Notes under the pieces: model-generated
What the model saw: only the letters and a program-made list of their open reading frames with translations
Databases searched by the model: none
Told to the model about the DNA's origin: nothing
Shown here: positions 1 through 64,000 of the stretch, one piece after another
Numbering within the stretch: position 1 is the stretch's first letter
How the letters are laid out: every line of letters begins with the position of its first letter
Source of the DNA: an uncultured Acidaminococcales bacterium
GTDB taxonomy: Bacteria > Bacillota > Negativicutes > Acidaminococcales > JAISLQ01
Reading direction: 5' to 3'
Length of the DNA: 64,000 nucleotides
Assembly: GCA_964551985.1 (NCBI GenBank)
Contig: CAZKFG010000003.1
Span: 3,821-67,820 of the forward strand
Program-made: the position numbers and the translations under genes

Positions 1-2
1 AG

Positions 3-488
3 CAACCTATTGCATGGCACTTCCCAGCTAGAAATAGAATTATTAGTGGTTTATCTCGTGGTGTTTTGGTTGTCGAAGCAAATGAGAAAAGTGGGTCGTT
101 ACTTACAGCTAATTTTGCTTTGGAAACTGGGCGTGAGGTGTATTGCATTCCAGGAAGTATTTATTCAGCTTCAAGCCGTGGAGTACACAATCTTATAAAG
201 CAAGGCGCTAGTCTTGTTGATAAGCCTGATGATATTTTATCTGATTTGGGTTTTTGTTTTTTAAAGCCTAAAGCAGCTGATGTACAGCAGCCTGTGAGTT
301 TTACCGATGAAGAAAAGGCTGTTTATGATAGTTTGATAGTTGGTCGTGATGTTAGTGTTGATGAAATAATTGAAAATACTGGTTTGGATCAGATTAAAGT
401 GGCTATAGTGCTACTTGATTTAGAAATATCGGGATTTGTAAAATCAAATGCTGGTTTGTATCAGCGTATAGAAAGAGGTCATATTTAG
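3..488 (+). CDS. dprA: DNA-processing protein DprA/Smf, C-terminal part (5' end lies outside the window)
   Basis: The frame is open from the window edge. The translation ...FPARNRIISGLSRGVLVVEANEKSGSLLTANFALETGREVYCIPGS... matches the DprA core. It lies directly upstream of topA, as in B. subtilis smf-topA. Confidence 0.85.
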   Translation, partial: QPIAWHFPARNRIISGLSRGVLVVEANEKSGSLLTANFALETGREVYCIPGSIYSASSRGVHNLIKQGASLVDKPDDILSDLGFCFLKPKAADVQQPVSFTDEEKAVYDSLIVGRDVSVDEIIENTGLDQIKVAIVLLDLEISGFVKSNAGLYQRIERGHI

Positions 489-2623
489 TGTCTAAAAATC
501 TTATAATAGTTGAATCGCCCGCAAAATCAAAGACGATAGAAAAATTTTTAGGCAAAAACTTTATTGTTGTGGCATGTATGGGTCATTTGCGCGATTTGCC
601 TAAAAGTCAGTTTGGTGTTGATTTGGAAAATCAATATCAACCTAAATATATAAATATTCGAAATAAAAGTGCACTTATAAAAGATCTCAAAGCTCAGGCT
701 AAAAAAGCCAATAAAATATACCTTGCGACTGACCCCGATAGAGAAGGAGAGGCTATTGCTTGGCATTTAGCTTTCATTTTGGGTTTAGCGCCTAGTGATA
801 ATTGTAGAATTGTTTTTAACGAAATTACTAAAAATGCTGTTCAAGAGGCTATAAAACATCCACGTAAAATAGATGATAGTATGGTAGATGCCCAGCAAAC
901 AAGGCGAATACTAGATAGGATTGTGGGCTATAAGTTAAGTCCTCTTTTATGGCGTAAAATAAGAAAAGGTCTTAGCGCTGGCAGAGTGCAGTCTGTAGCG
1001 GTAAGGCTTATTTGTGATAGGGAAAAACAAATACAAAATTTTGTTCCTGAAGAATACTGGACTATTTTTGCTAGTCTTAAAGAAAATCAAAAAGATAAGG
1101 CTTTTTTGGCAGAACTTATCAAAAATAATGGTGAGAAAGTCAATATAACCAATGAAAAACAGGCTAAAAGCTTTGAAACAATACTTAAAAAAGCTAAATA
1201 TATTGTAGATAAAGTTGTTTTAAAAGAAAGAATAAGAAAACCATTTGCTCCTTATACTACAAGTAGTATGCAACAAGATTCAGTAAGAAAACTTGGCTTT
1301 ACTACCAAAAAGACTATGATGCTCGCACAACAGCTTTATGAAGGTATTAGTATTGGTGATGGTTATGTCGGTCTTATAACTTATATGCGTACGGACTCTG
1401 TAAGAATTGCTGAAAGTGCGCAAGTAGATGCTAGAGATTTTATTAAAAGTTCTTTTGGCAGTAAATATGCACCATCAAAGCCTCCTGTATATTCTACAAA
1501 AGCGGCAAGCCAAGATGCCCATGAGGCAATAAGACCATCAGATGTTTTAAAAACTCCTGAGAATATGGCGCAATATTTGTCTCGAGATCAATTAAAGTTA
1601 TATAAAATGATTTGGCAAAGATTTTTGGCAAGCCAGATGGCATCTGCCATTTTTGATACTACAACTATTGATATAAAAGCAGATAAGTTAGGACTTAAAG
1701 CCTCTGGTTCGATACTTAAATTTGAAGGCTTTTTAGCTGTTTATGATAAAAAAGATGAAGAAAGCGAAGTTCAAGTTAAAGTGCCTGCGTTAAAAGAGGG
1801 CAGTGAACTTATTTTAGATAAGGTAATGTCACCAGAGCAGCATTTCACTCAGCCACCACCAAGATTTAATGAAGCAAGTCTTGTTAAATATTTAGAAGAG
1901 CACGGCATTGGTAGACCAAGTACTTATGCTCCAACAATAAATACCATTTTAGAACGAGGCTATGTAGAAAAAGAAGACAAAAAGTTTTTGCCAACAGAGC
2001 TCGGCATGCTTGTTGTTGAGCTTTTAGAAGAATATTTTAAAGATATTGTCGATGTTGATTTTTCGGCTAAAATGGAAAAAGAGCTTGATGATATAGCCGA
2101 GGGGCAAAGTGATAAAACAAAAATACTAGATAATTTTTACATACCTTTTGCTAAAGTACTTGCTAATGCAGATGAAAAAATAGGTGTTGTGGAAATAAAA
2201 CCGGAAATTAGTGATGTTAAATGTGAAAAATGTGGGCGTTTTATGGTTATAAAACATGGCAGATTTGGTGATTTTTTAGCGTGTCCTGGATTTCCTGAAT
2301 GTCGAAATGCAAAGCCGATTTTGAAAAAATTGGGTATAAATTGTCCTGTTTGCTCTAGTGAGCTTGTTGAACGCAAAAGTAAACGCGGTAAGAAGTTTTA
2401 TGGATGTGAAAAATATCCTGAATGTAGCTTTGTGACATGGGATAAGCCTACAGACAAAAAATGTGAACAATGTGGTGAATTTTTAGTAGAAAAACATGCT
2501 AGAAATGGTAAAACATATTTAGCTTGTAGTAATGAAAAATGTAAGGATGGTCAAGAAAAAGTTGCTAAACCAAAAACAACCAAACCAAGAAAATCAAGAA
2601 ACGCAAGAACTAAAAAAAGTTAG
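488..2623 (+). CDS. topA: DNA topoisomerase I (type IA) with C-terminal Cys4 zinc fingers and a Lys-rich tail
   Basis: 711 aa. It has the Toprim N-terminus [25 protein letters not shown], the active-site region YMRTDS, and three CxxC...CxxC fingers. The GTG start overlaps the dprA stop (TAGTG). Confidence 0.97.
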
Positions 2624-3917
2624 TATAATTGGCGCAGGGCTTGCAGGCTGTGAGGCTGCTTGGCAGCTTGCCAAAAGACAGGTGCATGTAAAACTTTATG
2701 AAATGAGACCGCAAAAAAGTACCGCTGCGCACAAAACAGATTTGTTTGCTGAACTTGTGTGTAGCAATTCTTTACGTGCAGATAACATTGAAAATGCTGT
2801 TGGACTTTTGAAAAAAGAAATGCAAGAATTAGATTCTTTAATTATTAGAGCTGCAAATGCGACTAAAGTTCCGGCAGGCGGAGCATTGGCTGTTGATAGA
2901 GAATCTTTTTCTAGTTACATAACGAAAGTCTTAAAAGAGCATCCATTTGTTGAATTTATCAATAAGGAAATAACTGATTTAAATGAAGTTGATTTACCAG
3001 TTATTATTGCTACTGGTCCTTTGACTTCAGAAGGACTTAGCCAACAGATAAAAAAAATTGTAAATCAAGATTATTTATATTTTTATGATGCCGCTGCACC
3101 ACTTGTCAGTTATGACAGTATAAATAAAGAAAAAGCATTTTTAGCCTCACGCTATGATAAAGGTGAGGCTGCTTATATTAATTGTCCAATGAATGAAGAA
3201 GAATATAAAAATTTTTATAATGAGCTTAATAATGCTCAAAAAGTCGAGTTGAAAAGCTTTGAAAAAACAACCTTTTTTGAAGGTTGTATGCCGATAGAAG
3301 AAATGGCAAGGCGTGGCGAAGACACAATGCGCTTTGGGCCGTTAAAACCTGTTGGTCTTGTTGACCCTAAAACAGGTAAAGAAGCTTATGCTGTAGTGCA
3401 ACTGCGGCAAGACAATGCAGCAGCGAGTATTTATAATATGGTCGGTTTTCAAACACATTTGAAATTTTCTGAACAAAAAAGAGTTTTTTCTATGATACCA
3501 GGCCTTGAAAAAGCGGAATTTTTGCGGTATGGTGTTATGCATAGAAATACATTTATCAATTCACCAAAAATTCTAGATAATACTTTCTGTTTAAAAGGCA
3601 ATGAGAAAATTTTTTTTGCTGGTCAAATAACAGGTGTGGAAGGATATGTAGAGTCTGCTGCCTCTGGTCTTGTGGCTGGGATAAATACCTACATGCTTAT
3701 ACAAGGTAAGGATAAATTTGTTTTTGATAAAAAAACAGCAATTGGTGCATTGGCAAACTATATTAGTAATAGTGAAATAGATAATTTTCAACCAATGAAT
3801 GTAAATTTTGGTTTGTTTCCAGCACTTGATTTTAAGGTGAAAAAGAAGGATAAAAAAATGGCTTTTGCCAATCGAGCAATGACAATTATTGTTGAAAATA
3901 GGGATTTTTTGTTATAA
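2532..3917 (+). CDS. trmFO: Methylenetetrahydrofolate--tRNA-(uracil-5)-methyltransferase TrmFO (Gid). The start codon is uncertain.
   Basis: It has the FAD-binding motif [16 protein letters not shown] and the conserved body ...VCSNSLR...[16 protein letters not shown]. The only ATG/GTG/TTG starts upstream of the GxGxxG motif lie inside the topA 3' end (2532 or 2547). Confidence 0.9.
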
Positions 3918-3995
3918 GCTATTGTTATATAAAATGTTTTTGTGATACAATTAAATAATTAATAGCTTAACTATGAAATATAGGTTAATAATATT

Positions 3996-4913
3996 ATGAT
4001 TATAGACAAGAAAGATTATATGCAAATAATCAAAGATTTTATAGATTTTTTGCATTTAGAGAAAAATGCTTCGTTACACACAGGGAAAAACTATTGTAAT
4101 GATTTGAAAGACTTTTTTTTGTTTGTTTTTGTAGATAATGTAAAAGAAGTTGATTTTTCTAAATTAACTTCTTTGTATATAAGATCATATTTGGCGTTTT
4201 TAAATGAAGAGAAATATTCTAAGCGCACTATCGCTAGGAAGATATCAGCACTTCGTTCCTTTTGTAATTATTTAGTCAGAGAAGGAAGTCTTAAAGATAA
4301 CCCTTTTTCAAAGGTTAAAACACCAAAGTTGGATAAAAAGTTACCAACTTTTTTACAAGAGATAGAAATACAAGAGATGTTTTGTTTACCTAAAGATGAT
4401 GAACTTGGACAGCGTGATGCTGCTGTTTTGGAACTCTTGTATGCTACCGGATGTAGGGTAGGTGAACTTGTGAGAATAAAAATTCCAGATATTGATTTTT
4501 CCAACAGATATGTTTTATTGTTTGGTAAAGGAAGCAAAGAAAGAATAGTCCCTATAGGTAATAAAGCTGTAAGTGTTGTGAAAAAATATATTACTAACTC
4601 TAGAGCAACTCTTTTACAAAAAAGTAGTATGTTTCATGATAGTCTTTTTGTAAATAGCAGAGGTGGCAAGCTTACAGACCGTAGTGTAAGAAGAATTATA
4701 GAAAAATATATTGATATACTTGCTATTAGTAAAAAAATCAGTCCACATACAATTAGACATACTTTTGCTACTCATCTACTCAATAATGGTGCTGATTTAC
4801 GCTCTGTACAAGAAATGTTGGGACATGCAAATTTATCGACTACTCAGATATACACTCATGTAACAACAGATAAAATGACTAGTGTTTATAAAAACACCCA
4901 TCCTAGAGCGTAA
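3996..4913 (+). CDS. xerC: Tyrosine recombinase XerC/CodV
   Basis: 305 aa. It has the SAM-like N-domain (TIARKISALRSFCNYL) and the catalytic C-domain with R...HTIRHTFATHLL...LGHANLSTTQIYTHV. Confidence 0.92.
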   Translation: MIIDKKDYMQIIKDFIDFLHLEKNASLHTGKNYCNDLKDFFLFVFVDNVKEVDFSKLTSLYIRSYLAFLNEEKYSKRTIARKISALRSFCNYLVREGSLKDNPFSKVKTPKLDKKLPTFLQEIEIQEMFCLPKDDELGQRDAAVLELLYATGCRVGELVRIKIPDIDFSNRYVLLFGKGSKERIVPIGNKAVSVVKKYITNSRATLLQKSSMFHDSLFVNSRGGKLTDRSVRRIIEKYIDILAISKKISPHTIRHTFATHLLNNGADLRSVQEMLGHANLSTTQIYTHVTTDKMTSVYKNTHPRA

Positions 4914-4937
4914 AGCTATAAAAAAGGGGGATATTAT

Positions 4938-5717
4938 ATGCTTAAATCAAACTTGCTTGAAAAAACCAGAAAAATAAGCAAGCTTCTTCAAAAATCTGAT
5001 AATGTCGATTATGATGATGTAGCAAATATTCTTAGTGATACTATAACTTCAAATGTGTATATAGTTTCTAAAGAGGGTAGTCTTTTAGGATGCTCTTTGA
5101 TAGACGATTTTGAGTGTTCTATAATGTTGGAAAAAGTTATAAATTTGAGAAATTTTCCTGAAAGTTATGTAGAGTGGTTGCTGAAAATAATGCAAACAAC
5201 TCAAAACATTGCTCTTAAAAAAAACATGTGCGCTTTTAGTCAAGGGACAGAGTGCATTTTTGGTGATAAATATACAACAATAATTCCTGTTTACGGAAAT
5301 GGTGAGCGAATTGGTACTTTAGTAATTGCTAAATTTGGCGATAAATATGATGATGGAGATTTATTGCTGGCCGAATATGGCGCGACTGTTGTTGGTGTTG
5401 AAATATTACGCGAGAGAACAGAAAAAATAGAAGAGTTGGCGAGAAAAAAAGCGACGGTACAGGTTGCATTGGCAACACTTTCTTATTCAGAGCTAGAGGC
5501 AATGAATAATATTTTAAAAGAGCTAAATGGAAAAGAAGGGTTGCTTGTAGCAAGTAAAATTGCTGATAGAGCAGGTATAACAAGGTCTGTTATTGTCAAT
5601 GCACTGAGAAAATTTGAAAGTGCTGGTGTAATTGAATCTAAATCTTTGGGCATGAAGGGAACTTATATAAAGATTTTGAATGATTTATTGTTAGAAGAGT
5701 TAAAAGCCGCTCAATAG
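4938..5717 (+). CDS. codY: GTP/BCAA-sensing pleiotropic transcriptional repressor CodY
   Basis: 259 aa. It has a GAF-like N-domain and a C-terminal wHTH (ASKIADRAGITRSVIVNALRKFESAGVIESKSLGMKGTYIKILN). Its position before the fla/che operon matches B. subtilis. Confidence 0.96.
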   Translation: MLKSNLLEKTRKISKLLQKSDNVDYDDVANILSDTITSNVYIVSKEGSLLGCSLIDDFECSIMLEKVINLRNFPESYVEWLLKIMQTTQNIALKKNMCAFSQGTECIFGDKYTTIIPVYGNGERIGTLVIAKFGDKYDDGDLLLAEYGATVVGVEILRERTEKIEELARKKATVQVALATLSYSELEAMNNILKELNGKEGLLVASKIADRAGITRSVIVNALRKFESAGVIESKSLGMKGTYIKILNDLLLEELKAAQ

Positions 5718-5755
5718 ACTTTTGTTTTTTGCATAGATAAAAGTGTAAATAGTCT

Positions 5756-5784
5756 TTTACATATTGAGTTTATTATGATATTAT
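5756..5784 (+). promoter_or_regulatory. Candidate sigmaA promoter of the fla/che operon (-35 TTTACA, 17-nt spacer, extended -10 TGaTATTAT)
   Basis: The hexamers were read directly from the sequence at 5756-5761 and 5776-5784, about 65 nt upstream of flgB. There is no experimental support. Confidence 0.35.
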
Positions 5785-5847
5785 AAATATATACGTGCTT
5801 TAATAATATTTGTTTTTAAATATACAATAATTTTGGAGGTGTTTTTA

Positions 5848-6303
5848 TTGCTTGATTTTTTAACTAATACACCAAATATTAAAACCTTAGAAAGTGCTTT
5901 AAAAGTTTCTAATTTAAGGCATCAAGTCATAACAAACAATATTGCCAACATTGATACTCCATTTTTTAAACGTAGTGAAGTGGAATTTGAATCCTATTTG
6001 AAAGCTTATTTAGATGAAGCGGAAGGAAAAACTACCAAACAAATTCCTTTTGATAATAAGCTTGACTTAGATATTACAAATACTCGTCATATTAGTAACA
6101 ATAAAAAAGAAAATATAGATACAGCCCCATTTTTGGGTGCGACTATCAATACTATTGATAACCAAACTATGAGAACTGATGGCAATAATGTTGATATTGA
6201 TATAGAAATGGCTAATATGGCTAAAAATACTATTTACTATCAGGCGATAGCACAACGTGTAGGTAGTTATTTTAATGGTCTTCGTGATGTTATTCAAAAA
6301 TAA
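5848..6303 (+). CDS. flgB: Flagellar basal-body rod protein FlgB
   Basis: The rod-protein N-terminal motif NLRHQVITNNIANIDTPFFKR is present. A TTG at 5848 sits 8 nt after GGAGG (5835-5839). The ORF track starts at an upstream in-frame TTG (5833) that overlaps the SD. Confidence 0.9.
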   Translation: MLDFLTNTPNIKTLESALKVSNLRHQVITNNIANIDTPFFKRSEVEFESYLKAYLDEAEGKTTKQIPFDNKLDLDITNTRHISNNKKENIDTAPFLGATINTIDNQTMRTDGNNVDIDIEMANMAKNTIYYQAIAQRVGSYFNGLRDVIQK

Positions 6304-6317
6304 GGAGTGTGTTGTAA

Positions 6318-6752
6318 ATGGGTATGTTCACAGCAATAGATGCTGCTGGCTCTGGTATGACTGCAGAGAGATTACGACTTGATGTTATATCGAACAATCT
6401 TGCAAATGTAAATACAACAAGGACTAAAGAAGGTGGTCCATACCGCAGGCAAATTGTTGTTTATACTCCACGTGATGAATATAATACTTTTGCGCAGATG
6501 TTATCACAAAAATTAGAAGCTGGTAAAGGTGTAAGAGTTGTTGGCATAACAGAAGATAATAGCCCAACGCCTATGATATACGACCCTTCGCATCCAGATG
6601 CTGATGCTAAAGGGTATGTTCATATGCCTAATGTTAATGTTGTTGCAGAAATGGTAGACATGATAACAGCTACTCGTTCTTATGAAGCCAATGTAGCTTC
6701 GATTTCTTCTGCAAAAGCAATGGCATTGAAAGCACTAGAAATAGGACGTTAG
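6318..6752 (+). CDS. flgC: Flagellar basal-body rod protein FlgC
   Basis: 144 aa. It has MTAERLRLDVISNNLANVNTTRT and the C-terminal EMVDMITATRSYEANV rod signature. Confidence 0.95.
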   Translation: MGMFTAIDAAGSGMTAERLRLDVISNNLANVNTTRTKEGGPYRRQIVVYTPRDEYNTFAQMLSQKLEAGKGVRVVGITEDNSPTPMIYDPSHPDADAKGYVHMPNVNVVAEMVDMITATRSYEANVASISSAKAMALKALEIGR

Positions 6753-6774
6753 AAAATATTTGGAGGCATTAGTA

Positions 6775-7080
6775 ATGAAAATTGATGGAGTTTTAAGCAC
6801 TGCCATTAGTAAAGTTCCTTTTTTTGACAAAAATTTAGATGCTGGTAACAACCCAGAAGACAAAAGTTTTTCTGATATGCTTGGTGCTGCAATACAAGAT
6901 GTAAATCAATTGCAAAAACAATCGCAGAGAAAAAATATTGATTTGGTAGCAGGTAGGGTAGATGACATATCAGAAGTTATGATAGCAGCAGAAAAAGCTT
7001 CTTTAGCACTACAACTTACTACACAAGTTAGAAATAAAGTCGTAGAATCTTATCAAGAAATAATGCGTATGCAAATGTAA
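6775..7080 (+). CDS. fliE: Flagellar hook-basal body complex protein FliE
   Basis: The ATG at 6775 follows GGAGG (6762-6766). The C-terminal motif VMIAAEKASLALQLTTQVRNKVVESYQEIMRMQM is typical of FliE. Confidence 0.9.
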   Translation: MKIDGVLSTAISKVPFFDKNLDAGNNPEDKSFSDMLGAAIQDVNQLQKQSQRKNIDLVAGRVDDISEVMIAAEKASLALQLTTQVRNKVVESYQEIMRMQM

Positions 7081-7126
7081 TTTAAGTAGATGATTTGTTA
7101 TTTATACTTTTGAAAGGATGTAGAAT

Positions 7127-8779
7127 ATGGCCGAGCTTAAAGAGCAGTTTCTGCATTTTTGGGACAAGATTAGTAAGCAGCAAAAGATTTTTCTCGGTTC
7201 GGGATTAATTGCAGTTTTTGTAGCTATTTTAGGGTGGAGCTATTGGTTTGGGGCGAAAGCAGAATATGTTCCATTGTATACTAGATTAGAAACCAAAGAT
7301 GCAGCAGATATAGTATCTAAACTCAAAGAAAACAAAGTAACATATGAAGTAGCAGATAACGGTTCGTCTATTTTAGTGCCGCAAAAAAGCGTATATCAAG
7401 TAAGGATGGATTTGGCATCACAAGGATTGCCTAAAGGAAAAAAAGGCTTTGAAATTTTTGAAGAGAGCAAATTTGGGACAACAGAGTTTCAAAATAAAGT
7501 GAATTATCTTCAGGCGTTACAAAGTGAATTAGCAAGAACCATTGAGCAAATTCAAGAAGTTGAATCAGCAAGGGTTCATATTGTCATGCCTGAAGATAGC
7601 ATTTACAAAAAAAATGAAAAACCAGCTAGTGCTTCTGTAATGTTACAACTTCGTTCCAATAGTTCTTTGAATAGACAACAAATAACAGGTATTGTCAATC
7701 TTGTGTCACATAGTGTTCAAGGTCTAAAACCAGATAATATAACAATAATAGATGGTTTTGCTAAAGTTTTAAACTTACCAGAAGAAGAACCTAGAAAAGA
7801 AGGCTTAAATGAAAAAGATAGTAACGCTGAAGCAAGTAAAATGTCGAAATTTTATTTTACTTTAACACGTGAAATTCAATCGGAAATTCAGGAGAACGTA
7901 CAAACACTGCTGGATAACTCACTTGGAGAGAAAAAAGCAGTGGCGCGTGTTAATGTAGAACTTAACTTTGATCGTCGTCTTATTGATAGACAAATATTTG
8001 AACCTACAGCAGAAGATAGAGGAATATTAAGAAGCGCTCAAGATATAACAGAAACATATCAAGGTACAAATGCTCAACCAGGTGGACCACCTGGTACAAC
8101 TTCTAACATACCAGGTTATCCAGCTGGGCAACAAGGTCAATCTAATTATGAGAAAAAAGAATCTACTAAAAATTATGAAATAAGTGAAATAAAAGAAAAA
8201 ATTATTCAACAACCAGTAGCGATAAAAAGAGTCACTGTGGCAGTTTTTATTGATGAAACATTAAATCAAGCGCAACAAGATGGTATAGCTAGAGTTGTTG
8301 CTTCAGCAGCTGGTTTTAACGAAGCTAGAGGCGATTTAGTTTCTGTAGAGCGAGTTCCATTTAATGCTACTACACAAGTTAATGTACAAGCACAACAACA
8401 AGAACAACTAATTCGTTATGCGACCTATGGTGTACCAGTATTATTACTAGTACTTGCAGGAATTGCTTGGTTTATTTATTCAAGACGTAAGCAACAAGCA
8501 GCTATTTTAGCTGAACAACAAGCAAAACAAGAAAGAGAAAGAATAGAAAAAGAAGAGCAAGAGCGGCTTGCTATGCTACAAGCGCAAGCTAATGAATTGG
8601 ATGATGAAGAATTTGAAGATGAAGAAGATGAAGAATTGCGTTTATCAATGGATAGAGAATTAACACAAGCAGAAAAAGAAGTAGCTGCTAAAAAGGCGGT
8701 TATTGAAGAATGGGCAGAGAAACAACCAGATGATTTTACACTTACACTGCGTACATGGTTAAATGATGATGCCCAATAA
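7127..8779 (+). CDS. fliF: Flagellar MS-ring protein FliF
   Basis: 550 aa. It has an N-terminal TM, a YscJ/FliF domain (LYTRLETKDAADIVSKL...), a second TM near the C-terminus, and an acidic FliG-binding tail. Confidence 0.95.
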   Translation: MAELKEQFLHFWDKISKQQKIFLGSGLIAVFVAILGWSYWFGAKAEYVPLYTRLETKDAADIVSKLKENKVTYEVADNGSSILVPQKSVYQVRMDLASQGLPKGKKGFEIFEESKFGTTEFQNKVNYLQALQSELARTIEQIQEVESARVHIVMPEDSIYKKNEKPASASVMLQLRSNSSLNRQQITGIVNLVSHSVQGLKPDNITIIDGFAKVLNLPEEEPRKEGLNEKDSNAEASKMSKFYFTLTREIQSEIQENVQTLLDNSLGEKKAVARVNVELNFDRRLIDRQIFEPTAEDRGILRSAQDITETYQGTNAQPGGPPGTTSNIPGYPAGQQGQSNYEKKESTKNYEISEIKEKIIQQPVAIKRVTVAVFIDETLNQAQQDGIARVVASAAGFNEARGDLVSVERVPFNATTQVNVQAQQQEQLIRYATYGVPVLLLVLAGIAWFIYSRRKQQAAILAEQQAKQERERIEKEEQERLAMLQAQANELDDEEFEDEEDEELRLSMDRELTQAEKEVAAKKAVIEEWAEKQPDDFTLTLRTWLNDDAQ

Positions 8780-8800
8780 ACTGGGTGTGTGGAGGTTTTT

Positions 8801-9814
8801 ATGAGTACTTTAGCAAGAGATTTAAGTGGCAAACAAAAAGCAGCTATTTTATTAATAACATTAGGTCAAGAAATTTCCTCTAATGTAATGAAAAATCTTA
8901 AAGAGGACGAAATAGAAAAACTTACTTTAGAAATAGCCAACCAAAGAAAAGTATCACAAGAACTAAAAGATGAAATAATAAGCGATTTTTATGAACTGTG
9001 TTTAGCAAGAGATTACATGTCAAGCGGTGGTTTGGATTATGCTAGAGAAGTACTAGAAAAAGCACTGGGACCTGAAAAAGCTATTAGTATAATTACAAGG
9101 CTTACATCCAGCCTACAAATAAGACCATTTGACTGTATTCGTAACACCGATCCTACACAATTACTAAACTTTATACAAAATGAACATCCACAAACATTGG
9201 CTTTGATAGTTGCCTACTTGCAACCAGATAAAGCGGCGATGATAATTTCTTCACTAGCTCCTGAAGTGCAGGCTGATGTTGTAAAACGTATAGCTAATAT
9301 GGATAGAACATCACCAGATGTAATAAGAGATGTAGAGAGAATTTTGGAACGTAAAATATCCACAATGTCTACTCAAGACTTTACAACAGCTGGCGGCTTA
9401 GAATCTGTTGTAGAATTGATAAATCGTGTTGACCGTACAACAGAACGTACAATTATTGAAAACCTTGAAGTGCAAGAGCCAGAATTGGCAGAAGAAATCA
9501 AAAAACGTATGTTTGTATTCGAAGATATTGTTATGCTTGATGATAGATCGCTACAAATGGTGCTTCGTGAAATTGAGACAAAAGACCTTAGTTTGGCACT
9601 TAAAGGCGTATCTGATGAAGTTAGCAACAAGATATTTAAAAATATGTCAAAAAGAGCTTCTGAAATGCTTAGAGAAGAAATTGATTTTATGGGACCTGTT
9701 CGCATTAGAGATGTAGAAGAAGCTCAACAAAAAGTGGTTAATGTAATTCGTCGATTGGAAGAAAGCGGTGAAATTGTTATTTCAAGAGGTAAAGGGGACG
9801 AAGTAATTGCCTAA
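8801..9814 (+). CDS. fliG: Flagellar motor switch protein FliG
   Basis: Sequence features are LSGKQKAAILLITLG, the EHPQTLALIVAYL ARM repeat, and the C-terminal torque helix region MSKRASEMLREEIDFMGPVRIRDVEEAQQ. The ATG at 8801 follows GGAGG. Confidence 0.96.
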   Translation: MSTLARDLSGKQKAAILLITLGQEISSNVMKNLKEDEIEKLTLEIANQRKVSQELKDEIISDFYELCLARDYMSSGGLDYAREVLEKALGPEKAISIITRLTSSLQIRPFDCIRNTDPTQLLNFIQNEHPQTLALIVAYLQPDKAAMIISSLAPEVQADVVKRIANMDRTSPDVIRDVERILERKISTMSTQDFTTAGGLESVVELINRVDRTTERTIIENLEVQEPELAEEIKKRMFVFEDIVMLDDRSLQMVLREIETKDLSLALKGVSDEVSNKIFKNMSKRASEMLREEIDFMGPVRIRDVEEAQQKVVNVIRRLEESGEIVISRGKGDEVIA

Positions 9815-10934
9815 TGTTATTAAATCAAATTCAGTCTTAGAAGATAATAAAAATTTTATTATTAATTTACCAGAAGATTTTTTTTCTCAAGAAGACGAGC
9901 AAGCACCTTCTGATGACGATTTTGGTTTTTATAAAAACATAGATATTGACAATAACGACGATGAATCAGATTATAAAAGATATTTCTTTGTAAAAGAAAA
10001 CGAATGTGAAACAGAGACAAATAAAGACTTAAAAATAGAGCTGGAATTAGAACCAACACAGCCTCTACCAACAGAAGAAGACCTTTTGCAGGAAAAAATT
10101 GATCAAGCTAACCAAAAAGCGGATGAAATTATTGAACTTGCGACTCAAAGGGCGCAAGTTATTAAACAACAAATAGAAAAAGAACTAGCTTTGTCTGAAG
10201 AAAAAATCAATATAGCAAAATCAATGGCTAATAACATTATTGATGAGGCTAATAAAAAAGCTCAAAATATTATCAATGAAGCTAACAAAACGGCTGAAGA
10301 TACCTTAGAACAAGCGAAAACAAATGGCTATAGCGATGGAGAGAGACAAGGTAGAGAAGCTGGCAACAAAGAAGGCTTTGAAATAGGAAAACAAGAGGGT
10401 TTTGACAAAGGCTATAGTGAAGGCGAAAGAAAAGGATTCATACAAGGACAAGAAACAGGAAAACAAGAAGGTCTGCAAGAGATAAAAAATCAAATGGAAG
10501 AGGAAATAGAACAAGCAACGCAAAAAGCTAAAGATATTTTATTGCAATCAGAAATCGATTATAAGAAAAAATTAGATTCGATGAATGAAAAAATTGTAGA
10601 TTTAGTAATGAGCGTTGCAAGCAGAGTTTTAAATAAACAAATAGATGAAAATCCGTTTTTAATTTTGCAAATGGTTAAAGAAGCTGCAAAAAAAGTTATT
10701 GAGCAACCTAGACTGTTTATAAACATTAATTCACAAAATTATGATATAGTATTTGCCTCTTGTAATGAAATCAAAAAAGAACTTGGCAGTAAACAGGAGC
10801 TATCGGTTGTAGTTGACAACTCACTTGGTTTAGCTGATGTTGTTATAACAACTGGTGGTAGTGGTGATGTTGATGCTAGACTAGAGACACAAATGAATCA
10901 AGTTCGCAAGGCAATAGAAGCGGTGATTATATAA
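9807..10934 (+). CDS. fliH: Flagellar export ATPase regulator FliH (long form)
   Basis: 375 aa. It has a coiled-coil centre with Gly-repeat segments (GYSDGERQGREAGNKEGFEIGKQEGFDKGYSEGERKGF) and a FliH C-domain. It lies between fliG and fliI. The TTG start overlaps the fliG stop. Confidence 0.85.
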   Translation: MPNVIKSNSVLEDNKNFIINLPEDFFSQEDEQAPSDDDFGFYKNIDIDNNDDESDYKRYFFVKENECETETNKDLKIELELEPTQPLPTEEDLLQEKIDQANQKADEIIELATQRAQVIKQQIEKELALSEEKINIAKSMANNIIDEANKKAQNIINEANKTAEDTLEQAKTNGYSDGERQGREAGNKEGFEIGKQEGFDKGYSEGERKGFIQGQETGKQEGLQEIKNQMEEEIEQATQKAKDILLQSEIDYKKKLDSMNEKIVDLVMSVASRVLNKQIDENPFLILQMVKEAAKKVIEQPRLFININSQNYDIVFASCNEIKKELGSKQELSVVVDNSLGLADVVITTGGSGDVDARLETQMNQVRKAIEAVII

Positions 10935-12250
10935 TGCTTGATTTTCAGCGTATAATAAATGCAATTGAAACGTCTAAAACAATGCTTTTAACTGGAAAAG
11001 TTACGCAAATTATAGGACTTGTTATAGAAACAGATGGACCAAATGTTATTATTGGTGAAATTTGCTTGATATATCCAAGAAGCAACAAATTACAACCACT
11101 AGTAGCAGAGGTTGTTGGGTTTAGAGAAAATAGAGTTTTGCTCATGCCGCTTGGCGATATGACAGGAATTGGTCCAGGTTGTGAAGTTGTTGCATCTGAA
11201 AAAACTTTGACAGTAAAAGTCGGCGATGGATTACTAGGTAGGGTGTTTGACGGTCTTGGCAATCCTATTGATGGCAAAGGTGAAATTGATTCTAATATAT
11301 ATTATCCATTAGAAGCGCCACCACCACCACCGCTTGCTAGAGCAATGATAAAAGACAAAGTATCGGTTGGTGTAAGAGCAATCGATGGACTTTTATCAAT
11401 GGGTAAAGGTCAACGTATAGGAATAATGGCAGGTAGTGGTGTTGGTAAAAGCACATTACTTGGTATGATAGCTAGAAATACAGAGGCAGATATAAACGTA
11501 ATTGCCCTTATTGGTGAACGTGGTCGTGAAGTTAGAGAATTTATAGAACGAGACCTTGGCGAAGAGGGACTAAAAAAATCAGTTGTTGTTGTTGCTACTT
11601 CGGACCAACCAGCACTAGTTAGAATAAAAGGCGCACTTACTGCAACAGCAATGGCAGAGTATTTTAGAAATATTGGTAAAAATGTTGTTTTAATGATGGA
11701 CTCTGTAACACGTTTTGCTATGGCTCAAAGAGAAGTTGGACTTACAGTAGGAGAACCACCAGCTACGCGTGGCTATACACCATCGGTTTTTGCATTACTG
11801 CCTAAATTACTTGAACGTACAGGTTCAGGTATAGATGGTGCAATAACTGGAATTTATACAGTCTTAGTCGAAGGCGATGACATGAATGAACCTATTGCAG
11901 ATACTGTGCGAAGTATCTTAGATGGACACATAGTCTTATCAAGGTCATTGGCGGCACAAAATCACTATCCAGCAATAGATGTACTGACGAGTGTCAGTAG
12001 AATAATGCTAGAGATAGTTGACAAAGAACACTGGGCAGCAGCGCAGCAACTGCGAAAAGTATTAGCTACGTACAGTGAAGCACAAGATCTTATCAATATA
12101 GGAGCGTATGTAGCTGGAAGTAACAAAGATATAGACAATGCAATTAGAATGATAGACAAAGTAACAGAATTTTTAGTACAAGACGTTTATGAAATAACCG
12201 ATTATCAGAATTGTATTTCAAGACTGTGTAGTTTATTTAAAGAAAATTAA
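10934..12250 (+). CDS. fliI: Flagellum-specific ATPase FliI
   Basis: 438 aa. It has Walker A GSGVGKST, Walker B VLMMDS, and F1-beta-like architecture. Confidence 0.97.
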   Translation: MLDFQRIINAIETSKTMLLTGKVTQIIGLVIETDGPNVIIGEICLIYPRSNKLQPLVAEVVGFRENRVLLMPLGDMTGIGPGCEVVASEKTLTVKVGDGLLGRVFDGLGNPIDGKGEIDSNIYYPLEAPPPPPLARAMIKDKVSVGVRAIDGLLSMGKGQRIGIMAGSGVGKSTLLGMIARNTEADINVIALIGERGREVREFIERDLGEEGLKKSVVVVATSDQPALVRIKGALTATAMAEYFRNIGKNVVLMMDSVTRFAMAQREVGLTVGEPPATRGYTPSVFALLPKLLERTGSGIDGAITGIYTVLVEGDDMNEPIADTVRSILDGHIVLSRSLAAQNHYPAIDVLTSVSRIMLEIVDKEHWAAAQQLRKVLATYSEAQDLINIGAYVAGSNKDIDNAIRMIDKVTEFLVQDVYEITDYQNCISRLCSLFKEN

Positions 12251-12270
12251 AGTGCTAAGGATGAGAAATA

Positions 12271-12726
12271 TTGAAGCCCTTTGTATTTAAATTAGAAACA
12301 CTTTTAAAAATAAGAAAAAGACATGAAGAAGAAGCTAATATTGCTTTGTCTAAAGCACGAAAAAAACTGTTTGAAGCAAAAACATACTTAGAAAAACTAA
12401 CAACCCAGCAGCAAGAAACTGTAGATGCTTTCAAACAAAAACAAGAAAACAAAGAACTTTTTGCTTTAGAATTTCAAAGTTGGTACACTTTTATAAATTT
12501 TTTACAAACTCAAATAAAAGACCAAATACTAATAGTAGAACAGATAACACAAGAAGTAGCAACTGCACTAAAGCTTTTAGAACAAGCAATGAAAAACCGT
12601 AAATCAGTTGAGAAATTAAAAGAAAAACGTTATGAACAATATAGAATAGATATGCTTTTAGAAGAACAAAAAATACTTGATGAAATGGCTATTACTAGAT
12701 TTAAAAGCACAAGCAAAAACTTTTAG
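12271..12726 (+). CDS. fliJ: Flagellar export chaperone/stalk protein FliJ
   Basis: A 151-aa all-coiled-coil protein immediately after fliI. It begins FKLETLLKIRKRHEEEA and starts with TTG. Confidence 0.8.
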   Translation: MKPFVFKLETLLKIRKRHEEEANIALSKARKKLFEAKTYLEKLTTQQQETVDAFKQKQENKELFALEFQSWYTFINFLQTQIKDQILIVEQITQEVATALKLLEQAMKNRKSVEKLKEKRYEQYRIDMLLEEQKILDEMAITRFKSTSKNF

Positions 12727-12746
12727 AGAGGTGTTGATTAAAGCTT

Positions 12747-13304
12747 ATGAACCCTATAAGTAAAGTACACGCTCGTATAGCAGAAATAGAAAAAAAATTC
12801 AATCCACAACAAACACAACAAGAATCAAGCTTTTCAGATTATCTAAAAACTGCTCAAAGCAAAGATAATGATACAATATCTGCTATAAGAAAAAAACCGA
12901 TTCAAGAACAAAATACTAACTACGAAAAAGGCAGCATAAAACAAATGCTAGTAGAAACTGCACAAAAATATGGAGTTGACAGCAACCTTGTATTAGCATT
13001 GGCTAATGCTGAATCAGGATACAGAACAGATGCCGTATCACCAGTTGGAGCAGTTGGCGTAATGCAATTAATGCCTGACACTGCTCGTGGTTTAGGCGTA
13101 GAAGATAGCTTTGATCCAAAACAAAACATTGATGGTGGCGTAAGGTATCTAAAACAAATGCTCTCAATGTTTGGTGGCGATACAACAAAAGCGCTTGCTG
13201 CATACAATGCAGGACCAGGAGCAGTACAAAAATACGGTGGAATTCCGCCGTATGCCGAAACACAAGCATACGTAAGAAACATTTTATCTGAAATAGCACA
13301 ATAA
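12747..13304 (+). CDS. SLT-domain lytic transglycosylase encoded inside the flagellar operon
   Basis: The family-1 lytic transglycosylase signature LALANAESGYRTDAVSPVGAVGVMQLMPDTA ... AYNAGPGAV is present (catalytic Glu-Ser, GLMQ-like and AYNAG motifs). Confidence 0.85.
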   Translation: MNPISKVHARIAEIEKKFNPQQTQQESSFSDYLKTAQSKDNDTISAIRKKPIQEQNTNYEKGSIKQMLVETAQKYGVDSNLVLALANAESGYRTDAVSPVGAVGVMQLMPDTARGLGVEDSFDPKQNIDGGVRYLKQMLSMFGGDTTKALAAYNAGPGAVQKYGGIPPYAETQAYVRNILSEIAQ

Positions 13305-13326
13305 CTATAAAAAGGGAGGGTATGTT

Positions 13327-14166
13327 TTGCCTACAGTTAAACAAGAACAAATCCCAACTGAAGATGAACAACAAGATACCTCTGCTGGTGTTTACAAAAA
13401 CAATCAAGACACATTTTTTACTAAAACAAAAAGATTATTAAACCCTGTAAAAATTATCAAATATTTAGCTAAAAACATTTGGAAGCCGGTTTTAGCATTT
13501 GTTTTACTGTTTGGTTTAATACTAGGACTTGTCTATGCAGGCAGCTATTACAAACTATTAGACGCCAAAAAAACTCTTGATTTTGAAAACTCCATGGCAA
13601 GTCTTAGACAATCTGATAATTTTATAGTAACAAGTACTTTGCCAGTTTTAGAGTGGATAGCATCATCATTTGCCGGTGCCGGTGAAATAATGCAAGCCCA
13701 AATAGACAGACAAGAACAACAAATAATGCAAAAAGAACAAGAACTACAAGAGCAAAAAAAGCAAGAAGAACTAAAAGCTCAAGAAGCTGAAAAAGAAAAA
13801 CAAAAAAAAGAACAAGAACAGCAAAAAGCAGCAGCTAACAAACAAACCACAACATCAGCTAAAAAAGACCAAACAACAGCTGACTTACAAAAAGCTGCCG
13901 ACGAAAGACAAAAAGAACTAATCAAAAGAGCAAGTAAACTAGCTACATACTATGCGACAATGCCACCGCAAAACGCTATAAACATAATGAAAAATATGGA
14001 CAACGAAGAAATCATTATAGTTTTAAGCCGTATGCCAGATGAAACAGCATCACAAATTTTAGCAGGCTTTGAACCAGATAGAGCCTCAATTATCTCCAAG
14101 AGCATTCTTAAATTACGTCCGACAGTCGAACCAACAACACCAAACAAAGCAAACGACGTCTTGTAA
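13327..14166 (+). CDS. Membrane-anchored coiled-coil protein with a C-terminal MgtE-N-like domain, at the position of B. subtilis ylxF
   Basis: It has an N-terminal TM (VLAFVLLFGLILGLVYAG), a KEQE-rich coiled coil, and the C-terminal MPPQNAINIMKNMDNEEIIIVLSRMPDETASQILAGFEPDRA (MgtE intracellular N-domain-like). It lies between fliJ and fliK. Confidence 0.55.
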   Translation: MPTVKQEQIPTEDEQQDTSAGVYKNNQDTFFTKTKRLLNPVKIIKYLAKNIWKPVLAFVLLFGLILGLVYAGSYYKLLDAKKTLDFENSMASLRQSDNFIVTSTLPVLEWIASSFAGAGEIMQAQIDRQEQQIMQKEQELQEQKKQEELKAQEAEKEKQKKEQEQQKAAANKQTTTSAKKDQTTADLQKAADERQKELIKRASKLATYYATMPPQNAINIMKNMDNEEIIIVLSRMPDETASQILAGFEPDRASIISKSILKLRPTVEPTTPNKANDVL

Positions 14167-14208
14167 TTTAATCAAATAAATGCTAATACACTGAAAGGAG
14201 GTGAGAAA

Positions 14209-15648
14209 ATGGATGCGATGAATTTATTTGCAACAACGGCAGCAGCAACTTTAAATCAACAAACACTACAACCAAATCAAATAGCAACAACTCCCAACAA
14301 AGAAATGGCAGGCAAATTTGGCAAAGTACTTAAGACCATAGCCACAACAGATGCCATAAATCTTTCAGATGCAGAAATCAACCAGTTAGAAACATCGCAA
14401 GTAAGTCAGATAGCAAGCATGTTACAAGCAAACGTCGTTTTACCAGTAGTTTTACAAACAAAAACAGACAATACTACCGAACAACAAATACCTACAACTG
14501 CAATTAAGGAAACGACCAACTTAGTTAAAGAAACACAAACAACAATACAATCACTTGCTGTCAAAGCCCAAAACTTGCAAGAGTTTTTATCCAAAATGAC
14601 AAAAGAAGAACTTGCCAAAATTGTTCAAACAAACCCACAATCAGTAAACGAAGAACAACAAGCAAATCTCCAGCAAACAACGAAAAATGAACCTATTGAG
14701 ATAAAAACAACACAAGACCAACAAAACATAGACTCTCAAAAACAAACAATTGATGCAAAACAAATTTTTGGCGACAAACTAGTTGAAAGCAAAACAACAG
14801 ATATGATTTTGCCAACAACCCAGCCAAAAACAAAAGTTGCTCAAACTACCCCACAAGTACTGACAGATGAACTTACACTAGTCAATAACGCTGTAACAAC
14901 CGAAGTGAAAAAACCACTAACAAAAGAACTCGAACAAAACACTTTGAGCACACTTCAAACAGTTGATTTAAAACAAGAACTGCAAACAAAACCAACTATC
15001 GAAATACAAAACCAACTAACAGACCTAACAAAAACGCCACTTGTAACAACAATTCAAAGCAAAAACCTAAAAGATGACCTAAACCTATTTGAAGAAATTG
15101 TCAAAAAAGAAGAACTCACATTTACAGACAAAATAGCAACAATCGCTGGCGAGACAAAACAGCCAGAAATACAAAAAATAACTTTTGACAAAGAACCAAT
15201 AGCACTAGCCAATCTAAAAGAAGTAGTCGACCAAATTGTAGAACAAGCCAAACTTACACAAAAACCAGGCATATCAGAAATGATCCTACGCCTAAAACCA
15301 AACAACCTCGGTGAAATGACAATCCGCATAATCGCAGGTGACGGAGGAACAATCACAGCCTCATTTCACACAAACAACCCAGAAGCAAGAGCAATTTTAC
15401 AACAATCTTTGCCGACAATAAAGCAAGAACTAGCAAACACCGGACTTAAAGTCAATGACGTAGGTGTTTACGCAGGACTAGGCGACTTCCAGTCATTTGC
15501 CCAACAAAGAGAAGGTCAAACAAATCAACAAAATTCACCAAAAATAAACGCAGCAAAACTAGCAATGCAAGACCAAGAACTACTAGAAGAACTGCAAGCA
15601 CAAAGCGACAATACAAGCTTAGACGGCGGCGTAGACTACAGAATATAA
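14209..15648 (+). CDS. fliK: Flagellar hook-length control protein FliK
   Basis: 479 aa. It has a Q/T/P-rich extended ruler region and a C-terminal Flg_hook-type domain (ISEMILRLKPNNLGEMTIRIIAGDGGTITASFHTNNPEARAILQQSLPTIKQEL). It lies upstream of flgD-flgE. Confidence 0.8.
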   Translation: MDAMNLFATTAAATLNQQTLQPNQIATTPNKEMAGKFGKVLKTIATTDAINLSDAEINQLETSQVSQIASMLQANVVLPVVLQTKTDNTTEQQIPTTAIKETTNLVKETQTTIQSLAVKAQNLQEFLSKMTKEELAKIVQTNPQSVNEEQQANLQQTTKNEPIEIKTTQDQQNIDSQKQTIDAKQIFGDKLVESKTTDMILPTTQPKTKVAQTTPQVLTDELTLVNNAVTTEVKKPLTKELEQNTLSTLQTVDLKQELQTKPTIEIQNQLTDLTKTPLVTTIQSKNLKDDLNLFEEIVKKEELTFTDKIATIAGETKQPEIQKITFDKEPIALANLKEVVDQIVEQAKLTQKPGISEMILRLKPNNLGEMTIRIIAGDGGTITASFHTNNPEARAILQQSLPTIKQELANTGLKVNDVGVYAGLGDFQSFAQQREGQTNQQNSPKINAAKLAMQDQELLEELQAQSDNTSLDGGVDYRI

Positions 15649-15668
15649 AGAACAAAGGAGGAAAATAG

Positions 15669-16298
15669 ATGTCAAACAATGTAAACCCAATAACAACTGG
15701 AGCACCAACGGCAAAAGAACAAGTCAAAAATAAAAACGGCGAACTAGGCAAAGACGCCTTTTTAAAACTACTCGTTGCCCAACTCCAAAACCAAGACCCA
15801 CTAGCACCGGCAGAAGACAAAGAATTCATCGCCCAACTATCAACATTCTCAATGCTAGAACAAATGCAAAACATGAACTCGTCAATGCAAGCAACCCAAG
15901 CCTCAAGTTTAATCGGTAAACAAGTAACATGGCAAGAAACCGTCGATGGAGAGCAAAAAGTCTTCTACTCAACAGTAGAATCAGTAAGAGTAGCTGGAGA
16001 CCAAGTATACCTAGTAGTAGACTCAGAATCAGGCAAAGAAATAAAACTATCAGACGTCAAACTAATCGAAGACGCAAACGGCGACTACACAAATCAAATC
16101 GGTCAAGCATCAATGCTTATAGGAAAAATAGTAAGCTGGTACGAAAAAGGTGAAGACGGCAAACCAGTAGAAAAATCAGCCGAAGCTACATCAGTAAAAG
16201 TATCACAAGGCAAAGTTTACCTAGTAGTTGGTAAAGACGCCGACGGCAAAGACATGGTAATCTCAATGGACAGCGTATCTAGCGTAAAACCAAAATAA
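15669..16298 (+). CDS. flgD: Flagellar hook-capping/assembly protein FlgD, with a duplicated C-terminal module
   Basis: The FlgD N-motif LGKDAFLKLLVAQLQNQDPLAPAEDKEFIAQLSTFSMLEQ is present, followed by two similar LIGK-x-V-x-W...VYLVV...modules. Confidence 0.92.
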   Translation: MSNNVNPITTGAPTAKEQVKNKNGELGKDAFLKLLVAQLQNQDPLAPAEDKEFIAQLSTFSMLEQMQNMNSSMQATQASSLIGKQVTWQETVDGEQKVFYSTVESVRVAGDQVYLVVDSESGKEIKLSDVKLIEDANGDYTNQIGQASMLIGKIVSWYEKGEDGKPVEKSAEATSVKVSQGKVYLVVGKDADGKDMVISMDSVSSVKPK

Positions 16299-16325
16299 CA
16301 AAGGAAAATTGACAGGAGGGATAAA

Positions 16326-16718
16326 ATGACAGACCCAAGACTTTTTTACCCAATCCCGCCAATAGTTTCCAATACTACCACAACAATTAAGCCGCAAAAC
16401 CAACAAAACACAACAGTTCAACCAAAAATAGACTTCAAAAGCGTGCTTAACAACGAAATAAAACAAGTAAAATTCTCTCAACATGCCCTGCAACGTCTAG
16501 ACAGCAGAAACATAATCCTAGACGAACAACAAATAGAAAAACTCCAGCAGGCAGTAGACAAAGCCACACAAAAAGGCTCAAGAGAATCACTGGTATTAAT
16601 GGATAACCAACTGGCATTTGTTGTCAGCGTTAGAAACCGAACCGTGATTACAGCCATGGACGGCAACTCTATCAAAGACAATATATTCACAAACATCGAC
16701 AGTGCAATAGTTATATAA
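16326..16718 (+). CDS. Small 'flagellar operon protein' (resembles the TIGR02530 family) between flgD and flgE
   Basis: 130 aa. The motif FSQHALQRLDSRNIILDEQQIEKLQQAVDKA...LVLMDNQLAFVVSVRNRTVITAM matches my recollection of the flgD-flgE-linked family. The assignment is from memory and position, not a search. Confidence 0.55.
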   Translation: MTDPRLFYPIPPIVSNTTTTIKPQNQQNTTVQPKIDFKSVLNNEIKQVKFSQHALQRLDSRNIILDEQQIEKLQQAVDKATQKGSRESLVLMDNQLAFVVSVRNRTVITAMDGNSIKDNIFTNIDSAIVI

Positions 16719-16799
16719 GCTGGACCTTAAGGAAGCTTAGAGTATGGAATGAAAGAAATACTCAAACTAGCACGAAATAAAAGGAGGTCATTTCATCTT

Positions 16800-18803
16800 A
16801 TGATGCGTTCACTTTATACTGGGGTATCAGGTTTGAGCAATCATCAAACCAGAATGGATGTACTCAGTAACAATATAGCCAATGTCAACACAACAGGCTT
16901 TAAAGCAAGCCGTACAGTTTTCTCAAGCGCCCTTAGCCAAACAATCCAAGGCGCAACATCACCACAAGGTAACGTTGGCGGTATCAACGCCAAACAAATC
17001 GGACTAGGTGTAAAAACAGCTGCAATAGATATACTGTTTACCAAAACAAGCTTCCAAACAACAAACGTCAACACAGACCTTGCTATCAACGATAACGGCT
17101 TTTTCATCGTAAACAACGGAGCGCAATCCTTCTACACAAGAGCAGGCAACTTCGGTTTTGACGAAGATGGTAGCTTTGTTAACGTTGACGGTCTAAAAGT
17201 AATGGGCTGGCTGGCAGACAAAACCGGCAATATCAATACTGCTGCACCAATCGAGGCAATCAAAATACCTGTAACAGACACTATGGATCCTAAAATAACA
17301 ACATACCTAGATGCTATCGGAAACCTAGACTCTAGTGCTGGGCTAGGCATGATAGGCTCGTCTTCAAAAGACGTTTTCGACTCACAAGGTTTTGCTCATA
17401 GAGTATCTACGAACTACACCAAAGTTGGCGACAACCAATGGCTTGCAGCTACAGACGTAAAAGGAGTGGAGCCTGGCACTACAGTACAAGGTACTATAAA
17501 AAGAATATCATTTGATGCTTATGGTAAATACATGGGCTCTGAAGATGTTACTTTAGCAGGACAACCATCTAAAGCAGTATTTTTAACAGCCTTTAACTCA
17601 AAGTTAGACTTGCCTAATGATGCTATGGCTGGTGGTCCAATTACTGACACCGTTACTTACCAAGATTCAGCGGGAAATGCTCAAACCATAACTATTACAG
17701 CTACATTAACTTCTCCTGCAACTGCTGTAGGTGCTACGGATGCAGAGTGGGAGGTGGAATTTGACTTCGGTGGTGGTACTACACCACAAACGCAAACAAT
17801 TTCTTCGACAAACCAAAATCCTAGCTGGAATCCGATGGTTGTTACTATTGGTACTGATACAGTGTCATTTACACCAAATACTCAAATAACTTTTGAATCT
17901 GGCGTTACTCCTGCATTTGTATCAAAATCAGGTCCAACAAGAACTGTTGGTACAGCCGTATCAGATGCATTCACGGCAGCAGGAATAGAACTTGATAGAA
18001 ATGCTAGATTAAACGATACAAAAGAAGGTGCAATAACTTTCATGGATTCAGATAATATTCCCCGTGCTTTAGGCGTCAAAGCTACTTGTACAGCAGCACC
18101 AAACGGGGCCAACCCAGCAACGTGGAAACTAGAATTTATTGAAAATGGTAAGGTAGTTGGTTCGCAGAGCTATTCTACATTAGTAGCCAACGATTTGCCA
18201 CCACTTACTCTGACTGACGGTTCTATGGTTTCTTTTACAGGGGCAGGTAGTTCTGTTACTATCGGTAATACCGCAACAGCTCTTAATACAGTGCCAATGA
18301 CCCCAACGGGTACGGATATGCCACTATCTTTTCAACCAGCAGGTGGAACAGCAAGCCCATTGTCAATAAATATGTCTTACAATGCTCTGACACAATACGC
18401 CGGTGGCTTTAATATGGGTGACCCTAAGCAAGACGGTTATTCAGCAGGTGATTTGAAAGACAAAGTAATTGATGCATCCGGTACAATTATTGGTAAATAT
18501 TCTAATGGTCAGATGTTAAAACTAGGTCAAGTTGCTACAGCAATTTTTAACAATCAACAAGGGCTAGAGCGGGCTGGTTCGACATTGTTTACAGCGTCTA
18601 ATAACTCAGGAGATCCAATAATTGGTACAGCAGGTACCGGCGGACGCGGAACTATGCAAGCGGGCGCTATAGAGATGGCTAATGTTGATTTAGCAGAAGA
18701 ATTTACTAATATGATAGTAACTCAACGTGGTTATCAATCCAATTCAAGGGTAATTACAACTTCAGACGAAATGCTCCAAGAATTAATGAGTCTTAAACGT
18801 TAA
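16800..18803 (+). CDS. flgE: Flagellar hook protein FlgE (large form with an extended central domain)
   Basis: The N-terminus is MMRSLYTGVSGLSNHQTRMDVLSNNIANVNTTGFK and the C-terminus is GAIEMANVDLAEEFTNMIVTQRGYQSNSRVITTSDEMLQELMSLKR. The ATG at 16800 follows GGAGG (16783-16787). The track ORF starts further upstream at 16749. Confidence 0.93.
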   Translation: MMRSLYTGVSGLSNHQTRMDVLSNNIANVNTTGFKASRTVFSSALSQTIQGATSPQGNVGGINAKQIGLGVKTAAIDILFTKTSFQTTNVNTDLAINDNGFFIVNNGAQSFYTRAGNFGFDEDGSFVNVDGLKVMGWLADKTGNINTAAPIEAIKIPVTDTMDPKITTYLDAIGNLDSSAGLGMIGSSSKDVFDSQGFAHRVSTNYTKVGDNQWLAATDVKGVEPGTTVQGTIKRISFDAYGKYMGSEDVTLAGQPSKAVFLTAFNSKLDLPNDAMAGGPITDTVTYQDSAGNAQTITITATLTSPATAVGATDAEWEVEFDFGGGTTPQTQTISSTNQNPSWNPMVVTIGTDTVSFTPNTQITFESGVTPAFVSKSGPTRTVGTAVSDAFTAAGIELDRNARLNDTKEGAITFMDSDNIPRALGVKATCTAAPNGANPATWKLEFIENGKVVGSQSYSTLVANDLPPLTLTDGSMVSFTGAGSSVTIGNTATALNTVPMTPTGTDMPLSFQPAGGTASPLSINMSYNALTQYAGGFNMGDPKQDGYSAGDLKDKVIDASGTIIGKYSNGQMLKLGQVATAIFNNQQGLERAGSTLFTASNNSGDPIIGTAGTGGRGTMQAGAIEMANVDLAEEFTNMIVTQRGYQSNSRVITTSDEMLQELMSLKR

Positions 18804-18816
18804 TATTTAAACTTTC

Positions 18817-18840
18817 AGGGGGGCAAAATTACGCCCCCCT
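18817..18840 (+). other. GC-rich stem-loop (8-bp stem AGGGGGGC/GCCCCCCT, 8-nt loop) 14 nt after the flgE stop, with no U-tract
   Basis: The inverted repeat was read directly. The downstream sequence is AAAGGCTTTAAATAAAC, which is not T-rich. It may be a partial terminator or an mRNA 3'-end stabiliser. Confidence 0.6.
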
Positions 18841-18889
18841 AAAGGCTTTAAATAAACTATGTATTTTTTATAATAAGGTGAGTGTAAAA

Positions 18890-19084
18890 ATGATAACATT
18901 GACAAAATTTCAATCTAAAGATGAGCTAGTATTAAATTCAGATTTAATAGAGACAATTGAGGAAACTCCTGATACGGTTATTACATTAACTAGTGGTAGA
19001 AAGCTGATTGTAGAGGAAACATCGAAAGATATTATTAGAAAAGTTATAGAGTTTAGGCGTGAATTAGGAAAATTTGCAAGATAA
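18890..19084 (+). CDS. flbD: Flagellar protein FlbD
   Basis: MITLTKFQSKDELVLNSDLIETIEETPDTVITLTSGRKLIVEETSKDIIRKVIEFRRE is a typical FlbD (about 64 aa). It follows flgE, as ylzI/flbD does in Bacilli and Clostridia. Confidence 0.85.
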   Translation: MITLTKFQSKDELVLNSDLIETIEETPDTVITLTSGRKLIVEETSKDIIRKVIEFRRELGKFAR

Positions 19085-19239
19085 GTGATGAGAAAAAGCC
19101 TTATTGCTATTGCTTGTTTCACATAAATAGTATAAAATTAAATATAAGTGTTTATAAAAAGCAGGATTTTTGCTGCGTAGGTAGAATTATAAATAGTATT
19201 TATTACTTTAATACAAAAAAATATAAGGCGGTGTGAATT

Positions 19240-19755
19240 TTGGCTGAAGAAGAAAAAAAAGAAGTTGCAGAAGAGAAGAAATCAAAAATGCCTAAAATAC
19301 CAAAACCAAAATCATCTTTAGTTCTTATTGTTGTGCTTGTTGTGGTGGGTATTGTTTTAGCAGGTGGGATATCGTTTTTTGTTGCTGCTAAGATTGCAGG
19401 TGATAGAACTGTTACTGTAATTAAAAAACGTGAGCCTGGCGTTCTTATGCGTATTGGTGACTCTAAAGATGGTGTTGTGCTAAATATTGGTGGCACGACT
19501 GGTCGTTATTTGAAGATGGTCATGACTTTAGAGGTTGAGCCTGTTAAGGGTGCTGATGGTAAGGTTGCTGTTAGCCAACAAGACGAGATAAAGATTCAAG
19601 ATGCTACAATTAATTTTTTGCGTTCACAGAAAATTGATGCTTTTACTCCAGCTAATCAGGAAAAATTGAAAGAGGAAATTAAGACAGTTTTGAATAAAAA
19701 GCTAGGGTCTGATAGAGTTCTAGATGTTTTTATTACTAATGTTGTAATTCAATAA
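19240..19755 (+). CDS. fliL: Flagellar basal body-associated protein FliL
   Basis: 171 aa. It has a single N-terminal TM after a Lys/Glu-rich start, and the C-terminal FliL domain (...YLKMVMTLEV...IQDATINFLRSQKIDAF...VLDVFITNVVIQ). The start is TTG. Confidence 0.85.
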   Translation: MAEEEKKEVAEEKKSKMPKIPKPKSSLVLIVVLVVVGIVLAGGISFFVAAKIAGDRTVTVIKKREPGVLMRIGDSKDGVVLNIGGTTGRYLKMVMTLEVEPVKGADGKVAVSQQDEIKIQDATINFLRSQKIDAFTPANQEKLKEEIKTVLNKKLGSDRVLDVFITNVVIQ

Positions 19756-19791
19756 ATATTCTACATGTTTTAGCAGAAAGGAGGAATTTAT

Positions 19792-20793
19792 TTGGCAGGC
19801 GACGTTCTTTCTCAATCAGAAATAGATGAGTTATTATCTGCACTATCTACAGGGACTGTTTCGGCAGACGAGATACGTACAGAACAAGAGCAAAAGAAAA
19901 TAAAAATATATGATTTTAAGCGCCCAGATAAGTTTTCAAAAGATCAGATTAGAACTTTGTATATGATTCATGAAAATTTTGCAAGGTTGTTAAATACGTA
20001 TCTTTCTGCTCACTTACGTGCCTTGATAAATATAGAAGTTGCTTCAGTTGATCAATTGACTTATGAAGAATTTATAAGGTCGTTGCCAAATCCTACTGTT
20101 ATTAGTATTTTTCAAATGCCACCTTTAAAGGGTAATGCGGTTTTTGAGATAAATCCAGCACTTGTTTTTGCAATGATAGATAGGTTGTTTGGTGGTGTGG
20201 GAGGTAGTTTTTCAAAGTCTCGTTCTTTAACGGATATTGAAGAGGCTATTGTTGGTAGAGTTATGGTAAAGGCTCTAGAGCAGCTTCGCGAGGCTTGGGG
20301 TCAGGTTGTTGAGATAAAACCAAGGCTTGATACTATAGAGAATAATCCACAATTTACACAGGTTGTTCCTCCTAGTGATATGGTTGTTATAATAACTTTG
20401 CAGGCTAAAATACAGCAAACGGAAGGTCTTATGACTCTTTGTATTCCGTATTTTGTTTTAGAGCCTATAATGAATAAGCTTACAACTACTTTTTGGGTGG
20501 CTTCTTCTTCTAATAAAAAAGATGTCAAAGAAAGTAGTGCACTGCAAAAACGGTTGATTAAGACTCCGATACCGGTTAGTGTTGTGCTTGGTAAAACTTC
20601 TATTAATGTTTATGATTTGATGAGTTTGTCTAAAGGTGATGTTTTGCGGCTGGATTCTAAGTATGATGACGAACTATCTTTTGTTGCTGGTCAAAAGGAA
20701 AAATTTAAATGTCGACCAGGTTTGGCAGGGAAACATGTAGCTGTTCAAATAACACGAACATATGCTAATAAAGGAGATGATCAAGATGAATGA
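19792..20793 (+). CDS. fliM: Flagellar motor switch protein FliM
   Basis: The N-terminal CheY-P binding peptide LSQSEIDELLS is present, with a CheC-like middle domain and a C-terminal SpoA/FliN-like domain. Confidence 0.95.
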   Translation: MAGDVLSQSEIDELLSALSTGTVSADEIRTEQEQKKIKIYDFKRPDKFSKDQIRTLYMIHENFARLLNTYLSAHLRALINIEVASVDQLTYEEFIRSLPNPTVISIFQMPPLKGNAVFEINPALVFAMIDRLFGGVGGSFSKSRSLTDIEEAIVGRVMVKALEQLREAWGQVVEIKPRLDTIENNPQFTQVVPPSDMVVIITLQAKIQQTEGLMTLCIPYFVLEPIMNKLTTTFWVASSSNKKDVKESSALQKRLIKTPIPVSVVLGKTSINVYDLMSLSKGDVLRLDSKYDDELSFVAGQKEKFKCRPGLAGKHVAVQITRTYANKGDDQDE

Positions 20794-21928
20794 TGGATTG
20801 TTATCACAAGAAGAAATTAATGCATTATTAAATACAGATTCCACAGAACAAGCAACAGCTCCTGCCGATATAAGTAGTGACCTGTTGACAACGCAAGAGA
20901 AAGATGCATTAGGTGAAATAGGCAATATTTCTATGGGTAGTGCGGCTACAACATTGTCTATTTTGTTGAGTAATAAGGTTAATATAACTACACCTACAGT
21001 AGATGTAACTAAGATGGAGGCAATTCAAAATGAATATCCATTACCGTATTTAGTTATTGTTGTAGATTATACAAAAGGTCTTAAGGGTTCTAATATTTTT
21101 GCAATAAAGGAACATGATGCACTTATAATCGCTGATTTGATGATGGGTGGCGATGGAAGTAACCCGCCAACGGAATTGAACGAACTTTATATGAGCGCGG
21201 TTTCAGAGGCTATGAATCAGATGATGGGCGCTACAGCAACTTCAATGTCTACAATGTTTAAGGATACATTTGATATTGCACCGCCTAGAGTTTCTTTGGT
21301 TGATTTTTCTCAAAAGGATATAAGTGATATTTCTACTAAAGTTCAAGATCCAGTTGTCAAGGTTTCTTTCAGAATGGAAGTAGGAGATTTAATTGATTCT
21401 GATATAATGCAAATATTGACTCTTGATGTAGCGAAAAATTTAGTAACCAAATTGTATAAACCTAGTGAACCACCTGTACAGGCGTCGCAAGCGGCTCCAC
21501 AACCTAAAGTTGCAACACCAGCGGCTCCACAACAACAAAGACCACAAGTGTCGGCACAACAACCTATGTATACTCCACCGCCAATGGTATCATCTCACAT
21601 GGGCGCGAATGTTCCCGTTCAGCAAGTACAGTTTGCACCATTGACTCAACAAGGTATGCCTGCTATTGATGGTAATTTAGGATTGCTTTTAGATGTTCCG
21701 TTGCAAATTACTGTAGAGCTTGGTAGGACAAGAAAGCTTATTAGAGAAATTTTGGATTTAGGACCTGGTTCTGTAGTTGAATTGGATAAATTAGCGGGTG
21801 AACCAGTAGATGTGTTTGCTAATACTAAGCTTATTGCTAAAGGTGAAGTTGTTGTTATAGATGAGAATTTTGGTGTTAGGATAACTGAAATAGTAAGTCC
21901 ACTTGAAAGAATGAATACTTTACAATAA
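20786..21928 (+). CDS. fliY: Flagellar switch protein FliY (CheC-like phosphatase domain fused to FliN)
   Basis: It has the N-terminal LSQEEINALL peptide, the CheC-type motif EKDALGEIGNISMGSAAT, a P/Q-rich linker, and the C-terminal FliN domain LLLDVPLQITVELGRTRKLIREILDLGPGSVVELDK. The ATG at 20786 follows AGGAG and overlaps the fliM end. Confidence 0.92.
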   Translation: MNDGLLSQEEINALLNTDSTEQATAPADISSDLLTTQEKDALGEIGNISMGSAATTLSILLSNKVNITTPTVDVTKMEAIQNEYPLPYLVIVVDYTKGLKGSNIFAIKEHDALIIADLMMGGDGSNPPTELNELYMSAVSEAMNQMMGATATSMSTMFKDTFDIAPPRVSLVDFSQKDISDISTKVQDPVVKVSFRMEVGDLIDSDIMQILTLDVAKNLVTKLYKPSEPPVQASQAAPQPKVATPAAPQQQRPQVSAQQPMYTPPPMVSSHMGANVPVQQVQFAPLTQQGMPAIDGNLGLLLDVPLQITVELGRTRKLIREILDLGPGSVVELDKLAGEPVDVFANTKLIAKGEVVVIDENFGVRITEIVSPLERMNTLQ

Positions 21929-21970
21929 TGTGTTTAAAAAACTTTATTTTAAATTAAAGGAGAATTTTAA

Positions 21971-22333
21971 ATGGCTACAAGAGTACTAATTGTTGATGAT
22001 GCTGCTTTTATGAGAATGATGATTAAAGATATTTTATCTAAAAATGGTTTTGAAGTAGTTGGTGAAGCTGCTAATGGTAATGAAGGTATAGAAAAATATA
22101 AAGAATTGAGTCCAGAACTTACAACAATGGATATAACAATGCCAGAGATGGATGGAATATCTGCTGTAAAAGCGATTAAAGCTTTTGATCCTGCTGCTAA
22201 GATTATTATGTGTAGTGCTATGGGTCAACAGGCTATGGTTATTGAAGCAATCCAAGCAGGTGCGAAAGATTTTATTGTAAAACCTTTCCAGCCAGATCGC
22301 GTAGTTGAGGCAATGAGAAAAGCTTTAGGTTAA
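21971..22333 (+). CDS. cheY: Chemotaxis response regulator CheY
   Basis: A 120-aa single receiver domain. It has the DD pair (LIVDDAAFMR), the phospho-acceptor in TMDITMPEMDG, and a conserved Lys in FIVKPF. Confidence 0.93.
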   Translation: MATRVLIVDDAAFMRMMIKDILSKNGFEVVGEAANGNEGIEKYKELSPELTTMDITMPEMDGISAVKAIKAFDPAAKIIMCSAMGQQAMVIEAIQAGAKDFIVKPFQPDRVVEAMRKALG

Positions 22334-22336
22334 AAA

Positions 22337-22876
22337 ATGGTTTTGAAATGTTTTTTATCACTGGCTTTTACAAATATTTTTTTGACTAGCAAAATTGCTT
22401 TTGCGGCACAAGAAGTTGATAATACAAAATATTTAGAATATAAAAATACTGCTGTGACAGGTGCTACTTCTGTGACATCGACATTTTTTTATATTCTTAG
22501 TTTGATTTTAGTATTTGCTTTGGTTTTATTTTTGGCATATTTTGTTTCAAGATTTATTGGTAGCAAGTTTGGCTCGTCAAGGTTTTTGAGCTCTAGCAAT
22601 ATATTGTCTGTTATGCCAATTGAACAGAATAAAAAAATAATATTTGTAGAAATCAATAATAGTATTTTGGTACTAGGTATTACAGAAAACAACATTTCGC
22701 TTTTAAAGGAGATATCGGCTAGCGAAGATATTAAAAATTTGAAAGAAGATTTGTTGAATAATAAAATGACAGATGGTTTTTTAAATTATCAAACTAATAC
22801 ACTTGAAAACATACAAAAAAAGATAAAACCAATGCTCCGTAATTTACCAATAGGTAAAAAGGAAGATTTAAAATAA
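22337..22876 (+). CDS. fliO: Flagellar biosynthesis protein FliO/FliZ
   Basis: 179 aa with a signal-like N-terminus plus one TM (FFYILSLILVFALVLFLAYFVSRFIG). It lies immediately upstream of fliP. The assignment is by position and topology. Confidence 0.65.
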   Translation: MVLKCFLSLAFTNIFLTSKIAFAAQEVDNTKYLEYKNTAVTGATSVTSTFFYILSLILVFALVLFLAYFVSRFIGSKFGSSRFLSSSNILSVMPIEQNKKIIFVEINNSILVLGITENNISLLKEISASEDIKNLKEDLLNNKMTDGFLNYQTNTLENIQKKIKPMLRNLPIGKKEDLK

Positions 22877-23641
22877 ATGAATTTATACAGAATTGATAAG
22901 AAAACAACTCTTTTTTTTGGTATAGTATTTTTATTCTTTACACAAACAGTATTTGCAGCTCCTATGCCTTTGCCTAATATAAATATAGGAGTTGGCGATA
23001 CAAATAATCCGACAGATTTAGTTGTAAGTTTACAAATACTATTTGCGCTTACGATTTTAACATTAGCACCAGCTATAATAATAATGGTAACATCTTTTAC
23101 TAGAATTGTAGTGGTGCTTTCTTTTGTAAGAAATGCTCTAGGTACTCAACAGATGCCACCTAATCAGGTGCTTATGAGTCTAGCACTTTTTCTTACTTTT
23201 TTTACAATGAGTCCATATTTGTCTGAGATAAATACTAAAGCGTTGCAACCTTATTTAGCAGGTACAATTAATCAGGAAGTAGCTTTTACTGAGGCGGTAA
23301 AACCTATTCGGACATTTATGTTTAAACAAACAAGAGAAAATGATATAGCATTATTTGTAAATGTAGCAGATGCCAAAAGACCAGAAAGCCAAGAAGAGGT
23401 TTCGACACTAACTTTGATTCCTGCCTTTATGATAAGTGAATTAAAAACAGCTTTTCAGATTGGTTTTCTCATTTATATACCATTTATAGTAATAGATATG
23501 ATTGTTGCTACAACGCTTATGTCTATGGGTATGATGATGTTACCACCAGCAATGATTTCTTTGCCTTTTAAAATATTGCTTTTTGTTTTAGTTGATGGTT
23601 GGCATCTTATTATTAAATCACTTGTTGAGAGTTTTGCTTAA
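22877..23641 (+). CDS. fliP: Flagellar export apparatus protein FliP
   Basis: 254 aa. Conserved FliP motifs are present: LTILTLAPAIIIMVTSFTRIVVVLSFVRNALGTQQMPPNQVL and ELKTAFQIGFLIYIPFIVIDMIVATTLMSMGMMMLPP. Confidence 0.97.
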   Translation: MNLYRIDKKTTLFFGIVFLFFTQTVFAAPMPLPNINIGVGDTNNPTDLVVSLQILFALTILTLAPAIIIMVTSFTRIVVVLSFVRNALGTQQMPPNQVLMSLALFLTFFTMSPYLSEINTKALQPYLAGTINQEVAFTEAVKPIRTFMFKQTRENDIALFVNVADAKRPESQEEVSTLTLIPAFMISELKTAFQIGFLIYIPFIVIDMIVATTLMSMGMMMLPPAMISLPFKILLFVLVDGWHLIIKSLVESFA

Positions 23642-23652
23642 GGAGAAATGTT

Positions 23653-23922
23653 ATGAATTCAGACTATGCCATACAGATAGGTCAGGAAGCATTAATGTTA
23701 GTTATGTTAGTCTCTGCTCCTATGCTTGGACTTGGAATGTTAGTTGGTATTTTAGTTAGTGTTTTCCAAGCTACTACTCAAATTCAAGAACAAACGCTAG
23801 TTTTTATACCTAAAATAATAGCTGTCTTTGTGGCTATAGTTTTATTTGGCTCGACAATGATAAATATGCTTACATCTTTTACTGGTGAACTCTTTAGCAA
23901 AATTCCTTTAATGCTAAGGTAA
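23653..23922 (+). CDS. fliQ: Flagellar export apparatus protein FliQ
   Basis: 89 aa with two TM segments. The motif LVSVFQATTQIQEQTLVFIPKI is typical of FliQ. Confidence 0.95.
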   Translation: MNSDYAIQIGQEALMLVMLVSAPMLGLGMLVGILVSVFQATTQIQEQTLVFIPKIIAVFVAIVLFGSTMINMLTSFTGELFSKIPLMLR

Positions 23923-23932
23923 TTATAATATT

Positions 23933-24718
23933 ATGGAAATAATAGAATTTACTCAGAAAAATCTAGCCATTTTTTTACTTGTATTTACGCGTATAAGTGC
24001 TATTTTTGTTGCAGCACCAATATTTAGTAGTAGAAACATACCTGCTAGAGTTAGAGTTTTTATTGCTATTGTAATTGCCTTAATTATCGCTCCTATGGTA
24101 ATTCAAAAACAAACCTTGGCGATACCGGGAACTTTGCTAATGTATTTATTATGCGTAGTCACAGAATTTATTATTGGTGCTTGTATATCATTTGTTTTAA
24201 CTTTGTTTTTTACTATCATACAAGTATCTGGTGAATTGATGGACACACAAGTAGGCTTTGGTATTGTTAATGTAGTTGATCCACAATCAGGGTTGCAAAT
24301 GCCATTGATAGGTAATTTTTTACAAGCATTATTTACTTTAGTTTTTTTCATAACTGATTTACACCATGTTTTTTTGATGGGTTTGATTGATAGCTTTAGC
24401 ATATTACAAATAAATCAAGCGATAATACAACCAAATATGGCAATGCTAATTGTTGAATTATTTGTAAATATGTTTAAAACAGCTTTTCAAATAGCAGTAC
24501 CAATGCTTATGGTTACCTTGCTTGTAGATATTTCAATGGGTATGTTAGCAAGAACAATGCCGCAAATGAATGTTTTTGTTCTTGGCATTCCTTTAAAGAT
24601 AGCGGTTGGTCTTTTTATGCTAAGCGTATTTTTACCAACATATTTATATATATTAAAGGTGACTTATAATGGAGTTTCTACTAATATTGAAAAAATACTT
24701 GCCGCTTTTTTGGGATAA
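23933..24718 (+). CDS. fliR: Flagellar export apparatus protein FliR
   Basis: A 261-aa polytopic protein with FLLVFTRISAIFVAAPIF and GELMDTQVGFGIVNVVDPQSG motifs. Confidence 0.95.
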   Translation: MEIIEFTQKNLAIFLLVFTRISAIFVAAPIFSSRNIPARVRVFIAIVIALIIAPMVIQKQTLAIPGTLLMYLLCVVTEFIIGACISFVLTLFFTIIQVSGELMDTQVGFGIVNVVDPQSGLQMPLIGNFLQALFTLVFFITDLHHVFLMGLIDSFSILQINQAIIQPNMAMLIVELFVNMFKTAFQIAVPMLMVTLLVDISMGMLARTMPQMNVFVLGIPLKIAVGLFMLSVFLPTYLYILKVTYNGVSTNIEKILAAFLG

Positions 24719-25805
24719 AAAAGAAAAAATTATCTTTGACTTGCAGTTGTTTGCAGGTGAAAAAACCGAAGAGGCAACACCTAAAAGAAAAGAAGATGCC
24801 CGTAAAAAAGGTCAGGTTGCAAAAAGTATAGAGATAAACTCTGCACTGATTATATTGGTAGCATTTTATTTTTTGGATTTATATGGTTCAGTGATGATAA
24901 AAGAAATGAAGTCTGTTATGAGATATATGTTTACACAGTCTTCTACCATATCTTTAAATATAGAGAATATAAACAGCCTAATAATGTTTTTAATACTGAC
25001 ATTTTTAAAAATAGTACTTCCTATGATGTTAATGATTGCTGTAATTGGCATAGCAATAAATTATTTTCAAGTAGGCTTTATGTTTAATATGAGCCTTTTA
25101 ATGCCAGATATTAATAGAGTAAACCCAATTAGTGGTTTTGCTAGGGTGTTTTTATCAAAAACAGCGTTAGCTAATTTGGCAAAAGCACTATTAAAAATAC
25201 TTATAATAGGATATTTTATGTATTTGTTTATTTCAAAACAAATGTATATTCTACCAAAAATGTTTAGTAATGATGTTAATAATAGTGCTGCTTTTTTCGG
25301 ACAGCTAGTTATTGATCTTGGACTTAGAGTTGGTGGGGTAATGCTTGTAATTGCTTTGTTTGACTACTACTATCAGTGGTATACACATAAAGAAAGCATA
25401 AAAATGAGCAAACAAGAGGTAAAGGAAGAATACAAACAAACAGAAGGTAATCCACAAATAAAAAGCAAAATCAGAGCAAAACAGCGTGAAATGGCAATGC
25501 GTAGAATGATGCAAGAGGTGCCAAAAGCAGACGTAGTAATAACAAACCCTACACACTTTGCAGTTGCCTTAAAATATGAAAATGGTATGCCAGCACCAAT
25601 TTTGGTTGCTAAAGGGCAAGACAATATTGCTTTGAAAATCAGACAGGTAGCACAAGATAATAATGTAGTTGTTTTAGAAAACAAAACTTTAGCTAGAGCT
25701 TTATATGCAACTGTTGAAATAGGTTCTTATATACCATTTGAGCTTTATCAAGCTGTTGCAGAAGTACTTGCATATGTTTATAAATTAAAACGCAGACTAG
25801 CTTAA
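24669..25805 (+). CDS. flhB: Flagellar export switch protein FlhB
   Basis: It has the conserved N-terminus DLQLFAGEKTEEATPKRKEDARKKGQVAKS, four TM segments, and the NPTH autocleavage site (VVITNPTHFAVAL). The ATG at 24669 has the SD AAGGTGA and overlaps the fliR 3' end by 50 nt. There is no alternative canonical start before the conserved N-terminus. Confidence 0.93.
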   Translation: MEFLLILKKYLPLFWDKKEKIIFDLQLFAGEKTEEATPKRKEDARKKGQVAKSIEINSALIILVAFYFLDLYGSVMIKEMKSVMRYMFTQSSTISLNIENINSLIMFLILTFLKIVLPMMLMIAVIGIAINYFQVGFMFNMSLLMPDINRVNPISGFARVFLSKTALANLAKALLKILIIGYFMYLFISKQMYILPKMFSNDVNNSAAFFGQLVIDLGLRVGGVMLVIALFDYYYQWYTHKESIKMSKQEVKEEYKQTEGNPQIKSKIRAKQREMAMRRMMQEVPKADVVITNPTHFAVALKYENGMPAPILVAKGQDNIALKIRQVAQDNNVVVLENKTLARALYATVEIGSYIPFELYQAVAEVLAYVYKLKRRLA

Positions 25806-25836
25806 TTGTTTTATGTAAAAAAGGAGCTTTACAAAC

Positions 25837-27900
25837 TTGGAATATTCGCCGTCTTGGTTAACTAGAGTAACAAAATATAGTGATATTATTATAACTATGG
25901 CAGTGATTACTATAGTTGTTATGATGATAATCCCATTGCCACCAATTTTGTTAGACATACTTTTGACTACAAACATTACAATGGGGCTTATGATTATTAT
26001 GGTTTCTATATATAACACTGAGCCATTACAATTTTCTGTGTTCCCATCATTGTTACTTGTAACTACACTGTTCCGTTTAGCACTTAATGTATCGTCAACA
26101 AGACTTATTTTATTACACGGTTACGCTGGTGAAGTTATACAATCGTTTGGAGAATTTGTTGTTGGCGGTAACGCTGTTGTTGGGTTTATAGTATTTATCA
26201 TACTTATAATTATACAATTTCTTGTTATAACAAAAGGTGCCGAAAGGGTTGCAGAAGTAACGGCAAGGTTTACTCTTGATGCTATGCCAGGTAAGCAAAT
26301 GAGTATCGATGCAGACTTGAACTCTGGACTTATAACAGAAGCAGAAGCTAAAGCAAGACGTATTAAAATCCAACGTGAATCAGATTTTTATGGAGCAATG
26401 GATGGTGCTAGTAAGTTTGTAAAAGGTGATGCTATTGCTGCTATCATTATAGTTATAATCAACATTTTGGGTGGATTTATCATAGGCGTTTGGCAAAGAG
26501 ATATGACAATAGTCAGTGCTTTGCAGGCGTATACACTGCTTACCGTTGGTGAAGGTCTAGTAAATCAAATACCAGCACTTTTAATATCTACTGCAACAGG
26601 TATTATTGTAACTCGTGCTGCATCTGACTCTGATATGGGTCACGATGTGGCAAATCAATTGATTACAAAACCAAGAGTATTTTATATTACTGCGGTAGTA
26701 TTATTTTTACTTGCACTTGTACCGGGTCTTCCTTCAGCTCCTTTTTTAGCCATTGCTATAGTTTTAGGTTTAGTTGCCAGAACTTTGAGTAAAACTTTGA
26801 TTAGAGAAGAAGAAAACGAAATAGTTAGACAAGAAGAAAAAGAAATTGAAGAAATTAAAAAACCAGAAAATGTTGTATCTTTATTGCAAGTTGACCCAAT
26901 GGAACTAGAAATAGGTTATAGCCTTATTCCTATGGTTGATACTGCACAAGGTGGAGATTTGCTTGATCGTATAATCATGATTAGACGACAATGTGCATTA
27001 GAACTTGGTTTTGTTGTACCGACAATTCGCATAAGAGATAATATTCAATTAAAACCTAATGCTTATATAATAAAACTAAAAGGTGTAGAAATAGCAAAAG
27101 GTGAACTGTTGTTAGATCATTACTTAGCAATGAATCCAGGTCAAACGGAGTTTGACATTGATGGTATAGAAACACAAGAACCGGCATTTGGTTTACCAGC
27201 TATTTGGGTACCAGAAGATGAAAGAGAAAATGCTGAAATATTAGGTTACACTGTTGTTGACCCAATTTCTGTTTTGGCAACACATATTACTGAACTTATA
27301 AAAACCAACTCAGCAGAAATTCTTGGCAGACAAGACGTTCAAACACTTGTTGATTCTGTTCGTAGTAATTATCCGGCAGTTGTTGAAGAACTTATACCAA
27401 ATATTATTTCGCTTGGAGAGCTACAAAAAGTTTTAGCAGGGCTGCTACGTGAGAGAGTTTCCATTCGCAATCTTGTTACAATTTTTGAAACACTAGCAGA
27501 TTATGGTACATCAACCAAAGATATAGAACTTTTAACAGAATATACAAGACACGCTTTAGCAAGACAAATAAGCAAGCAATTTGTGCAAGATAATACCATC
27601 TACTGTCTCACTGTAGACATAGAAGCAGAAAATGCTATAATTCAATCTGTGCAAAGAACAGAACATGGTTCATATGTTAATTTAGAGCCAAAAGCAATGA
27701 ATGATTTTATTAATTCTATAAATCAAGAAATGCCAAAACTTACCAATATGGGTTATCAGCCAATAATACTAACAAATCCAAATGCAAGATTGTATGTTCG
27801 TAAACTTGTAGAACGTTCTGCACCTACACTTACAATTTTATCATACGCTGAATTAGAGCCTAAAACTGAAATTCATTCTGTAGGGATGGTGAGGATTTAA
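25837..27900 (+). CDS. flhA: Flagellar export gate protein FlhA
   Basis: 687 aa in the FHIPEP family. Motifs are FPSLLLVTTLFRLALNVSSTRLIL and RFTLDAMPGKQMSIDADL, plus the cytoplasmic C-domain. The start is TTG after AAAGGAG. Confidence 0.97.
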   Translation: MEYSPSWLTRVTKYSDIIITMAVITIVVMMIIPLPPILLDILLTTNITMGLMIIMVSIYNTEPLQFSVFPSLLLVTTLFRLALNVSSTRLILLHGYAGEVIQSFGEFVVGGNAVVGFIVFIILIIIQFLVITKGAERVAEVTARFTLDAMPGKQMSIDADLNSGLITEAEAKARRIKIQRESDFYGAMDGASKFVKGDAIAAIIIVIINILGGFIIGVWQRDMTIVSALQAYTLLTVGEGLVNQIPALLISTATGIIVTRAASDSDMGHDVANQLITKPRVFYITAVVLFLLALVPGLPSAPFLAIAIVLGLVARTLSKTLIREEENEIVRQEEKEIEEIKKPENVVSLLQVDPMELEIGYSLIPMVDTAQGGDLLDRIIMIRRQCALELGFVVPTIRIRDNIQLKPNAYIIKLKGVEIAKGELLLDHYLAMNPGQTEFDIDGIETQEPAFGLPAIWVPEDERENAEILGYTVVDPISVLATHITELIKTNSAEILGRQDVQTLVDSVRSNYPAVVEELIPNIISLGELQKVLAGLLRERVSIRNLVTIFETLADYGTSTKDIELLTEYTRHALARQISKQFVQDNTIYCLTVDIEAENAIIQSVQRTEHGSYVNLEPKAMNDFINSINQEMPKLTNMGYQPIILTNPNARLYVRKLVERSAPTLTILSYAELEPKTEIHSVGMVRI

Positions 27901-29255
27901 TGAAAGTTAGAATATTTAGTGCTCTTACCATGCAAGAAGCGATGAACCAAGTTAAAGAAACTTTAGGTCGTGATGCCATAATATTACACACTAGAAAATT
28001 TCGCAAAGGTGGTATAGGTGGATTTTTTGGTAGAGAAATGATAGAAGTTATGGCAGCTGTGGACAATGATATACAAACAACTACAAGCACAAGCAAATCT
28101 AAACAACAAGAAAAAAATAAAGAAAGACCAAGGCAAAAACATTCTCCCGTTGTTGTCAAATCACTATTAAAACCAGAAAAAAATATAAAAAAACTAGACA
28201 AAGAAACTATTTTAGAGGAAAATAATAGTAATAATATTAACCGGGAAGACAATACAATTGCTCAGATATTTAATGCCAATGCACAAGTAATGCAACCACT
28301 TCTCATTCCTCAACTAAAAAGTGATGAAAAAGTTGATGTTGTAGAACAAACATCTGTAGCCGTTGAAGAAAAGAAAATTATAGTTGTTGATAATCAGCCT
28401 AAAGACGAGGATTTAAAAGCAGAAATTACTGGTATGCGGTTTATGTTAGAACAACTTTTAGAAAAAACCAAGACACCACCAGACAATCCATGGTATGATT
28501 ATCTTATAAATAAAGATTTATCACCTAACTTTGCAGAGCAAATTTTAAAAGGTTTTCCATACTCACTTACAATGCTTAACAAAAACCCAGAGGCCACTAA
28601 AAAAATGCTTAGTGATAGACTGGAAAAATATATAAGAACTAATAGTGGTGTGGTTTTATCACAGCAAGAATGTACAAAAATTGCTTTAATTGGACCTACT
28701 GGCGTGGGAAAAACAACAACACTCGCTAAAATAGCTGCAAAATTCACGCTAGAAAATAATGCTGATGTTGCATTTATAACTTCAGATACTTACAGAATAG
28801 CAGCAGTTGAACAATTGAAAACTTATGCTAATATTTTAAATATACCACTTGATGTAGTTTATTCACCAAATGAAATGAGAAAATGCCTTGAAAAGCACAA
28901 AGATAAACAACTTGTACTAATTGATACAGCAGGAAGAAGTCAATACAATCAAGAGCAAATGGAAGAATTGAAGATATTATTGGAAGCTGATCAAACAATA
29001 AATAATTATCTTGTTTTAAGTAGTACAACTAAAAGTCAAGATGCTAGTGATATTATTGATAGATTTTCTTACTGTGGTTTTGAAAATATAATTTTCACCA
29101 AAATAGATGAAGCTAAAAATATAGGTAATATTTTTAATTTAATGCACCAATTTCCAGATATTTATATATCATATATAACAAATGGACAAAGCGTACCAGA
29201 TGACATTCACAATATAGATAGTAGCTATTTAACAAATATATTACTGAGGGATTAA
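27900..29255 (+). CDS. flhF: Flagellar SRP-type GTPase FlhF
   Basis: It has the NG domain with GPTGVGKTTTLAKIAA, DTAGRS and TKIDE motifs, and a basic/Lys-rich B-domain at the N-terminus. Confidence 0.93.
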   Translation: MKVRIFSALTMQEAMNQVKETLGRDAIILHTRKFRKGGIGGFFGREMIEVMAAVDNDIQTTTSTSKSKQQEKNKERPRQKHSPVVVKSLLKPEKNIKKLDKETILEENNSNNINREDNTIAQIFNANAQVMQPLLIPQLKSDEKVDVVEQTSVAVEEKKIIVVDNQPKDEDLKAEITGMRFMLEQLLEKTKTPPDNPWYDYLINKDLSPNFAEQILKGFPYSLTMLNKNPEATKKMLSDRLEKYIRTNSGVVLSQQECTKIALIGPTGVGKTTTLAKIAAKFTLENNADVAFITSDTYRIAAVEQLKTYANILNIPLDVVYSPNEMRKCLEKHKDKQLVLIDTAGRSQYNQEQMEELKILLEADQTINNYLVLSSTTKSQDASDIIDRFSYCGFENIIFTKIDEAKNIGNIFNLMHQFPDIYISYITNGQSVPDDIHNIDSSYLTNILLRD

Positions 29256-29256
29256 A

Positions 29257-30171
29257 ATGTTTGATCAAGCAGAAAGATTAAGAGAGTTATCAAAGCAGGC
29301 GATAACCGTAAATAAAAATCCCCAAAATTTAAAACCAAATTATCAACCGCGTGTTATAGCAGTAACTAGTGGTAAAGGTGGTGTTGGTAAAAGTAGCTTT
29401 ACTGTTAATTTAGCTTTAGCCTTGGCTAATTATGAAAAAAAAGTTTTGATAATTGACGCTGATTTGGGAATGGCTAACATAGATGTTATGCTAGGTTGCA
29501 GTGCTAAATATAATATGCTCCATATTATTGAAGGCACGCATACTTTTGAAGAAGTGCTTGTTACAGGACCTCGCAATATAAAATTTTTGCACGGCGGTTC
29601 TGGTATCAAAACTCTTACAACACTTAGTAATATGCAGTTACAAAGAGTGATTAACAACATTTTAAACTATGAAGAGAAAATAGATTACGTACTTCTTGAT
29701 ACTGGTGCTGGTATGGGTGAAAATGTAATTAGCTTTTTACTAGCGGCAGATGATATAATATTAGTAACGACACCAGAACCAACATCTTTAACTGATGCTT
29801 ATGCGATTGTAAAAACCTACGCAAATAATAGTGGCAATGCGCCAATACGATTGATTGTAAATCGTGCAGATGGTATAAAAGAAGGTAATATAGTATCTGA
29901 AAAACTAGGTAAAACGATAAGTCACTTTTTAAAAGTTAATTTACAGAATTTAGGTTACATTTATGAAGACGTTTGTGTATCTTCTTCTATAAAAACGCAA
30001 AACCCATTATTGTTGCAATTTCCAGAATCACCAGCAGCAAAGTGTATAATAAACATAGCACATAAAATAGCCTTTGGTTCAGAAAAAATAGAGACAAATG
30101 GTTTTTCTGGATTTTTGAAAAAATTTTTAGAAAAACAAAATTTTATAAAATTCAAAAAGGTAGGTAAATAG
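29257..30171 (+). CDS. flhG: MinD/ParA-type ATPase FlhG (YlxH)
   Basis: It has the deviant Walker A SGKGGVGKSS and a MinD-like fold. It lies directly after flhF. Confidence 0.9.
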   Translation: MFDQAERLRELSKQAITVNKNPQNLKPNYQPRVIAVTSGKGGVGKSSFTVNLALALANYEKKVLIIDADLGMANIDVMLGCSAKYNMLHIIEGTHTFEEVLVTGPRNIKFLHGGSGIKTLTTLSNMQLQRVINNILNYEEKIDYVLLDTGAGMGENVISFLLAADDIILVTTPEPTSLTDAYAIVKTYANNSGNAPIRLIVNRADGIKEGNIVSEKLGKTISHFLKVNLQNLGYIYEDVCVSSSIKTQNPLLLQFPESPAAKCIINIAHKIAFGSEKIETNGFSGFLKKFLEKQNFIKFKKVGK

Positions 30172-30839
30172 TGGCTAATGTAGCGGAAATTTTTCGTATA
30201 AATCAAAAAATCGAATTATCAATTGCTAACACTACCGAGTATTTTTCTAGTAGAGTAGAAGATTTAGTAAATAATGATTTAGTAGTAGCTATGCCAATGC
30301 GAAACTCTATTCCTGTGTATCTGCCGTTAAATGAAAAAGTTTTTGGTAGAGTTTTTGTTAGCGATGGAGTCTTATATTCCTTTGACTCTTCTTTGTTAAA
30401 ATATGTTATGAATCCTGTGCCAATTTGGGTTATTTCTACACCTACAAATATAAAAAAGATACAACTTAGAAATTTTTTTAGACACAATATTAGATTGCCT
30501 ATAAAGTATATTGTTCTCAATAAAGATAATATGCCTATAGAAAGCACCCAAACAGTAGTTATGACTAAAAATTTGAGTGCTGGTGGAGCTTTAATAACTT
30601 TAGCAAATAAAGATGAATTACCAATAGATACTACAATTTGGCTAGAGATACTCTTAGGTAAAGAAGTAATTAGAGCTCTTGCTAAAGTTAGAAGAAAGCC
30701 AATAGAAGAAACTGCAGATGGCAAAAAACTTTATTTAGCAGGTATTGAATTTATGGATATGGAAGAGCAAATAAAAAAGAAAATAATTAGCTTTCTAAAT
30801 TTAAAAATGCTGGATAATCGTAATAGAGGAGTATTATAA
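30171..30839 (+). CDS. YcgR/MotI-like PilZ-domain protein (putative c-di-GMP-dependent flagellar brake)
   Basis: 222 aa. It has a YcgR-N-like half followed by a PilZ domain with intact RxxxR (R100-NFF-R104) and N-x-S-x-x-G (N134-L-S-A-G-G139) motifs. The start is GTG. Confidence 0.8.
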   Translation: MANVAEIFRINQKIELSIANTTEYFSSRVEDLVNNDLVVAMPMRNSIPVYLPLNEKVFGRVFVSDGVLYSFDSSLLKYVMNPVPIWVISTPTNIKKIQLRNFFRHNIRLPIKYIVLNKDNMPIESTQTVVMTKNLSAGGALITLANKDELPIDTTIWLEILLGKEVIRALAKVRRKPIEETADGKKLYLAGIEFMDMEEQIKKKIISFLNLKMLDNRNRGVL

Positions 30840-30880
30840 TCTATAAAAGTTAAGCAATGGGAATGCGAGGTGAACAGTTT

Positions 30881-31912
30881 GTGAAGAAAGTATTAATTGT
30901 AGATGATTCTGCTTTTATGCGGAAAATTTTGATAGATTTATTTAATGAAACTTCTGATTTCACAGTTGTTGATTTTGCTAAAAATGGTTTTGAAGCAGTT
31001 GAAAAAGTAAAAAAATATAAACCAGATCTTGTAACATTAGATATAGAAATGCCAATAATGAATGGTATAGATGCTTTGAAAATAATTATGCGCGATAATC
31101 CTCTGCCAGTCGTGGTTGTTAGCGCACTGACAAAAGAAGGCTCAGAAGAAACCATAAAAGCATTATCGCTAGGCGCTGTAGATTTTGTTACAAAAGATAT
31201 CCGAGATTTAAATATAATAAAGCAAAGTGTACTTACTACTTGTCGGAATGCTCTTTCAGCAAATTTAAAAGAATTACGAGAAACTAATCAAGTACAAAAA
31301 CCAATAAATATAAATGTTGGCGGACAAATAAAGACAAAAGAAAAATTTGTAGCTATTGGAACATCAACTGGTGGACCTAAAGCGCTGCAGGAGGTAATAC
31401 CAAAACTACCTGCAAATCTACCATGTGGAGTGGTAATAGTGCAGCATATGCCGCCAGGCTTTACGAAATCTTTAGCAGATAGGTTGGACTCTATATCTCA
31501 AATTAAAGTCAAGGAGGCTGAAAATAACGATATAATACAAAAAGGGACAGTATATATCACTCCTGGTGACTTTCATATAAAATTTTCTAAAACATTAGAT
31601 GGTTCTGTCAAAATAAATCTCAATAAAGAACCGCCTATTGGTGGTCATAGACCAGCAGTTAATCCAATGTTTGAATCTGCAGCAGAGCTGTATGACTCTA
31701 AATGCATAGGTGTGCTATTAACAGGTATGGGTCAAGACGGAGCTACTGGTATGGTTAAAATAAAGGAAAAAAAAGGTTATAATATAGCAGAAAGCCAAGA
31801 GACATCTATTGTTTACGGAATGCCCAAGGCTGCAGCGGCACTTGGTGTAGTAGATAAAGTAGTTCCTATTTATAATGTAGCTGATGAGATAATCAAAGCA
31901 GTTCTTGAGTAA
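30881..31912 (+). CDS. cheB: Chemotaxis methylesterase/deamidase CheB (receiver + CheB catalytic domain)
   Basis: It has the receiver domain (VLIVDDSAFMRK...DLVTLDIEMPIMNG) and the esterase domain (GTSTGGP...HMPPGFT...GMGQDGA). The GTG at 30881 has the SD GAGGTG 7 nt upstream. The track ORF starts at 30857. Confidence 0.92.
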   Translation: MKKVLIVDDSAFMRKILIDLFNETSDFTVVDFAKNGFEAVEKVKKYKPDLVTLDIEMPIMNGIDALKIIMRDNPLPVVVVSALTKEGSEETIKALSLGAVDFVTKDIRDLNIIKQSVLTTCRNALSANLKELRETNQVQKPININVGGQIKTKEKFVAIGTSTGGPKALQEVIPKLPANLPCGVVIVQHMPPGFTKSLADRLDSISQIKVKEAENNDIIQKGTVYITPGDFHIKFSKTLDGSVKINLNKEPPIGGHRPAVNPMFESAAELYDSKCIGVLLTGMGQDGATGMVKIKEKKGYNIAESQETSIVYGMPKAAAALGVVDKVVPIYNVADEIIKAVLE

Positions 31913-31931
31913 TTTTTGGAGGTGTGGATAA

Positions 31932-33983
31932 ATGGATACAAACCAATACATGGGCATGTTTATGGAAGAATCTAGAGAGCATTTACAAACACTAAATAGG
32001 TGTTTGCTGGAATTAGAAAGCGATACAAATAATATTTCTGTTTTAGATGAGATATTTCGTAGTGCACATACTTTAAAAGGCATGTCAGCAACAATGGGCT
32101 TTACTTGCATAGCAGAGCTCACTCATGAAATGGAAAATGTATTAGATTTATTAAGAAAAGAAACACTAGCTTGTGATGAAAACATTACTGACTTGTTATT
32201 TCGTTGCGTTGATACATTAGAACGACTTGTTGATAGTGCTGTAAATGGCGAAGATAGCGAAGATGTATCAGAGCTTGTTGCTGAGGTAAAACAAACTGCA
32301 GGTGGCAGTAAAGTAGTACCTACAAGCAAAAAAGTTGCTGATACTCCTGTAATTATTCAAAATACTGAAGTAAATCAAGAGGCAATTTCTTTAGTAGAGC
32401 TTAATGAAACAGACAAAAGCATAATAGCAGCGGCTACTGAACAAGGCTTAGTTGCTTATCATATACACATTTCGCTAGATGAAAAATGTGTCTTGAAATC
32501 TGCGCGTGTTTATATGATTATGACTTGCCTTGAAGATTTTGGTGAAGTTATAAAAACAATTCCTGTAGCGGAAGATTTAGAAAAAGAAAATTTTAAAACT
32601 GATTTTGATATAGTAATTCTCTCAAGTAAAGAGGATAAAGAGATTAAGGCGCGGTTGCTTAATATATCAGAAGTAGTTGCTGTTGAAATAAATAAATTGC
32701 CAGATTTTAGATTTGAATCTAGCCAAACAAAAGTAGAAGAAAAAGATAAAGAACCAAGAACATCGGTAATTTCAAAAACACCAGCACAAGCCAAAAAGAA
32801 TGATGAACATAAAGTAAAAAGTGTACAGTCTGTACGTGTTGATATTGATAAGCTGGATACACTATTAAATATAGTTGGTGAAATTGTTATTAACAAAACA
32901 CGTTTAGCGCAAATTGGAATAATGCACAAACTTCCAGATCTTGTCGAAACAATAGAACAAATGGATAGGGTTACAACGGAATTACAATCCATAGTTATGA
33001 AAATTAGAATGGTTCCAATTGGGCAAGTATTTAATAGATTCCCAAGAATGGTTAGAGATATTTCAAGAGAACTACACAAAGAAATAAATCTTATTGTTGA
33101 AGGTGAAGAAACAGAGCTTGATAGAACTGTTATAGATGAAATTGGCGACCCACTAATGCACATTTTAAGAAATTCTGTTGATCATGGGATAGAAAGTGCT
33201 CAAGAGCGGCGCGATTCTGGTAAAAATCCTGTCGGTGAAGTAAAACTTATTGCTTCACACGAAGGAAATAATGTGGTCATAGATATTGAAGATGATGGTA
33301 AGGGTATAAACCCTGAGTTTATCAAACGCAAAGCTGTAGAAAAAGGCGTTATAACTCAACAAGAAGCAGATAAAATGGATGATAGTGAGGCAGTTAAGAT
33401 TATTTTTGCAGCAGGTTTTTCAACAGCCACAACCGTCACAGACATTTCTGGTCGCGGTGTAGGAATGGATGTAGTAAGAACGAAGATAGAAGCACTAGGT
33501 GGAATGGTTGATGTAGAGACCAAAGTCGGTCAAGGTAGCAAATTTAAAATTCGTCTACCACTTACTTTGGCAATTATACAAGCACTTTTAATTAAAGTTT
33601 CTGAGGAAACCTATGCTATACCACTAGGCTCGATTGATAGCACAATTAATATCTTACCATCTGAAATATCAACAGTACAAAATAAGGAAGTGTTCTTATT
33701 AAGAGGACAAATAATACCAATAATTAGACTAGACAAGACCTTGAGTGTACCAAGAGATGAAAATGTTCAACAGACAGAAGAAGAGCTATATGTCGTCATT
33801 GTACATATGGGTGAACAAAAAGCAGGTATAATTGTTGATATGCTTGTTGGACAGCACGACATAGTTATAAAATCACTGGGTAAATTAATGACAAATATAA
33901 ATGTAATAGCAGGGGCAACTGTATTGGGTGATGGCAGTGTCGCGCTTATCTTAGATGTTGGCACACTAATGCAAACTGCATAA
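31932..33983 (+). CDS. cheA: Chemotaxis histidine kinase CheA
   Basis: 683 aa. It has the HPt domain (IFRSAHTLKGMSATMGF), a dimerisation domain, an HATPase_c domain (DPLMHILRNSVDHGIE...DDGKGIN...GRGVGMDVV), and a CheW-like C-domain. Confidence 0.97.
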   Translation: MDTNQYMGMFMEESREHLQTLNRCLLELESDTNNISVLDEIFRSAHTLKGMSATMGFTCIAELTHEMENVLDLLRKETLACDENITDLLFRCVDTLERLVDSAVNGEDSEDVSELVAEVKQTAGGSKVVPTSKKVADTPVIIQNTEVNQEAISLVELNETDKSIIAAATEQGLVAYHIHISLDEKCVLKSARVYMIMTCLEDFGEVIKTIPVAEDLEKENFKTDFDIVILSSKEDKEIKARLLNISEVVAVEINKLPDFRFESSQTKVEEKDKEPRTSVISKTPAQAKKNDEHKVKSVQSVRVDIDKLDTLLNIVGEIVINKTRLAQIGIMHKLPDLVETIEQMDRVTTELQSIVMKIRMVPIGQVFNRFPRMVRDISRELHKEINLIVEGEETELDRTVIDEIGDPLMHILRNSVDHGIESAQERRDSGKNPVGEVKLIASHEGNNVVIDIEDDGKGINPEFIKRKAVEKGVITQQEADKMDDSEAVKIIFAAGFSTATTVTDISGRGVGMDVVRTKIEALGGMVDVETKVGQGSKFKIRLPLTLAIIQALLIKVSEETYAIPLGSIDSTINILPSEISTVQNKEVFLLRGQIIPIIRLDKTLSVPRDENVQQTEEELYVVIVHMGEQKAGIIVDMLVGQHDIVIKSLGKLMTNINVIAGATVLGDGSVALILDVGTLMQTA

Positions 33984-34005
33984 TGTATTTGGAGGTGAGT
34001 TATAA

Positions 34006-34482
34006 ATGCAAAACGAGAATAAAACTATAAGTAGTGAAGATGTAAGACAAAATGAGGAAATACAGCTTGTCGTTTTTAGACTTGCAAATGAAGAGTATGC
34101 TATAGATATAGGACATGTAAGTGAAATAAGAAAAATGATTTCAATTACGCGTGTACCAAGAACTCCAGAATATTATTTAGGTGTGATGAATTTACGCGGA
34201 AGTGTTTTGCCTGTTATAGATTTAAAAAATCGCTTGAATTTACCTAATAGAACAATAACAGAAGAAAGCCGAATAATTATATTAAAGATAGACGACATTT
34301 CTTTTGGTGTTACAGTTGATGCCGTTTCAGAAGTTACTATTATTGATAAGGTTAATGTAGAACCACCAAGCAGTATTGACACAGCAGTTGAGCGCAATTT
34401 TGTTTCTGGTGTTGGTAAAACCGGCAATAGACTGCTAATTATGCTTAACATAAAAGAAATAATAGGCTTATCAAGTGATTAA
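34006..34482 (+). CDS. cheW: Chemotaxis coupling protein CheW
   Basis: A 158-aa CheW domain (QLVVFRLANEEYAIDIGHVSEI...GVMNLRGSVLPVIDL). Confidence 0.93.
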   Translation: MQNENKTISSEDVRQNEEIQLVVFRLANEEYAIDIGHVSEIRKMISITRVPRTPEYYLGVMNLRGSVLPVIDLKNRLNLPNRTITEESRIIILKIDDISFGVTVDAVSEVTIIDKVNVEPPSSIDTAVERNFVSGVGKTGNRLLIMLNIKEIIGLSSD

Positions 34483-34517
34483 TACTTATTGTGCTTATTT
34501 GTTAAAGGGAGTGACGT

Positions 34518-35141
34518 TTGTCAATGAGCGAAATTTTGGATCTCACACCAGTGCAACTAGATGCACTTAAAGAAATAGGGAATGTTGGTGCTGGTAATGC
34601 TGCCACTGCTTTATCACAAATTATCAATAAGCGCATAGACATGAATGTACCAAAAGTTTCTATTCTACCACTTGGCGATATACCAGATATGGTTGGTGGT
34701 CCAGATATAATGGTAGCCGGAGTTTATTTAAGAGTTTTTGGACAAGCTCCAGGTAGTATACTGTTTTTGATGCCGATTAACAGTGCATTTGATTTGGTAA
34801 ATATGTTACTTGGCAAAGAAAAAAATCAAGACTGCACCTTTACAACGATGGATGAATCTGCACTTATGGAAATAGGTAATATTTTAGCTAGTGCCTATCT
34901 TAATGCTCTGTCATACTTTACAAAGCTTACATTATTGCCATCTATACCATCTTTAGCTATGGATATGGCGGCAGCACTACTTAGTGTAATAACGGCTCAA
35001 TTAGGGCAGATAGGAGACCATGCATTAGTCATTGATACTGTCTTTACAACAGATGATGATGGAATAAGTGGCAACTTCTTTTTAGTTCCAGATCCAGGCT
35101 CGTTAGAAACTATACTTCTTGCAACAGGAGTAGAAAAATAA
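34518..35141 (+). CDS. cheC: CheY-P phosphatase CheC
   Basis: It has duplicated CheC motifs: LDALKEIGNVGAGNAATALS and ESALMEIGNILASAYLNALS. Confidence 0.9.
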   Translation: MSMSEILDLTPVQLDALKEIGNVGAGNAATALSQIINKRIDMNVPKVSILPLGDIPDMVGGPDIMVAGVYLRVFGQAPGSILFLMPINSAFDLVNMLLGKEKNQDCTFTTMDESALMEIGNILASAYLNALSYFTKLTLLPSIPSLAMDMAAALLSVITAQLGQIGDHALVIDTVFTTDDDGISGNFFLVPDPGSLETILLATGVEK

Positions 35142-35626
35142 TGCCAGAATTAATAAAAGTAGGTTTGGCAGACTACAAAACTGGAAAAGCTCCTGATTCT
35201 TTAATAACATATGGCTTGGGTTCTTGTGTTGGCATTGCTATTTATGATGCAAAGCATAAAATAGGAGGCTTAGCGCATATTATGTTGCCAGATAGCTCAC
35301 AAGCTAGAGAATCGGAAAATCTAGCAAAATTTGCAGATACCTGTCTACCACTAATGATAAATGAACTTATAAATAAAGGTGCATCTAAAATTAATATGCA
35401 AGCCAAAATAGCTGGTGGAGCACAAATGTTTTCTTTAAATAAAGCAAGCGACATTTTGTCAATTGGCAATAGAAATACAGAGAGTGTTAAGAAAACCTTG
35501 AAAGAACTAAACATTCCTATTATAGCCTCTGATACTGGAGGGACATATGGTAGGACTGTAGAGTTGTTTTTAGATACAGGAAAATATAAAATAAAAACTA
35601 TAAACAAAGGCGAAACTGAAATATGA
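35141..35626 (+). CDS. cheD: Chemoreceptor glutamine deamidase CheD
   Basis: 161 aa. It has the catalytic-Cys context ITYGLGSCVGIAIYD and the motif GGLAHIMLP. Confidence 0.92.
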   Translation: MPELIKVGLADYKTGKAPDSLITYGLGSCVGIAIYDAKHKIGGLAHIMLPDSSQARESENLAKFADTCLPLMINELINKGASKINMQAKIAGGAQMFSLNKASDILSIGNRNTESVKKTLKELNIPIIASDTGGTYGRTVELFLDTGKYKIKTINKGETEI

Positions 35627-36033
35627 TTATGGCTAATCTTTCAAAAATTTTACATTTAAACAAAATTGGGCTTATAATAGTGGCTATAATTGCGCTTACA
35701 GCGATGTTTTTCACACTTTTTTTTGCATTGCAAGGAGGAGTTAGAAGCTATAAAACAATTTTACTTAGAACAGGTATTTCTTTTGTGTTTTTTAGTATCA
35801 TTGGTTATTTTGTAGCGTTTTACTTAGAAAAATTCTTTTTATCCAATTTGCAAATGTATGAGCAAGCTACCAATCAAGTTGAAAGTGACAAAGAAGATAA
35901 TCTATCTATAAAAGAAACTTCACTTGACGATGAAAAGGATTTGGAAACAGAGGCAGATAGCAAAGAAAATGCATATTTAGAAGATGATTCCTTTGACAAA
36001 ATAGTAATTGTGAATAAAGATTCTGACAACTAA
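35623..36033 (+). CDS. Hypothetical two-TM membrane protein with an acidic C-terminal tail
   Basis: 136 aa. There are two predicted TM helices (IGLIIVAIIALTAMFFTLFFAL; ISFVFFSIIGYFVAFYL), followed by a D/E/S-rich tail. The start overlaps the cheD stop (ATGA). I did not recognise a family. Confidence 0.5.
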   Translation: MIMANLSKILHLNKIGLIIVAIIALTAMFFTLFFALQGGVRSYKTILLRTGISFVFFSIIGYFVAFYLEKFFLSNLQMYEQATNQVESDKEDNLSIKETSLDDEKDLETEADSKENAYLEDDSFDKIVIVNKDSDN

Positions 36034-36047
36034 CTTAAGAGGTATCT

Positions 36048-36806
36048 GTGATGATAGATTTAAAAAACGAAGAAGAGCTTATAGCTACTTGGAGAGATTA
36101 TAATCGTACACGCAGCATAGAACTTAGAAATCTTTTATCACAAACATATCTCCCACTTGTAAAAATAGTAGCAGGAAAATTAGCAATAGGATTACCAACA
36201 TATGTTGACAGAGATGATTTTTTAAGTACGGGGTTCTTAGGTTTAATACAAGCAATAGAAAGATATGACATTGAACGTGGAGTAAAATTTGAAACATTTG
36301 CAACAGTTAGGATTAGAGGCTCCATTCTAGACTATTTGAGAGTACAAGATTGGGTTCCTACTTCTGTAAGGCAAAAAGCTAAGAACTATCAGTCTGTAGT
36401 AAAAAAATTGGAAGACAGACTTGGTAGAGTAGCAACAGATAAAGAGATAGCTAAAGAACTTTCTGTAAGCCAAGAGCAGCTTTCCAGCCTGTTATCTGAA
36501 ATACAAGTAACAACAGTTTTACCATTAGAGGATTTTTATAAATATGAAGAAAGTGGTAAAACTATAAATACTAATTTTGCTGAAGTGTTTGAAAAAGCAG
36601 AAGTTAAAGAAACTTTGGCAAAAGTAATAGATAAACTAAAAGAAAAAGAACGTATGGTTATATCGTTATACTATTACGAAGAGCTTACTTTGAAAGAAAT
36701 TAGCTTAGTTATGAATTTATCAGAAGCAAGAATATCACAACTACACACTAAAGCTATCTCAAAACTTAAAGAATCTTTAGTGGATTTAAAAGAAAATTTA
36801 TTATAA
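36048..36806 (+). CDS. sigD: Flagellar sigma factor SigD/FliA (sigma-28)
   Basis: 252 aa. It has region 2 (LPLVKIVAGKLA...FLGLIQAIERYD...FETFATVRIRGSILDYLR) and region 4 (ERMVISLYYYEELTLKEISLVMNLSEARISQLHTKAISKL). Confidence 0.93.
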   Translation: MMIDLKNEEELIATWRDYNRTRSIELRNLLSQTYLPLVKIVAGKLAIGLPTYVDRDDFLSTGFLGLIQAIERYDIERGVKFETFATVRIRGSILDYLRVQDWVPTSVRQKAKNYQSVVKKLEDRLGRVATDKEIAKELSVSQEQLSSLLSEIQVTTVLPLEDFYKYEESGKTINTNFAEVFEKAEVKETLAKVIDKLKEKERMVISLYYYEELTLKEISLVMNLSEARISQLHTKAISKLKESLVDLKENLL

Positions 36807-36821
36807 AAAAGGAGCTTTTCT

Positions 36822-38417
36822 ATGATTAACATTGCAAAAGAAACAATAGAAAACGAAGCAGGTAGATTTTCTCTAGAAATCCGTGATTCCAATGTTTATC
36901 TAACTGTCTACGAAAAATTTGACGAAAACGAAAACCAAAAATTAGTTGATAGTGTCAAGAAAAAACTAAAAGAAATGGAAATACATATAATAGAAGAACG
37001 ATCTATTAATTCTGCTATCGAAAAAATAGATACAGAAACAGCTATTGGCAAAGTTGAAATGCCAAAAGTAAGTATTTTATGTGTAGATAATGATATGAAA
37101 GCAAGTGCATGCATAATGGGAAGCAGTAAGTATGCCCAGTTAACTAAAGACGATGTTATGCAAACTCTTACCAAATCGGGTGTAGTTTTTGGAATAAATG
37201 AACAAGCTGTAGATGATTTGCTTGCACATCCTGGTAAAACATACACAATCGCAGAAGGCAAGCCACCAGTTAATGGAAAAGATGCCGAAATAATTTTTAA
37301 ACAGAAAATAGATGGTGAAAAAGGTAGACCAAAAGAAATTGAAGGCGGTAGAGTAGATTATAAAAATCTTGATTTATTCTCTGCCATATTGGAAAATGAA
37401 ATAATAGCTGAAAAAATACCAGTTGCCGATGGTCAAGCAGGTAGTACAGTAAAAGGCAAAGTAATCCATTTTGTTATCGGTAAAGACAAAAGAATGAAAC
37501 TGGGTAAAAATGTAGTTTTAGAAGGAAACCTTTTTATTGCTAAAACGGCGGGTCATTTACTCGTAACAAATGATAAAATAGAAGTATTACCGGTTTTGGA
37601 AATAAAAAGCGATGTAGATTTTTCTACTGGTAACATAACCTTTCCTGGAAATGTTACTGTAAAAGGGAATGTTCAAGCAGGATTTTTTGTAAAAGCAGAA
37701 GGTTCTGTTGTTATACAAGGTAGTATTTTTGGTGGCATAGTTGAAGGTGAAACAATTGAAATAAAACAAGGTATACAAGGAGTAATAAATTCCTATGTCA
37801 AAGCTAAAAACAATATTGTTGCTAAATTTGTTGAAAATGCTGATTTAACAGCAGGCAATGAAATAATTATTACTGATGCAATATTTCACAGCAAAGTAAG
37901 AGCAGGTAGGAAAGTATCCGTTACAGGAGCTAAAGGACTTATTGCTGGTGGGCACGTATCAGCAGGCGAAGAAATTATAACTAAAAACGTTGGAACGCAT
38001 ATGGCACCGCCAACTGTAGTCGAAGTGGGAATTAATCCTGAACTAAAACAAGAATATATTAAAATTAAAGATGAATACAAAGAATCTGTAACAAAACAAG
38101 AAGGTGTAAAAAAATCTTTAGTTCTAATTAAACCAGAAGAAACTTCTATAATTCCTGAAAATAGACAAGAGCTATATATGAAACTTACTGTAGTAAACTT
38201 CTCTTTATTATCAGCAATTAACAAAGCTAAAGAACGCTTACAAGAAATTGAAGTTGAATTTGACAACCTTACTAATGGTAGAATAAAATGCAGTGGTACA
38301 ATTTTTCCTGGTGTAAAAATGGTTGTAAATAACATAGTTTATCCAGTTAGAGATGTAATGCAATATACTACTTTTTATGTAGAAAATGGAGAAGTTAAGT
38401 TTTCACCATATTCATAG
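36822..38417 (+). CDS. FapA-family (DUF342) protein, flagellar-assembly associated
   Basis: 531 aa. It has a central beta-helix-like repeat region (GNITFPGNVTVKGNVQAGFFVKAEGSVVIQGSIFGGIVEGETIEIKQGIQG...) and a coiled-coil tail, as in DUF342/FapA proteins. It lies after sigD. The assignment is from memory. Confidence 0.65.
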   Translation: MINIAKETIENEAGRFSLEIRDSNVYLTVYEKFDENENQKLVDSVKKKLKEMEIHIIEERSINSAIEKIDTETAIGKVEMPKVSILCVDNDMKASACIMGSSKYAQLTKDDVMQTLTKSGVVFGINEQAVDDLLAHPGKTYTIAEGKPPVNGKDAEIIFKQKIDGEKGRPKEIEGGRVDYKNLDLFSAILENEIIAEKIPVADGQAGSTVKGKVIHFVIGKDKRMKLGKNVVLEGNLFIAKTAGHLLVTNDKIEVLPVLEIKSDVDFSTGNITFPGNVTVKGNVQAGFFVKAEGSVVIQGSIFGGIVEGETIEIKQGIQGVINSYVKAKNNIVAKFVENADLTAGNEIIITDAIFHSKVRAGRKVSVTGAKGLIAGGHVSAGEEIITKNVGTHMAPPTVVEVGINPELKQEYIKIKDEYKESVTKQEGVKKSLVLIKPEETSIIPENRQELYMKLTVVNFSLLSAINKAKERLQEIEVEFDNLTNGRIKCSGTIFPGVKMVVNNIVYPVRDVMQYTTFYVENGEVKFSPYS

Positions 38418-38436
38418 CTAAAGTGGGGTGTAGTTT

Positions 38437-38772
38437 ATGACAATAAGACCAATAGATATGCAAATAATTTTGCCGTACGTAACAGATGTTAGTAAAGTAC
38501 AAGCAGTGCAAAATGATCAGTCTCATAATGCACAACAACAATTTGCCGAAAAACTACAAAAAGAAGCACAAAATAAAAAAGCTAAAGTACAAGAGACAAA
38601 AAGTGGCGAGTTTAGTAAAATAACACGTGATAAAGAACGTGAACAACAAAAAAATAAAAATAGTAATAAGTTTTCTCAACAAAAAGAGGAACAGCAACAT
38701 CCAAAAGAACAAGCAAAAAAAAGAGATGGACTTGATCCTCAAATAGGTAAAAATTTAGATATAAGCTCATAG
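38437..38772 (+). CDS. Hypothetical Lys/Gln/Glu-rich small protein
   Basis: 111 aa. It has a short structured N-terminus (MTIRPIDMQIILPYVTDVSKVQAVQ) followed by low-complexity charged sequence. An SD GGGGTG lies upstream. I did not recognise a family. Confidence 0.5.
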   Translation: MTIRPIDMQIILPYVTDVSKVQAVQNDQSHNAQQQFAEKLQKEAQNKKAKVQETKSGEFSKITRDKEREQQKNKNSNKFSQQKEEQQHPKEQAKKRDGLDPQIGKNLDISS

Positions 38773-38782
38773 AGGTGTTACT

Positions 38783-39451
38783 ATGACTGTAAGCATAATT
38801 ACCGCTTTACTTTTAATAACATTTGCAATTATATTTCTTGTTTATAAAAGACACATGATTGTAAAACTATTATCACTTGATTTTACCGATCAAGTTAAAA
38901 GCTTTGAAAAAGATATACAATCAACAGCAACTGTCGCCGTTGATAAACTAACTAGAGCAACAGACGACTTGGAATATTTGTTAGAACAATCCCAAGAAAC
39001 GATAGAAGAACTTAAAATACGTTGCAAAATAGCTGAAGAACAACTATACAAATATTCTCTTAACGAAATAAAACAAAATGTTGTATATAAAACAAACGCA
39101 CAACAAATAATTACCCAAGATCCTATACAACAATCATTTGCTCAGCATTTTATAAAAGCGTCATACAATCAAGCTCCACACCTAGAAACAAAAGAAACTT
39201 TGCCAGAAGAAACTATTAGCAAAGTTATACTACAAGAGCAAGCTAATACAAAACAAGAAGAGCTATCTAAAAATGTAATAGATTTTCCAACCTCAAAAGT
39301 TAATATAGATATGGCGGAAGCTGAACCAAAATTTAGACAAAAACAAATACTTCGTCTAGCTGCCAGTGGTTATGATGATACATATATTGCTCAAACATTA
39401 AGGCTGGGAATTAGTGAAGTAAAATTGACAAGAAAAGCTATAGAAAAATAA
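38783..39451 (+). CDS. Membrane-anchored coiled-coil protein with a C-terminal HTH-like motif, positional equivalent of B. subtilis swrB (ylxL)
   Basis: 222 aa. It has an N-terminal TM (IITALLLITFAIIFLVY), a coiled coil, and a C-terminal segment (KQILRLAASGYDDTYIAQTLRLGISEVKLTRKAIEK) resembling a LuxR/sigma-region-4-type HTH. It is the last gene before rpsB, where swrB lies in B. subtilis. Confidence 0.5.
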   Translation: MTVSIITALLLITFAIIFLVYKRHMIVKLLSLDFTDQVKSFEKDIQSTATVAVDKLTRATDDLEYLLEQSQETIEELKIRCKIAEEQLYKYSLNEIKQNVVYKTNAQQIITQDPIQQSFAQHFIKASYNQAPHLETKETLPEETISKVILQEQANTKQEELSKNVIDFPTSKVNIDMAEAEPKFRQKQILRLAASGYDDTYIAQTLRLGISEVKLTRKAIEK

Positions 39452-39490
39452 AAGTCTATCAGATTGAATAATCTAGTAGACTTTTATTAT
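39451..39490 (+). terminator. Rho-independent terminator closing the fla/che-sigD transcription unit
   Basis: The interrupted stem is AAAGTCTA-tc-AGATT-gaat-AATCT-ag-TAGACTTT, followed by TTATTATTT. Confidence 0.75.
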
Positions 39491-39506
39491 TTATATATGA
39501 TATAAT
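39477..39506 (+). promoter_or_regulatory. Candidate sigmaA promoter of rpsB-tsf (-35 TAGACT, 18-nt spacer, extended -10 TGaTATAAT)
   Basis: The TGATATAAT at 39498-39506 was read directly. It is followed by a leader of about 108 nt before the rpsB ATG. Confidence 0.45.
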
Positions 39507-39614
39507 ACTTATCGGTGTTAAAAAAATACACACGCAAACTAATTATTTCCTGTTCCAACTTTTGGTAGAAAATAAGATGATGTTTGCGGAGGAAAAAACA
39601 GGAGGAATGAAAAA

Positions 39615-40343
39615 ATGGCAGTAATTTCAATGAAACAGCTTTTAGAAGCGGGGGTTCACTTTGGTCATCAAACAAGACGCTGGAACCCAAAGATGGCACA
39701 GTACATATTTACAGAACGTAACGGTATCTACATTATTGATCTACAAAAAACCGTTAAAAAAATTGATGAAGCTTACAATTTTTTACGTAGCGTAGCACTA
39801 GAAGGAAAAACAATTTTATTTGTTGGTACTAAAAAACAAGCACAAGAAGCAGTGCAAGAAGAAGCAATGCGTTGCAATATGTTCTATGTAAACGAAAGAT
39901 GGCTAGGTGGAATGCTCACAAATTTCCAAACAATCCAAAAACGTATTGCTCGTCTTCGCCAACTAGAAACAATGCAAACAGATGGAACTTTTGATGTGTT
40001 ACCAAAAAAAGAAGTACTTTCTTTAAAACATGAAATGTCTCGCTTGACAAAATTCTTAGCTGGTATCAAGGACATGCACAAATTACCTGGTGCTATATTT
40101 GTTGTTGATCCAAGAAAAGAACATATAGCAATTCTAGAAGCTAGAAAACTTAATATACCAGTAGTTGGTATTGTTGATACAAACTGTGATCCTGATGAAG
40201 TAGACTATGTAATTCCAGCAAATGATGATGCTATAAGAGCGGTAAAACTACTTACAGCTAGACTTGCTGATGCAGTACTAGAAGGTCGTCAAGGCGTACA
40301 ATTTGAAACAGCAGCTGAAGAAAATAGCGACGAACAAGAATAA
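39615..40343 (+). CDS. rpsB: 30S ribosomal protein S2
   Basis: The N-terminus [27 protein letters not shown] is the canonical S2 N-terminus. Confidence 0.98.
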
Positions 40344-40371
40344 ATAAAATTGTCTTAGGAGGAAAATATAG

Positions 40372-41022
40372 ATGGTAACAGCAGCTATGGTAAAAGAACT
40401 GCGTGAACGCACAGGTGCGGGCATGATGGACTGCAAAAAAGTTTTAACCGAAACAAATGGTGATATAGATAAAGCTGTAGATGTATTACGTGAAAAAGGA
40501 CTCGCTGCAGCAGCTAAAAAAGCTGGACGCGTTGCTAGTGAAGGCACAGTTGAGGCATATATTCATGCTGGTGGTAAAATTGGCGTTTTAGTTGAAGTAA
40601 ACTGTGAAACTGATTTTGTTGCTAAAACAGATGACTTTAAACTATTGGTTAAAGATATTGCTATGCACATTGCAGCAGCAAATCCACTTTATTTAAATAA
40701 AGAACAAGTTCCTGAAGAAACATTACAACACGAACGTGATATTTTACGCGCACAAGCACTAAACGAAGGCAAGCCAGAGAAAATCGTTGATAAAATGGTT
40801 GAAGGTAGAATTGAAAAATACTACAAAGAAGTTTGTCTTTTAGAACAACCGTTTGTTAAAGATCAAGACAACACAATTAGCCAACTGATTACTCAAAGCA
40901 TTGCAAAAATAGGCGAAAACATAACAATTCGTCGATTTGTTCGCTATCAATTAGGTGAAGGAATCGAAAAGAAAGAAACAGATTTCGCTGCTGAAGTTAT
41001 GGCTTTTGTAAAAAATGATTAA
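40372..41022 (+). CDS. tsf: Elongation factor Ts (short, about 216-aa form)
   Basis: [38 protein letters not shown] (UBA-like N-domain) is present, together with the EF-Ts core. Confidence 0.97.
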
Positions 41023-41030
41023 TAAATGAA

Positions 41031-41058
41031 AAGGGAACACTTTTGTGTTCTCTTTTTT
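41031..41058 (+). terminator. Rho-independent terminator after tsf
   Basis: The stem is AAGGGAACAC-tttt-GTGTTCTCTT, followed by a T-tract. Confidence 0.8.
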
Positions 41059-41134
41059 AATAATTTATATTAAACTTAAAAAGGAGAAACCTTATTTTTG
41101 TAGAATTAATATAGCTAAGGTTGGGGGTTAGGTT

Positions 41135-41854
41135 ATGAAAGAGCGAAAGTTCAAACGAGTGGTTTTGAAATTAAGCGGTGAAGCACTGGCAGGCGAAAAA
41201 GGCTATGGAATTGACCCTAATGTAGTAGATGAAATTGCAGCTCAAATCCAAAAAGTAAATCAAACTGATTTAGAAGTTGCCATAGTAAATGGTGGCGGCA
41301 ATATTTGGCGGGGACTATCTGGAAGTTCTAAAGGCATGGATAGAGCTACAGCAGATTACATGGGAATGTTGGCTACAGTTATCAACTCTTTGGCTTTGCA
41401 AGATGCACTAGAAGCAAGAGGAGTAGATACAAGAGTACAAACAGCAATTGAAATGAGACAAATAGCAGAAACCTACATTCGTAGGAGAGCAATCAGACAT
41501 CTAGAGAAAAAAAGAGTAGTAATTTTTGCAGCTGGTACTGGTAACCCATACTTTTCAACGGATACAACAGCGGCGCTAAGAGCAGCAGAGGTTGAAGCAG
41601 ATGCTATTTTAATGGCTAAAAAGAATGTTGATGGTGTTTATGATAGCGATCCTAAACTTAATCCAGATGCAAAAATGTTTGAAACCTTAGAATATATAGA
41701 AGTAATCAAACAAGGTTTAGGTGTTATGGATTCTACAGCAATAAGTCTTTGTATGGATAATAAAATACCTATAGTTGTATTTAACATAGATAATCCAAAC
41801 AATATTGTAAAAGTCGCTAACGGTGAACAAATAGGGACAATAATAGGAGGATAA
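41135..41854 (+). CDS. pyrH: UMP kinase
   Basis: Motifs [19 protein letters not shown] and [22 protein letters not shown] are present. Confidence 0.97.
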
Positions 41855-41858
41855 TATC

Positions 41859-42422
41859 ATGGCTGAAATTAGTGAATTACTTTCAAATAATGAAACGAAA
41901 ATGAAAAAAACATTAGATACTATGCACAAAGATTATGCAACAATTCGTGCCGGTCGTGCCACACCTGCTTTGTTAGATAAAGTTATGGTGGATTATTATG
42001 GCACTGCTACACCTATAAACCAAGTTGCAAACATCTCTATTCCTGAACCCAGAATGATTGTCATTCAACCTTGGGAAAAGACAGTTATGAAGGATATAGA
42101 GCGAGCTATTTTAAAATCAGATTTAGGATTGAATCCTAATAGTGATGGTGTTGTTATCAGAATAGCTATACCACAACTTACAGAACAAAGAAGAGAAGAG
42201 ATAGTAAAAATCGTCAAGAAAAAATGTGAAGAATATAAAGTAATTATTAGAAACATAAGACGTGACGCTAATGATGTTATTAAAAAAGAAGAAAAAGATA
42301 AAACTATAACAGAAGATGATGCTAAAAAGGCACAAGATAACATGCAAAAAATCACAGACAAATATATAAAAGAAGCAGATAATATTTGCTTGCACAAAGA
42401 AAAGGAAATAATGGAAGTATAA
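41859..42422 (+). CDS. frr: Ribosome recycling factor
   Basis: 187 aa with the motifs YATIRAGRATPALLD and IAIPQLTEQRREEIVK. Confidence 0.97.
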   Translation: MAEISELLSNNETKMKKTLDTMHKDYATIRAGRATPALLDKVMVDYYGTATPINQVANISIPEPRMIVIQPWEKTVMKDIERAILKSDLGLNPNSDGVVIRIAIPQLTEQRREEIVKIVKKKCEEYKVIIRNIRRDANDVIKKEEKDKTITEDDAKKAQDNMQKITDKYIKEADNICLHKEKEIMEV

Positions 42423-42625
42423 TGGATTTTTTGGCATGGGAATTTAATCAGGCTAAAATTTATTTGGATGAAAATGGCTACAGTTATACATTTAAAGAAG
42501 CAAAAAATGTAGGTAAAAATGCTCAAAATGAATTTTCTGTGGACAAATTTATCATAAAACAAACAAAAAATGAACAAAATCAATATGAATTTTTACTATG
42601 TAGCAAAATTAGAAGGGAGGTGTAA
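42422..42625 (+). CDS. Hypothetical small protein, translationally coupled to frr
   Basis: The 67-aa ORF MDFLAWEFNQAKIYLDENGYSYTFKEAKNV... has an ATG that overlaps the frr stop (TAATG). I did not recognise a family. The track ORF (42386) starts earlier, inside frr. Confidence 0.45.
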   Translation: MDFLAWEFNQAKIYLDENGYSYTFKEAKNVGKNAQNEFSVDKFIIKQTKNEQNQYEFLLCSKIRREV

Positions 42626-42628
42626 GAA

Positions 42629-42793
42629 ATGGCATACAAAATTAATGATACCTGTATTTCTTGCGGTGCTTGTGCCGCTACATGTCCAGTAGGAGCTATA
42701 GCAGAAGGCACTCCATATGTAATAAGTGATGAATGTATTGAATGTGGTGCATGTGCTGGTGTTTGTCCAGTAGGTGCAATTGAGGCACCTTGA
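42629..42793 (+). CDS. fdx: Clostridial-type 2x[4Fe-4S] ferredoxin (54 aa; below the ORF-track size cut-off)
   Basis: My own translation is MAYKINDTCISCGACAATCPVGAIAEGTPYVISDECIECGACAGVCPVGAIEAP. It has two CxxCxxCxxxCP motifs, and the SD AGGGAGG lies 8 nt upstream. The track shows only an antisense shadow ORF here (42580..42810, minus strand). Confidence 0.9.
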   Translation: MAYKINDTCISCGACAATCPVGAIAEGTPYVISDECIECGACAGVCPVGAIEAP

Positions 42794-42801
42794 TGTAAAT
42801 G

Positions 42802-42819
42802 CCCCCTCATATGAGGGGG
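42802..42819 (+). terminator. Perfect palindromic hairpin CCCCCTCA/TGAGGGGG after the ferredoxin gene
   Basis: The sequence CCCCCTCATATGAGGGGG was read directly. It is followed by TTGTGTCTTTA, a modest U-tract. Confidence 0.6.
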
Positions 42820-42855
42820 TTGTGTCTTTATACTAAGTTAAAGGGGTATAAGGCT

Positions 42856-43590
42856 TTGAATTTTATAGATAATCTTAATATGCAAAATATTCCTAGGCAT
42901 ATTGCCATAATAATGGATGGCAATGGGCGCTGGGCTGAGAGTAAAGGTTTGCCTAGAACATTCGGACATAAAGAAGGTGCTAAGACCTTAAAAAAAATCG
43001 TTCGTCTAGCAAATAATATAGGTGTAAAAGCTATAACTGTTTATGCTTTTTCTACTGAAAATTGGAAACGACCAGAGCTTGAAGTTAATTTCTTAATGAA
43101 TTTGCTAGATTCTTATTTAAAAAAAGAAATTAATGAACTAAATAAAGAAAATGTAAAAGTTATTTTTAGTGGTAAATTAGAAAAATTACCGACAAAAGTT
43201 CGAGAACGGGCAGAAAAAACTATTGATATAACAAAAGATAATACAGGACTTGTTCTAAATCTTGCTGTAAACTATGGTGGACAAGCAGAAATTATCAATG
43301 CTGTGAATAATATACTCAAAGATGTAAAAAATGGTAAAATAGAAAATAACCAAATTGATGAAACCATTTTCAAAAATTACTTATACACAGTAAATCTTCC
43401 TGATGTTGATTTACTTATAAGACCTGGCGGAGATATGAGAATAAGTAATTTTCTGCTATGGCAAATAGCTTATGCGGAAATTTGGTTTACAGATACATTT
43501 TGGCCTGATATAAAAGAAGAAGATTTTTGTAAGGCAATACAAGACTATCAAACAAGAGACAGACGCTTTGGCGCTTTAAATAAAAAATAA
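42856..43590 (+). CDS. uppS: Undecaprenyl-diphosphate synthase (isoprenyl transferase)
   Basis: Motifs are IPRHIAIIMDGNGRWA, AFSTENWKRP and IRPGGDMRISNFLLWQIAYAE. The TTG at 42856 lies 9 nt after AAAGGGG. The track ORF start (42799) lies inside the upstream hairpin and is unlikely. An ATG at 42880 is an alternative start. Confidence 0.93.
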   Translation: MNFIDNLNMQNIPRHIAIIMDGNGRWAESKGLPRTFGHKEGAKTLKKIVRLANNIGVKAITVYAFSTENWKRPELEVNFLMNLLDSYLKKEINELNKENVKVIFSGKLEKLPTKVRERAEKTIDITKDNTGLVLNLAVNYGGQAEIINAVNNILKDVKNGKIENNQIDETIFKNYLYTVNLPDVDLLIRPGGDMRISNFLLWQIAYAEIWFTDTFWPDIKEEDFCKAIQDYQTRDRRFGALNKK

Positions 43591-43603
43591 AGTAGGTGTT
43601 TTA

Positions 43604-44434
43604 GTGCTTTTACCAAGGCTTTTAACAGCCATTGTTGGTATACCGCTAGTTGTATTTTTGCTAAATTACGGTGGATTGGTTTTTGCTTTAGCAGTAGCAA
43701 TTTTTTCTTTTGTCGCTACTGTCGAATTAAATAATATGGCAAAAAAAATTGGGGCACAAATTTATCTTTTTTCAGGAATGATTTGCGTGCCTATTTTGTG
43801 TTTAGTAGCATATTTTTTTGGTGCTGAAAAACTAATGCTTGCTTTTAATGCTTTCATATTATTTGTTTTAATTGAAGGAATAATAAAGTTTAAAAATTCA
43901 AAATGGCTACAATGCAACTTTTTTTCGATATTTGCTTTGTGTTATACAGGTTTGTTTTTTGCTCAAATAATCTTAATTAGACAATTTGCTCAAACAAATA
44001 TTGTTGAAAACTATTTTGGTAAAATGAGTTTAGGTGAGATATTTTTATGGCTAGGACTGCTTGGCACTTGGTCAAGTGATACTTTTGCATATTTTGTAGG
44101 CATAACTATTGGCAAGCATAAAATGTGCCCACAGCTAAGTCCTAAAAAATCTTGGGAAGGCGCAATCGGTGGATTTGTTGGATGCGTAGCAAGTGTATAT
44201 TTTTTAGGCACTTATTTATTTAATTTAGGCATTTACAATCTTGTGTTTCTAGGTCTTATCATAGCTGTTGTTGCGCCACTTGGTGATCTTTGCGAATCAC
44301 AGCTAAAAAGATTTTGCTCAGTTAAAGATTCAGGTAGTATTTTTCCTGGACACGGTGGAGTGCTAGATAGATTTGACAGTATTTTGTTTGTAATGCCGGC
44401 AGTATATATATATTTAATTTTAATGGTAGGGTAG
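43604..44434 (+). CDS. cdsA: Phosphatidate cytidylyltransferase
   Basis: A 276-aa polytopic protein with the CTP-transferase signature SDTFAYFVG...KKSWEGAIGG...GDLCESQLKR..VKDSG..FPGHGGVLDRFDS. Confidence 0.93.
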   Translation: MLLPRLLTAIVGIPLVVFLLNYGGLVFALAVAIFSFVATVELNNMAKKIGAQIYLFSGMICVPILCLVAYFFGAEKLMLAFNAFILFVLIEGIIKFKNSKWLQCNFFSIFALCYTGLFFAQIILIRQFAQTNIVENYFGKMSLGEIFLWLGLLGTWSSDTFAYFVGITIGKHKMCPQLSPKKSWEGAIGGFVGCVASVYFLGTYLFNLGIYNLVFLGLIIAVVAPLGDLCESQLKRFCSVKDSGSIFPGHGGVLDRFDSILFVMPAVYIYLILMVG

Positions 44435-44437
44435 ATT

Positions 44438-45592
44438 ATGAAGAATATAGCTATTTTAGGTAGTACTGGTTCTATTGGTCAGCAGGCATTAGAAATAGCC
44501 AGAGCAAATAAGGATAAAATAAAAGTTACTACATTGGCTGCAAATGCAAATGATGAACTTTTAGAACAACAGATAAATGAATTTTTGCCAGATATAGCAG
44601 TATTGTCTGATGAAGATGCAGCAAAAAGATTAAAAAATCGCTATAAAGGTAAAACAGAAATTATAGACGGTGAAAAAGGGCTTATTGAAGCGGCAACTTA
44701 TGAAAAAATACATATGGTGCTTGCCTCAATAGTTGGCTTTGCAGGACTTTTACCAACACTTGCAGCAATTGAAAGCAAAAAAGAAATTGCTTTGGCTAAC
44801 AAAGAGACACTTGTTGCCGCAGGTAGTATCATTATGCCTAAAATAAAAGAATATAATTGTACTTTAATTCCTGTAGACAGCGAACACAGTGCTATATTTC
44901 AATCTTTAACTGGTCAAGATACAAGTAAAATTGAAAGAATATTGCTTACAGCTTCAGGTGGTCCATTTAGAGGAAAATCGTTAGAGCAACTTAAAAATAT
45001 TACTTTGCAAGACTGCTTAAAGCACCCTAACTGGGCAATGGGACAAAAGATAACTATAGATTCTTCAACTCTTGCTAACAAAGGCTTAGAAGTTATTGAA
45101 GCACATTGGTTATTTGATATAGATTATGATAAAATAACTGTAGTTGTTCATCCACAAAGCATAATACATTCTATGGTTGAATATACTGATGGCGCTGTTA
45201 TCGCACAACTTGGGTTACCTGATATGAAAGTGCCGATTCAGTATGCTTTTTCTTATCCTAAGCGCTGGGATAGTAGTTTTGAAAAATTAGATTTTTTTAA
45301 GCTTTCTCACATGACTTTTGAACAACCAGATATGCAAACATTTTCGGCATTAAAACTTGCTTTTGATGCAGGAAAAATGGGCGGTACAATGCCTTGTATC
45401 TATAATGCAGCAAATGAGCAGGCGGTAAATAATTTTATTAAAGGTAATATAAGTTACCTTGATATACCAAAAGCAATAGAATACACTATGCAAAAATGTG
45501 AAATGGTTCAACAACCAACATTAGATGATATAATTAAAGCAGATAAAAAAGCTAGAGAGTATGTAAAAGAATATACTCAAAGCTTAAAATAA
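44438..45592 (+). CDS. dxr: 1-deoxy-D-xylulose-5-phosphate reductoisomerase
   Basis: Motifs ILGSTGSIGQQAL, LANKETLV, PVDSEHSAIFQ and HPNWAMGQKITIDS are present. Confidence 0.97.
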   Translation: MKNIAILGSTGSIGQQALEIARANKDKIKVTTLAANANDELLEQQINEFLPDIAVLSDEDAAKRLKNRYKGKTEIIDGEKGLIEAATYEKIHMVLASIVGFAGLLPTLAAIESKKEIALANKETLVAAGSIIMPKIKEYNCTLIPVDSEHSAIFQSLTGQDTSKIERILLTASGGPFRGKSLEQLKNITLQDCLKHPNWAMGQKITIDSSTLANKGLEVIEAHWLFDIDYDKITVVVHPQSIIHSMVEYTDGAVIAQLGLPDMKVPIQYAFSYPKRWDSSFEKLDFFKLSHMTFEQPDMQTFSALKLAFDAGKMGGTMPCIYNAANEQAVNNFIKGNISYLDIPKAIEYTMQKCEMVQQPTLDDIIKADKKAREYVKEYTQSLK

Positions 45593-45607
45593 CAGGAGGA
45601 TTTTTTT

Positions 45608-46636
45608 GTGATAACAATTTTAGCCACAATTTTTGTTTTTGGCTTACTAGTATTCGTACACGAACTTGGTCATTTTGTCATCGCCAAGTTATCAGGTATG
45701 AAAGTTACAGAATTTGCCATAGGGTTTGGACCTGGCATCTATAAAAAACAAGAAGGCGAAACACTTTATTCTTTGAGAGCTATACCACTGGGTGGGTATA
45801 ATAAAATCGCTGGAATGGATCCAGATGATGAAGAAGATCCGAGAAATTTTGACAATCAATCATTAATTAAAAGGATATTAGTTGTTTTAGCAGGTTCTAC
45901 AATGAATTTGCTTTTGCCCATAGTACTCTTTTTTATAATAATAATGACATCTGGCTTGCAAAAGCCTGTTGATTTGCCTCAGTTTGGTAAAATTATAGAA
46001 AATACACCCGCTGCAACAGCTGGTTTAAAAGAAAATGATAAAGTTGTATCTGTTGATGGTAAAAAAGTAGGCACTTGGTCAGAGCTTGTAGATAATATCA
46101 AAGACAAGTCAAACCAACAAATAAAATTGGTTGTCGAGCGTGATGGTCAAAACTTGAATTTAGTTGTTATACCTCAGTATGATGCCAAAGCAAAAAAATC
46201 TGTAATAGGTGTTATTGCTAAAACAACTACATATAAACCTGGTGTGATTGAGGCTATGCAACTTTCTGTCACACAGACATATATGATTTGCAAAGAGATG
46301 ATTACAAGCTTTTACTATTTAATATTTGATCGTAGTCAACCGGCAGATTTAGCAGGACCTATTGGTGTCGCTCAAATGGCAGGTAAAGTTGCGCAATACG
46401 GAATTATTCCACTACTTAATTTTGCAGCGCTACTGAGTATAAATCTAGGGATAATAAATTTACTGCCGCTACCATTACTTGATGGTGGACATATAGTTGT
46501 ACTTATGCTTGAAGGCATACGCGGTAAAAAGCTAGGTGCTAATACAATGCAGAAAATTCAATATGTAGGGATGATACTACTATTTTCTTTGCTTATTTTT
46601 GCAACATTTAAAGATGTTATCAGACTTAGCTCTTAA
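45608..46636 (+). CDS. rseP: Site-2 (RIP) zinc metalloprotease RseP/RasP
   Basis: It has HELGHF (HExxH) in TM1, a PDZ domain (AATAGLKENDKVVSVDG), and NLLPLPLLDGGH (the LDG motif). Confidence 0.93.
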   Translation: MITILATIFVFGLLVFVHELGHFVIAKLSGMKVTEFAIGFGPGIYKKQEGETLYSLRAIPLGGYNKIAGMDPDDEEDPRNFDNQSLIKRILVVLAGSTMNLLLPIVLFFIIIMTSGLQKPVDLPQFGKIIENTPAATAGLKENDKVVSVDGKKVGTWSELVDNIKDKSNQQIKLVVERDGQNLNLVVIPQYDAKAKKSVIGVIAKTTTYKPGVIEAMQLSVTQTYMICKEMITSFYYLIFDRSQPADLAGPIGVAQMAGKVAQYGIIPLLNFAALLSINLGIINLLPLPLLDGGHIVVLMLEGIRGKKLGANTMQKIQYVGMILLFSLLIFATFKDVIRLSS

Positions 46637-46653
46637 AAAGAGGTCTAAATATT

Positions 46654-47721
46654 ATGAGAAGAAAAACCAGACAAATAAATATTGGTGGCGTTTTAGTTGG
46701 TGGTGATAGTCAAATATCAGTTCAATCAATGACTAATACTAAAACTCATGATGTAAAAGCCACTATCAAACAAATACAGCAGCTTGTTGATGCAGGTTGT
46801 GATATAGTTCGTCTTGCTGTACCTGATGAACAGGCAGCAAACTCTTTAACTGATATTAAAAAAGCAGTTAAAATACCTATTATCGCTGATATTCACTTTG
46901 ATTATCGCTTGGCACTTTTGGCAATGGACAATAAAGTAGATGCTTTGCGCATAAATCCTGGAAATATTGGCAGTAAAGAAAATGTTGCAAAAGTAGTGCA
47001 AAAAGCCAAAGAGTGCAATATACCTATTCGGATAGGAGTAAATGCAGGCTCTTTGCCAAAAGATTTGATAAGAGAGAACCAAAAGCCGCAACCTGAAGAT
47101 TTGGTGCAAGCGGCAATGCGTAATATTGAAATCTTACAAGAGTTAGACTTTCACGATATAAAAATTTCGCTAAAAGCACATGATGTCCCACTTACAATAG
47201 CCACATATCAACTTATTGCAAATAAAGTCGATTATCCACTGCATTTAGGAATAACAGAAGCAGGCACTATTAATAGCGGGATAATAAAATCGGCTGTCGG
47301 CATAGGTGCGCTTTTAGCTCAAGGGATAGGCGATATATTAAGGGTTTCTTTGACAGGGGATCCTGTTGAGGAAGTAAAGGTTGGCAGGCAAATTTTAAAA
47401 GCACTTGGACTTAGATCTTATGGACCTACGATAGTATCTTGTCCTACTTGCGGAAGAACAGAAATTGATTTAGAGAAACTAGCGCTCAAAGTGGAAGAGA
47501 AACTATCCACAATTAAAGATGATATAACAGTTGCAGTTATGGGCTGCATAGTAAATGGACCAGGTGAAGCTAGAACTGCTGATGTAGGGATAGCAGGCGG
47601 CAAAGGACAAGGACTTATTTTTAAAAAAGGTCAGATATTGCGCAAAGTAGAACAAGATAAATTGCTTGATGAATTGTCAAAAGAGATAGATGAGATATTA
47701 AAAGAGAGGGCGAGAGCTTAA
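46654..47721 (+). CDS. ispG: 4-hydroxy-3-methylbut-2-enyl-diphosphate synthase (flavodoxin/ferredoxin type)
   Basis: Motifs are [34 protein letters not shown] and GCIVNGPGE. Confidence 0.97.
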
Positions 47722-49427
47722 TGTTATTTTCTAAATTATATGCACCAACGCTGCGCGAAGTGCCGGCAGAGGCGGAAGTTATAAGCCATAAACTGCTACT
47801 TAGAGCAGGTTTTATAAAAAAAGCTGCAGGTGGATTTTATACCTATCTACCACTAGCATGGCGAGTGTTGAAAAAAATAGAACAAATTGTGCGTGAAGAA
47901 ATGGATGCTAAAGATGGTCAAGAAATTTCTATGCCAATAGTTCAACCTGCTGAAATATGGCAAGAAAGTGGTCGTTGGTCTGTATACGGAGATGAGATGT
48001 TTCGTTTGACAGATAGGCATAAAAGACCTTTTTGTTTAGGTCCTACACATGAAGAAATGGTAACAACAATAGTAAAAAGTGACATAAGATCATATAAGCA
48101 GTTGCCGGTGCTTTTATATCAAATACAAAATAAATATCGTGACGAGAGACGTCCAAGATTTGGACTGATGCGTGGTCGTGAATTTATAATGAAAGATTTA
48201 TATTCTTTTGACCGCGATGAAGAAAAACTGGAAGTATCTTACCAAAAAATGTATGAAGCTTATACAAATGTGTTTAATCGTTGTGGCCTTGATTTTAGAC
48301 CTGTGGAAGCAGACTCTGGTGCAATTGGCGGTAGCGGCTCACATGAGTTTATGGTTTTAGCAAATAGTGGTGAAGCCGAAATTGTTTACTGTACAAATTG
48401 TGATTTTGCAGCAAATACTGAAAAAGCAGAGCTTAACACTATTGTCGAACAAGAAGAGCAAATGCTTTCTTTAGAAAAAGTACATACGCCAGATTGTACA
48501 ACAATAAAAGATGTTTGTGAATTTTTAAATTCACCTGTACACAAAAGTGTTAAAGCTGTTGCTTATGATAGTGATAAAGGACTTATTTTAGCCTTTGTTC
48601 GTGGTGATCATGAGGTAAACGAAATAAAAGTGCTTAATGCTGTTGGTGCAATAGATTTGACTATGGCTACAGAAGAAAGTCTGACGAAGGCTGGAACTGT
48701 TGCAGGTTATATGGGACTATTAGGTGAGAAAAAAGATGTTACAATAGTTGTTGACAGCACCATTATGAATATGCACAATTTTGTTTGTGGTGCTGACATT
48801 AGCGAATACCATTACAAAAATGTCAATCCAAAGCGTGATTTTAAAGCAAGTATTATAACCGATATACGTATGATTAGTGCAAATGATCCTTGTCAAAGAT
48901 GCGGCGGTAAGTTAGAAACTGCAAGAGGCATTGAAGTGGGTCAGGTATTTAAGTTGCACACTAAATACTCTGAGGCGCTATCGGCTACATTTTTAGATGA
49001 AAATGGCAAAGAAAAACCAATGGTTATGGGTTGCTATGGCATAGGTGTAAGTAGAACTATGGCAGCAGCCATTGAGCAAAATAATGATGAAAATGGTATG
49101 ATATGGCCCTTGTCAATAGCGCCATATCATGTTGTCGTAGTGCCTGTTAATGCTAAAAATCAAGAACAATTTGATTTATCTAAACAAATTTATGATACAC
49201 TCTGTAGCAATAACATAGAAACTGTCTTAGACGACAGACCAGAGCGTGCAGGGGTTAAATTTAAAGATGCCGATTTAATTGGTTACCCTATTCGCATAAC
49301 GATTAGCCCAAAAAGTATTGAAGAAGACCGAATAGAAATAAAAGTACGTAAAAATGGCGAAGTTATTTTTGCAAGTAAAGAAGATTATTTAGATAAGATA
49401 CAACAGCAACTAAAATTTTTAAAATAG
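47721..49427 (+). CDS. proS: Prolyl-tRNA synthetase (bacterial type with INS editing domain)
   Basis: 568 aa. It has class II motifs ([16 protein letters not shown]; GCYGIGVSR), a central editing insertion, and an anticodon-binding C-terminus. The start overlaps the ispG stop (TAATG), and there is no room for a T-box leader. Confidence 0.97.
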
Positions 49428-49469
49428 TTTAGCACTTATTAGGATACCGAATTATAAGGAGGTTTTTCA

Positions 49470-50348
49470 ATGGCAAATCATGGTAAAAGTATAAACTTAT
49501 TTTTGATGGATGGAACTCCTAACGGTATCATTAAATGTAGCTTGGCTAATTGGACTGGTGTTGCATATAAAATTCCTCGTACAGAATTAGAAAAGTGTAA
49601 GGAAAGGGAAGAACTTTCTCAAAGCGGCATATATTTTCTGTTTGGAAAATCTGAGCAAAATGATGAGCAAGTTGTTTATATTGGTCAAGCAGGTGTTAGG
49701 AAAACTGGAGATGGTATTTTGTACAGATTACAAGAGCATAAGCGTAATCCAGACAAAGATTATTGGACAGAGGCTATTGTATTTACAACTTCTAATAATT
49801 CTTTTGGTCCTACTGAAATTAGTTATTTAGAGCATCGATTTTGTAAAATAGCAAATGAAGCCAAACGTTATTTTGTAAAAAATGCAAATGAACCTTCATT
49901 AGGCAATATAACAGAAGAAAAGGAATGTGAGCTAGAAGAATTTATTGATTATGCTAAAATTATTGTAGGTACATTAGGGCATAATTTATTTGAACCATTA
50001 ATCAAAAATGTTTTATCCAATGATAATAAAAAAGACTTAAAAATGTTTTATATAAAAAGAAAAAGTAAAGTAGGTACTTTTATAGATGCACGTGGAATTC
50101 AAACAAACGAAGGTTTTGTTGTATTAAAAGGGAGTACAATAAACTTGAAAGAAACACCTAGCTTACAAAATAATGTCAAGAAGTTTCGTAAAGAAATAAA
50201 TATAGATAGTAATGGAATATTACAAGAAGATGTTCTTTTTAGTAGTCCATCTTATGCTGCTTGTTTGGTGCTAGGTCGTTCAGCTAACGGACTAATCGAA
50301 TGGAAAAATAAAGATGGAAAAATATTAAAAGAAATAGAAAACAGTTGA
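49470..50348 (+). CDS. GIY-YIG nuclease-family protein with a C-terminal DUF4357-like domain (accessory insertion between proS and polC)
   Basis: The N-terminal half carries GIY (SGIYFLFG) and YIG (VVYIGQA), followed by R (YRLQEH) and E (ISYLEHRF). The C-terminus (ARGIQTNEGFVVLKGS...SPSYAACLVLGRSANGLIEWKNKDGK) resembles DUF4357 as I remember it. The SD AAGGAGG is upstream. Confidence 0.75.
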   Translation: MANHGKSINLFLMDGTPNGIIKCSLANWTGVAYKIPRTELEKCKEREELSQSGIYFLFGKSEQNDEQVVYIGQAGVRKTGDGILYRLQEHKRNPDKDYWTEAIVFTTSNNSFGPTEISYLEHRFCKIANEAKRYFVKNANEPSLGNITEEKECELEEFIDYAKIIVGTLGHNLFEPLIKNVLSNDNKKDLKMFYIKRKSKVGTFIDARGIQTNEGFVVLKGSTINLKETPSLQNNVKKFRKEINIDSNGILQEDVLFSSPSYAACLVLGRSANGLIEWKNKDGKILKEIENS

Positions 50349-50360
50349 AGGCTTCAAGTT

Positions 50361-50386
50361 AAAAAGCGGTTTTTAAACCGCTTTTT
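50361..50386. terminator. Symmetric (A5-stem-T5) rho-independent terminator after the GIY-YIG gene
   Basis: The sequence is AAAAAGCGGTT-tTTa-AACCGCTTTTT. It ends the uppS...proS-GIY-YIG transcription unit. Confidence 0.85.
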
Positions 50387-50389
50387 AAT

Positions 50390-50418
50390 TTGTGCAAAAT
50401 TGTTTTTTTTGCTATAAT
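50390..50418 (+). promoter_or_regulatory. Candidate sigmaA promoter of polC (-35 TTGTGC, 17-nt spacer, extended -10 TGcTATAAT)
   Basis: The hexamers were read directly. They lie about 60 nt upstream of the polC ATG and immediately after the terminator. Confidence 0.55.
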
Positions 50419-50476
50419 ACAATATATTGTCTCATGATTTTTTAAAAAATACTACATACTGTTTAGGTGGGTTAAA

Positions 50477-53400
50477 ATGTTTATAGATTATTGTCTTTTT
50501 CCGCAAAATGATAGTTGTTTTGAAGATTATTTAGCTAATTTAGATGAAAAAATAGATTGTACTGAAAATGTAAAAGTTTTGAAAGTAAACGTTTCTTTAA
50601 AAGATAATTGCTGGCAGATAGTTGCTGAAAAAAATAATTTATCTCAAGAAGTATTGGATGATTTTTCGACTTTTCTATGTCAAAAACATAGTATTGATAA
50701 AGTTGTTTTTACTTTTGCTGATGAAAATGAATGCTTGCTAGAGTTTATTAAGAGCTATTTATTAAAACGTATTTTTGAAAATCATCAAGAACTTTGTCCT
50801 GTTTTGCAACAAAGTGTTTGGCAGCTAGAGAATAATAATTTAAATATAATTCTTGATAGCAAGTTTTTTTTAGAACGTATGAAAAAGAAAAAAATTGATA
50901 ATTTTTTGATTGACATTCTAAAAAATGATTTAAATAAAGAAATCGCAATTAATTTTTTAGTTATAGAAAAAACCGTTGAACAACAAGAACAGGATTTTGA
51001 GCAAGAGCTAGAAAAAGAGCTAGAGCAGATACAAAAAGAAGTTTGTGCAGTTAAAAAACCTGTTCAAGATGGATTGATTTATGGTAAATCTTTTAAAGGT
51101 GATCCTGTTAAAATATCTAGTATTCAAGAAGAAGAAAGTAAAGTAATTATTCAAGGAAACATTAATAAAATCGACTGTAGAGAGCTAAGAACAGGTCGTA
51201 TAGCTTTAAAATTTAGCATTGCTGATGATACAGATGGTATTAATGCCAAGATATTTTTTGAAAGTAAAGAACAGTTTAATAGAGAAGCAAGTAATATAAA
51301 AGAAGGTTTGTATGTTAAAATAAGTGGTTATGTACAAAGTGATAGATTTGAACGCAATGACCTTATTCTTACACCTAAAGGTATAATGCTTTTGCAAAAA
51401 CAGTTGCGGATGGATGATGCTCAAGAAAAAAGAGTAGAATTTCATGCTCATACTAAGATGAGCGCACTAGATGCTGTTATGGGTATTAAAGATTATATCA
51501 AATGTGCAGCTAGGTGGGGTCATAGCGCAGTCACTATTACAGATCACGGTGTAGTCCAAGCATTTCCAGAAGCGTATGACGTTGCTAAAAAAGAGAAAAT
51601 TAAACCGATTTTTGGTATGGAAGGATATATGGTAGAAGCAAATGAAGAAAAAAGTACTTCATATCATATAGTTATTTTGGCAAAAAATCAAAAAGGATTG
51701 TTTAACCTATACAAATTAATTTCATTATCACATTTAAAGTATTTTTACAAAAGGCCAAGAATTCCAAGAACTTTAATTGAAGAATATCGTGAAGGACTTA
51801 TTTTAGGTTCAGCTTGCGAAGCAGGAGATTTATATCAGGCTTTTTTAAACAATCAATCGGAAGAACAAATTGAAAAAATTGCTAGTTTTTATGATTATCT
51901 TGAAATACAGCCAAACGGTAACAATCAATTTTTAATAAGGCAAGGAAAAATTGGCAGTGAAAAAGAACTTTGTGAGATAAACAAAAAAATTGTGCAGCTT
52001 GGTAAAAAACTTGGTAAACCAGTTATTGCAACTTGTGATGTGCATTTTTTAAACCCGGAAGATGAAATGTACAGACGCATTTTGCAGGCAGGTCAAGGTT
52101 ATAGTGATGCCGACGAGCAAGCGCCTTTGTTTTTTAGAACAACCCAAGAAATGCTCGATGAGTTTTCTTATTTAGGTGAAGATTGTTATGATGTTGTTGT
52201 TACAAATACAAGAAAAATAGCAGGTTTAATAGATAATATAAAACCAATTCCAGAAGAATTGTATTCGCCACAAATTTCTGGTGCTGCTGATGATGTTACT
52301 AATATGTCCTATAGTACAGCGAAAAGACTTTATGGTGAAAATTTGCCGCAAATTGTTGTTGATAGACTGAAGTTAGAACTCAATTCAATTGTTGGCAATG
52401 GCTTTTCAGAACTATACTTAATAGCTCACAAGCTTGTTAAAAAATCGCTTGATGATGGCTACCTGGTAGGGTCTAGGGGTTCTGTTGGTTCTTCTTTTGT
52501 TGCAACAATGATGAATATTACAGAGGTAAACCCTCTACAACCTCATTATCGCTGTGCTAAGTGTAACTACAGTGAATTTATTACTGACGGTAGCTATGGA
52601 TCAGGTTTTGATTTGCCTGATAAAGCTTGTCCACATTGTAGTGAAAATTTGCAAAAAGATGGTCATGATATACCGTTTGCTGTATTTTTAGGCTTTCATG
52701 GTGATAAAGTTCCTGATATAGACCTGAATTTTTCTGGAGAATATCAAGCTCAAGCACACAAGTATACAGAAGAACTATTTGGCAGAGCAAACGTATTTAG
52801 AGCAGGCACTATTTCTACAATAGCCGACAAAACTGCAGCAGGATTTGCTAAAAAATATTATGAAGAAAGAGCCGTTACTGTAAGAAACGCACGTATTGAT
52901 TGTTTGATACCTGGCTGCACTGGCGTAAAAAGAACTACAGGTCAACATCCTGGCGGAATAATGGTTGTTCCTCGTGATATGGATGTGCATTACTTTACGC
53001 CTGTACAAAGACCTGCTGATGATAGTAGCTCTGACACAATTACAACTCATTTTGACTATCATTCTATAAGTGATAGGCTTGTCAAATTAGATATTTTAGG
53101 TCACGACGATCCGACCGTTATTAAAATGCTAGAAGATATGATAGGTTTGTCAGCTAAAGATATCCCTTTTGGTGACGAAAAAACTGTGTCTATATTTTCT
53201 TCTACTGAAGCTATAGGCTTGACTCCAGAACAATTAGGCTCTAGTGTTGCCACTTTAGGTATACCTGAATTTGGCACACGGTTTGTACGGCAGATGTTAG
53301 AAGATACAAGACCGAAATGTTTTAGTGAGCTAGTGCGTATTAGTGGTTATTCACACGGCACCGATGTGTGGATTAAAAACGCGCAAGATTTGATTAAAGA

Positions 53401-54133
53401 CGGTATAGCTAAGGTGTCTGAGACAATTGCAGCTCGTGATGACATAATGATTTTTCTTATGCAAAAGGGTGTCGAGCCACTAACTTCTTTTAAAGTAATG
53501 GAAGACGTTAGAAAAGGTAAAGGCGTAAAGGATGAATACCAAAAGCAGATGCGCTCTAACAAAGTGCCTGAATGGTATATCGAATCTTGCAATAAAATAA
53601 AATATATGTTTCCTAAAGCTCACGCTGTTGCTTATGTTATGATGGCGTATCGCATAGCTTATTGCAAGGTTTATCATCCGGTAGAATTTTATGCAGCATA
53701 TTTTAGTATTAGGGCGGATGATTTTGATGCTCAACTTGTTATGCAAGGGACTAGCTTCATTAAAAATTATATAAAACAGGTAGAAGATAAAGGTAAAGAA
53801 GCATCAGAAAAAGAAAAACGAATAGTTACAATATTAGAACTTGCTTATGAGATGCAAATGAGAGGGATTAATTTTAAGCATGTTGATGTATATAAATCTG
53901 ATGCGACTAAGTTTTTGATATTTCCTGATGGAATTTTGCCACCACTTACAGCACTTGCCGGACTTGGTAAAAATGCAGCTGAAAATATTTGTAAAGCTAG
54001 GGAATGTAATCAGTTTATATCCAAAGATGATTTTAGACTAAAAACAGGTATATCAAAACCAGTGCTAGAGCTATTGACAAGTCAAGGCTGTCTAGACTCA
54101 TTACCAGACAGCAATCAAATAAGTTTATTTTAG
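50477..54133 (+). CDS. polC: DNA polymerase III alpha subunit, PolC type, atypically lacking the intra-PHP 3'-5' exonuclease domain
   Basis: A 1218-aa continuous ORF. PolC-specific features are an OB-fold region, PHP motifs (RVEFHAHT, TDHGVVQAF, FGMEGY, YHIVILAKNQKG, GSACEAG, CDVHFLNPED), the palm motif DDGYLVGSRGSVGSSFVA, a zinc module CAKC...CPHC, DIDLNFSGEYQ, KRTTGQHPGGIMVVP, LDILGHDDPT, IPEFGTRFVRQML, KYMFPKAHAVAYV, and the terminal NQISLF. Only about 10 residues link FGMEGYMVE to YHIVIL. Confidence 0.93.
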   Translation: MFIDYCLFPQNDSCFEDYLANLDEKIDCTENVKVLKVNVSLKDNCWQIVAEKNNLSQEVLDDFSTFLCQKHSIDKVVFTFADENECLLEFIKSYLLKRIFENHQELCPVLQQSVWQLENNNLNIILDSKFFLERMKKKKIDNFLIDILKNDLNKEIAINFLVIEKTVEQQEQDFEQELEKELEQIQKEVCAVKKPVQDGLIYGKSFKGDPVKISSIQEEESKVIIQGNINKIDCRELRTGRIALKFSIADDTDGINAKIFFESKEQFNREASNIKEGLYVKISGYVQSDRFERNDLILTPKGIMLLQKQLRMDDAQEKRVEFHAHTKMSALDAVMGIKDYIKCAARWGHSAVTITDHGVVQAFPEAYDVAKKEKIKPIFGMEGYMVEANEEKSTSYHIVILAKNQKGLFNLYKLISLSHLKYFYKRPRIPRTLIEEYREGLILGSACEAGDLYQAFLNNQSEEQIEKIASFYDYLEIQPNGNNQFLIRQGKIGSEKELCEINKKIVQLGKKLGKPVIATCDVHFLNPEDEMYRRILQAGQGYSDADEQAPLFFRTTQEMLDEFSYLGEDCYDVVVTNTRKIAGLIDNIKPIPEELYSPQISGAADDVTNMSYSTAKRLYGENLPQIVVDRLKLELNSIVGNGFSELYLIAHKLVKKSLDDGYLVGSRGSVGSSFVATMMNITEVNPLQPHYRCAKCNYSEFITDGSYGSGFDLPDKACPHCSENLQKDGHDIPFAVFLGFHGDKVPDIDLNFSGEYQAQAHKYTEELFGRANVFRAGTISTIADKTAAGFAKKYYEERAVTVRNARIDCLIPGCTGVKRTTGQHPGGIMVVPRDMDVHYFTPVQRPADDSSSDTITTHFDYHSISDRLVKLDILGHDDPTVIKMLEDMIGLSAKDIPFGDEKTVSIFSSTEAIGLTPEQLGSSVATLGIPEFGTRFVRQMLEDTRPKCFSELVRISGYSHGTDVWIKNAQDLIKDGIAKVSETIAARDDIMIFLMQKGVEPLTSFKVMEDVRKGKGVKDEYQKQMRSNKVPEWYIESCNKIKYMFPKAHAVAYVMMAYRIAYCKVYHPVEFYAAYFSIRADDFDAQLVMQGTSFIKNYIKQVEDKGKEASEKEKRIVTILELAYEMQMRGINFKHVDVYKSDATKFLIFPDGILPPLTALAGLGKNAAENICKARECNQFISKDDFRLKTGISKPVLELLTSQGCLDSLPDSNQISLF

Positions 54134-54150
54134 CAAATACAAGTTTTTGC

Positions 54151-54179
54151 TTGTATTATCGCAAAAAAAGTGTTATAAT
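54151..54179 (+). promoter_or_regulatory. Candidate sigmaA promoter of the rimP-nusA-infB operon (-35 TTGTAT, 17-nt spacer, extended -10 TGtTATAAT)
   Basis: The hexamers were read directly at 54151-54156 and 54171-54179. Confidence 0.5.
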
Positions 54180-54207
54180 ATGAAAAGAATTTAAATTTTG
54201 CTTAGCA

Positions 54208-54232
54208 AAGAGTGGGTAAAAACCCACTCTTT
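54208..54232 (+). promoter_or_regulatory. Terminator-like hairpin in the rimP-nusA leader (10-bp stem AAGAGTGGGT/ACCCACTCTT, 4-nt loop, short T run)
   Basis: The inverted repeat was read directly. It lies between the candidate promoter and the rimP start, so it is a possible attenuator. Confidence 0.55.
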
Positions 54233-54269
54233 CAGCTTATTTATAGTACTTGATAGATTTTAACGTATT

Positions 54270-54737
54270 TTGGAAGGAGAGTTTTTTCTGTCAAAAAAAG
54301 ATGTAGAACAAAAAGTGGAGCAAATAGTTTTAGAGATTATTAAAGATTTGCAAATTGAATTGGTAGACGTTGAGTATGTTCGTGAAGGACAGTGGTATTT
54401 ACGCATTTTTTTAGATAAAGATGGTGGGATAGAAATTGATGACTGTCAAAGTATCAGTGAACGGATGACTGATATTTTAGACGAGCAAGATTTTATAAAA
54501 GAGAGCTATTATTTAGAAGTATCTTCACCCGGCTTAGATCGTAAGCTAAGAAAAGAGCGGGATTTTGTAAAACATAAAGGTCAGATAGTTGAAGTTAAAA
54601 TAAGAAAAGAAAAAAATATTTTAGTAGGTATTTTAGGCGATTTTTCCGATGAATTCATGGAATTTATTGTTGATGGTGAGCCAAAACAAGTAAATCGCAA
54701 AGACATAACATCAATTAGACTACATTTAGATTTTTAA
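54270..54737 (+). CDS. rimP: Ribosome maturation factor RimP
   Basis: Motifs are LVDVEYVREGQWYLRIFLDKDGGIEIDDCQSISE and YYLEVSSPGLDRKL. The start is uncertain: the TTG at 54270 overlaps the SD-like GGAAGGAG, and a CTG lies at 54288. Confidence 0.88.
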   Translation: MEGEFFLSKKDVEQKVEQIVLEIIKDLQIELVDVEYVREGQWYLRIFLDKDGGIEIDDCQSISERMTDILDEQDFIKESYYLEVSSPGLDRKLRKERDFVKHKGQIVEVKIRKEKNILVGILGDFSDEFMEFIVDGEPKQVNRKDITSIRLHLDF

Positions 54738-54760
54738 ACGTAAAAATAGGAGGATATAAA

Positions 54761-55807
54761 GTGAATACAGAATTACTCAATGCCTTTAGTGAACTTGGCA
54801 GAGAAAAGGGGATTGTACCAGAAATACTATTTGATGCAGTAGAGGCGGCTTTAATAGCGGCATACAGGAAAAACTTTGGTTCTGCTCAAAACGTTCGTGT
54901 GGCACTTGATCGTAAAACAGGAAGCATGAAAGTTTATTCGAGAAAAATAGTCGTAGATAAGATAGATGATGCTTATTTAGAAATACTTTTAGATGACGCA
55001 AGAAAAATAGATCCGCGTTATCAGTTGCAAGATATTATAGAGACAGAAGTTACTCCAAGAAATTTTGGCAGAATTGCTGCTCAAACTGCAAAACAAGTAG
55101 TAGTACAAAGAATACGCGAAATTGAACGTGGACTTGTATATGAGAAGTTTTCTAATCGTGAAAGTGATATTGTTACAGGCTTAATACAAAGAGTAGAAAA
55201 TAAAAATGTTTATATAGATTTAGGTAAAGCAGAAGCTATATTAGTACCAAATGAGCAAATAGAAGGCGAGATATATCGTCCGTTAGAGAGAATAAAAACA
55301 TATATTATCGAAGTTAAAAAGACCAGCAAAGGTCCCCAGATAATGGTCTCTCGCACACACCCTGGATTGTTAAAGCGTCTTTTTGAATTAGAGGTTCCTG
55401 AAATTCACGATGGTTTGGTAGAGATAAAATCTGTTGCTAGAGAGCCTGGTATGCGTTCTAAAATATCAGTGTATTCAAAGGACGAAAATGTTGATCCTGT
55501 AGGTTCTTGTGTAGGACATAAGGGTATGAGAGTACAGACTGTTGTCAACGAACTTCGTGGCGAGAAAATCGACATAGTAAAATATAGCACAGACCCTGCA
55601 GAATATGTAGCAAATGCACTTAGTCCTGCAAAAGTGGTGCTTGTAGAGGCCAGTACTAATGAGAAGGTATGTCAGGTTGTAGTGCCGGAATATCAATTGT
55701 CTTTAGCAATAGGTAAAGAAGGTCAAAATGCCAGACTTGCTGCTAAATTAACTGGTTGGAAAATAGATATAAAAAGTGATAACAATGCTAGCATTGAGGA
55801 GGTATAA
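54761..55807 (+). CDS. nusA: Transcription termination/antitermination factor NusA (348 aa, no AR C-terminal extension)
   Basis: It has an N-terminal RNAP-binding domain, S1 (GLIQRVENKNVYIDLG), and KH1/KH2 (CVGHKGMRVQTVVNELRGEKIDIV; LSLAIGKEGQNARLAAKLTGWKIDI). The start is GTG after AGGAGG. Confidence 0.96.
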   Translation: MNTELLNAFSELGREKGIVPEILFDAVEAALIAAYRKNFGSAQNVRVALDRKTGSMKVYSRKIVVDKIDDAYLEILLDDARKIDPRYQLQDIIETEVTPRNFGRIAAQTAKQVVVQRIREIERGLVYEKFSNRESDIVTGLIQRVENKNVYIDLGKAEAILVPNEQIEGEIYRPLERIKTYIIEVKKTSKGPQIMVSRTHPGLLKRLFELEVPEIHDGLVEIKSVAREPGMRSKISVYSKDENVDPVGSCVGHKGMRVQTVVNELRGEKIDIVKYSTDPAEYVANALSPAKVVLVEASTNEKVCQVVVPEYQLSLAIGKEGQNARLAAKLTGWKIDIKSDNNASIEEV

Positions 55808-55815
55808 GAAATTGT

Positions 55816-56079
55816 ATGAAAGTAAAAAAAACACCTCAAAGAATGTGTGTTGGTTGTCAACAAATGAAATCAAAAAAGGAATTGCTCAGAATTGTCAGAA
55901 CACCTGAAGGTGAAATAACAATAGATAAAACTGGCAAAAAATCTGGTCGTGGTGCTTATGTTTGTGCTGATGAAGCGTGTATTAACAAGGCATACAAAGA
56001 AAAGCGATTGGAAAAAGCACTTGAAAAAAGCATCGATGGTGAAATATACAAAAATTTGCTTGGTGATTTAGCAAAATGA
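55816..56079 (+). CDS. ylxR: YlxR/RnpM-family RNA-binding protein (DUF448)
   Basis: The sequence PQRMCVGCQQMKSKKELLRIV...GRGAYVC is the DUF448 signature. It lies between nusA and infB. Confidence 0.9.
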   Translation: MKVKKTPQRMCVGCQQMKSKKELLRIVRTPEGEITIDKTGKKSGRGAYVCADEACINKAYKEKRLEKALEKSIDGEIYKNLLGDLAK

Positions 56080-56378
56080 GTAAAATAGAATTTGCCTTAG
56101 GGTTGGCACAAAAAGCAGGAAAGCTTGCTACTGGTGATACAGCAGTAAGTTTTGCAGTCAAATCTGGTAGAGCATATTTAATTTTAGTAGCACAAGATGC
56201 GTCTTCAAACTCACAAAAATATGTAACAGATATGGCAAAAAATAATGATACACCTGTTGTGGTGTGTTTGAGTAAAGATAGATTAGGACAAGCTATTGGT
56301 AAGGCACAACGAACAGCTGTGGCAATCTTAGATAAGAACTTTGCCCAGATGGTGCGAAAGAGTTTGGAGCAAGAATAA
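56076..56378 (+). CDS. ylxQ: L7Ae-family RNA-binding protein YlxQ
   Basis: 100 aa with LGLAQKAGKLATG...LILVAQDAS...LGQAIGK. It has the conserved position before infB. Confidence 0.88.
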   Translation: MSKIEFALGLAQKAGKLATGDTAVSFAVKSGRAYLILVAQDASSNSQKYVTDMAKNNDTPVVVCLSKDRLGQAIGKAQRTAVAILDKNFAQMVRKSLEQE

Positions 56379-56397
56379 AAGTTTTGGAGGTGGATAG

Positions 56398-59169
56398 ATG
56401 CCTAAGCACAGAATATTTGAACTAGCTAAAGAATTTGATACTACAAGTAAGGTTGTTTTGGATATATTAACTAGAAATAATATTGAAGTTAAAAATCACA
56501 TGAGTAGTGTGGATGACAATGTAAAAGATTTAATTGGTAAGACTTTTGCCCGTAAAGCGGCTGAAGTAGAAAAGCCAAAAACAATTGAGGTAAGACAACC
56601 ACAAAAAGAAGTTAAAGTAGTAGATACAAAAAAAGTAACTGAACAGGTGAAAAAAGAGGCGGAACCAGTAAAGAATACGCCAGAAAAAATAGTTTTTACA
56701 CCTAGTCCTGTAAAGAAAAGTTATAATGATAGGCAATTTGCACATAAGCCAAATAGCTATCAAAATAATAATGCAAAAAAAGATTTTGCCGATAAACCAA
56801 GATATGAGCAAAATGCTAATAGAAATTTTCAATCAAACCAACAAAGACCACAGCAAACAAACAATCAAGGAAATGCGCAAAGACCGTTGTTTCAACCTAA
56901 TCAGCAAAGGCCGCAACAACATAACAATCAAGGAAATGCACAAAGACCTCCTTATCAACCAAATCAACAAAGACCGCAACAATACAACAATCAAGGTAAT
57001 ACGCAAAAATCTCCTTATCAACAAAACCAACAAAGACCACAACAAAATAACAATCAAGGTAGTGTGCAAAGACCTCCTTATCAACAAAACCAACAAAGAC
57101 CGCAACAGTATAATAATCAAGGTAATGCGCAAAGATCTCCTTATCAAAATAATCCAAACAATCAAAATAGACCAAACTATGCACCAAGAAAAGATTTTTC
57201 AGCTTCTGCTAGACCAGTAGCAAATGATAACAAAAGAGTGTTTGTGCCTGATACAAAACCACCAGAAGTTCAACAAAACAAATTTTTTAATCCACAAAAA
57301 AAGAAACAAAAAGGTTTTGACAAAAAATTTGATAAAGAGAAAACAGATAATTTAAACAAAAACAAAAATGCAGGAAAACCTAGTCGTGCCGGTGCTTTTA
57401 TAATGCCGACGGTTAACAAACACAAACCTACAAGCATAGAAATACCGGAATCTATTTCGGTAAAAGATTTTGCGGAAATAACAAAAAGAGAAGTAGCAGA
57501 AGTCATTAAAGCACTTATGCACCTTGGTGTTATGGCTACAATTAATCAAGAGATAGATTTTGATACAGCAAGTTTGGTTGGCGGTGAATTTAATGTAGAA
57601 GTAATTGCATTACCACCTGAACAAGATCCAACTGAAATACCAGAAATTGAAGATGACCTTAAAAAACATGTTCACAGAGCGCCTGTTGTTACAATAATGG
57701 GTCATGTTGACCATGGTAAAACTTCTTTACTTGATACGATAAGAAAAACAAATGTTACAGCTCGTGAAGCTGGTGGTATTACTCAACATATTGGTGCTTA
57801 TCAAGTACATTATCAAGGTAAAAAGATAGTATTTTTAGATACTCCTGGTCATGAAGCATTTACTTCTATGCGTGCTAGAGGTGCGAAAGTTACTGATATT
57901 GCGATATTAGTTGTTGCTGCAGATGATGGTGTTATGCCACAAACAATAGAAGCTATCAACCATGCTAAATCAGCAGAAGTACCTATTATTGTTGCGATAA
58001 ATAAAATTGATAAACCAAATGCTCAGCCTGATAAAGTAAAACAACAATTGTCAGAGCATGGGCTATTAGCTGAAGACTGGGGCGGACAGACCATAATGGT
58101 TCCAGTTTCTGCACATAAAAAAATCGGACTTACAGATTTATTAGAGATGATTTTACTTGTTGCAGAAATGCAAGAACTTACTGCAAATCCTACAATTCCA
58201 GCGCAAGGCACTATTATCGAAGCACAACTTGACAAAGGCAAAGGGCCTGTTGCTACAGTTTTGGTGCAAAAAGGAACGCTACGTGTTGGCGATACAATAT
58301 TGGCTGGTACTGCATACGGTAAAGTACGGGCAATGTCTAATGAACGTGGTGAACTACTTAAAAAAGCAGGTCCGTCCACACCTGTTGAATTGCTTGGCTT
58401 GTCAGGAGTTCCTATGGCAGGTGACATTTTAAATGTTACTGATGAGAAAGTTGCTCGTAGTATTTCAGAAAAACGACTAGCAAGACAAAAGACAGAGGAA
58501 TTACAAAATAGTAGTAAAGTATCATTGGATGATATTTTCAGACAAATACAAGATGGTAAATTAAAAGAACTTAAAATTGTTGTTAAAGCAGACGTTCAAG
58601 GTACAATTGAAGCTTTGCGTCAATCTTTAGAAAATATCAAAAATGAAGAAGTAAAAGTAGTAGTTGTGCACTCTGGTGTTGGTGCAATAAATGACACTGA
58701 TGTTATGTTGGCATCAGCCTCTAATGCACTTATTATTGGCTTTAATGTTCGTCCTGACGCAAATGCTAGAAAAACTGCCGAAAACGAAAAAGTAGACATT
58801 AGAATGTATCGTGTAATATATGATGCTATAAATGATGTTGAAGCTGCTATAAAAGGTATGCTCGCACCAAAATATAAAGAAGTCATACAAGGCCGAGTAG
58901 AAATAAGACAAGTAATTACAATCTCTAAGATGCTAATTGCAGGCTGTTATGTTCTTGAAGGTAAAATAACACGTACAAGCAAGGTGCGTTTATTGAGAGA
59001 CAACATTATTGTCTATGAAGGTGAGCTGGAATCTTTACGCCGTTTTAAAGACGATGTTAAAGAAGTAGCAGCAGGCTATGAATGTGGACTTACACTAGAT
59101 AAGTTCCGCGATGTTAAAGAAGGCGATATTGTCGAAGCTTATATTATGGAAGAAATAAAGCAAGACTAG
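56398..59169 (+). CDS. infB: Translation initiation factor IF-2 with a repeat-expanded N-terminal region
   Basis: 923 aa. It has the G-domain ([26 protein letters not shown]) and C-terminal domains. The N-terminal third contains five Q/N/P-rich 21-aa repeats. Confidence 0.97.
56839..57153 (+). repeat. Five imperfect tandem copies of a 63-bp unit inside infB, encoding ([21 protein letters not shown])x5
   Basis: Unit boundaries were read directly at 56839, 56902, 56965, 57028 and 57091. The repeat explains the alternative-frame and antisense ORFs 56726..57220(+), 56833..57165(-) and 56897..57187(-). Confidence 0.9.
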
Positions 59170-59188
59170 CCAAATTAGGAGGTGACTT

Positions 59189-59530
59189 ATGGCGCAGGTA
59201 AGAGTTGAAAAAGTGCAAGAGATGATAAAGCAAGAGGTTAGCAATATTGTATTAAACGAAATAAAAGACCCGCGTGTAAAATTTGTCACTATTACTGCAG
59301 TACAAGTTACCAATGATTTACAAAATGCTAAAATATATGTTAGCTTATATGGAAAAGAAGAAGAAAAACAAGATTGCTTAAAAGGACTCAGTAGTGCATT
59401 AGGATTTATACGCAAACAAATCGGACAAAGAATACGACTTAGAGTTACACCAGAACTTAGCATTCACGAAGATAAATCTTTAGAATACAGTGAACATATA
59501 CAAAAGCTTTTGATTAAAATACAAGAATAA
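59189..59530 (+). CDS. rbfA: Ribosome-binding factor A
   Basis: 113 aa with RVEKVQEMIKQEVSNIVLNEIKDPRV...VTITAVQVTNDLQNAKIYVS. Confidence 0.95.
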   Translation: MAQVRVEKVQEMIKQEVSNIVLNEIKDPRVKFVTITAVQVTNDLQNAKIYVSLYGKEEEKQDCLKGLSSALGFIRKQIGQRIRLRVTPELSIHEDKSLEYSEHIQKLLIKIQE

Positions 59531-59546
59531 TATCAAAGGTAGAACT

Positions 59547-60500
59547 ATGAAAGATTGTAATATAAAAGAAACGGTTGACTTTATTAAAAAAACAGATAGT
59601 TTTATTTTAACTACACATATTAACCCTGATGCAGATGCAGTAGGCTCACTTTTGTCTTTAGGGCTTACACTAGATAAACTAGGTAAAAAAGTACAAATGT
59701 TTATTGATGATGAAATTCCTGTACAGTTGTCTTTTTTGCCTAGTATTGAGAAAGTGCAAAAACCATCTAGTGAAAAACTAAACATTGCTGATACTTTAAT
59801 AATATTAGACTCTAGTGATGTAGAGAGAGTGGGAAATGTAATAAACTGTGTTCAAGTTCAAAATGTTTTTAACATAGATCATCACATTTCTAATAATGGT
59901 GGATTTGATTTTAGATGTTTAGACACAAAAGCTACAGCAACTTGTCAAATGCTTTTTGAACTACTGCAAGAATTAGGTTTGCATATTGATGAAGATATTG
60001 CAACTTGCATTTATGCAGGTCTTGCTTCAGATTGCGGCTTTTTTCGCTATGCTAATACGACAGAAAAAACCTTTTTAATCGCAGCAAAACTAATTGATTT
60101 AGGTGTTAAGCCTAGCTTGGTTTCTGACAACCTAGAATTGCAAACAGTACATGAATTACAAATATTACCAAAAATCTTGCAAACATTAGAGTTTCATTTT
60201 GACAATAGGTTAGCTAGTATAGATATACCACTTGATTTATACCAACCTGGCATGGAAACAGATGCTTTTATGAAATATCCTCGTTACATTGCAGGGGTAG
60301 AAGTTGCTTTAATGTTTAAAAGTATAAGTGAGAACGTAACCAAAATAAGTATGAGGTCTAAAATAATGGACGTAAGTAAAATAGCACTTAGTTTTGGTGG
60401 CGGCGGACATATCAATGCAGCAGGTTGTACAGTAAAAGCAAACCTACAAGAAGCAAAAAAAATAATACTCAAAATATTACAAGAACAATTGGGAAAATAA
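59547..60500 (+). CDS. nrnA: DHH/DHHA1 phosphoesterase (NrnA-like oligoribonuclease/pAp phosphatase)
   Basis: Motifs are HINPDADAVGS, LDSSD, DHH (NIDHHISN) and the DHHA1 GGGGH motif. Confidence 0.85.
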   Translation: MKDCNIKETVDFIKKTDSFILTTHINPDADAVGSLLSLGLTLDKLGKKVQMFIDDEIPVQLSFLPSIEKVQKPSSEKLNIADTLIILDSSDVERVGNVINCVQVQNVFNIDHHISNNGGFDFRCLDTKATATCQMLFELLQELGLHIDEDIATCIYAGLASDCGFFRYANTTEKTFLIAAKLIDLGVKPSLVSDNLELQTVHELQILPKILQTLEFHFDNRLASIDIPLDLYQPGMETDAFMKYPRYIAGVEVALMFKSISENVTKISMRSKIMDVSKIALSFGGGGHINAAGCTVKANLQEAKKIILKILQEQLGK

Positions 60501-60505
60501 ACTAT

Positions 60506-61363
60506 ATGATAACAGGCATTTTAAATGTTTTAAAATTACCACAAATGACTTCGCACGATGTAATTTACTTTGTACGCAGAGTAACAGGAGAGAAAAAAGT
60601 AGGGCATTTAGGTACGCTTGATCCTGATGCTGCTGGCGTACTGCCTGTATTTATTGGTCAAGCAACAAAGCTTATTGAGTATAGCGATAGTTTAAATAAA
60701 ACTTATAAAGCACAAATATTGCTAGGTAAAAAAACAGATACAGGTGATGATAGCGGAACTGTTATTAAAACTGATTTGGTACCTTATTTAGATTTTGCTA
60801 AAATTCAGAATGTTTTAAATGAGTTTTTAGGTCAAACAACTCAGATTCCACCAATGTATAGTGCTTTAAAATATAATGGAAAAAAACTTTACCAACTGGC
60901 AAGACAAGGACAAACTGTTGAAAGAAAAGAACGCATTATCAATATAGATAAGATAAAGTTGCACAATATAAATGGTGATAAGTTGTTGATAGAAGTGACT
61001 TGCTCTAAAGGAACTTATATTCGTACACTAATAGAAGATATAGCAGAAAAATTAGGCACTTGTGGTACTATGACTTTTTTGCTTAGAACTGCATCTAGTG
61101 TTTTTACGATAGAGAATTCTGCTACTTTAGAGCAACTACAAGAAGACTATACAAAATACTTACTGCCTGCAGATTTTAGCATACAACACCTACCACAACT
61201 TATTGTTACGGATAATCAAGCACTTCGCTTAACGCAGGGAGTAAAGACAACTATTGCAAATCAAGTGCAAGGTTTAGCCAGAATTTATGACAACAATAAT
61301 AAGTTTTATGGTATAGGTATATCTGATGGACATATGGTTAAACCGGAAAAAATTTTTGCCTAA
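60506..61363 (+). CDS. truB: tRNA pseudouridine-55 synthase TruB
   Basis: GILNVLKLPQMTSHDVIYFVRR...KVGHLGTLDPDAAGVLPV contains the catalytic Asp motif. The ATG at 60506 is the likely start, while the track ORF starts upstream inside nrnA (60425). Confidence 0.93.
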   Translation: MITGILNVLKLPQMTSHDVIYFVRRVTGEKKVGHLGTLDPDAAGVLPVFIGQATKLIEYSDSLNKTYKAQILLGKKTDTGDDSGTVIKTDLVPYLDFAKIQNVLNEFLGQTTQIPPMYSALKYNGKKLYQLARQGQTVERKERIINIDKIKLHNINGDKLLIEVTCSKGTYIRTLIEDIAEKLGTCGTMTFLLRTASSVFTIENSATLEQLQEDYTKYLLPADFSIQHLPQLIVTDNQALRLTQGVKTTIANQVQGLARIYDNNNKFYGIGISDGHMVKPEKIFA

Positions 61364-61384
61364 TTTTTCAATGGAGATAAAAAA

Positions 61385-62320
61385 TTGCAAGTAATAGAAA
61401 ATTTTCAAGATGTAAAACAATTGTATAATGGTTGCGTAATTGCTTTAGGTACTTTTGATGGTATACATCTTGGTCATAAAGATATAGTTTCTTGTGCTAA
61501 AGAATATGCAAAAGAACATAAAATAAAATCAGTAGTTTTTTCTTTTAGTAATCATCCACTGGATTTTATTGCACCAGAAAAAGCACCGCTTAGAATTTGC
61601 TCAGAGCAAACAAAAAAACATTTATTGAATGAGCTCGGTATTGATTTATTGTTTAATATGCACTTTGATTACAATTTTGCAAAAGTTAGCTCGGAAGAAT
61701 TTATTGCTAATTTAAAAACATTTTTCAATCCAAGTTGTTTGGTTATTGGTGACAATTATTCATATGGTTATCTTGGTGCAGGTACTGCGCAAACGCTTGT
61801 GGATGATGGTAAAAAGCATGGTTTTGAAGTAGTTGTAAGAAGTTTGGTTAAATTAGATGATATAATTGTCAGTAGTACAAATATTCGTAAATATATAACC
61901 AAAGGTGATGTGCAAATTACAAACAGACTTTTGGGACACAGGTATTGTATTGATGGAAAAGTAATCCATGGTTTTAATCGCGGTGCAAAAATGGGTTTTG
62001 CCACAGCAAATGTTGAAACTGATTGTAAAAGTCAAATTATTCTTGGTGATGGAGTATATTTAGCTAAAGTTAATATTGATAATAAGCAACTTAATGCCAT
62101 TGTCAATATCGGTAAAAATCCTACTTTTGCTCTTGAAAAAAGGCAAATAGAAGTACATATTCTTGATTTTTCTGAAAACATTTATGGTAAAGCAATAAAC
62201 GTTAGTTTTATTAAAAAAATTCGTGACGAACAGAAATTTAATAATGAACAGGAACTTATAAAAACAGTAACAAATGACATAAAAACAGCTAAAGATTTTT
62301 TTGGAAATACATCATTATGA
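61385..62320 (+). CDS. ribF: Bifunctional riboflavin kinase / FMN adenylyltransferase
   Basis: It has the FAD-synthetase N-domain (ALGTFDGIHLGHKDI) and the riboflavin kinase C-domain (GFNRGAKMGFATANV...EVHILDF..NIYGK). The start is TTG. Confidence 0.93.
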   Translation: MQVIENFQDVKQLYNGCVIALGTFDGIHLGHKDIVSCAKEYAKEHKIKSVVFSFSNHPLDFIAPEKAPLRICSEQTKKHLLNELGIDLLFNMHFDYNFAKVSSEEFIANLKTFFNPSCLVIGDNYSYGYLGAGTAQTLVDDGKKHGFEVVVRSLVKLDDIIVSSTNIRKYITKGDVQITNRLLGHRYCIDGKVIHGFNRGAKMGFATANVETDCKSQIILGDGVYLAKVNIDNKQLNAIVNIGKNPTFALEKRQIEVHILDFSENIYGKAINVSFIKKIRDEQKFNNEQELIKTVTNDIKTAKDFFGNTSL

Positions 62321-62434
62321 TATTTACACAAAGGATAATTTGTGTTAATATAAACATCTAAGAAAAACCATTGCTTGGATACACGACTCTCCAACGTTAT
62401 CTAGGCTATGGGGTTAATTATCAAGGAGGAAAAA

Positions 62435-62701
62435 ATGATAACAAACGAACAAAAACAAGAAATTATCAACCAATTTAGAACACATGAAGGGGATACTGGT
62501 TCATCACAAGTACAAATTGCTATTTTAACTGCACGTATCAAATATTTGACAGAACACTTAAAAGAGCATAAAAAAGACCACCATTCAAGACGTGGACTTC
62601 TAAAATTAGTTGGACAAAGACGTGGATTATTAACTTATATGCAAGGTAAAGACCTTGAAGGTTATCGTGCATTGATTGCAAAACTAGGTTTACGTAAATA
62701 A
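62435..62701 (+). CDS. rpsO: 30S ribosomal protein S15
   Basis: 88 aa: [68 protein letters not shown]. The ATG at 62435 follows GGAGG. The track ORF starts upstream at 62408. Confidence 0.97.
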
Positions 62702-62712
62702 AGCACTATATT

Positions 62713-62749
62713 GTTAAAGGCTACCTCAATTTATGAGGTAGCCTTTAAC
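62713..62749. terminator. Strong bidirectional terminator (16-bp stem GTTAAAGGCTACCTCA/TGAGGTAGCCTTTAAC) shared by rpsO (+) and the convergent LUD gene (-)
   Basis: The inverted repeat was read directly. It is flanked by T/A runs on both sides. Confidence 0.85.
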
Positions 62750-62753
62750 AGTT

Positions 62754-63374
62754 TTAAAAACCTAGGTTTTCGTTTACAAGCCATACGTGAATATTAGAGT
62801 CATTTGGTTGTTTGTTTAAAATTGTTGTAGCATTGCAAATGCGTGTCTGACTATCACAATCCATACAATAACCTGTGTGTACACACGGGTTATTATTTTT
62901 GACCCTTTTACTGTTTTGAGGGGCAGCTATTTCTTTCATCCGTTTTAATGCTTCATCAACATTTCTAACTATTTTATTGATGCCAGCAATTACTATTACT
63001 TTTTTAGGTCCAAAAATCATAGCAGCAACTCTTTGACCTGTTCCGTCTGTGTTTACAAGTTTGCCATCTTCTGTTATGGCATTAGAGCTTGTTAAAAACA
63101 CATCGCACAAAAGCTGATTTTTACGTATTTGCAGTTTTTCTTCAGGTGTTTGGTTGGGTAGGTGATGATCATAAACTATGTTACCACGCTCGGCTAGTTT
63201 TTCATAAATATGATTGTCAATTAAGGTTTTTGATCCTCCCATACCAACAGTTTGCTCTAATGCTATTGTGTTTAAAAGTTCTTCTATAACGTCATTTATC
63301 GTTTCAAAATATCTGGCATGAAATCTATTTTTGTTTAGAATATTAACAACTTCTAGGCATTTTTCTTTACTCAT
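62754..63374 (-). CDS. LUD-domain (DUF162, LutC/YkgG-like) protein with a C-terminal Cys cluster
   Basis: 206 aa with the motifs GMGGSKTL, VFLTSSNAITEDGKLVNTDGTGQRVAAMIFGPKKVIVIAGINKIV and NPCVHTGYCMDCDSQTRIC. The family assignment is from memory. Confidence 0.7.
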   Translation of the reverse strand: MSKEKCLEVVNILNKNRFHARYFETINDVIEELLNTIALEQTVGMGGSKTLIDNHIYEKLAERGNIVYDHHLPNQTPEEKLQIRKNQLLCDVFLTSSNAITEDGKLVNTDGTGQRVAAMIFGPKKVIVIAGINKIVRNVDEALKRMKEIAAPQNSKRVKNNNPCVHTGYCMDCDSQTRICNATTILNKQPNDSNIHVWLVNENLGF

Positions 63375-63384
63375 TTTATCCTCC

Positions 63385-64000
63385 TTATGCTCTTATGAAA
63401 AACCACGCTAATAGTACAAAGTTCGCAACTATCATAACAGGACCGTTGCGTTTAGCTAGTTCCATTGGATTTTTAACTCCAGCGAGTCCGCAAGAAATCA
63501 TAGCAACAGCGGCTATAGGAGACATTGTTCTTCCAAGACAACCAGCAATAGCAGCAACACCGCCAAGATCTAGTGCATTGATGCCTAGTGCTGCAGCGTG
63601 TGGAGTAACAGCATTGTTAAAAGCAACTGATGCAGCATCACCTGAACCGACAACCAATGCCAGTAAAAATGGTCCAAAAGCACCAGCAACTTTAGCAAAA
63701 GCAGGATTTGAATTCATTATAGTGAGCATTTCTTTTAGCAAGCCTGATGTTGTAAGTCCGGCAACGAATACTGCTGATGCAATGATGATACCATATACAT
63801 GAGAAAATCCGTGACCTAGACCTTTAAAAAAGGCATTTGATATTTCGCCTGGGCTTGTTCTTGTAACTATACAACAAACAATAACACCTATAATCATAGC
63901 GTAAGATATTTCTAGCACTTTAAGTGCAGGAACTATTTTTAATGAGCCTAATAAAATAAGTGTCAGAGGAACAAGCGGTACAAGTGCTTTTAGAACATCT
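63385..64000 (-). CDS. DcuC-type anaerobic C4-dicarboxylate carrier, C-terminal part (the gene continues beyond the window)
   Basis: It is a polytopic hydrophobic protein. The segment GSGDAASVAFNNAVTPHAAALGINALDLGGVAAIAGCLGRTMSPIAAVAMISCGLAGV resembles the DcuC C-terminus. I translated 63919-63999 on the minus strand and the frame stays open to the window edge. Confidence 0.65.
   Translation of the reverse strand, partial: DVLKALVPLVPLTLILLGSLKIVPALKVLEISYAMIIGVIVCCIVTRTSPGEISNAFFKGLGHGFSHVYGIIIASAVFVAGLTTSGLLKEMLTIMNSNPAFAKVAGAFGPFLLALVVGSGDAASVAFNNAVTPHAAALGINALDLGGVAAIAGCLGRTMSPIAAVAMISCGLAGVKNPMELAKRNGPVMIVANFVLLAWFFIRA

Follow-up and report, generated by a model that had tools for sequence, protein, structure and literature searches.

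The model replicase of Gram-positive bacteria, PolC, is also a target of antibiotics, and the DEDDh exonuclease fused into it counts as a hallmark of the enzyme. An uncultured Acidaminococcales bacterium (GTDB lineage Bacteria; Bacillota; Negativicutes; Acidaminococcales; JAISLQ01) carries a polC from which this domain is missing, and the locus raises the question of whether such a polymerase proofreads its own products and, if so, by what means. The gene lies in the 64,000-nt stretch of DNA analysed here, referred to as the window (assembly GCA_964551985.1, contig CAZKFG010000003.1, positions 3,821-67,820, forward strand).

As the initial annotation of the window had claimed, polC is a single uninterrupted ORF and all the PolC landmarks can be aligned along it (Table 1). 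Pfam detected the PolC NTD-II, OB, PHP, pol3-alpha, fingers and HHH_6 domains in the order of the PolC type (NTD, OB N-terminal to PHP, Pol core, HhH), and the alignment to 3f2b, the CxxC motifs and the C-terminal NQISLF bore out the remainder. Since the ORF scored above both curated cut-offs of the NCBIfam PolC equivalogs NF001688 and TIGR01405 (1550.7 bits against a cut-off of 873 and 1400 bits against 1043), and the order ispG-proS-polC-rimP-nusA-ylxR-L7Ae-infB is common to Exo-containing Clostridium/Sarcina and Bacillaceae loci, it is identified as an orthologue of PolC. By synteny the gene occupies the ancestral proS-polC-rimP-nusA-infB slot, and, judged from its sequence, it encodes the PolC that functions in replication in a Negativicute related to the Acidaminococcales. 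The terminal NQISLF fits the QxxLF consensus, to which the literature ascribes beta-clamp binding (PMC3919608), and conservation of its Q, L and F across the clade alignment is 90% or higher. An Rfam scan of the 64-kb window gave no match, and a neighbour of 292 aa received no NCBIfam name.

Table 1. Coordinates in the window of polC, its domains and motifs, and the conserved neighbouring genes.
Feature	Position (nt)	Strand	Basis
proS, conserved upstream neighbour	47721..49427	+	synteny comparison
polC, Exo-less PolC-type DNA polymerase III alpha, 1218 aa	50477..54133	+	ORF, Pfam, NCBIfam, alignments
PolC N-terminal domain II, residues 106-195	50792..51061	+	PF11490, E=5.9e-6
OB fold, residues 223-299, preceding PHP in the PolC manner	51143..51373	+	PF01336; aligns to 3f2b
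PHP domain, N-terminal part, ligands H323, H325, D332, H357, E382	51440..51622	+	Pfam, alignment
14-residue acidic hairpin GYMVEANEEKSTSY, residues 383-396	51623..51664	+	alignments, AF2 model
PHP domain, C-terminal part, ligands H397, C447, D521, H523	51665..52045	+	alignment
Polymerase core (palm/thumb/fingers), residues 608-1024	52298..53548	+	PF07733, PF17657
CxxC...CxxC zinc module, C693-C696, C718-C721	52553..52639	+	motif; aligned to Gka PolC
Polymerase catalytic aspartates D747/D749 in PDIDLNF	52715..52723	+	invariant, 117/117 homologues
Tandem helix-hairpin-helix domain, residues 1130-1211	53864..54109	+	PF14579
C-terminal NQISLF, putative clamp motif	54113..54130	+	fits QxxLF clamp-binding consensus
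rimP-nusA-ylxR-L7Ae-infB, conserved downstream neighbours	54270..59169	+	ORFs, synteny comparison

The absence of the exonuclease was equally clear from several directions. RNase_T (PF00929) gave no match in the ORF even at E<=1, and neither the ORF nor any of the window's six frames contains the DEDDh Exo I-III motifs (DxE, D, HxxxxD). The NCBIfam match was split in two stretches, the second placing residues 391-1218 on model positions 610-1444, and full-length E. faecium PolC (9qpc) aligned in the same broken manner (164-387 on 201-430 and 391-1218 on 635-1471), leaving about 205 residues of the reference without a counterpart. The engineered delta-Exo G. kaustophilus (Gka) construct 3f2b aligned in contrast as a single stretch over residues 210-1218, as the proposal of a clean excision had implied. 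In place of the approximately 213 residues found between E382 and H397 in Exo-containing PolCs there are 14, GYMVEANEEKSTSY; the short linker at the Exo site had thus been recognised correctly, although its length had been given as about 10. Aligned with MAFFT, the region measured 26-27 residues in the PolCs of the window and three Acidaminococcales MAGs, against 225-230 residues, with the FDxETTG, HNAxFD and HHRAxxDA motifs, in 12 Exo-containing PolCs, and scanning the 64-kb window in every frame with an HMM built from the latter domains (positive control, 1e-85) yielded no match (best E=0.25). In the AF2 model (pLDDT 88, TM 0.86 against the delta-Exo construct of Gka PolC) strands 76-86 and 95-102 are connected by a tight turn at the hairpin site. 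By these comparisons the product is a PolC minus the DnaQ-like DEDDh domain, cleanly removed from a loop between two PHP strands. Canonical PolCs (B. subtilis, G. kaustophilus 3F2B, E. faecium 9QPC) share its chromosomal neighbourhood and 45-60% identity across OB, PHP, palm, thumb, fingers, Zn module, HhH and clamp motif, but carry the additional DEDDh domain of about 200 aa, and the present protein in effect parallels, in natural form, the delta-Exo construct made for crystallisation.

A survey of related genomes found the same Exo-less form throughout. The best 120 homologues were 944-1247 aa in length and none contained PF00929; the 117 closest full-length ones, from independent assemblies of Acidaminococcales, Sporomusaceae, Veillonellales, Pelosinus and others, were 54-67% identical and all had a linker of 11-14 aa. 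The nine PHP ligands and both catalytic Asp residues were invariant in all 117, and mean column identity over the full length of the clade alignment was 66%. The nearest homologue was 67% identical, the nearest genomes being Acidaminococcales MAGs and Succinispira mobilis. The Negativicutes, the class of diderm Firmicutes that includes Veillonella, Megasphaera and Acidaminococcus, together with scattered Clostridia, replicate with a PolC devoid of a fused DEDDh exonuclease. The three genera named are gut and oral genera. The suggestion of an unusual replisome design, with the novelty that it implied, could not be upheld, as the architecture is the norm of the whole lineage and was catalogued in 2013/14: the Exo insertion was found to be missing from about 6% of PolCs, those concerned belonging to Clostridia and Negativicutes with PolC+DnaE1 systems (Timinskas, Balvociute, Timinskas & Venclovas, NAR 2014, PMC3919608). 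The present protein belongs to this known variant, with which it shares all domains save the Exo insertion, the Negativicutes lineage and the conserved PHP metal site; we found no architectural difference, and the lineage of the present copy, Acidaminococcales-like, is one that has been poorly sampled.

What remains in the protein is a second nuclease site. The nine canonical PHP ligands (H323, H325, D332, H357, E382, H397, C447, D521 and H523) are all present as HHDHEHCDH, every position being as the initial annotation gave it, and they agree with the HHDHEH[C/H]DH motif of PHP-exonuclease proofreaders (PMC12926913). As read from the alignments, this is a PolC naturally without its usual built-in proofreading domain and with the second nuclease site intact. 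It shares the nine-residue trinuclear-metal ligand set, and likewise the lack of a fused DEDDh domain, with M. tuberculosis (Mtb) DnaE1 (5LEW) and Thermus Pol III alpha (2HPI/4IQJ), superposition of its predicted PHP fold on theirs giving TM 0.71-0.76, although it is PolC-type and not DnaE-type. The eighth ligand, D521, is Asp here and in the active Taq and Mtb enzymes but Asn in Gka and E. faecium PolC, and Gka PolC was reported to be without PHP exonuclease activity because of the Asn at this position (PMC5636811). The Asp strengthens the earlier suggestion that proofreading may come from the PHP domain itself. The loop beside the active site is shorter than in the active enzymes (14 aa against 18 in Taq and 29 in Mtb DnaE1), and is acidic, not basic as in Taq or Ser/Tyr-rich. 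In both Mtb DnaE1 and Taq the corresponding loop lines the primer path. Literature searches found no paper demonstrating PHP exonuclease activity in a PolC.

The relation between the two nuclease sites was then analysed over 133 PolC cluster representatives (50% identity, at least 1100 aa; query, residues 19-1218 of the product), with Exo and PHP status read from a MAFFT alignment. The exonuclease was absent in 22 and eroded to a DEDDh-less insert in 13, and these 35 were scattered in the clostridial-type tree, with linkers of 11-38 aa in the Exo-less and inserts of 61-291 aa in the decayed forms. Exo state changes numbered 11-18 by Fitch count on bootstrapped NJ trees, unrooted and with a weakly resolved backbone and hence indicative only, and shuffled states gave about 24 changes against the 14 observed. 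The DEDDh domain appears to have been lost or eroded several times independently within clostridial-type PolCs. The PHP motif was intact in 33 of the 35 Exo-absent or eroded representatives, as compared with 52 of the 98 Exo-intact ones (Fisher p=4e-6, uncorrected and ignoring phylogenetic non-independence); the site was thus broken in 46/98 Exo-intact PolCs. The difference persisted between close relatives, 20 of the 35 Exo-intact representatives that were 50-55% identical to an Exo-less one having a broken PHP. The two exceptions among the Exo-absent or eroded forms were an N-terminally truncated sequence and P0241, which stands in tandem with a 1400-aa Exo-containing PolC and directly downstream of it.

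This pattern of 'never neither' favours the PHP domain as the cis proofreader of Exo-less PolC, a reading that is unproven and to which we assign a probability of about 0.6. The PHP metal site, like that of M. tuberculosis DnaE1 or of Thermus Pol III alpha, would proofread 3'-5' in cis on the DNA made by PolC. The products of the partner DnaE1 would be proofread by that enzyme itself, its PHP being described in the literature as intact in this class. PHP in cis and a DnaQ in trans had been named as the candidates; both were the right ones to weigh, and of the two the comparisons made here favour PHP. Already in 2015 such proofreading was suggested for the PolC of a Negativicute, Sporomusa ovata: a PHP-domain substitution in polC1 had arisen in laboratory evolution, and its authors considered that it might be a mutator (PMC4632017). 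A broader proposition, for which we see about even odds, is that the DnaQ-like domain and PHP are interchangeable proofreaders, that in full-length sequences the loss of Exo from a sole PolC is tied to retention of all nine PHP ligands, and that the PHP of PolC suffices as replicative proofreader. If PHP does proofread there, its role as a proofreader would be general and ancestral instead of peculiar to mycobacteria or Thermus, inhibitors directed at PHP would act on a wider spectrum, and a natural system would be at hand for asking why most clostridial PolCs have two proofreaders side by side. Weighing against PHP as the proofreader are the short, acidic loop and the fact that most clostridial PolCs with an Exo domain have an intact PHP site as well, so that its conservation could reflect stability (PMC3666897) or another phosphoesterase role.

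Such a cause is assumed by the alternative that PolC in these organisms does not proofread at all, being a subsidiary or lower-fidelity enzyme whose PHP ligands serve folding or stability, with DnaE1 and mismatch repair covering bulk or fidelity-critical synthesis. This possibility was raised by Timinskas et al., who found all Exo-less PolCs in PolC+DnaE1 genomes and some Clostridia with DnaE1 only (PMC3919608); a structural role of the PHP domain is documented in E. coli (PMC3666897), and the short, acidic loop would fit. We nevertheless regard it as unlikely, as the protein is under strong purifying selection over its full length, its catalytic Asp residues do not vary, conservation of the Q, L and F of its C-terminal QxxLF is 90% or higher, and the housekeeping synteny has been maintained. 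Moreover, a structural PHP tolerates loss of ligands, as in E. coli, DnaE3 and the 46 Exo-intact PolCs above, whereas a sole Exo-less PolC never loses them.

The other candidate, a stand-alone DnaQ-like epsilon subunit that would bind PolC or the replisome and proofread in trans, PHP being kept for other reasons, we consider distinctly improbable. The average bacterial proteome contains over three DnaQ homologues that stand alone (PMC12926913), a putative epsilon-binding surface is conserved in DnaE1 of Clostridia and Negativicutes (PMC3919608), and the Exo domain of B. subtilis PolC can, according to work cited in PMC12926913, serve DnaE3 products in trans. No DnaQ-like ORF was found, however, in any frame of the 64-kb window, nor in the flanks of polC, 10 kb or less per side, in three relatives from the Acidaminococcales (one contig, L001, spans 5 kb), and the 2026 survey gives Clostridia-type systems no stand-alone DnaQ proofreader (PMC12926913). 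A proofreader in trans would also leave unexplained why PHP is never degraded in a sole Exo-less PolC.

Finally, although the genome is a draft or MAG-type assembly with a contig of 73.7 kb, an artefact or a non-essential paralogue is hardly credible: assembly deletion and pseudogene were rejected because the Exo-less form is conserved clade-wide, with similar junctions in 117 independent homologues and an intact reading frame here, and a paralogue because the gene sits in its ancestral synteny, no Negativicute genome of the 2013 survey having two PolCs (Table 1 of PMC3919608).

Pfam searches of the polC ORF recovered PolC N-terminal domain II, an OB fold, the PHP domain, the pol III alpha core, the fingers and HhH, while no RNase_T/DEDD domain was matched, even at E<=1. 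Both NCBIfam PolC equivalog models were exceeded by a wide margin, with the match falling in two stretches and the exonuclease (Exo) part skipped. The engineered delta-N/delta-Exo G. kaustophilus PolC (structure 3f2b) aligned with the window PolC in one stretch; full-length E. faecium PolC (9qpc) aligned in two (164-387 on 201-430 and 391-1218 on 635-1471), thus leaving about 205 residues of 9qpc without a counterpart. In a MAFFT alignment with genome-derived PolCs, the junction measured 26-27 residues in the window PolC and three Acidaminococcales MAGs, as against 225-230 residues with Exo I-III motifs in 12 PolCs of Clostridium, Sarcina, Thermotogae, Fusobacteria, Bacilli and Mollicutes. Scanning all frames of the window with an Exo-domain HMM built from these 12 gave no hit (best E=0.25), against 1e-85 for the control. 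The AlphaFold model of residues 301-600 (pLDDT 88) displayed a complete PHP domain, superposing on 3f2b with a TM of 0.86, in which a tight hairpin links the strands flanking the former insertion site; against full-length E. faecium structures, some 200 extra alignment columns matched the E. faecium Exo domain. The nine PHP ligand positions (H323, H325, D332, H357, E382, H397, C447, D521 and H523) and two CxxC motifs were each verified by script. The initial annotation, which had described a PolC lacking its exonuclease with all nine ligands in place, was thus accurate.

Coordinates of features in the window
Feature	Position (nt)	Strand	Remarks
292-aa ORF between proS and polC	49470-50348	+	C-terminal DUF4357, E=3e-16
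polC ORF	50477-54133	+	1218 aa, uninterrupted; window sequence
14-residue connector GYMVEANEEKSTSY in PolC	51623-51664		script check
63-nt tandem repeat inside infB	56829-57147	+	5.1 copies, 83% matches

As to how such an enzyme might proofread, the initial annotation had sensibly offered the PHP domain itself or a trans-acting DnaQ-like subunit. We consider it most likely, at a probability of roughly 0.6, that the trinuclear metal site of the PHP domain would proofread in cis. In favour of this, in addition to the survey pattern described below, ligand position 8 is Asp in the window PolC (ATCDVH), as in Taq DnaE1 (ATNDGH), whereas the residue is Asn (ATGNVH) in the PolCs of G. kaustophilus and E. 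faecium. Banos-Mateos et al. (PMC5636811) reported Gka PolC to be without PHP exonuclease activity, which they ascribed to a single Asp-to-Asn change, and Mtb D226N to be inactive. Against it, the Exo insertion site is the exact loop that in Mtb DnaE1 (29 aa) lines the path of the primer towards the PHP site, and the corresponding loop is basic in Taq (18 aa) but acidic in the window PolC (14 residues). Ligand conservation alone is also no proof of PHP activity, because most Exo-containing clostridial PolCs keep the ligands too. The acidic loop leaves some room for a non-proofreading PolC, with fidelity carried by DnaE1 and mismatch repair, though we regard this as unlikely; all Exo-less PolCs of Timinskas et al. 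(PMC3919608) came from PolC+DnaE1 genomes, in which these authors discussed DnaE1 as the possible main replicase. Proofreading for PolC by a trans-acting DnaQ, the second option of the initial annotation, appears a little less probable again. The literature searched yielded no experiment probing PHP exonuclease activity in a PolC; the remark of Tremblay et al. (PMC4632017) on the PolC PHP was prompted by a PHP-domain substitution arising in laboratory evolution.

None of the best 120 database homologues (944-1247 aa) carried PF00929, and their named members were Negativicutes (Thermosinus, Sporomusa, Pelosinus, Acetonema, Propionispora, Methylomusa, Veillonellales, Acidaminococcales and Succinispira). 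In the 117 full-length homologues among them (54-67% identity), the connector spanned 11-14 residues, with no variation at any of the nine PHP ligands or at either polymerase aspartate (117/117). The locus order, ispG-proS-polC-rimP-nusA-ylxR-L7Ae-infB, was identical from ispG to infB at Exo-containing Clostridium/Sarcina and Bacillaceae polC loci. An artefact or a paralogue as the source of the short PolC is highly improbable given the shared short connector, the invariant ligands and the ancestral-type gene order, and by these comparisons the window PolC is neither. The closest genomes were Acidaminococcales MAGs at 60-65% identity, which makes the source organism a sparsely sampled Negativicute. 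The architecture is already known and is the rule in this class, so that the initial annotation was right on the architecture, whereas the novelty it implied is not supported. Apart from a single extra copy in Thermotogae, Timinskas et al. (PMC3919608) encountered Exo-less PolCs exclusively in Clostridia and Negativicutes, and their Table 1 lists two PolCs in no Negativicute.

Representatives of 150 50%-identity PolC clusters were scored for insert length at the E382/H397 site, DEDDh residues and the nine PHP ligands, class counts being restricted to the 133 of at least 1100 aa. The PHP site was intact in 52 and broken in 46 of the 98 with an intact DEDDh domain, as compared with 21 and 1 of the 22 without Exo (insert up to 40 aa), and 12 and 1 of the 13 with a 61-291-aa insert that had lost the DEDDh motifs and was mostly unrecognisable to the Exo HMM (two defective classes pooled against the intact class, Fisher p=4e-6, uncorrected for phylogeny). 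Among Exo-intact representatives 50-55% identical to an Exo-less one, 20/35 had a broken PHP. The two exceptions are P0229, which has a truncated N-terminus, and P0241, whose gene directly follows that of a 1400-aa Exo-containing PolC on one contig, making it a tandem paralogue. At L048, a metagenomic contig, the tandem genes encode a 1400-aa Exo-containing copy (3702-7904) and a 1178-aa Exo-less copy (8001-11537) with a degraded PHP site (HRSLENTDQ), the sole full-length PolC examined with neither proofreader. Resolvase, DnaJ-like and TnpB-like (Cas12f1-like_TNB) genes flank this pair. A sole full-length PolC without Exo was thus never seen with a broken PHP site, a pattern that makes the question of PHP proofreading directly testable.

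In an NJ tree, Exo-less sequences were scattered among Exo-containing clostridial-type PolCs, with 14 Fitch changes (11-18 over 100 bootstraps), and for several the nearest PolC was an Exo-containing one, ahead of every other Exo-less sequence (e.g. P0148, 66% vs 59%). Among the named examples beyond Negativicutes were Thermoclostridium and unclassified Clostridia, Clostridiaceae and Oscillospiraceae MAGs. Ten PolCs of Clostridia MAGs (P0163, P0164, P0167, P0187, P0196, P0209, P0211, P0213, P0242 and P0260) still had 142-291 aa inserted at the Exo site, but the DEDDh residues and most DnaQ similarity were gone; the PHP motif was intact in all, and these PolCs seem to be midway through decay of the Exo domain. 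The survey suggests that the DnaQ-like domain has been lost or has decayed repeatedly, and that this is tolerated only where PHP is intact. Its Exo-less and DEDDh-eroded PolCs are counter-examples to a statement in the Discussion of PMC12926913. In two further PolCs, P0255 (1631 aa) and P0274 (1918 aa), the insert at this PHP site reached about 411-413 aa. This is around double the usual Exo length and suggests an extra domain beside the exonuclease.

The wider gene order of this Negativicute was B. subtilis-like, running over window 1-62000 from topA, trmFO and xerC through a fla/che operon (fliF to flhA, flhF, cheA and others) to proS, polC, rimP, nusA, infB and a DHH/DHHA1 protein, with nearly all genes on the + strand and a steadily climbing cumulative GC skew (one replichore). 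The 292-aa ORF had no NCBIfam match, and its N-terminus is GIY-YIG-like by eye, without Pfam support; it is probably a lineage-specific insertion, since it is missing from the closest relative, L002, in which 143 nt separate proS from polC. The infB repeat encodes a Q/N/P-rich repeat in the IF2 N-terminal region. Composition shifted markedly at window 12000-18000, over fliJ, an SLT-domain gene, fliK, flgD and flgE of the flagellar operon, where GC skew went negative (to -0.21), AT skew rose up to 0.44 and GC up to 0.41.
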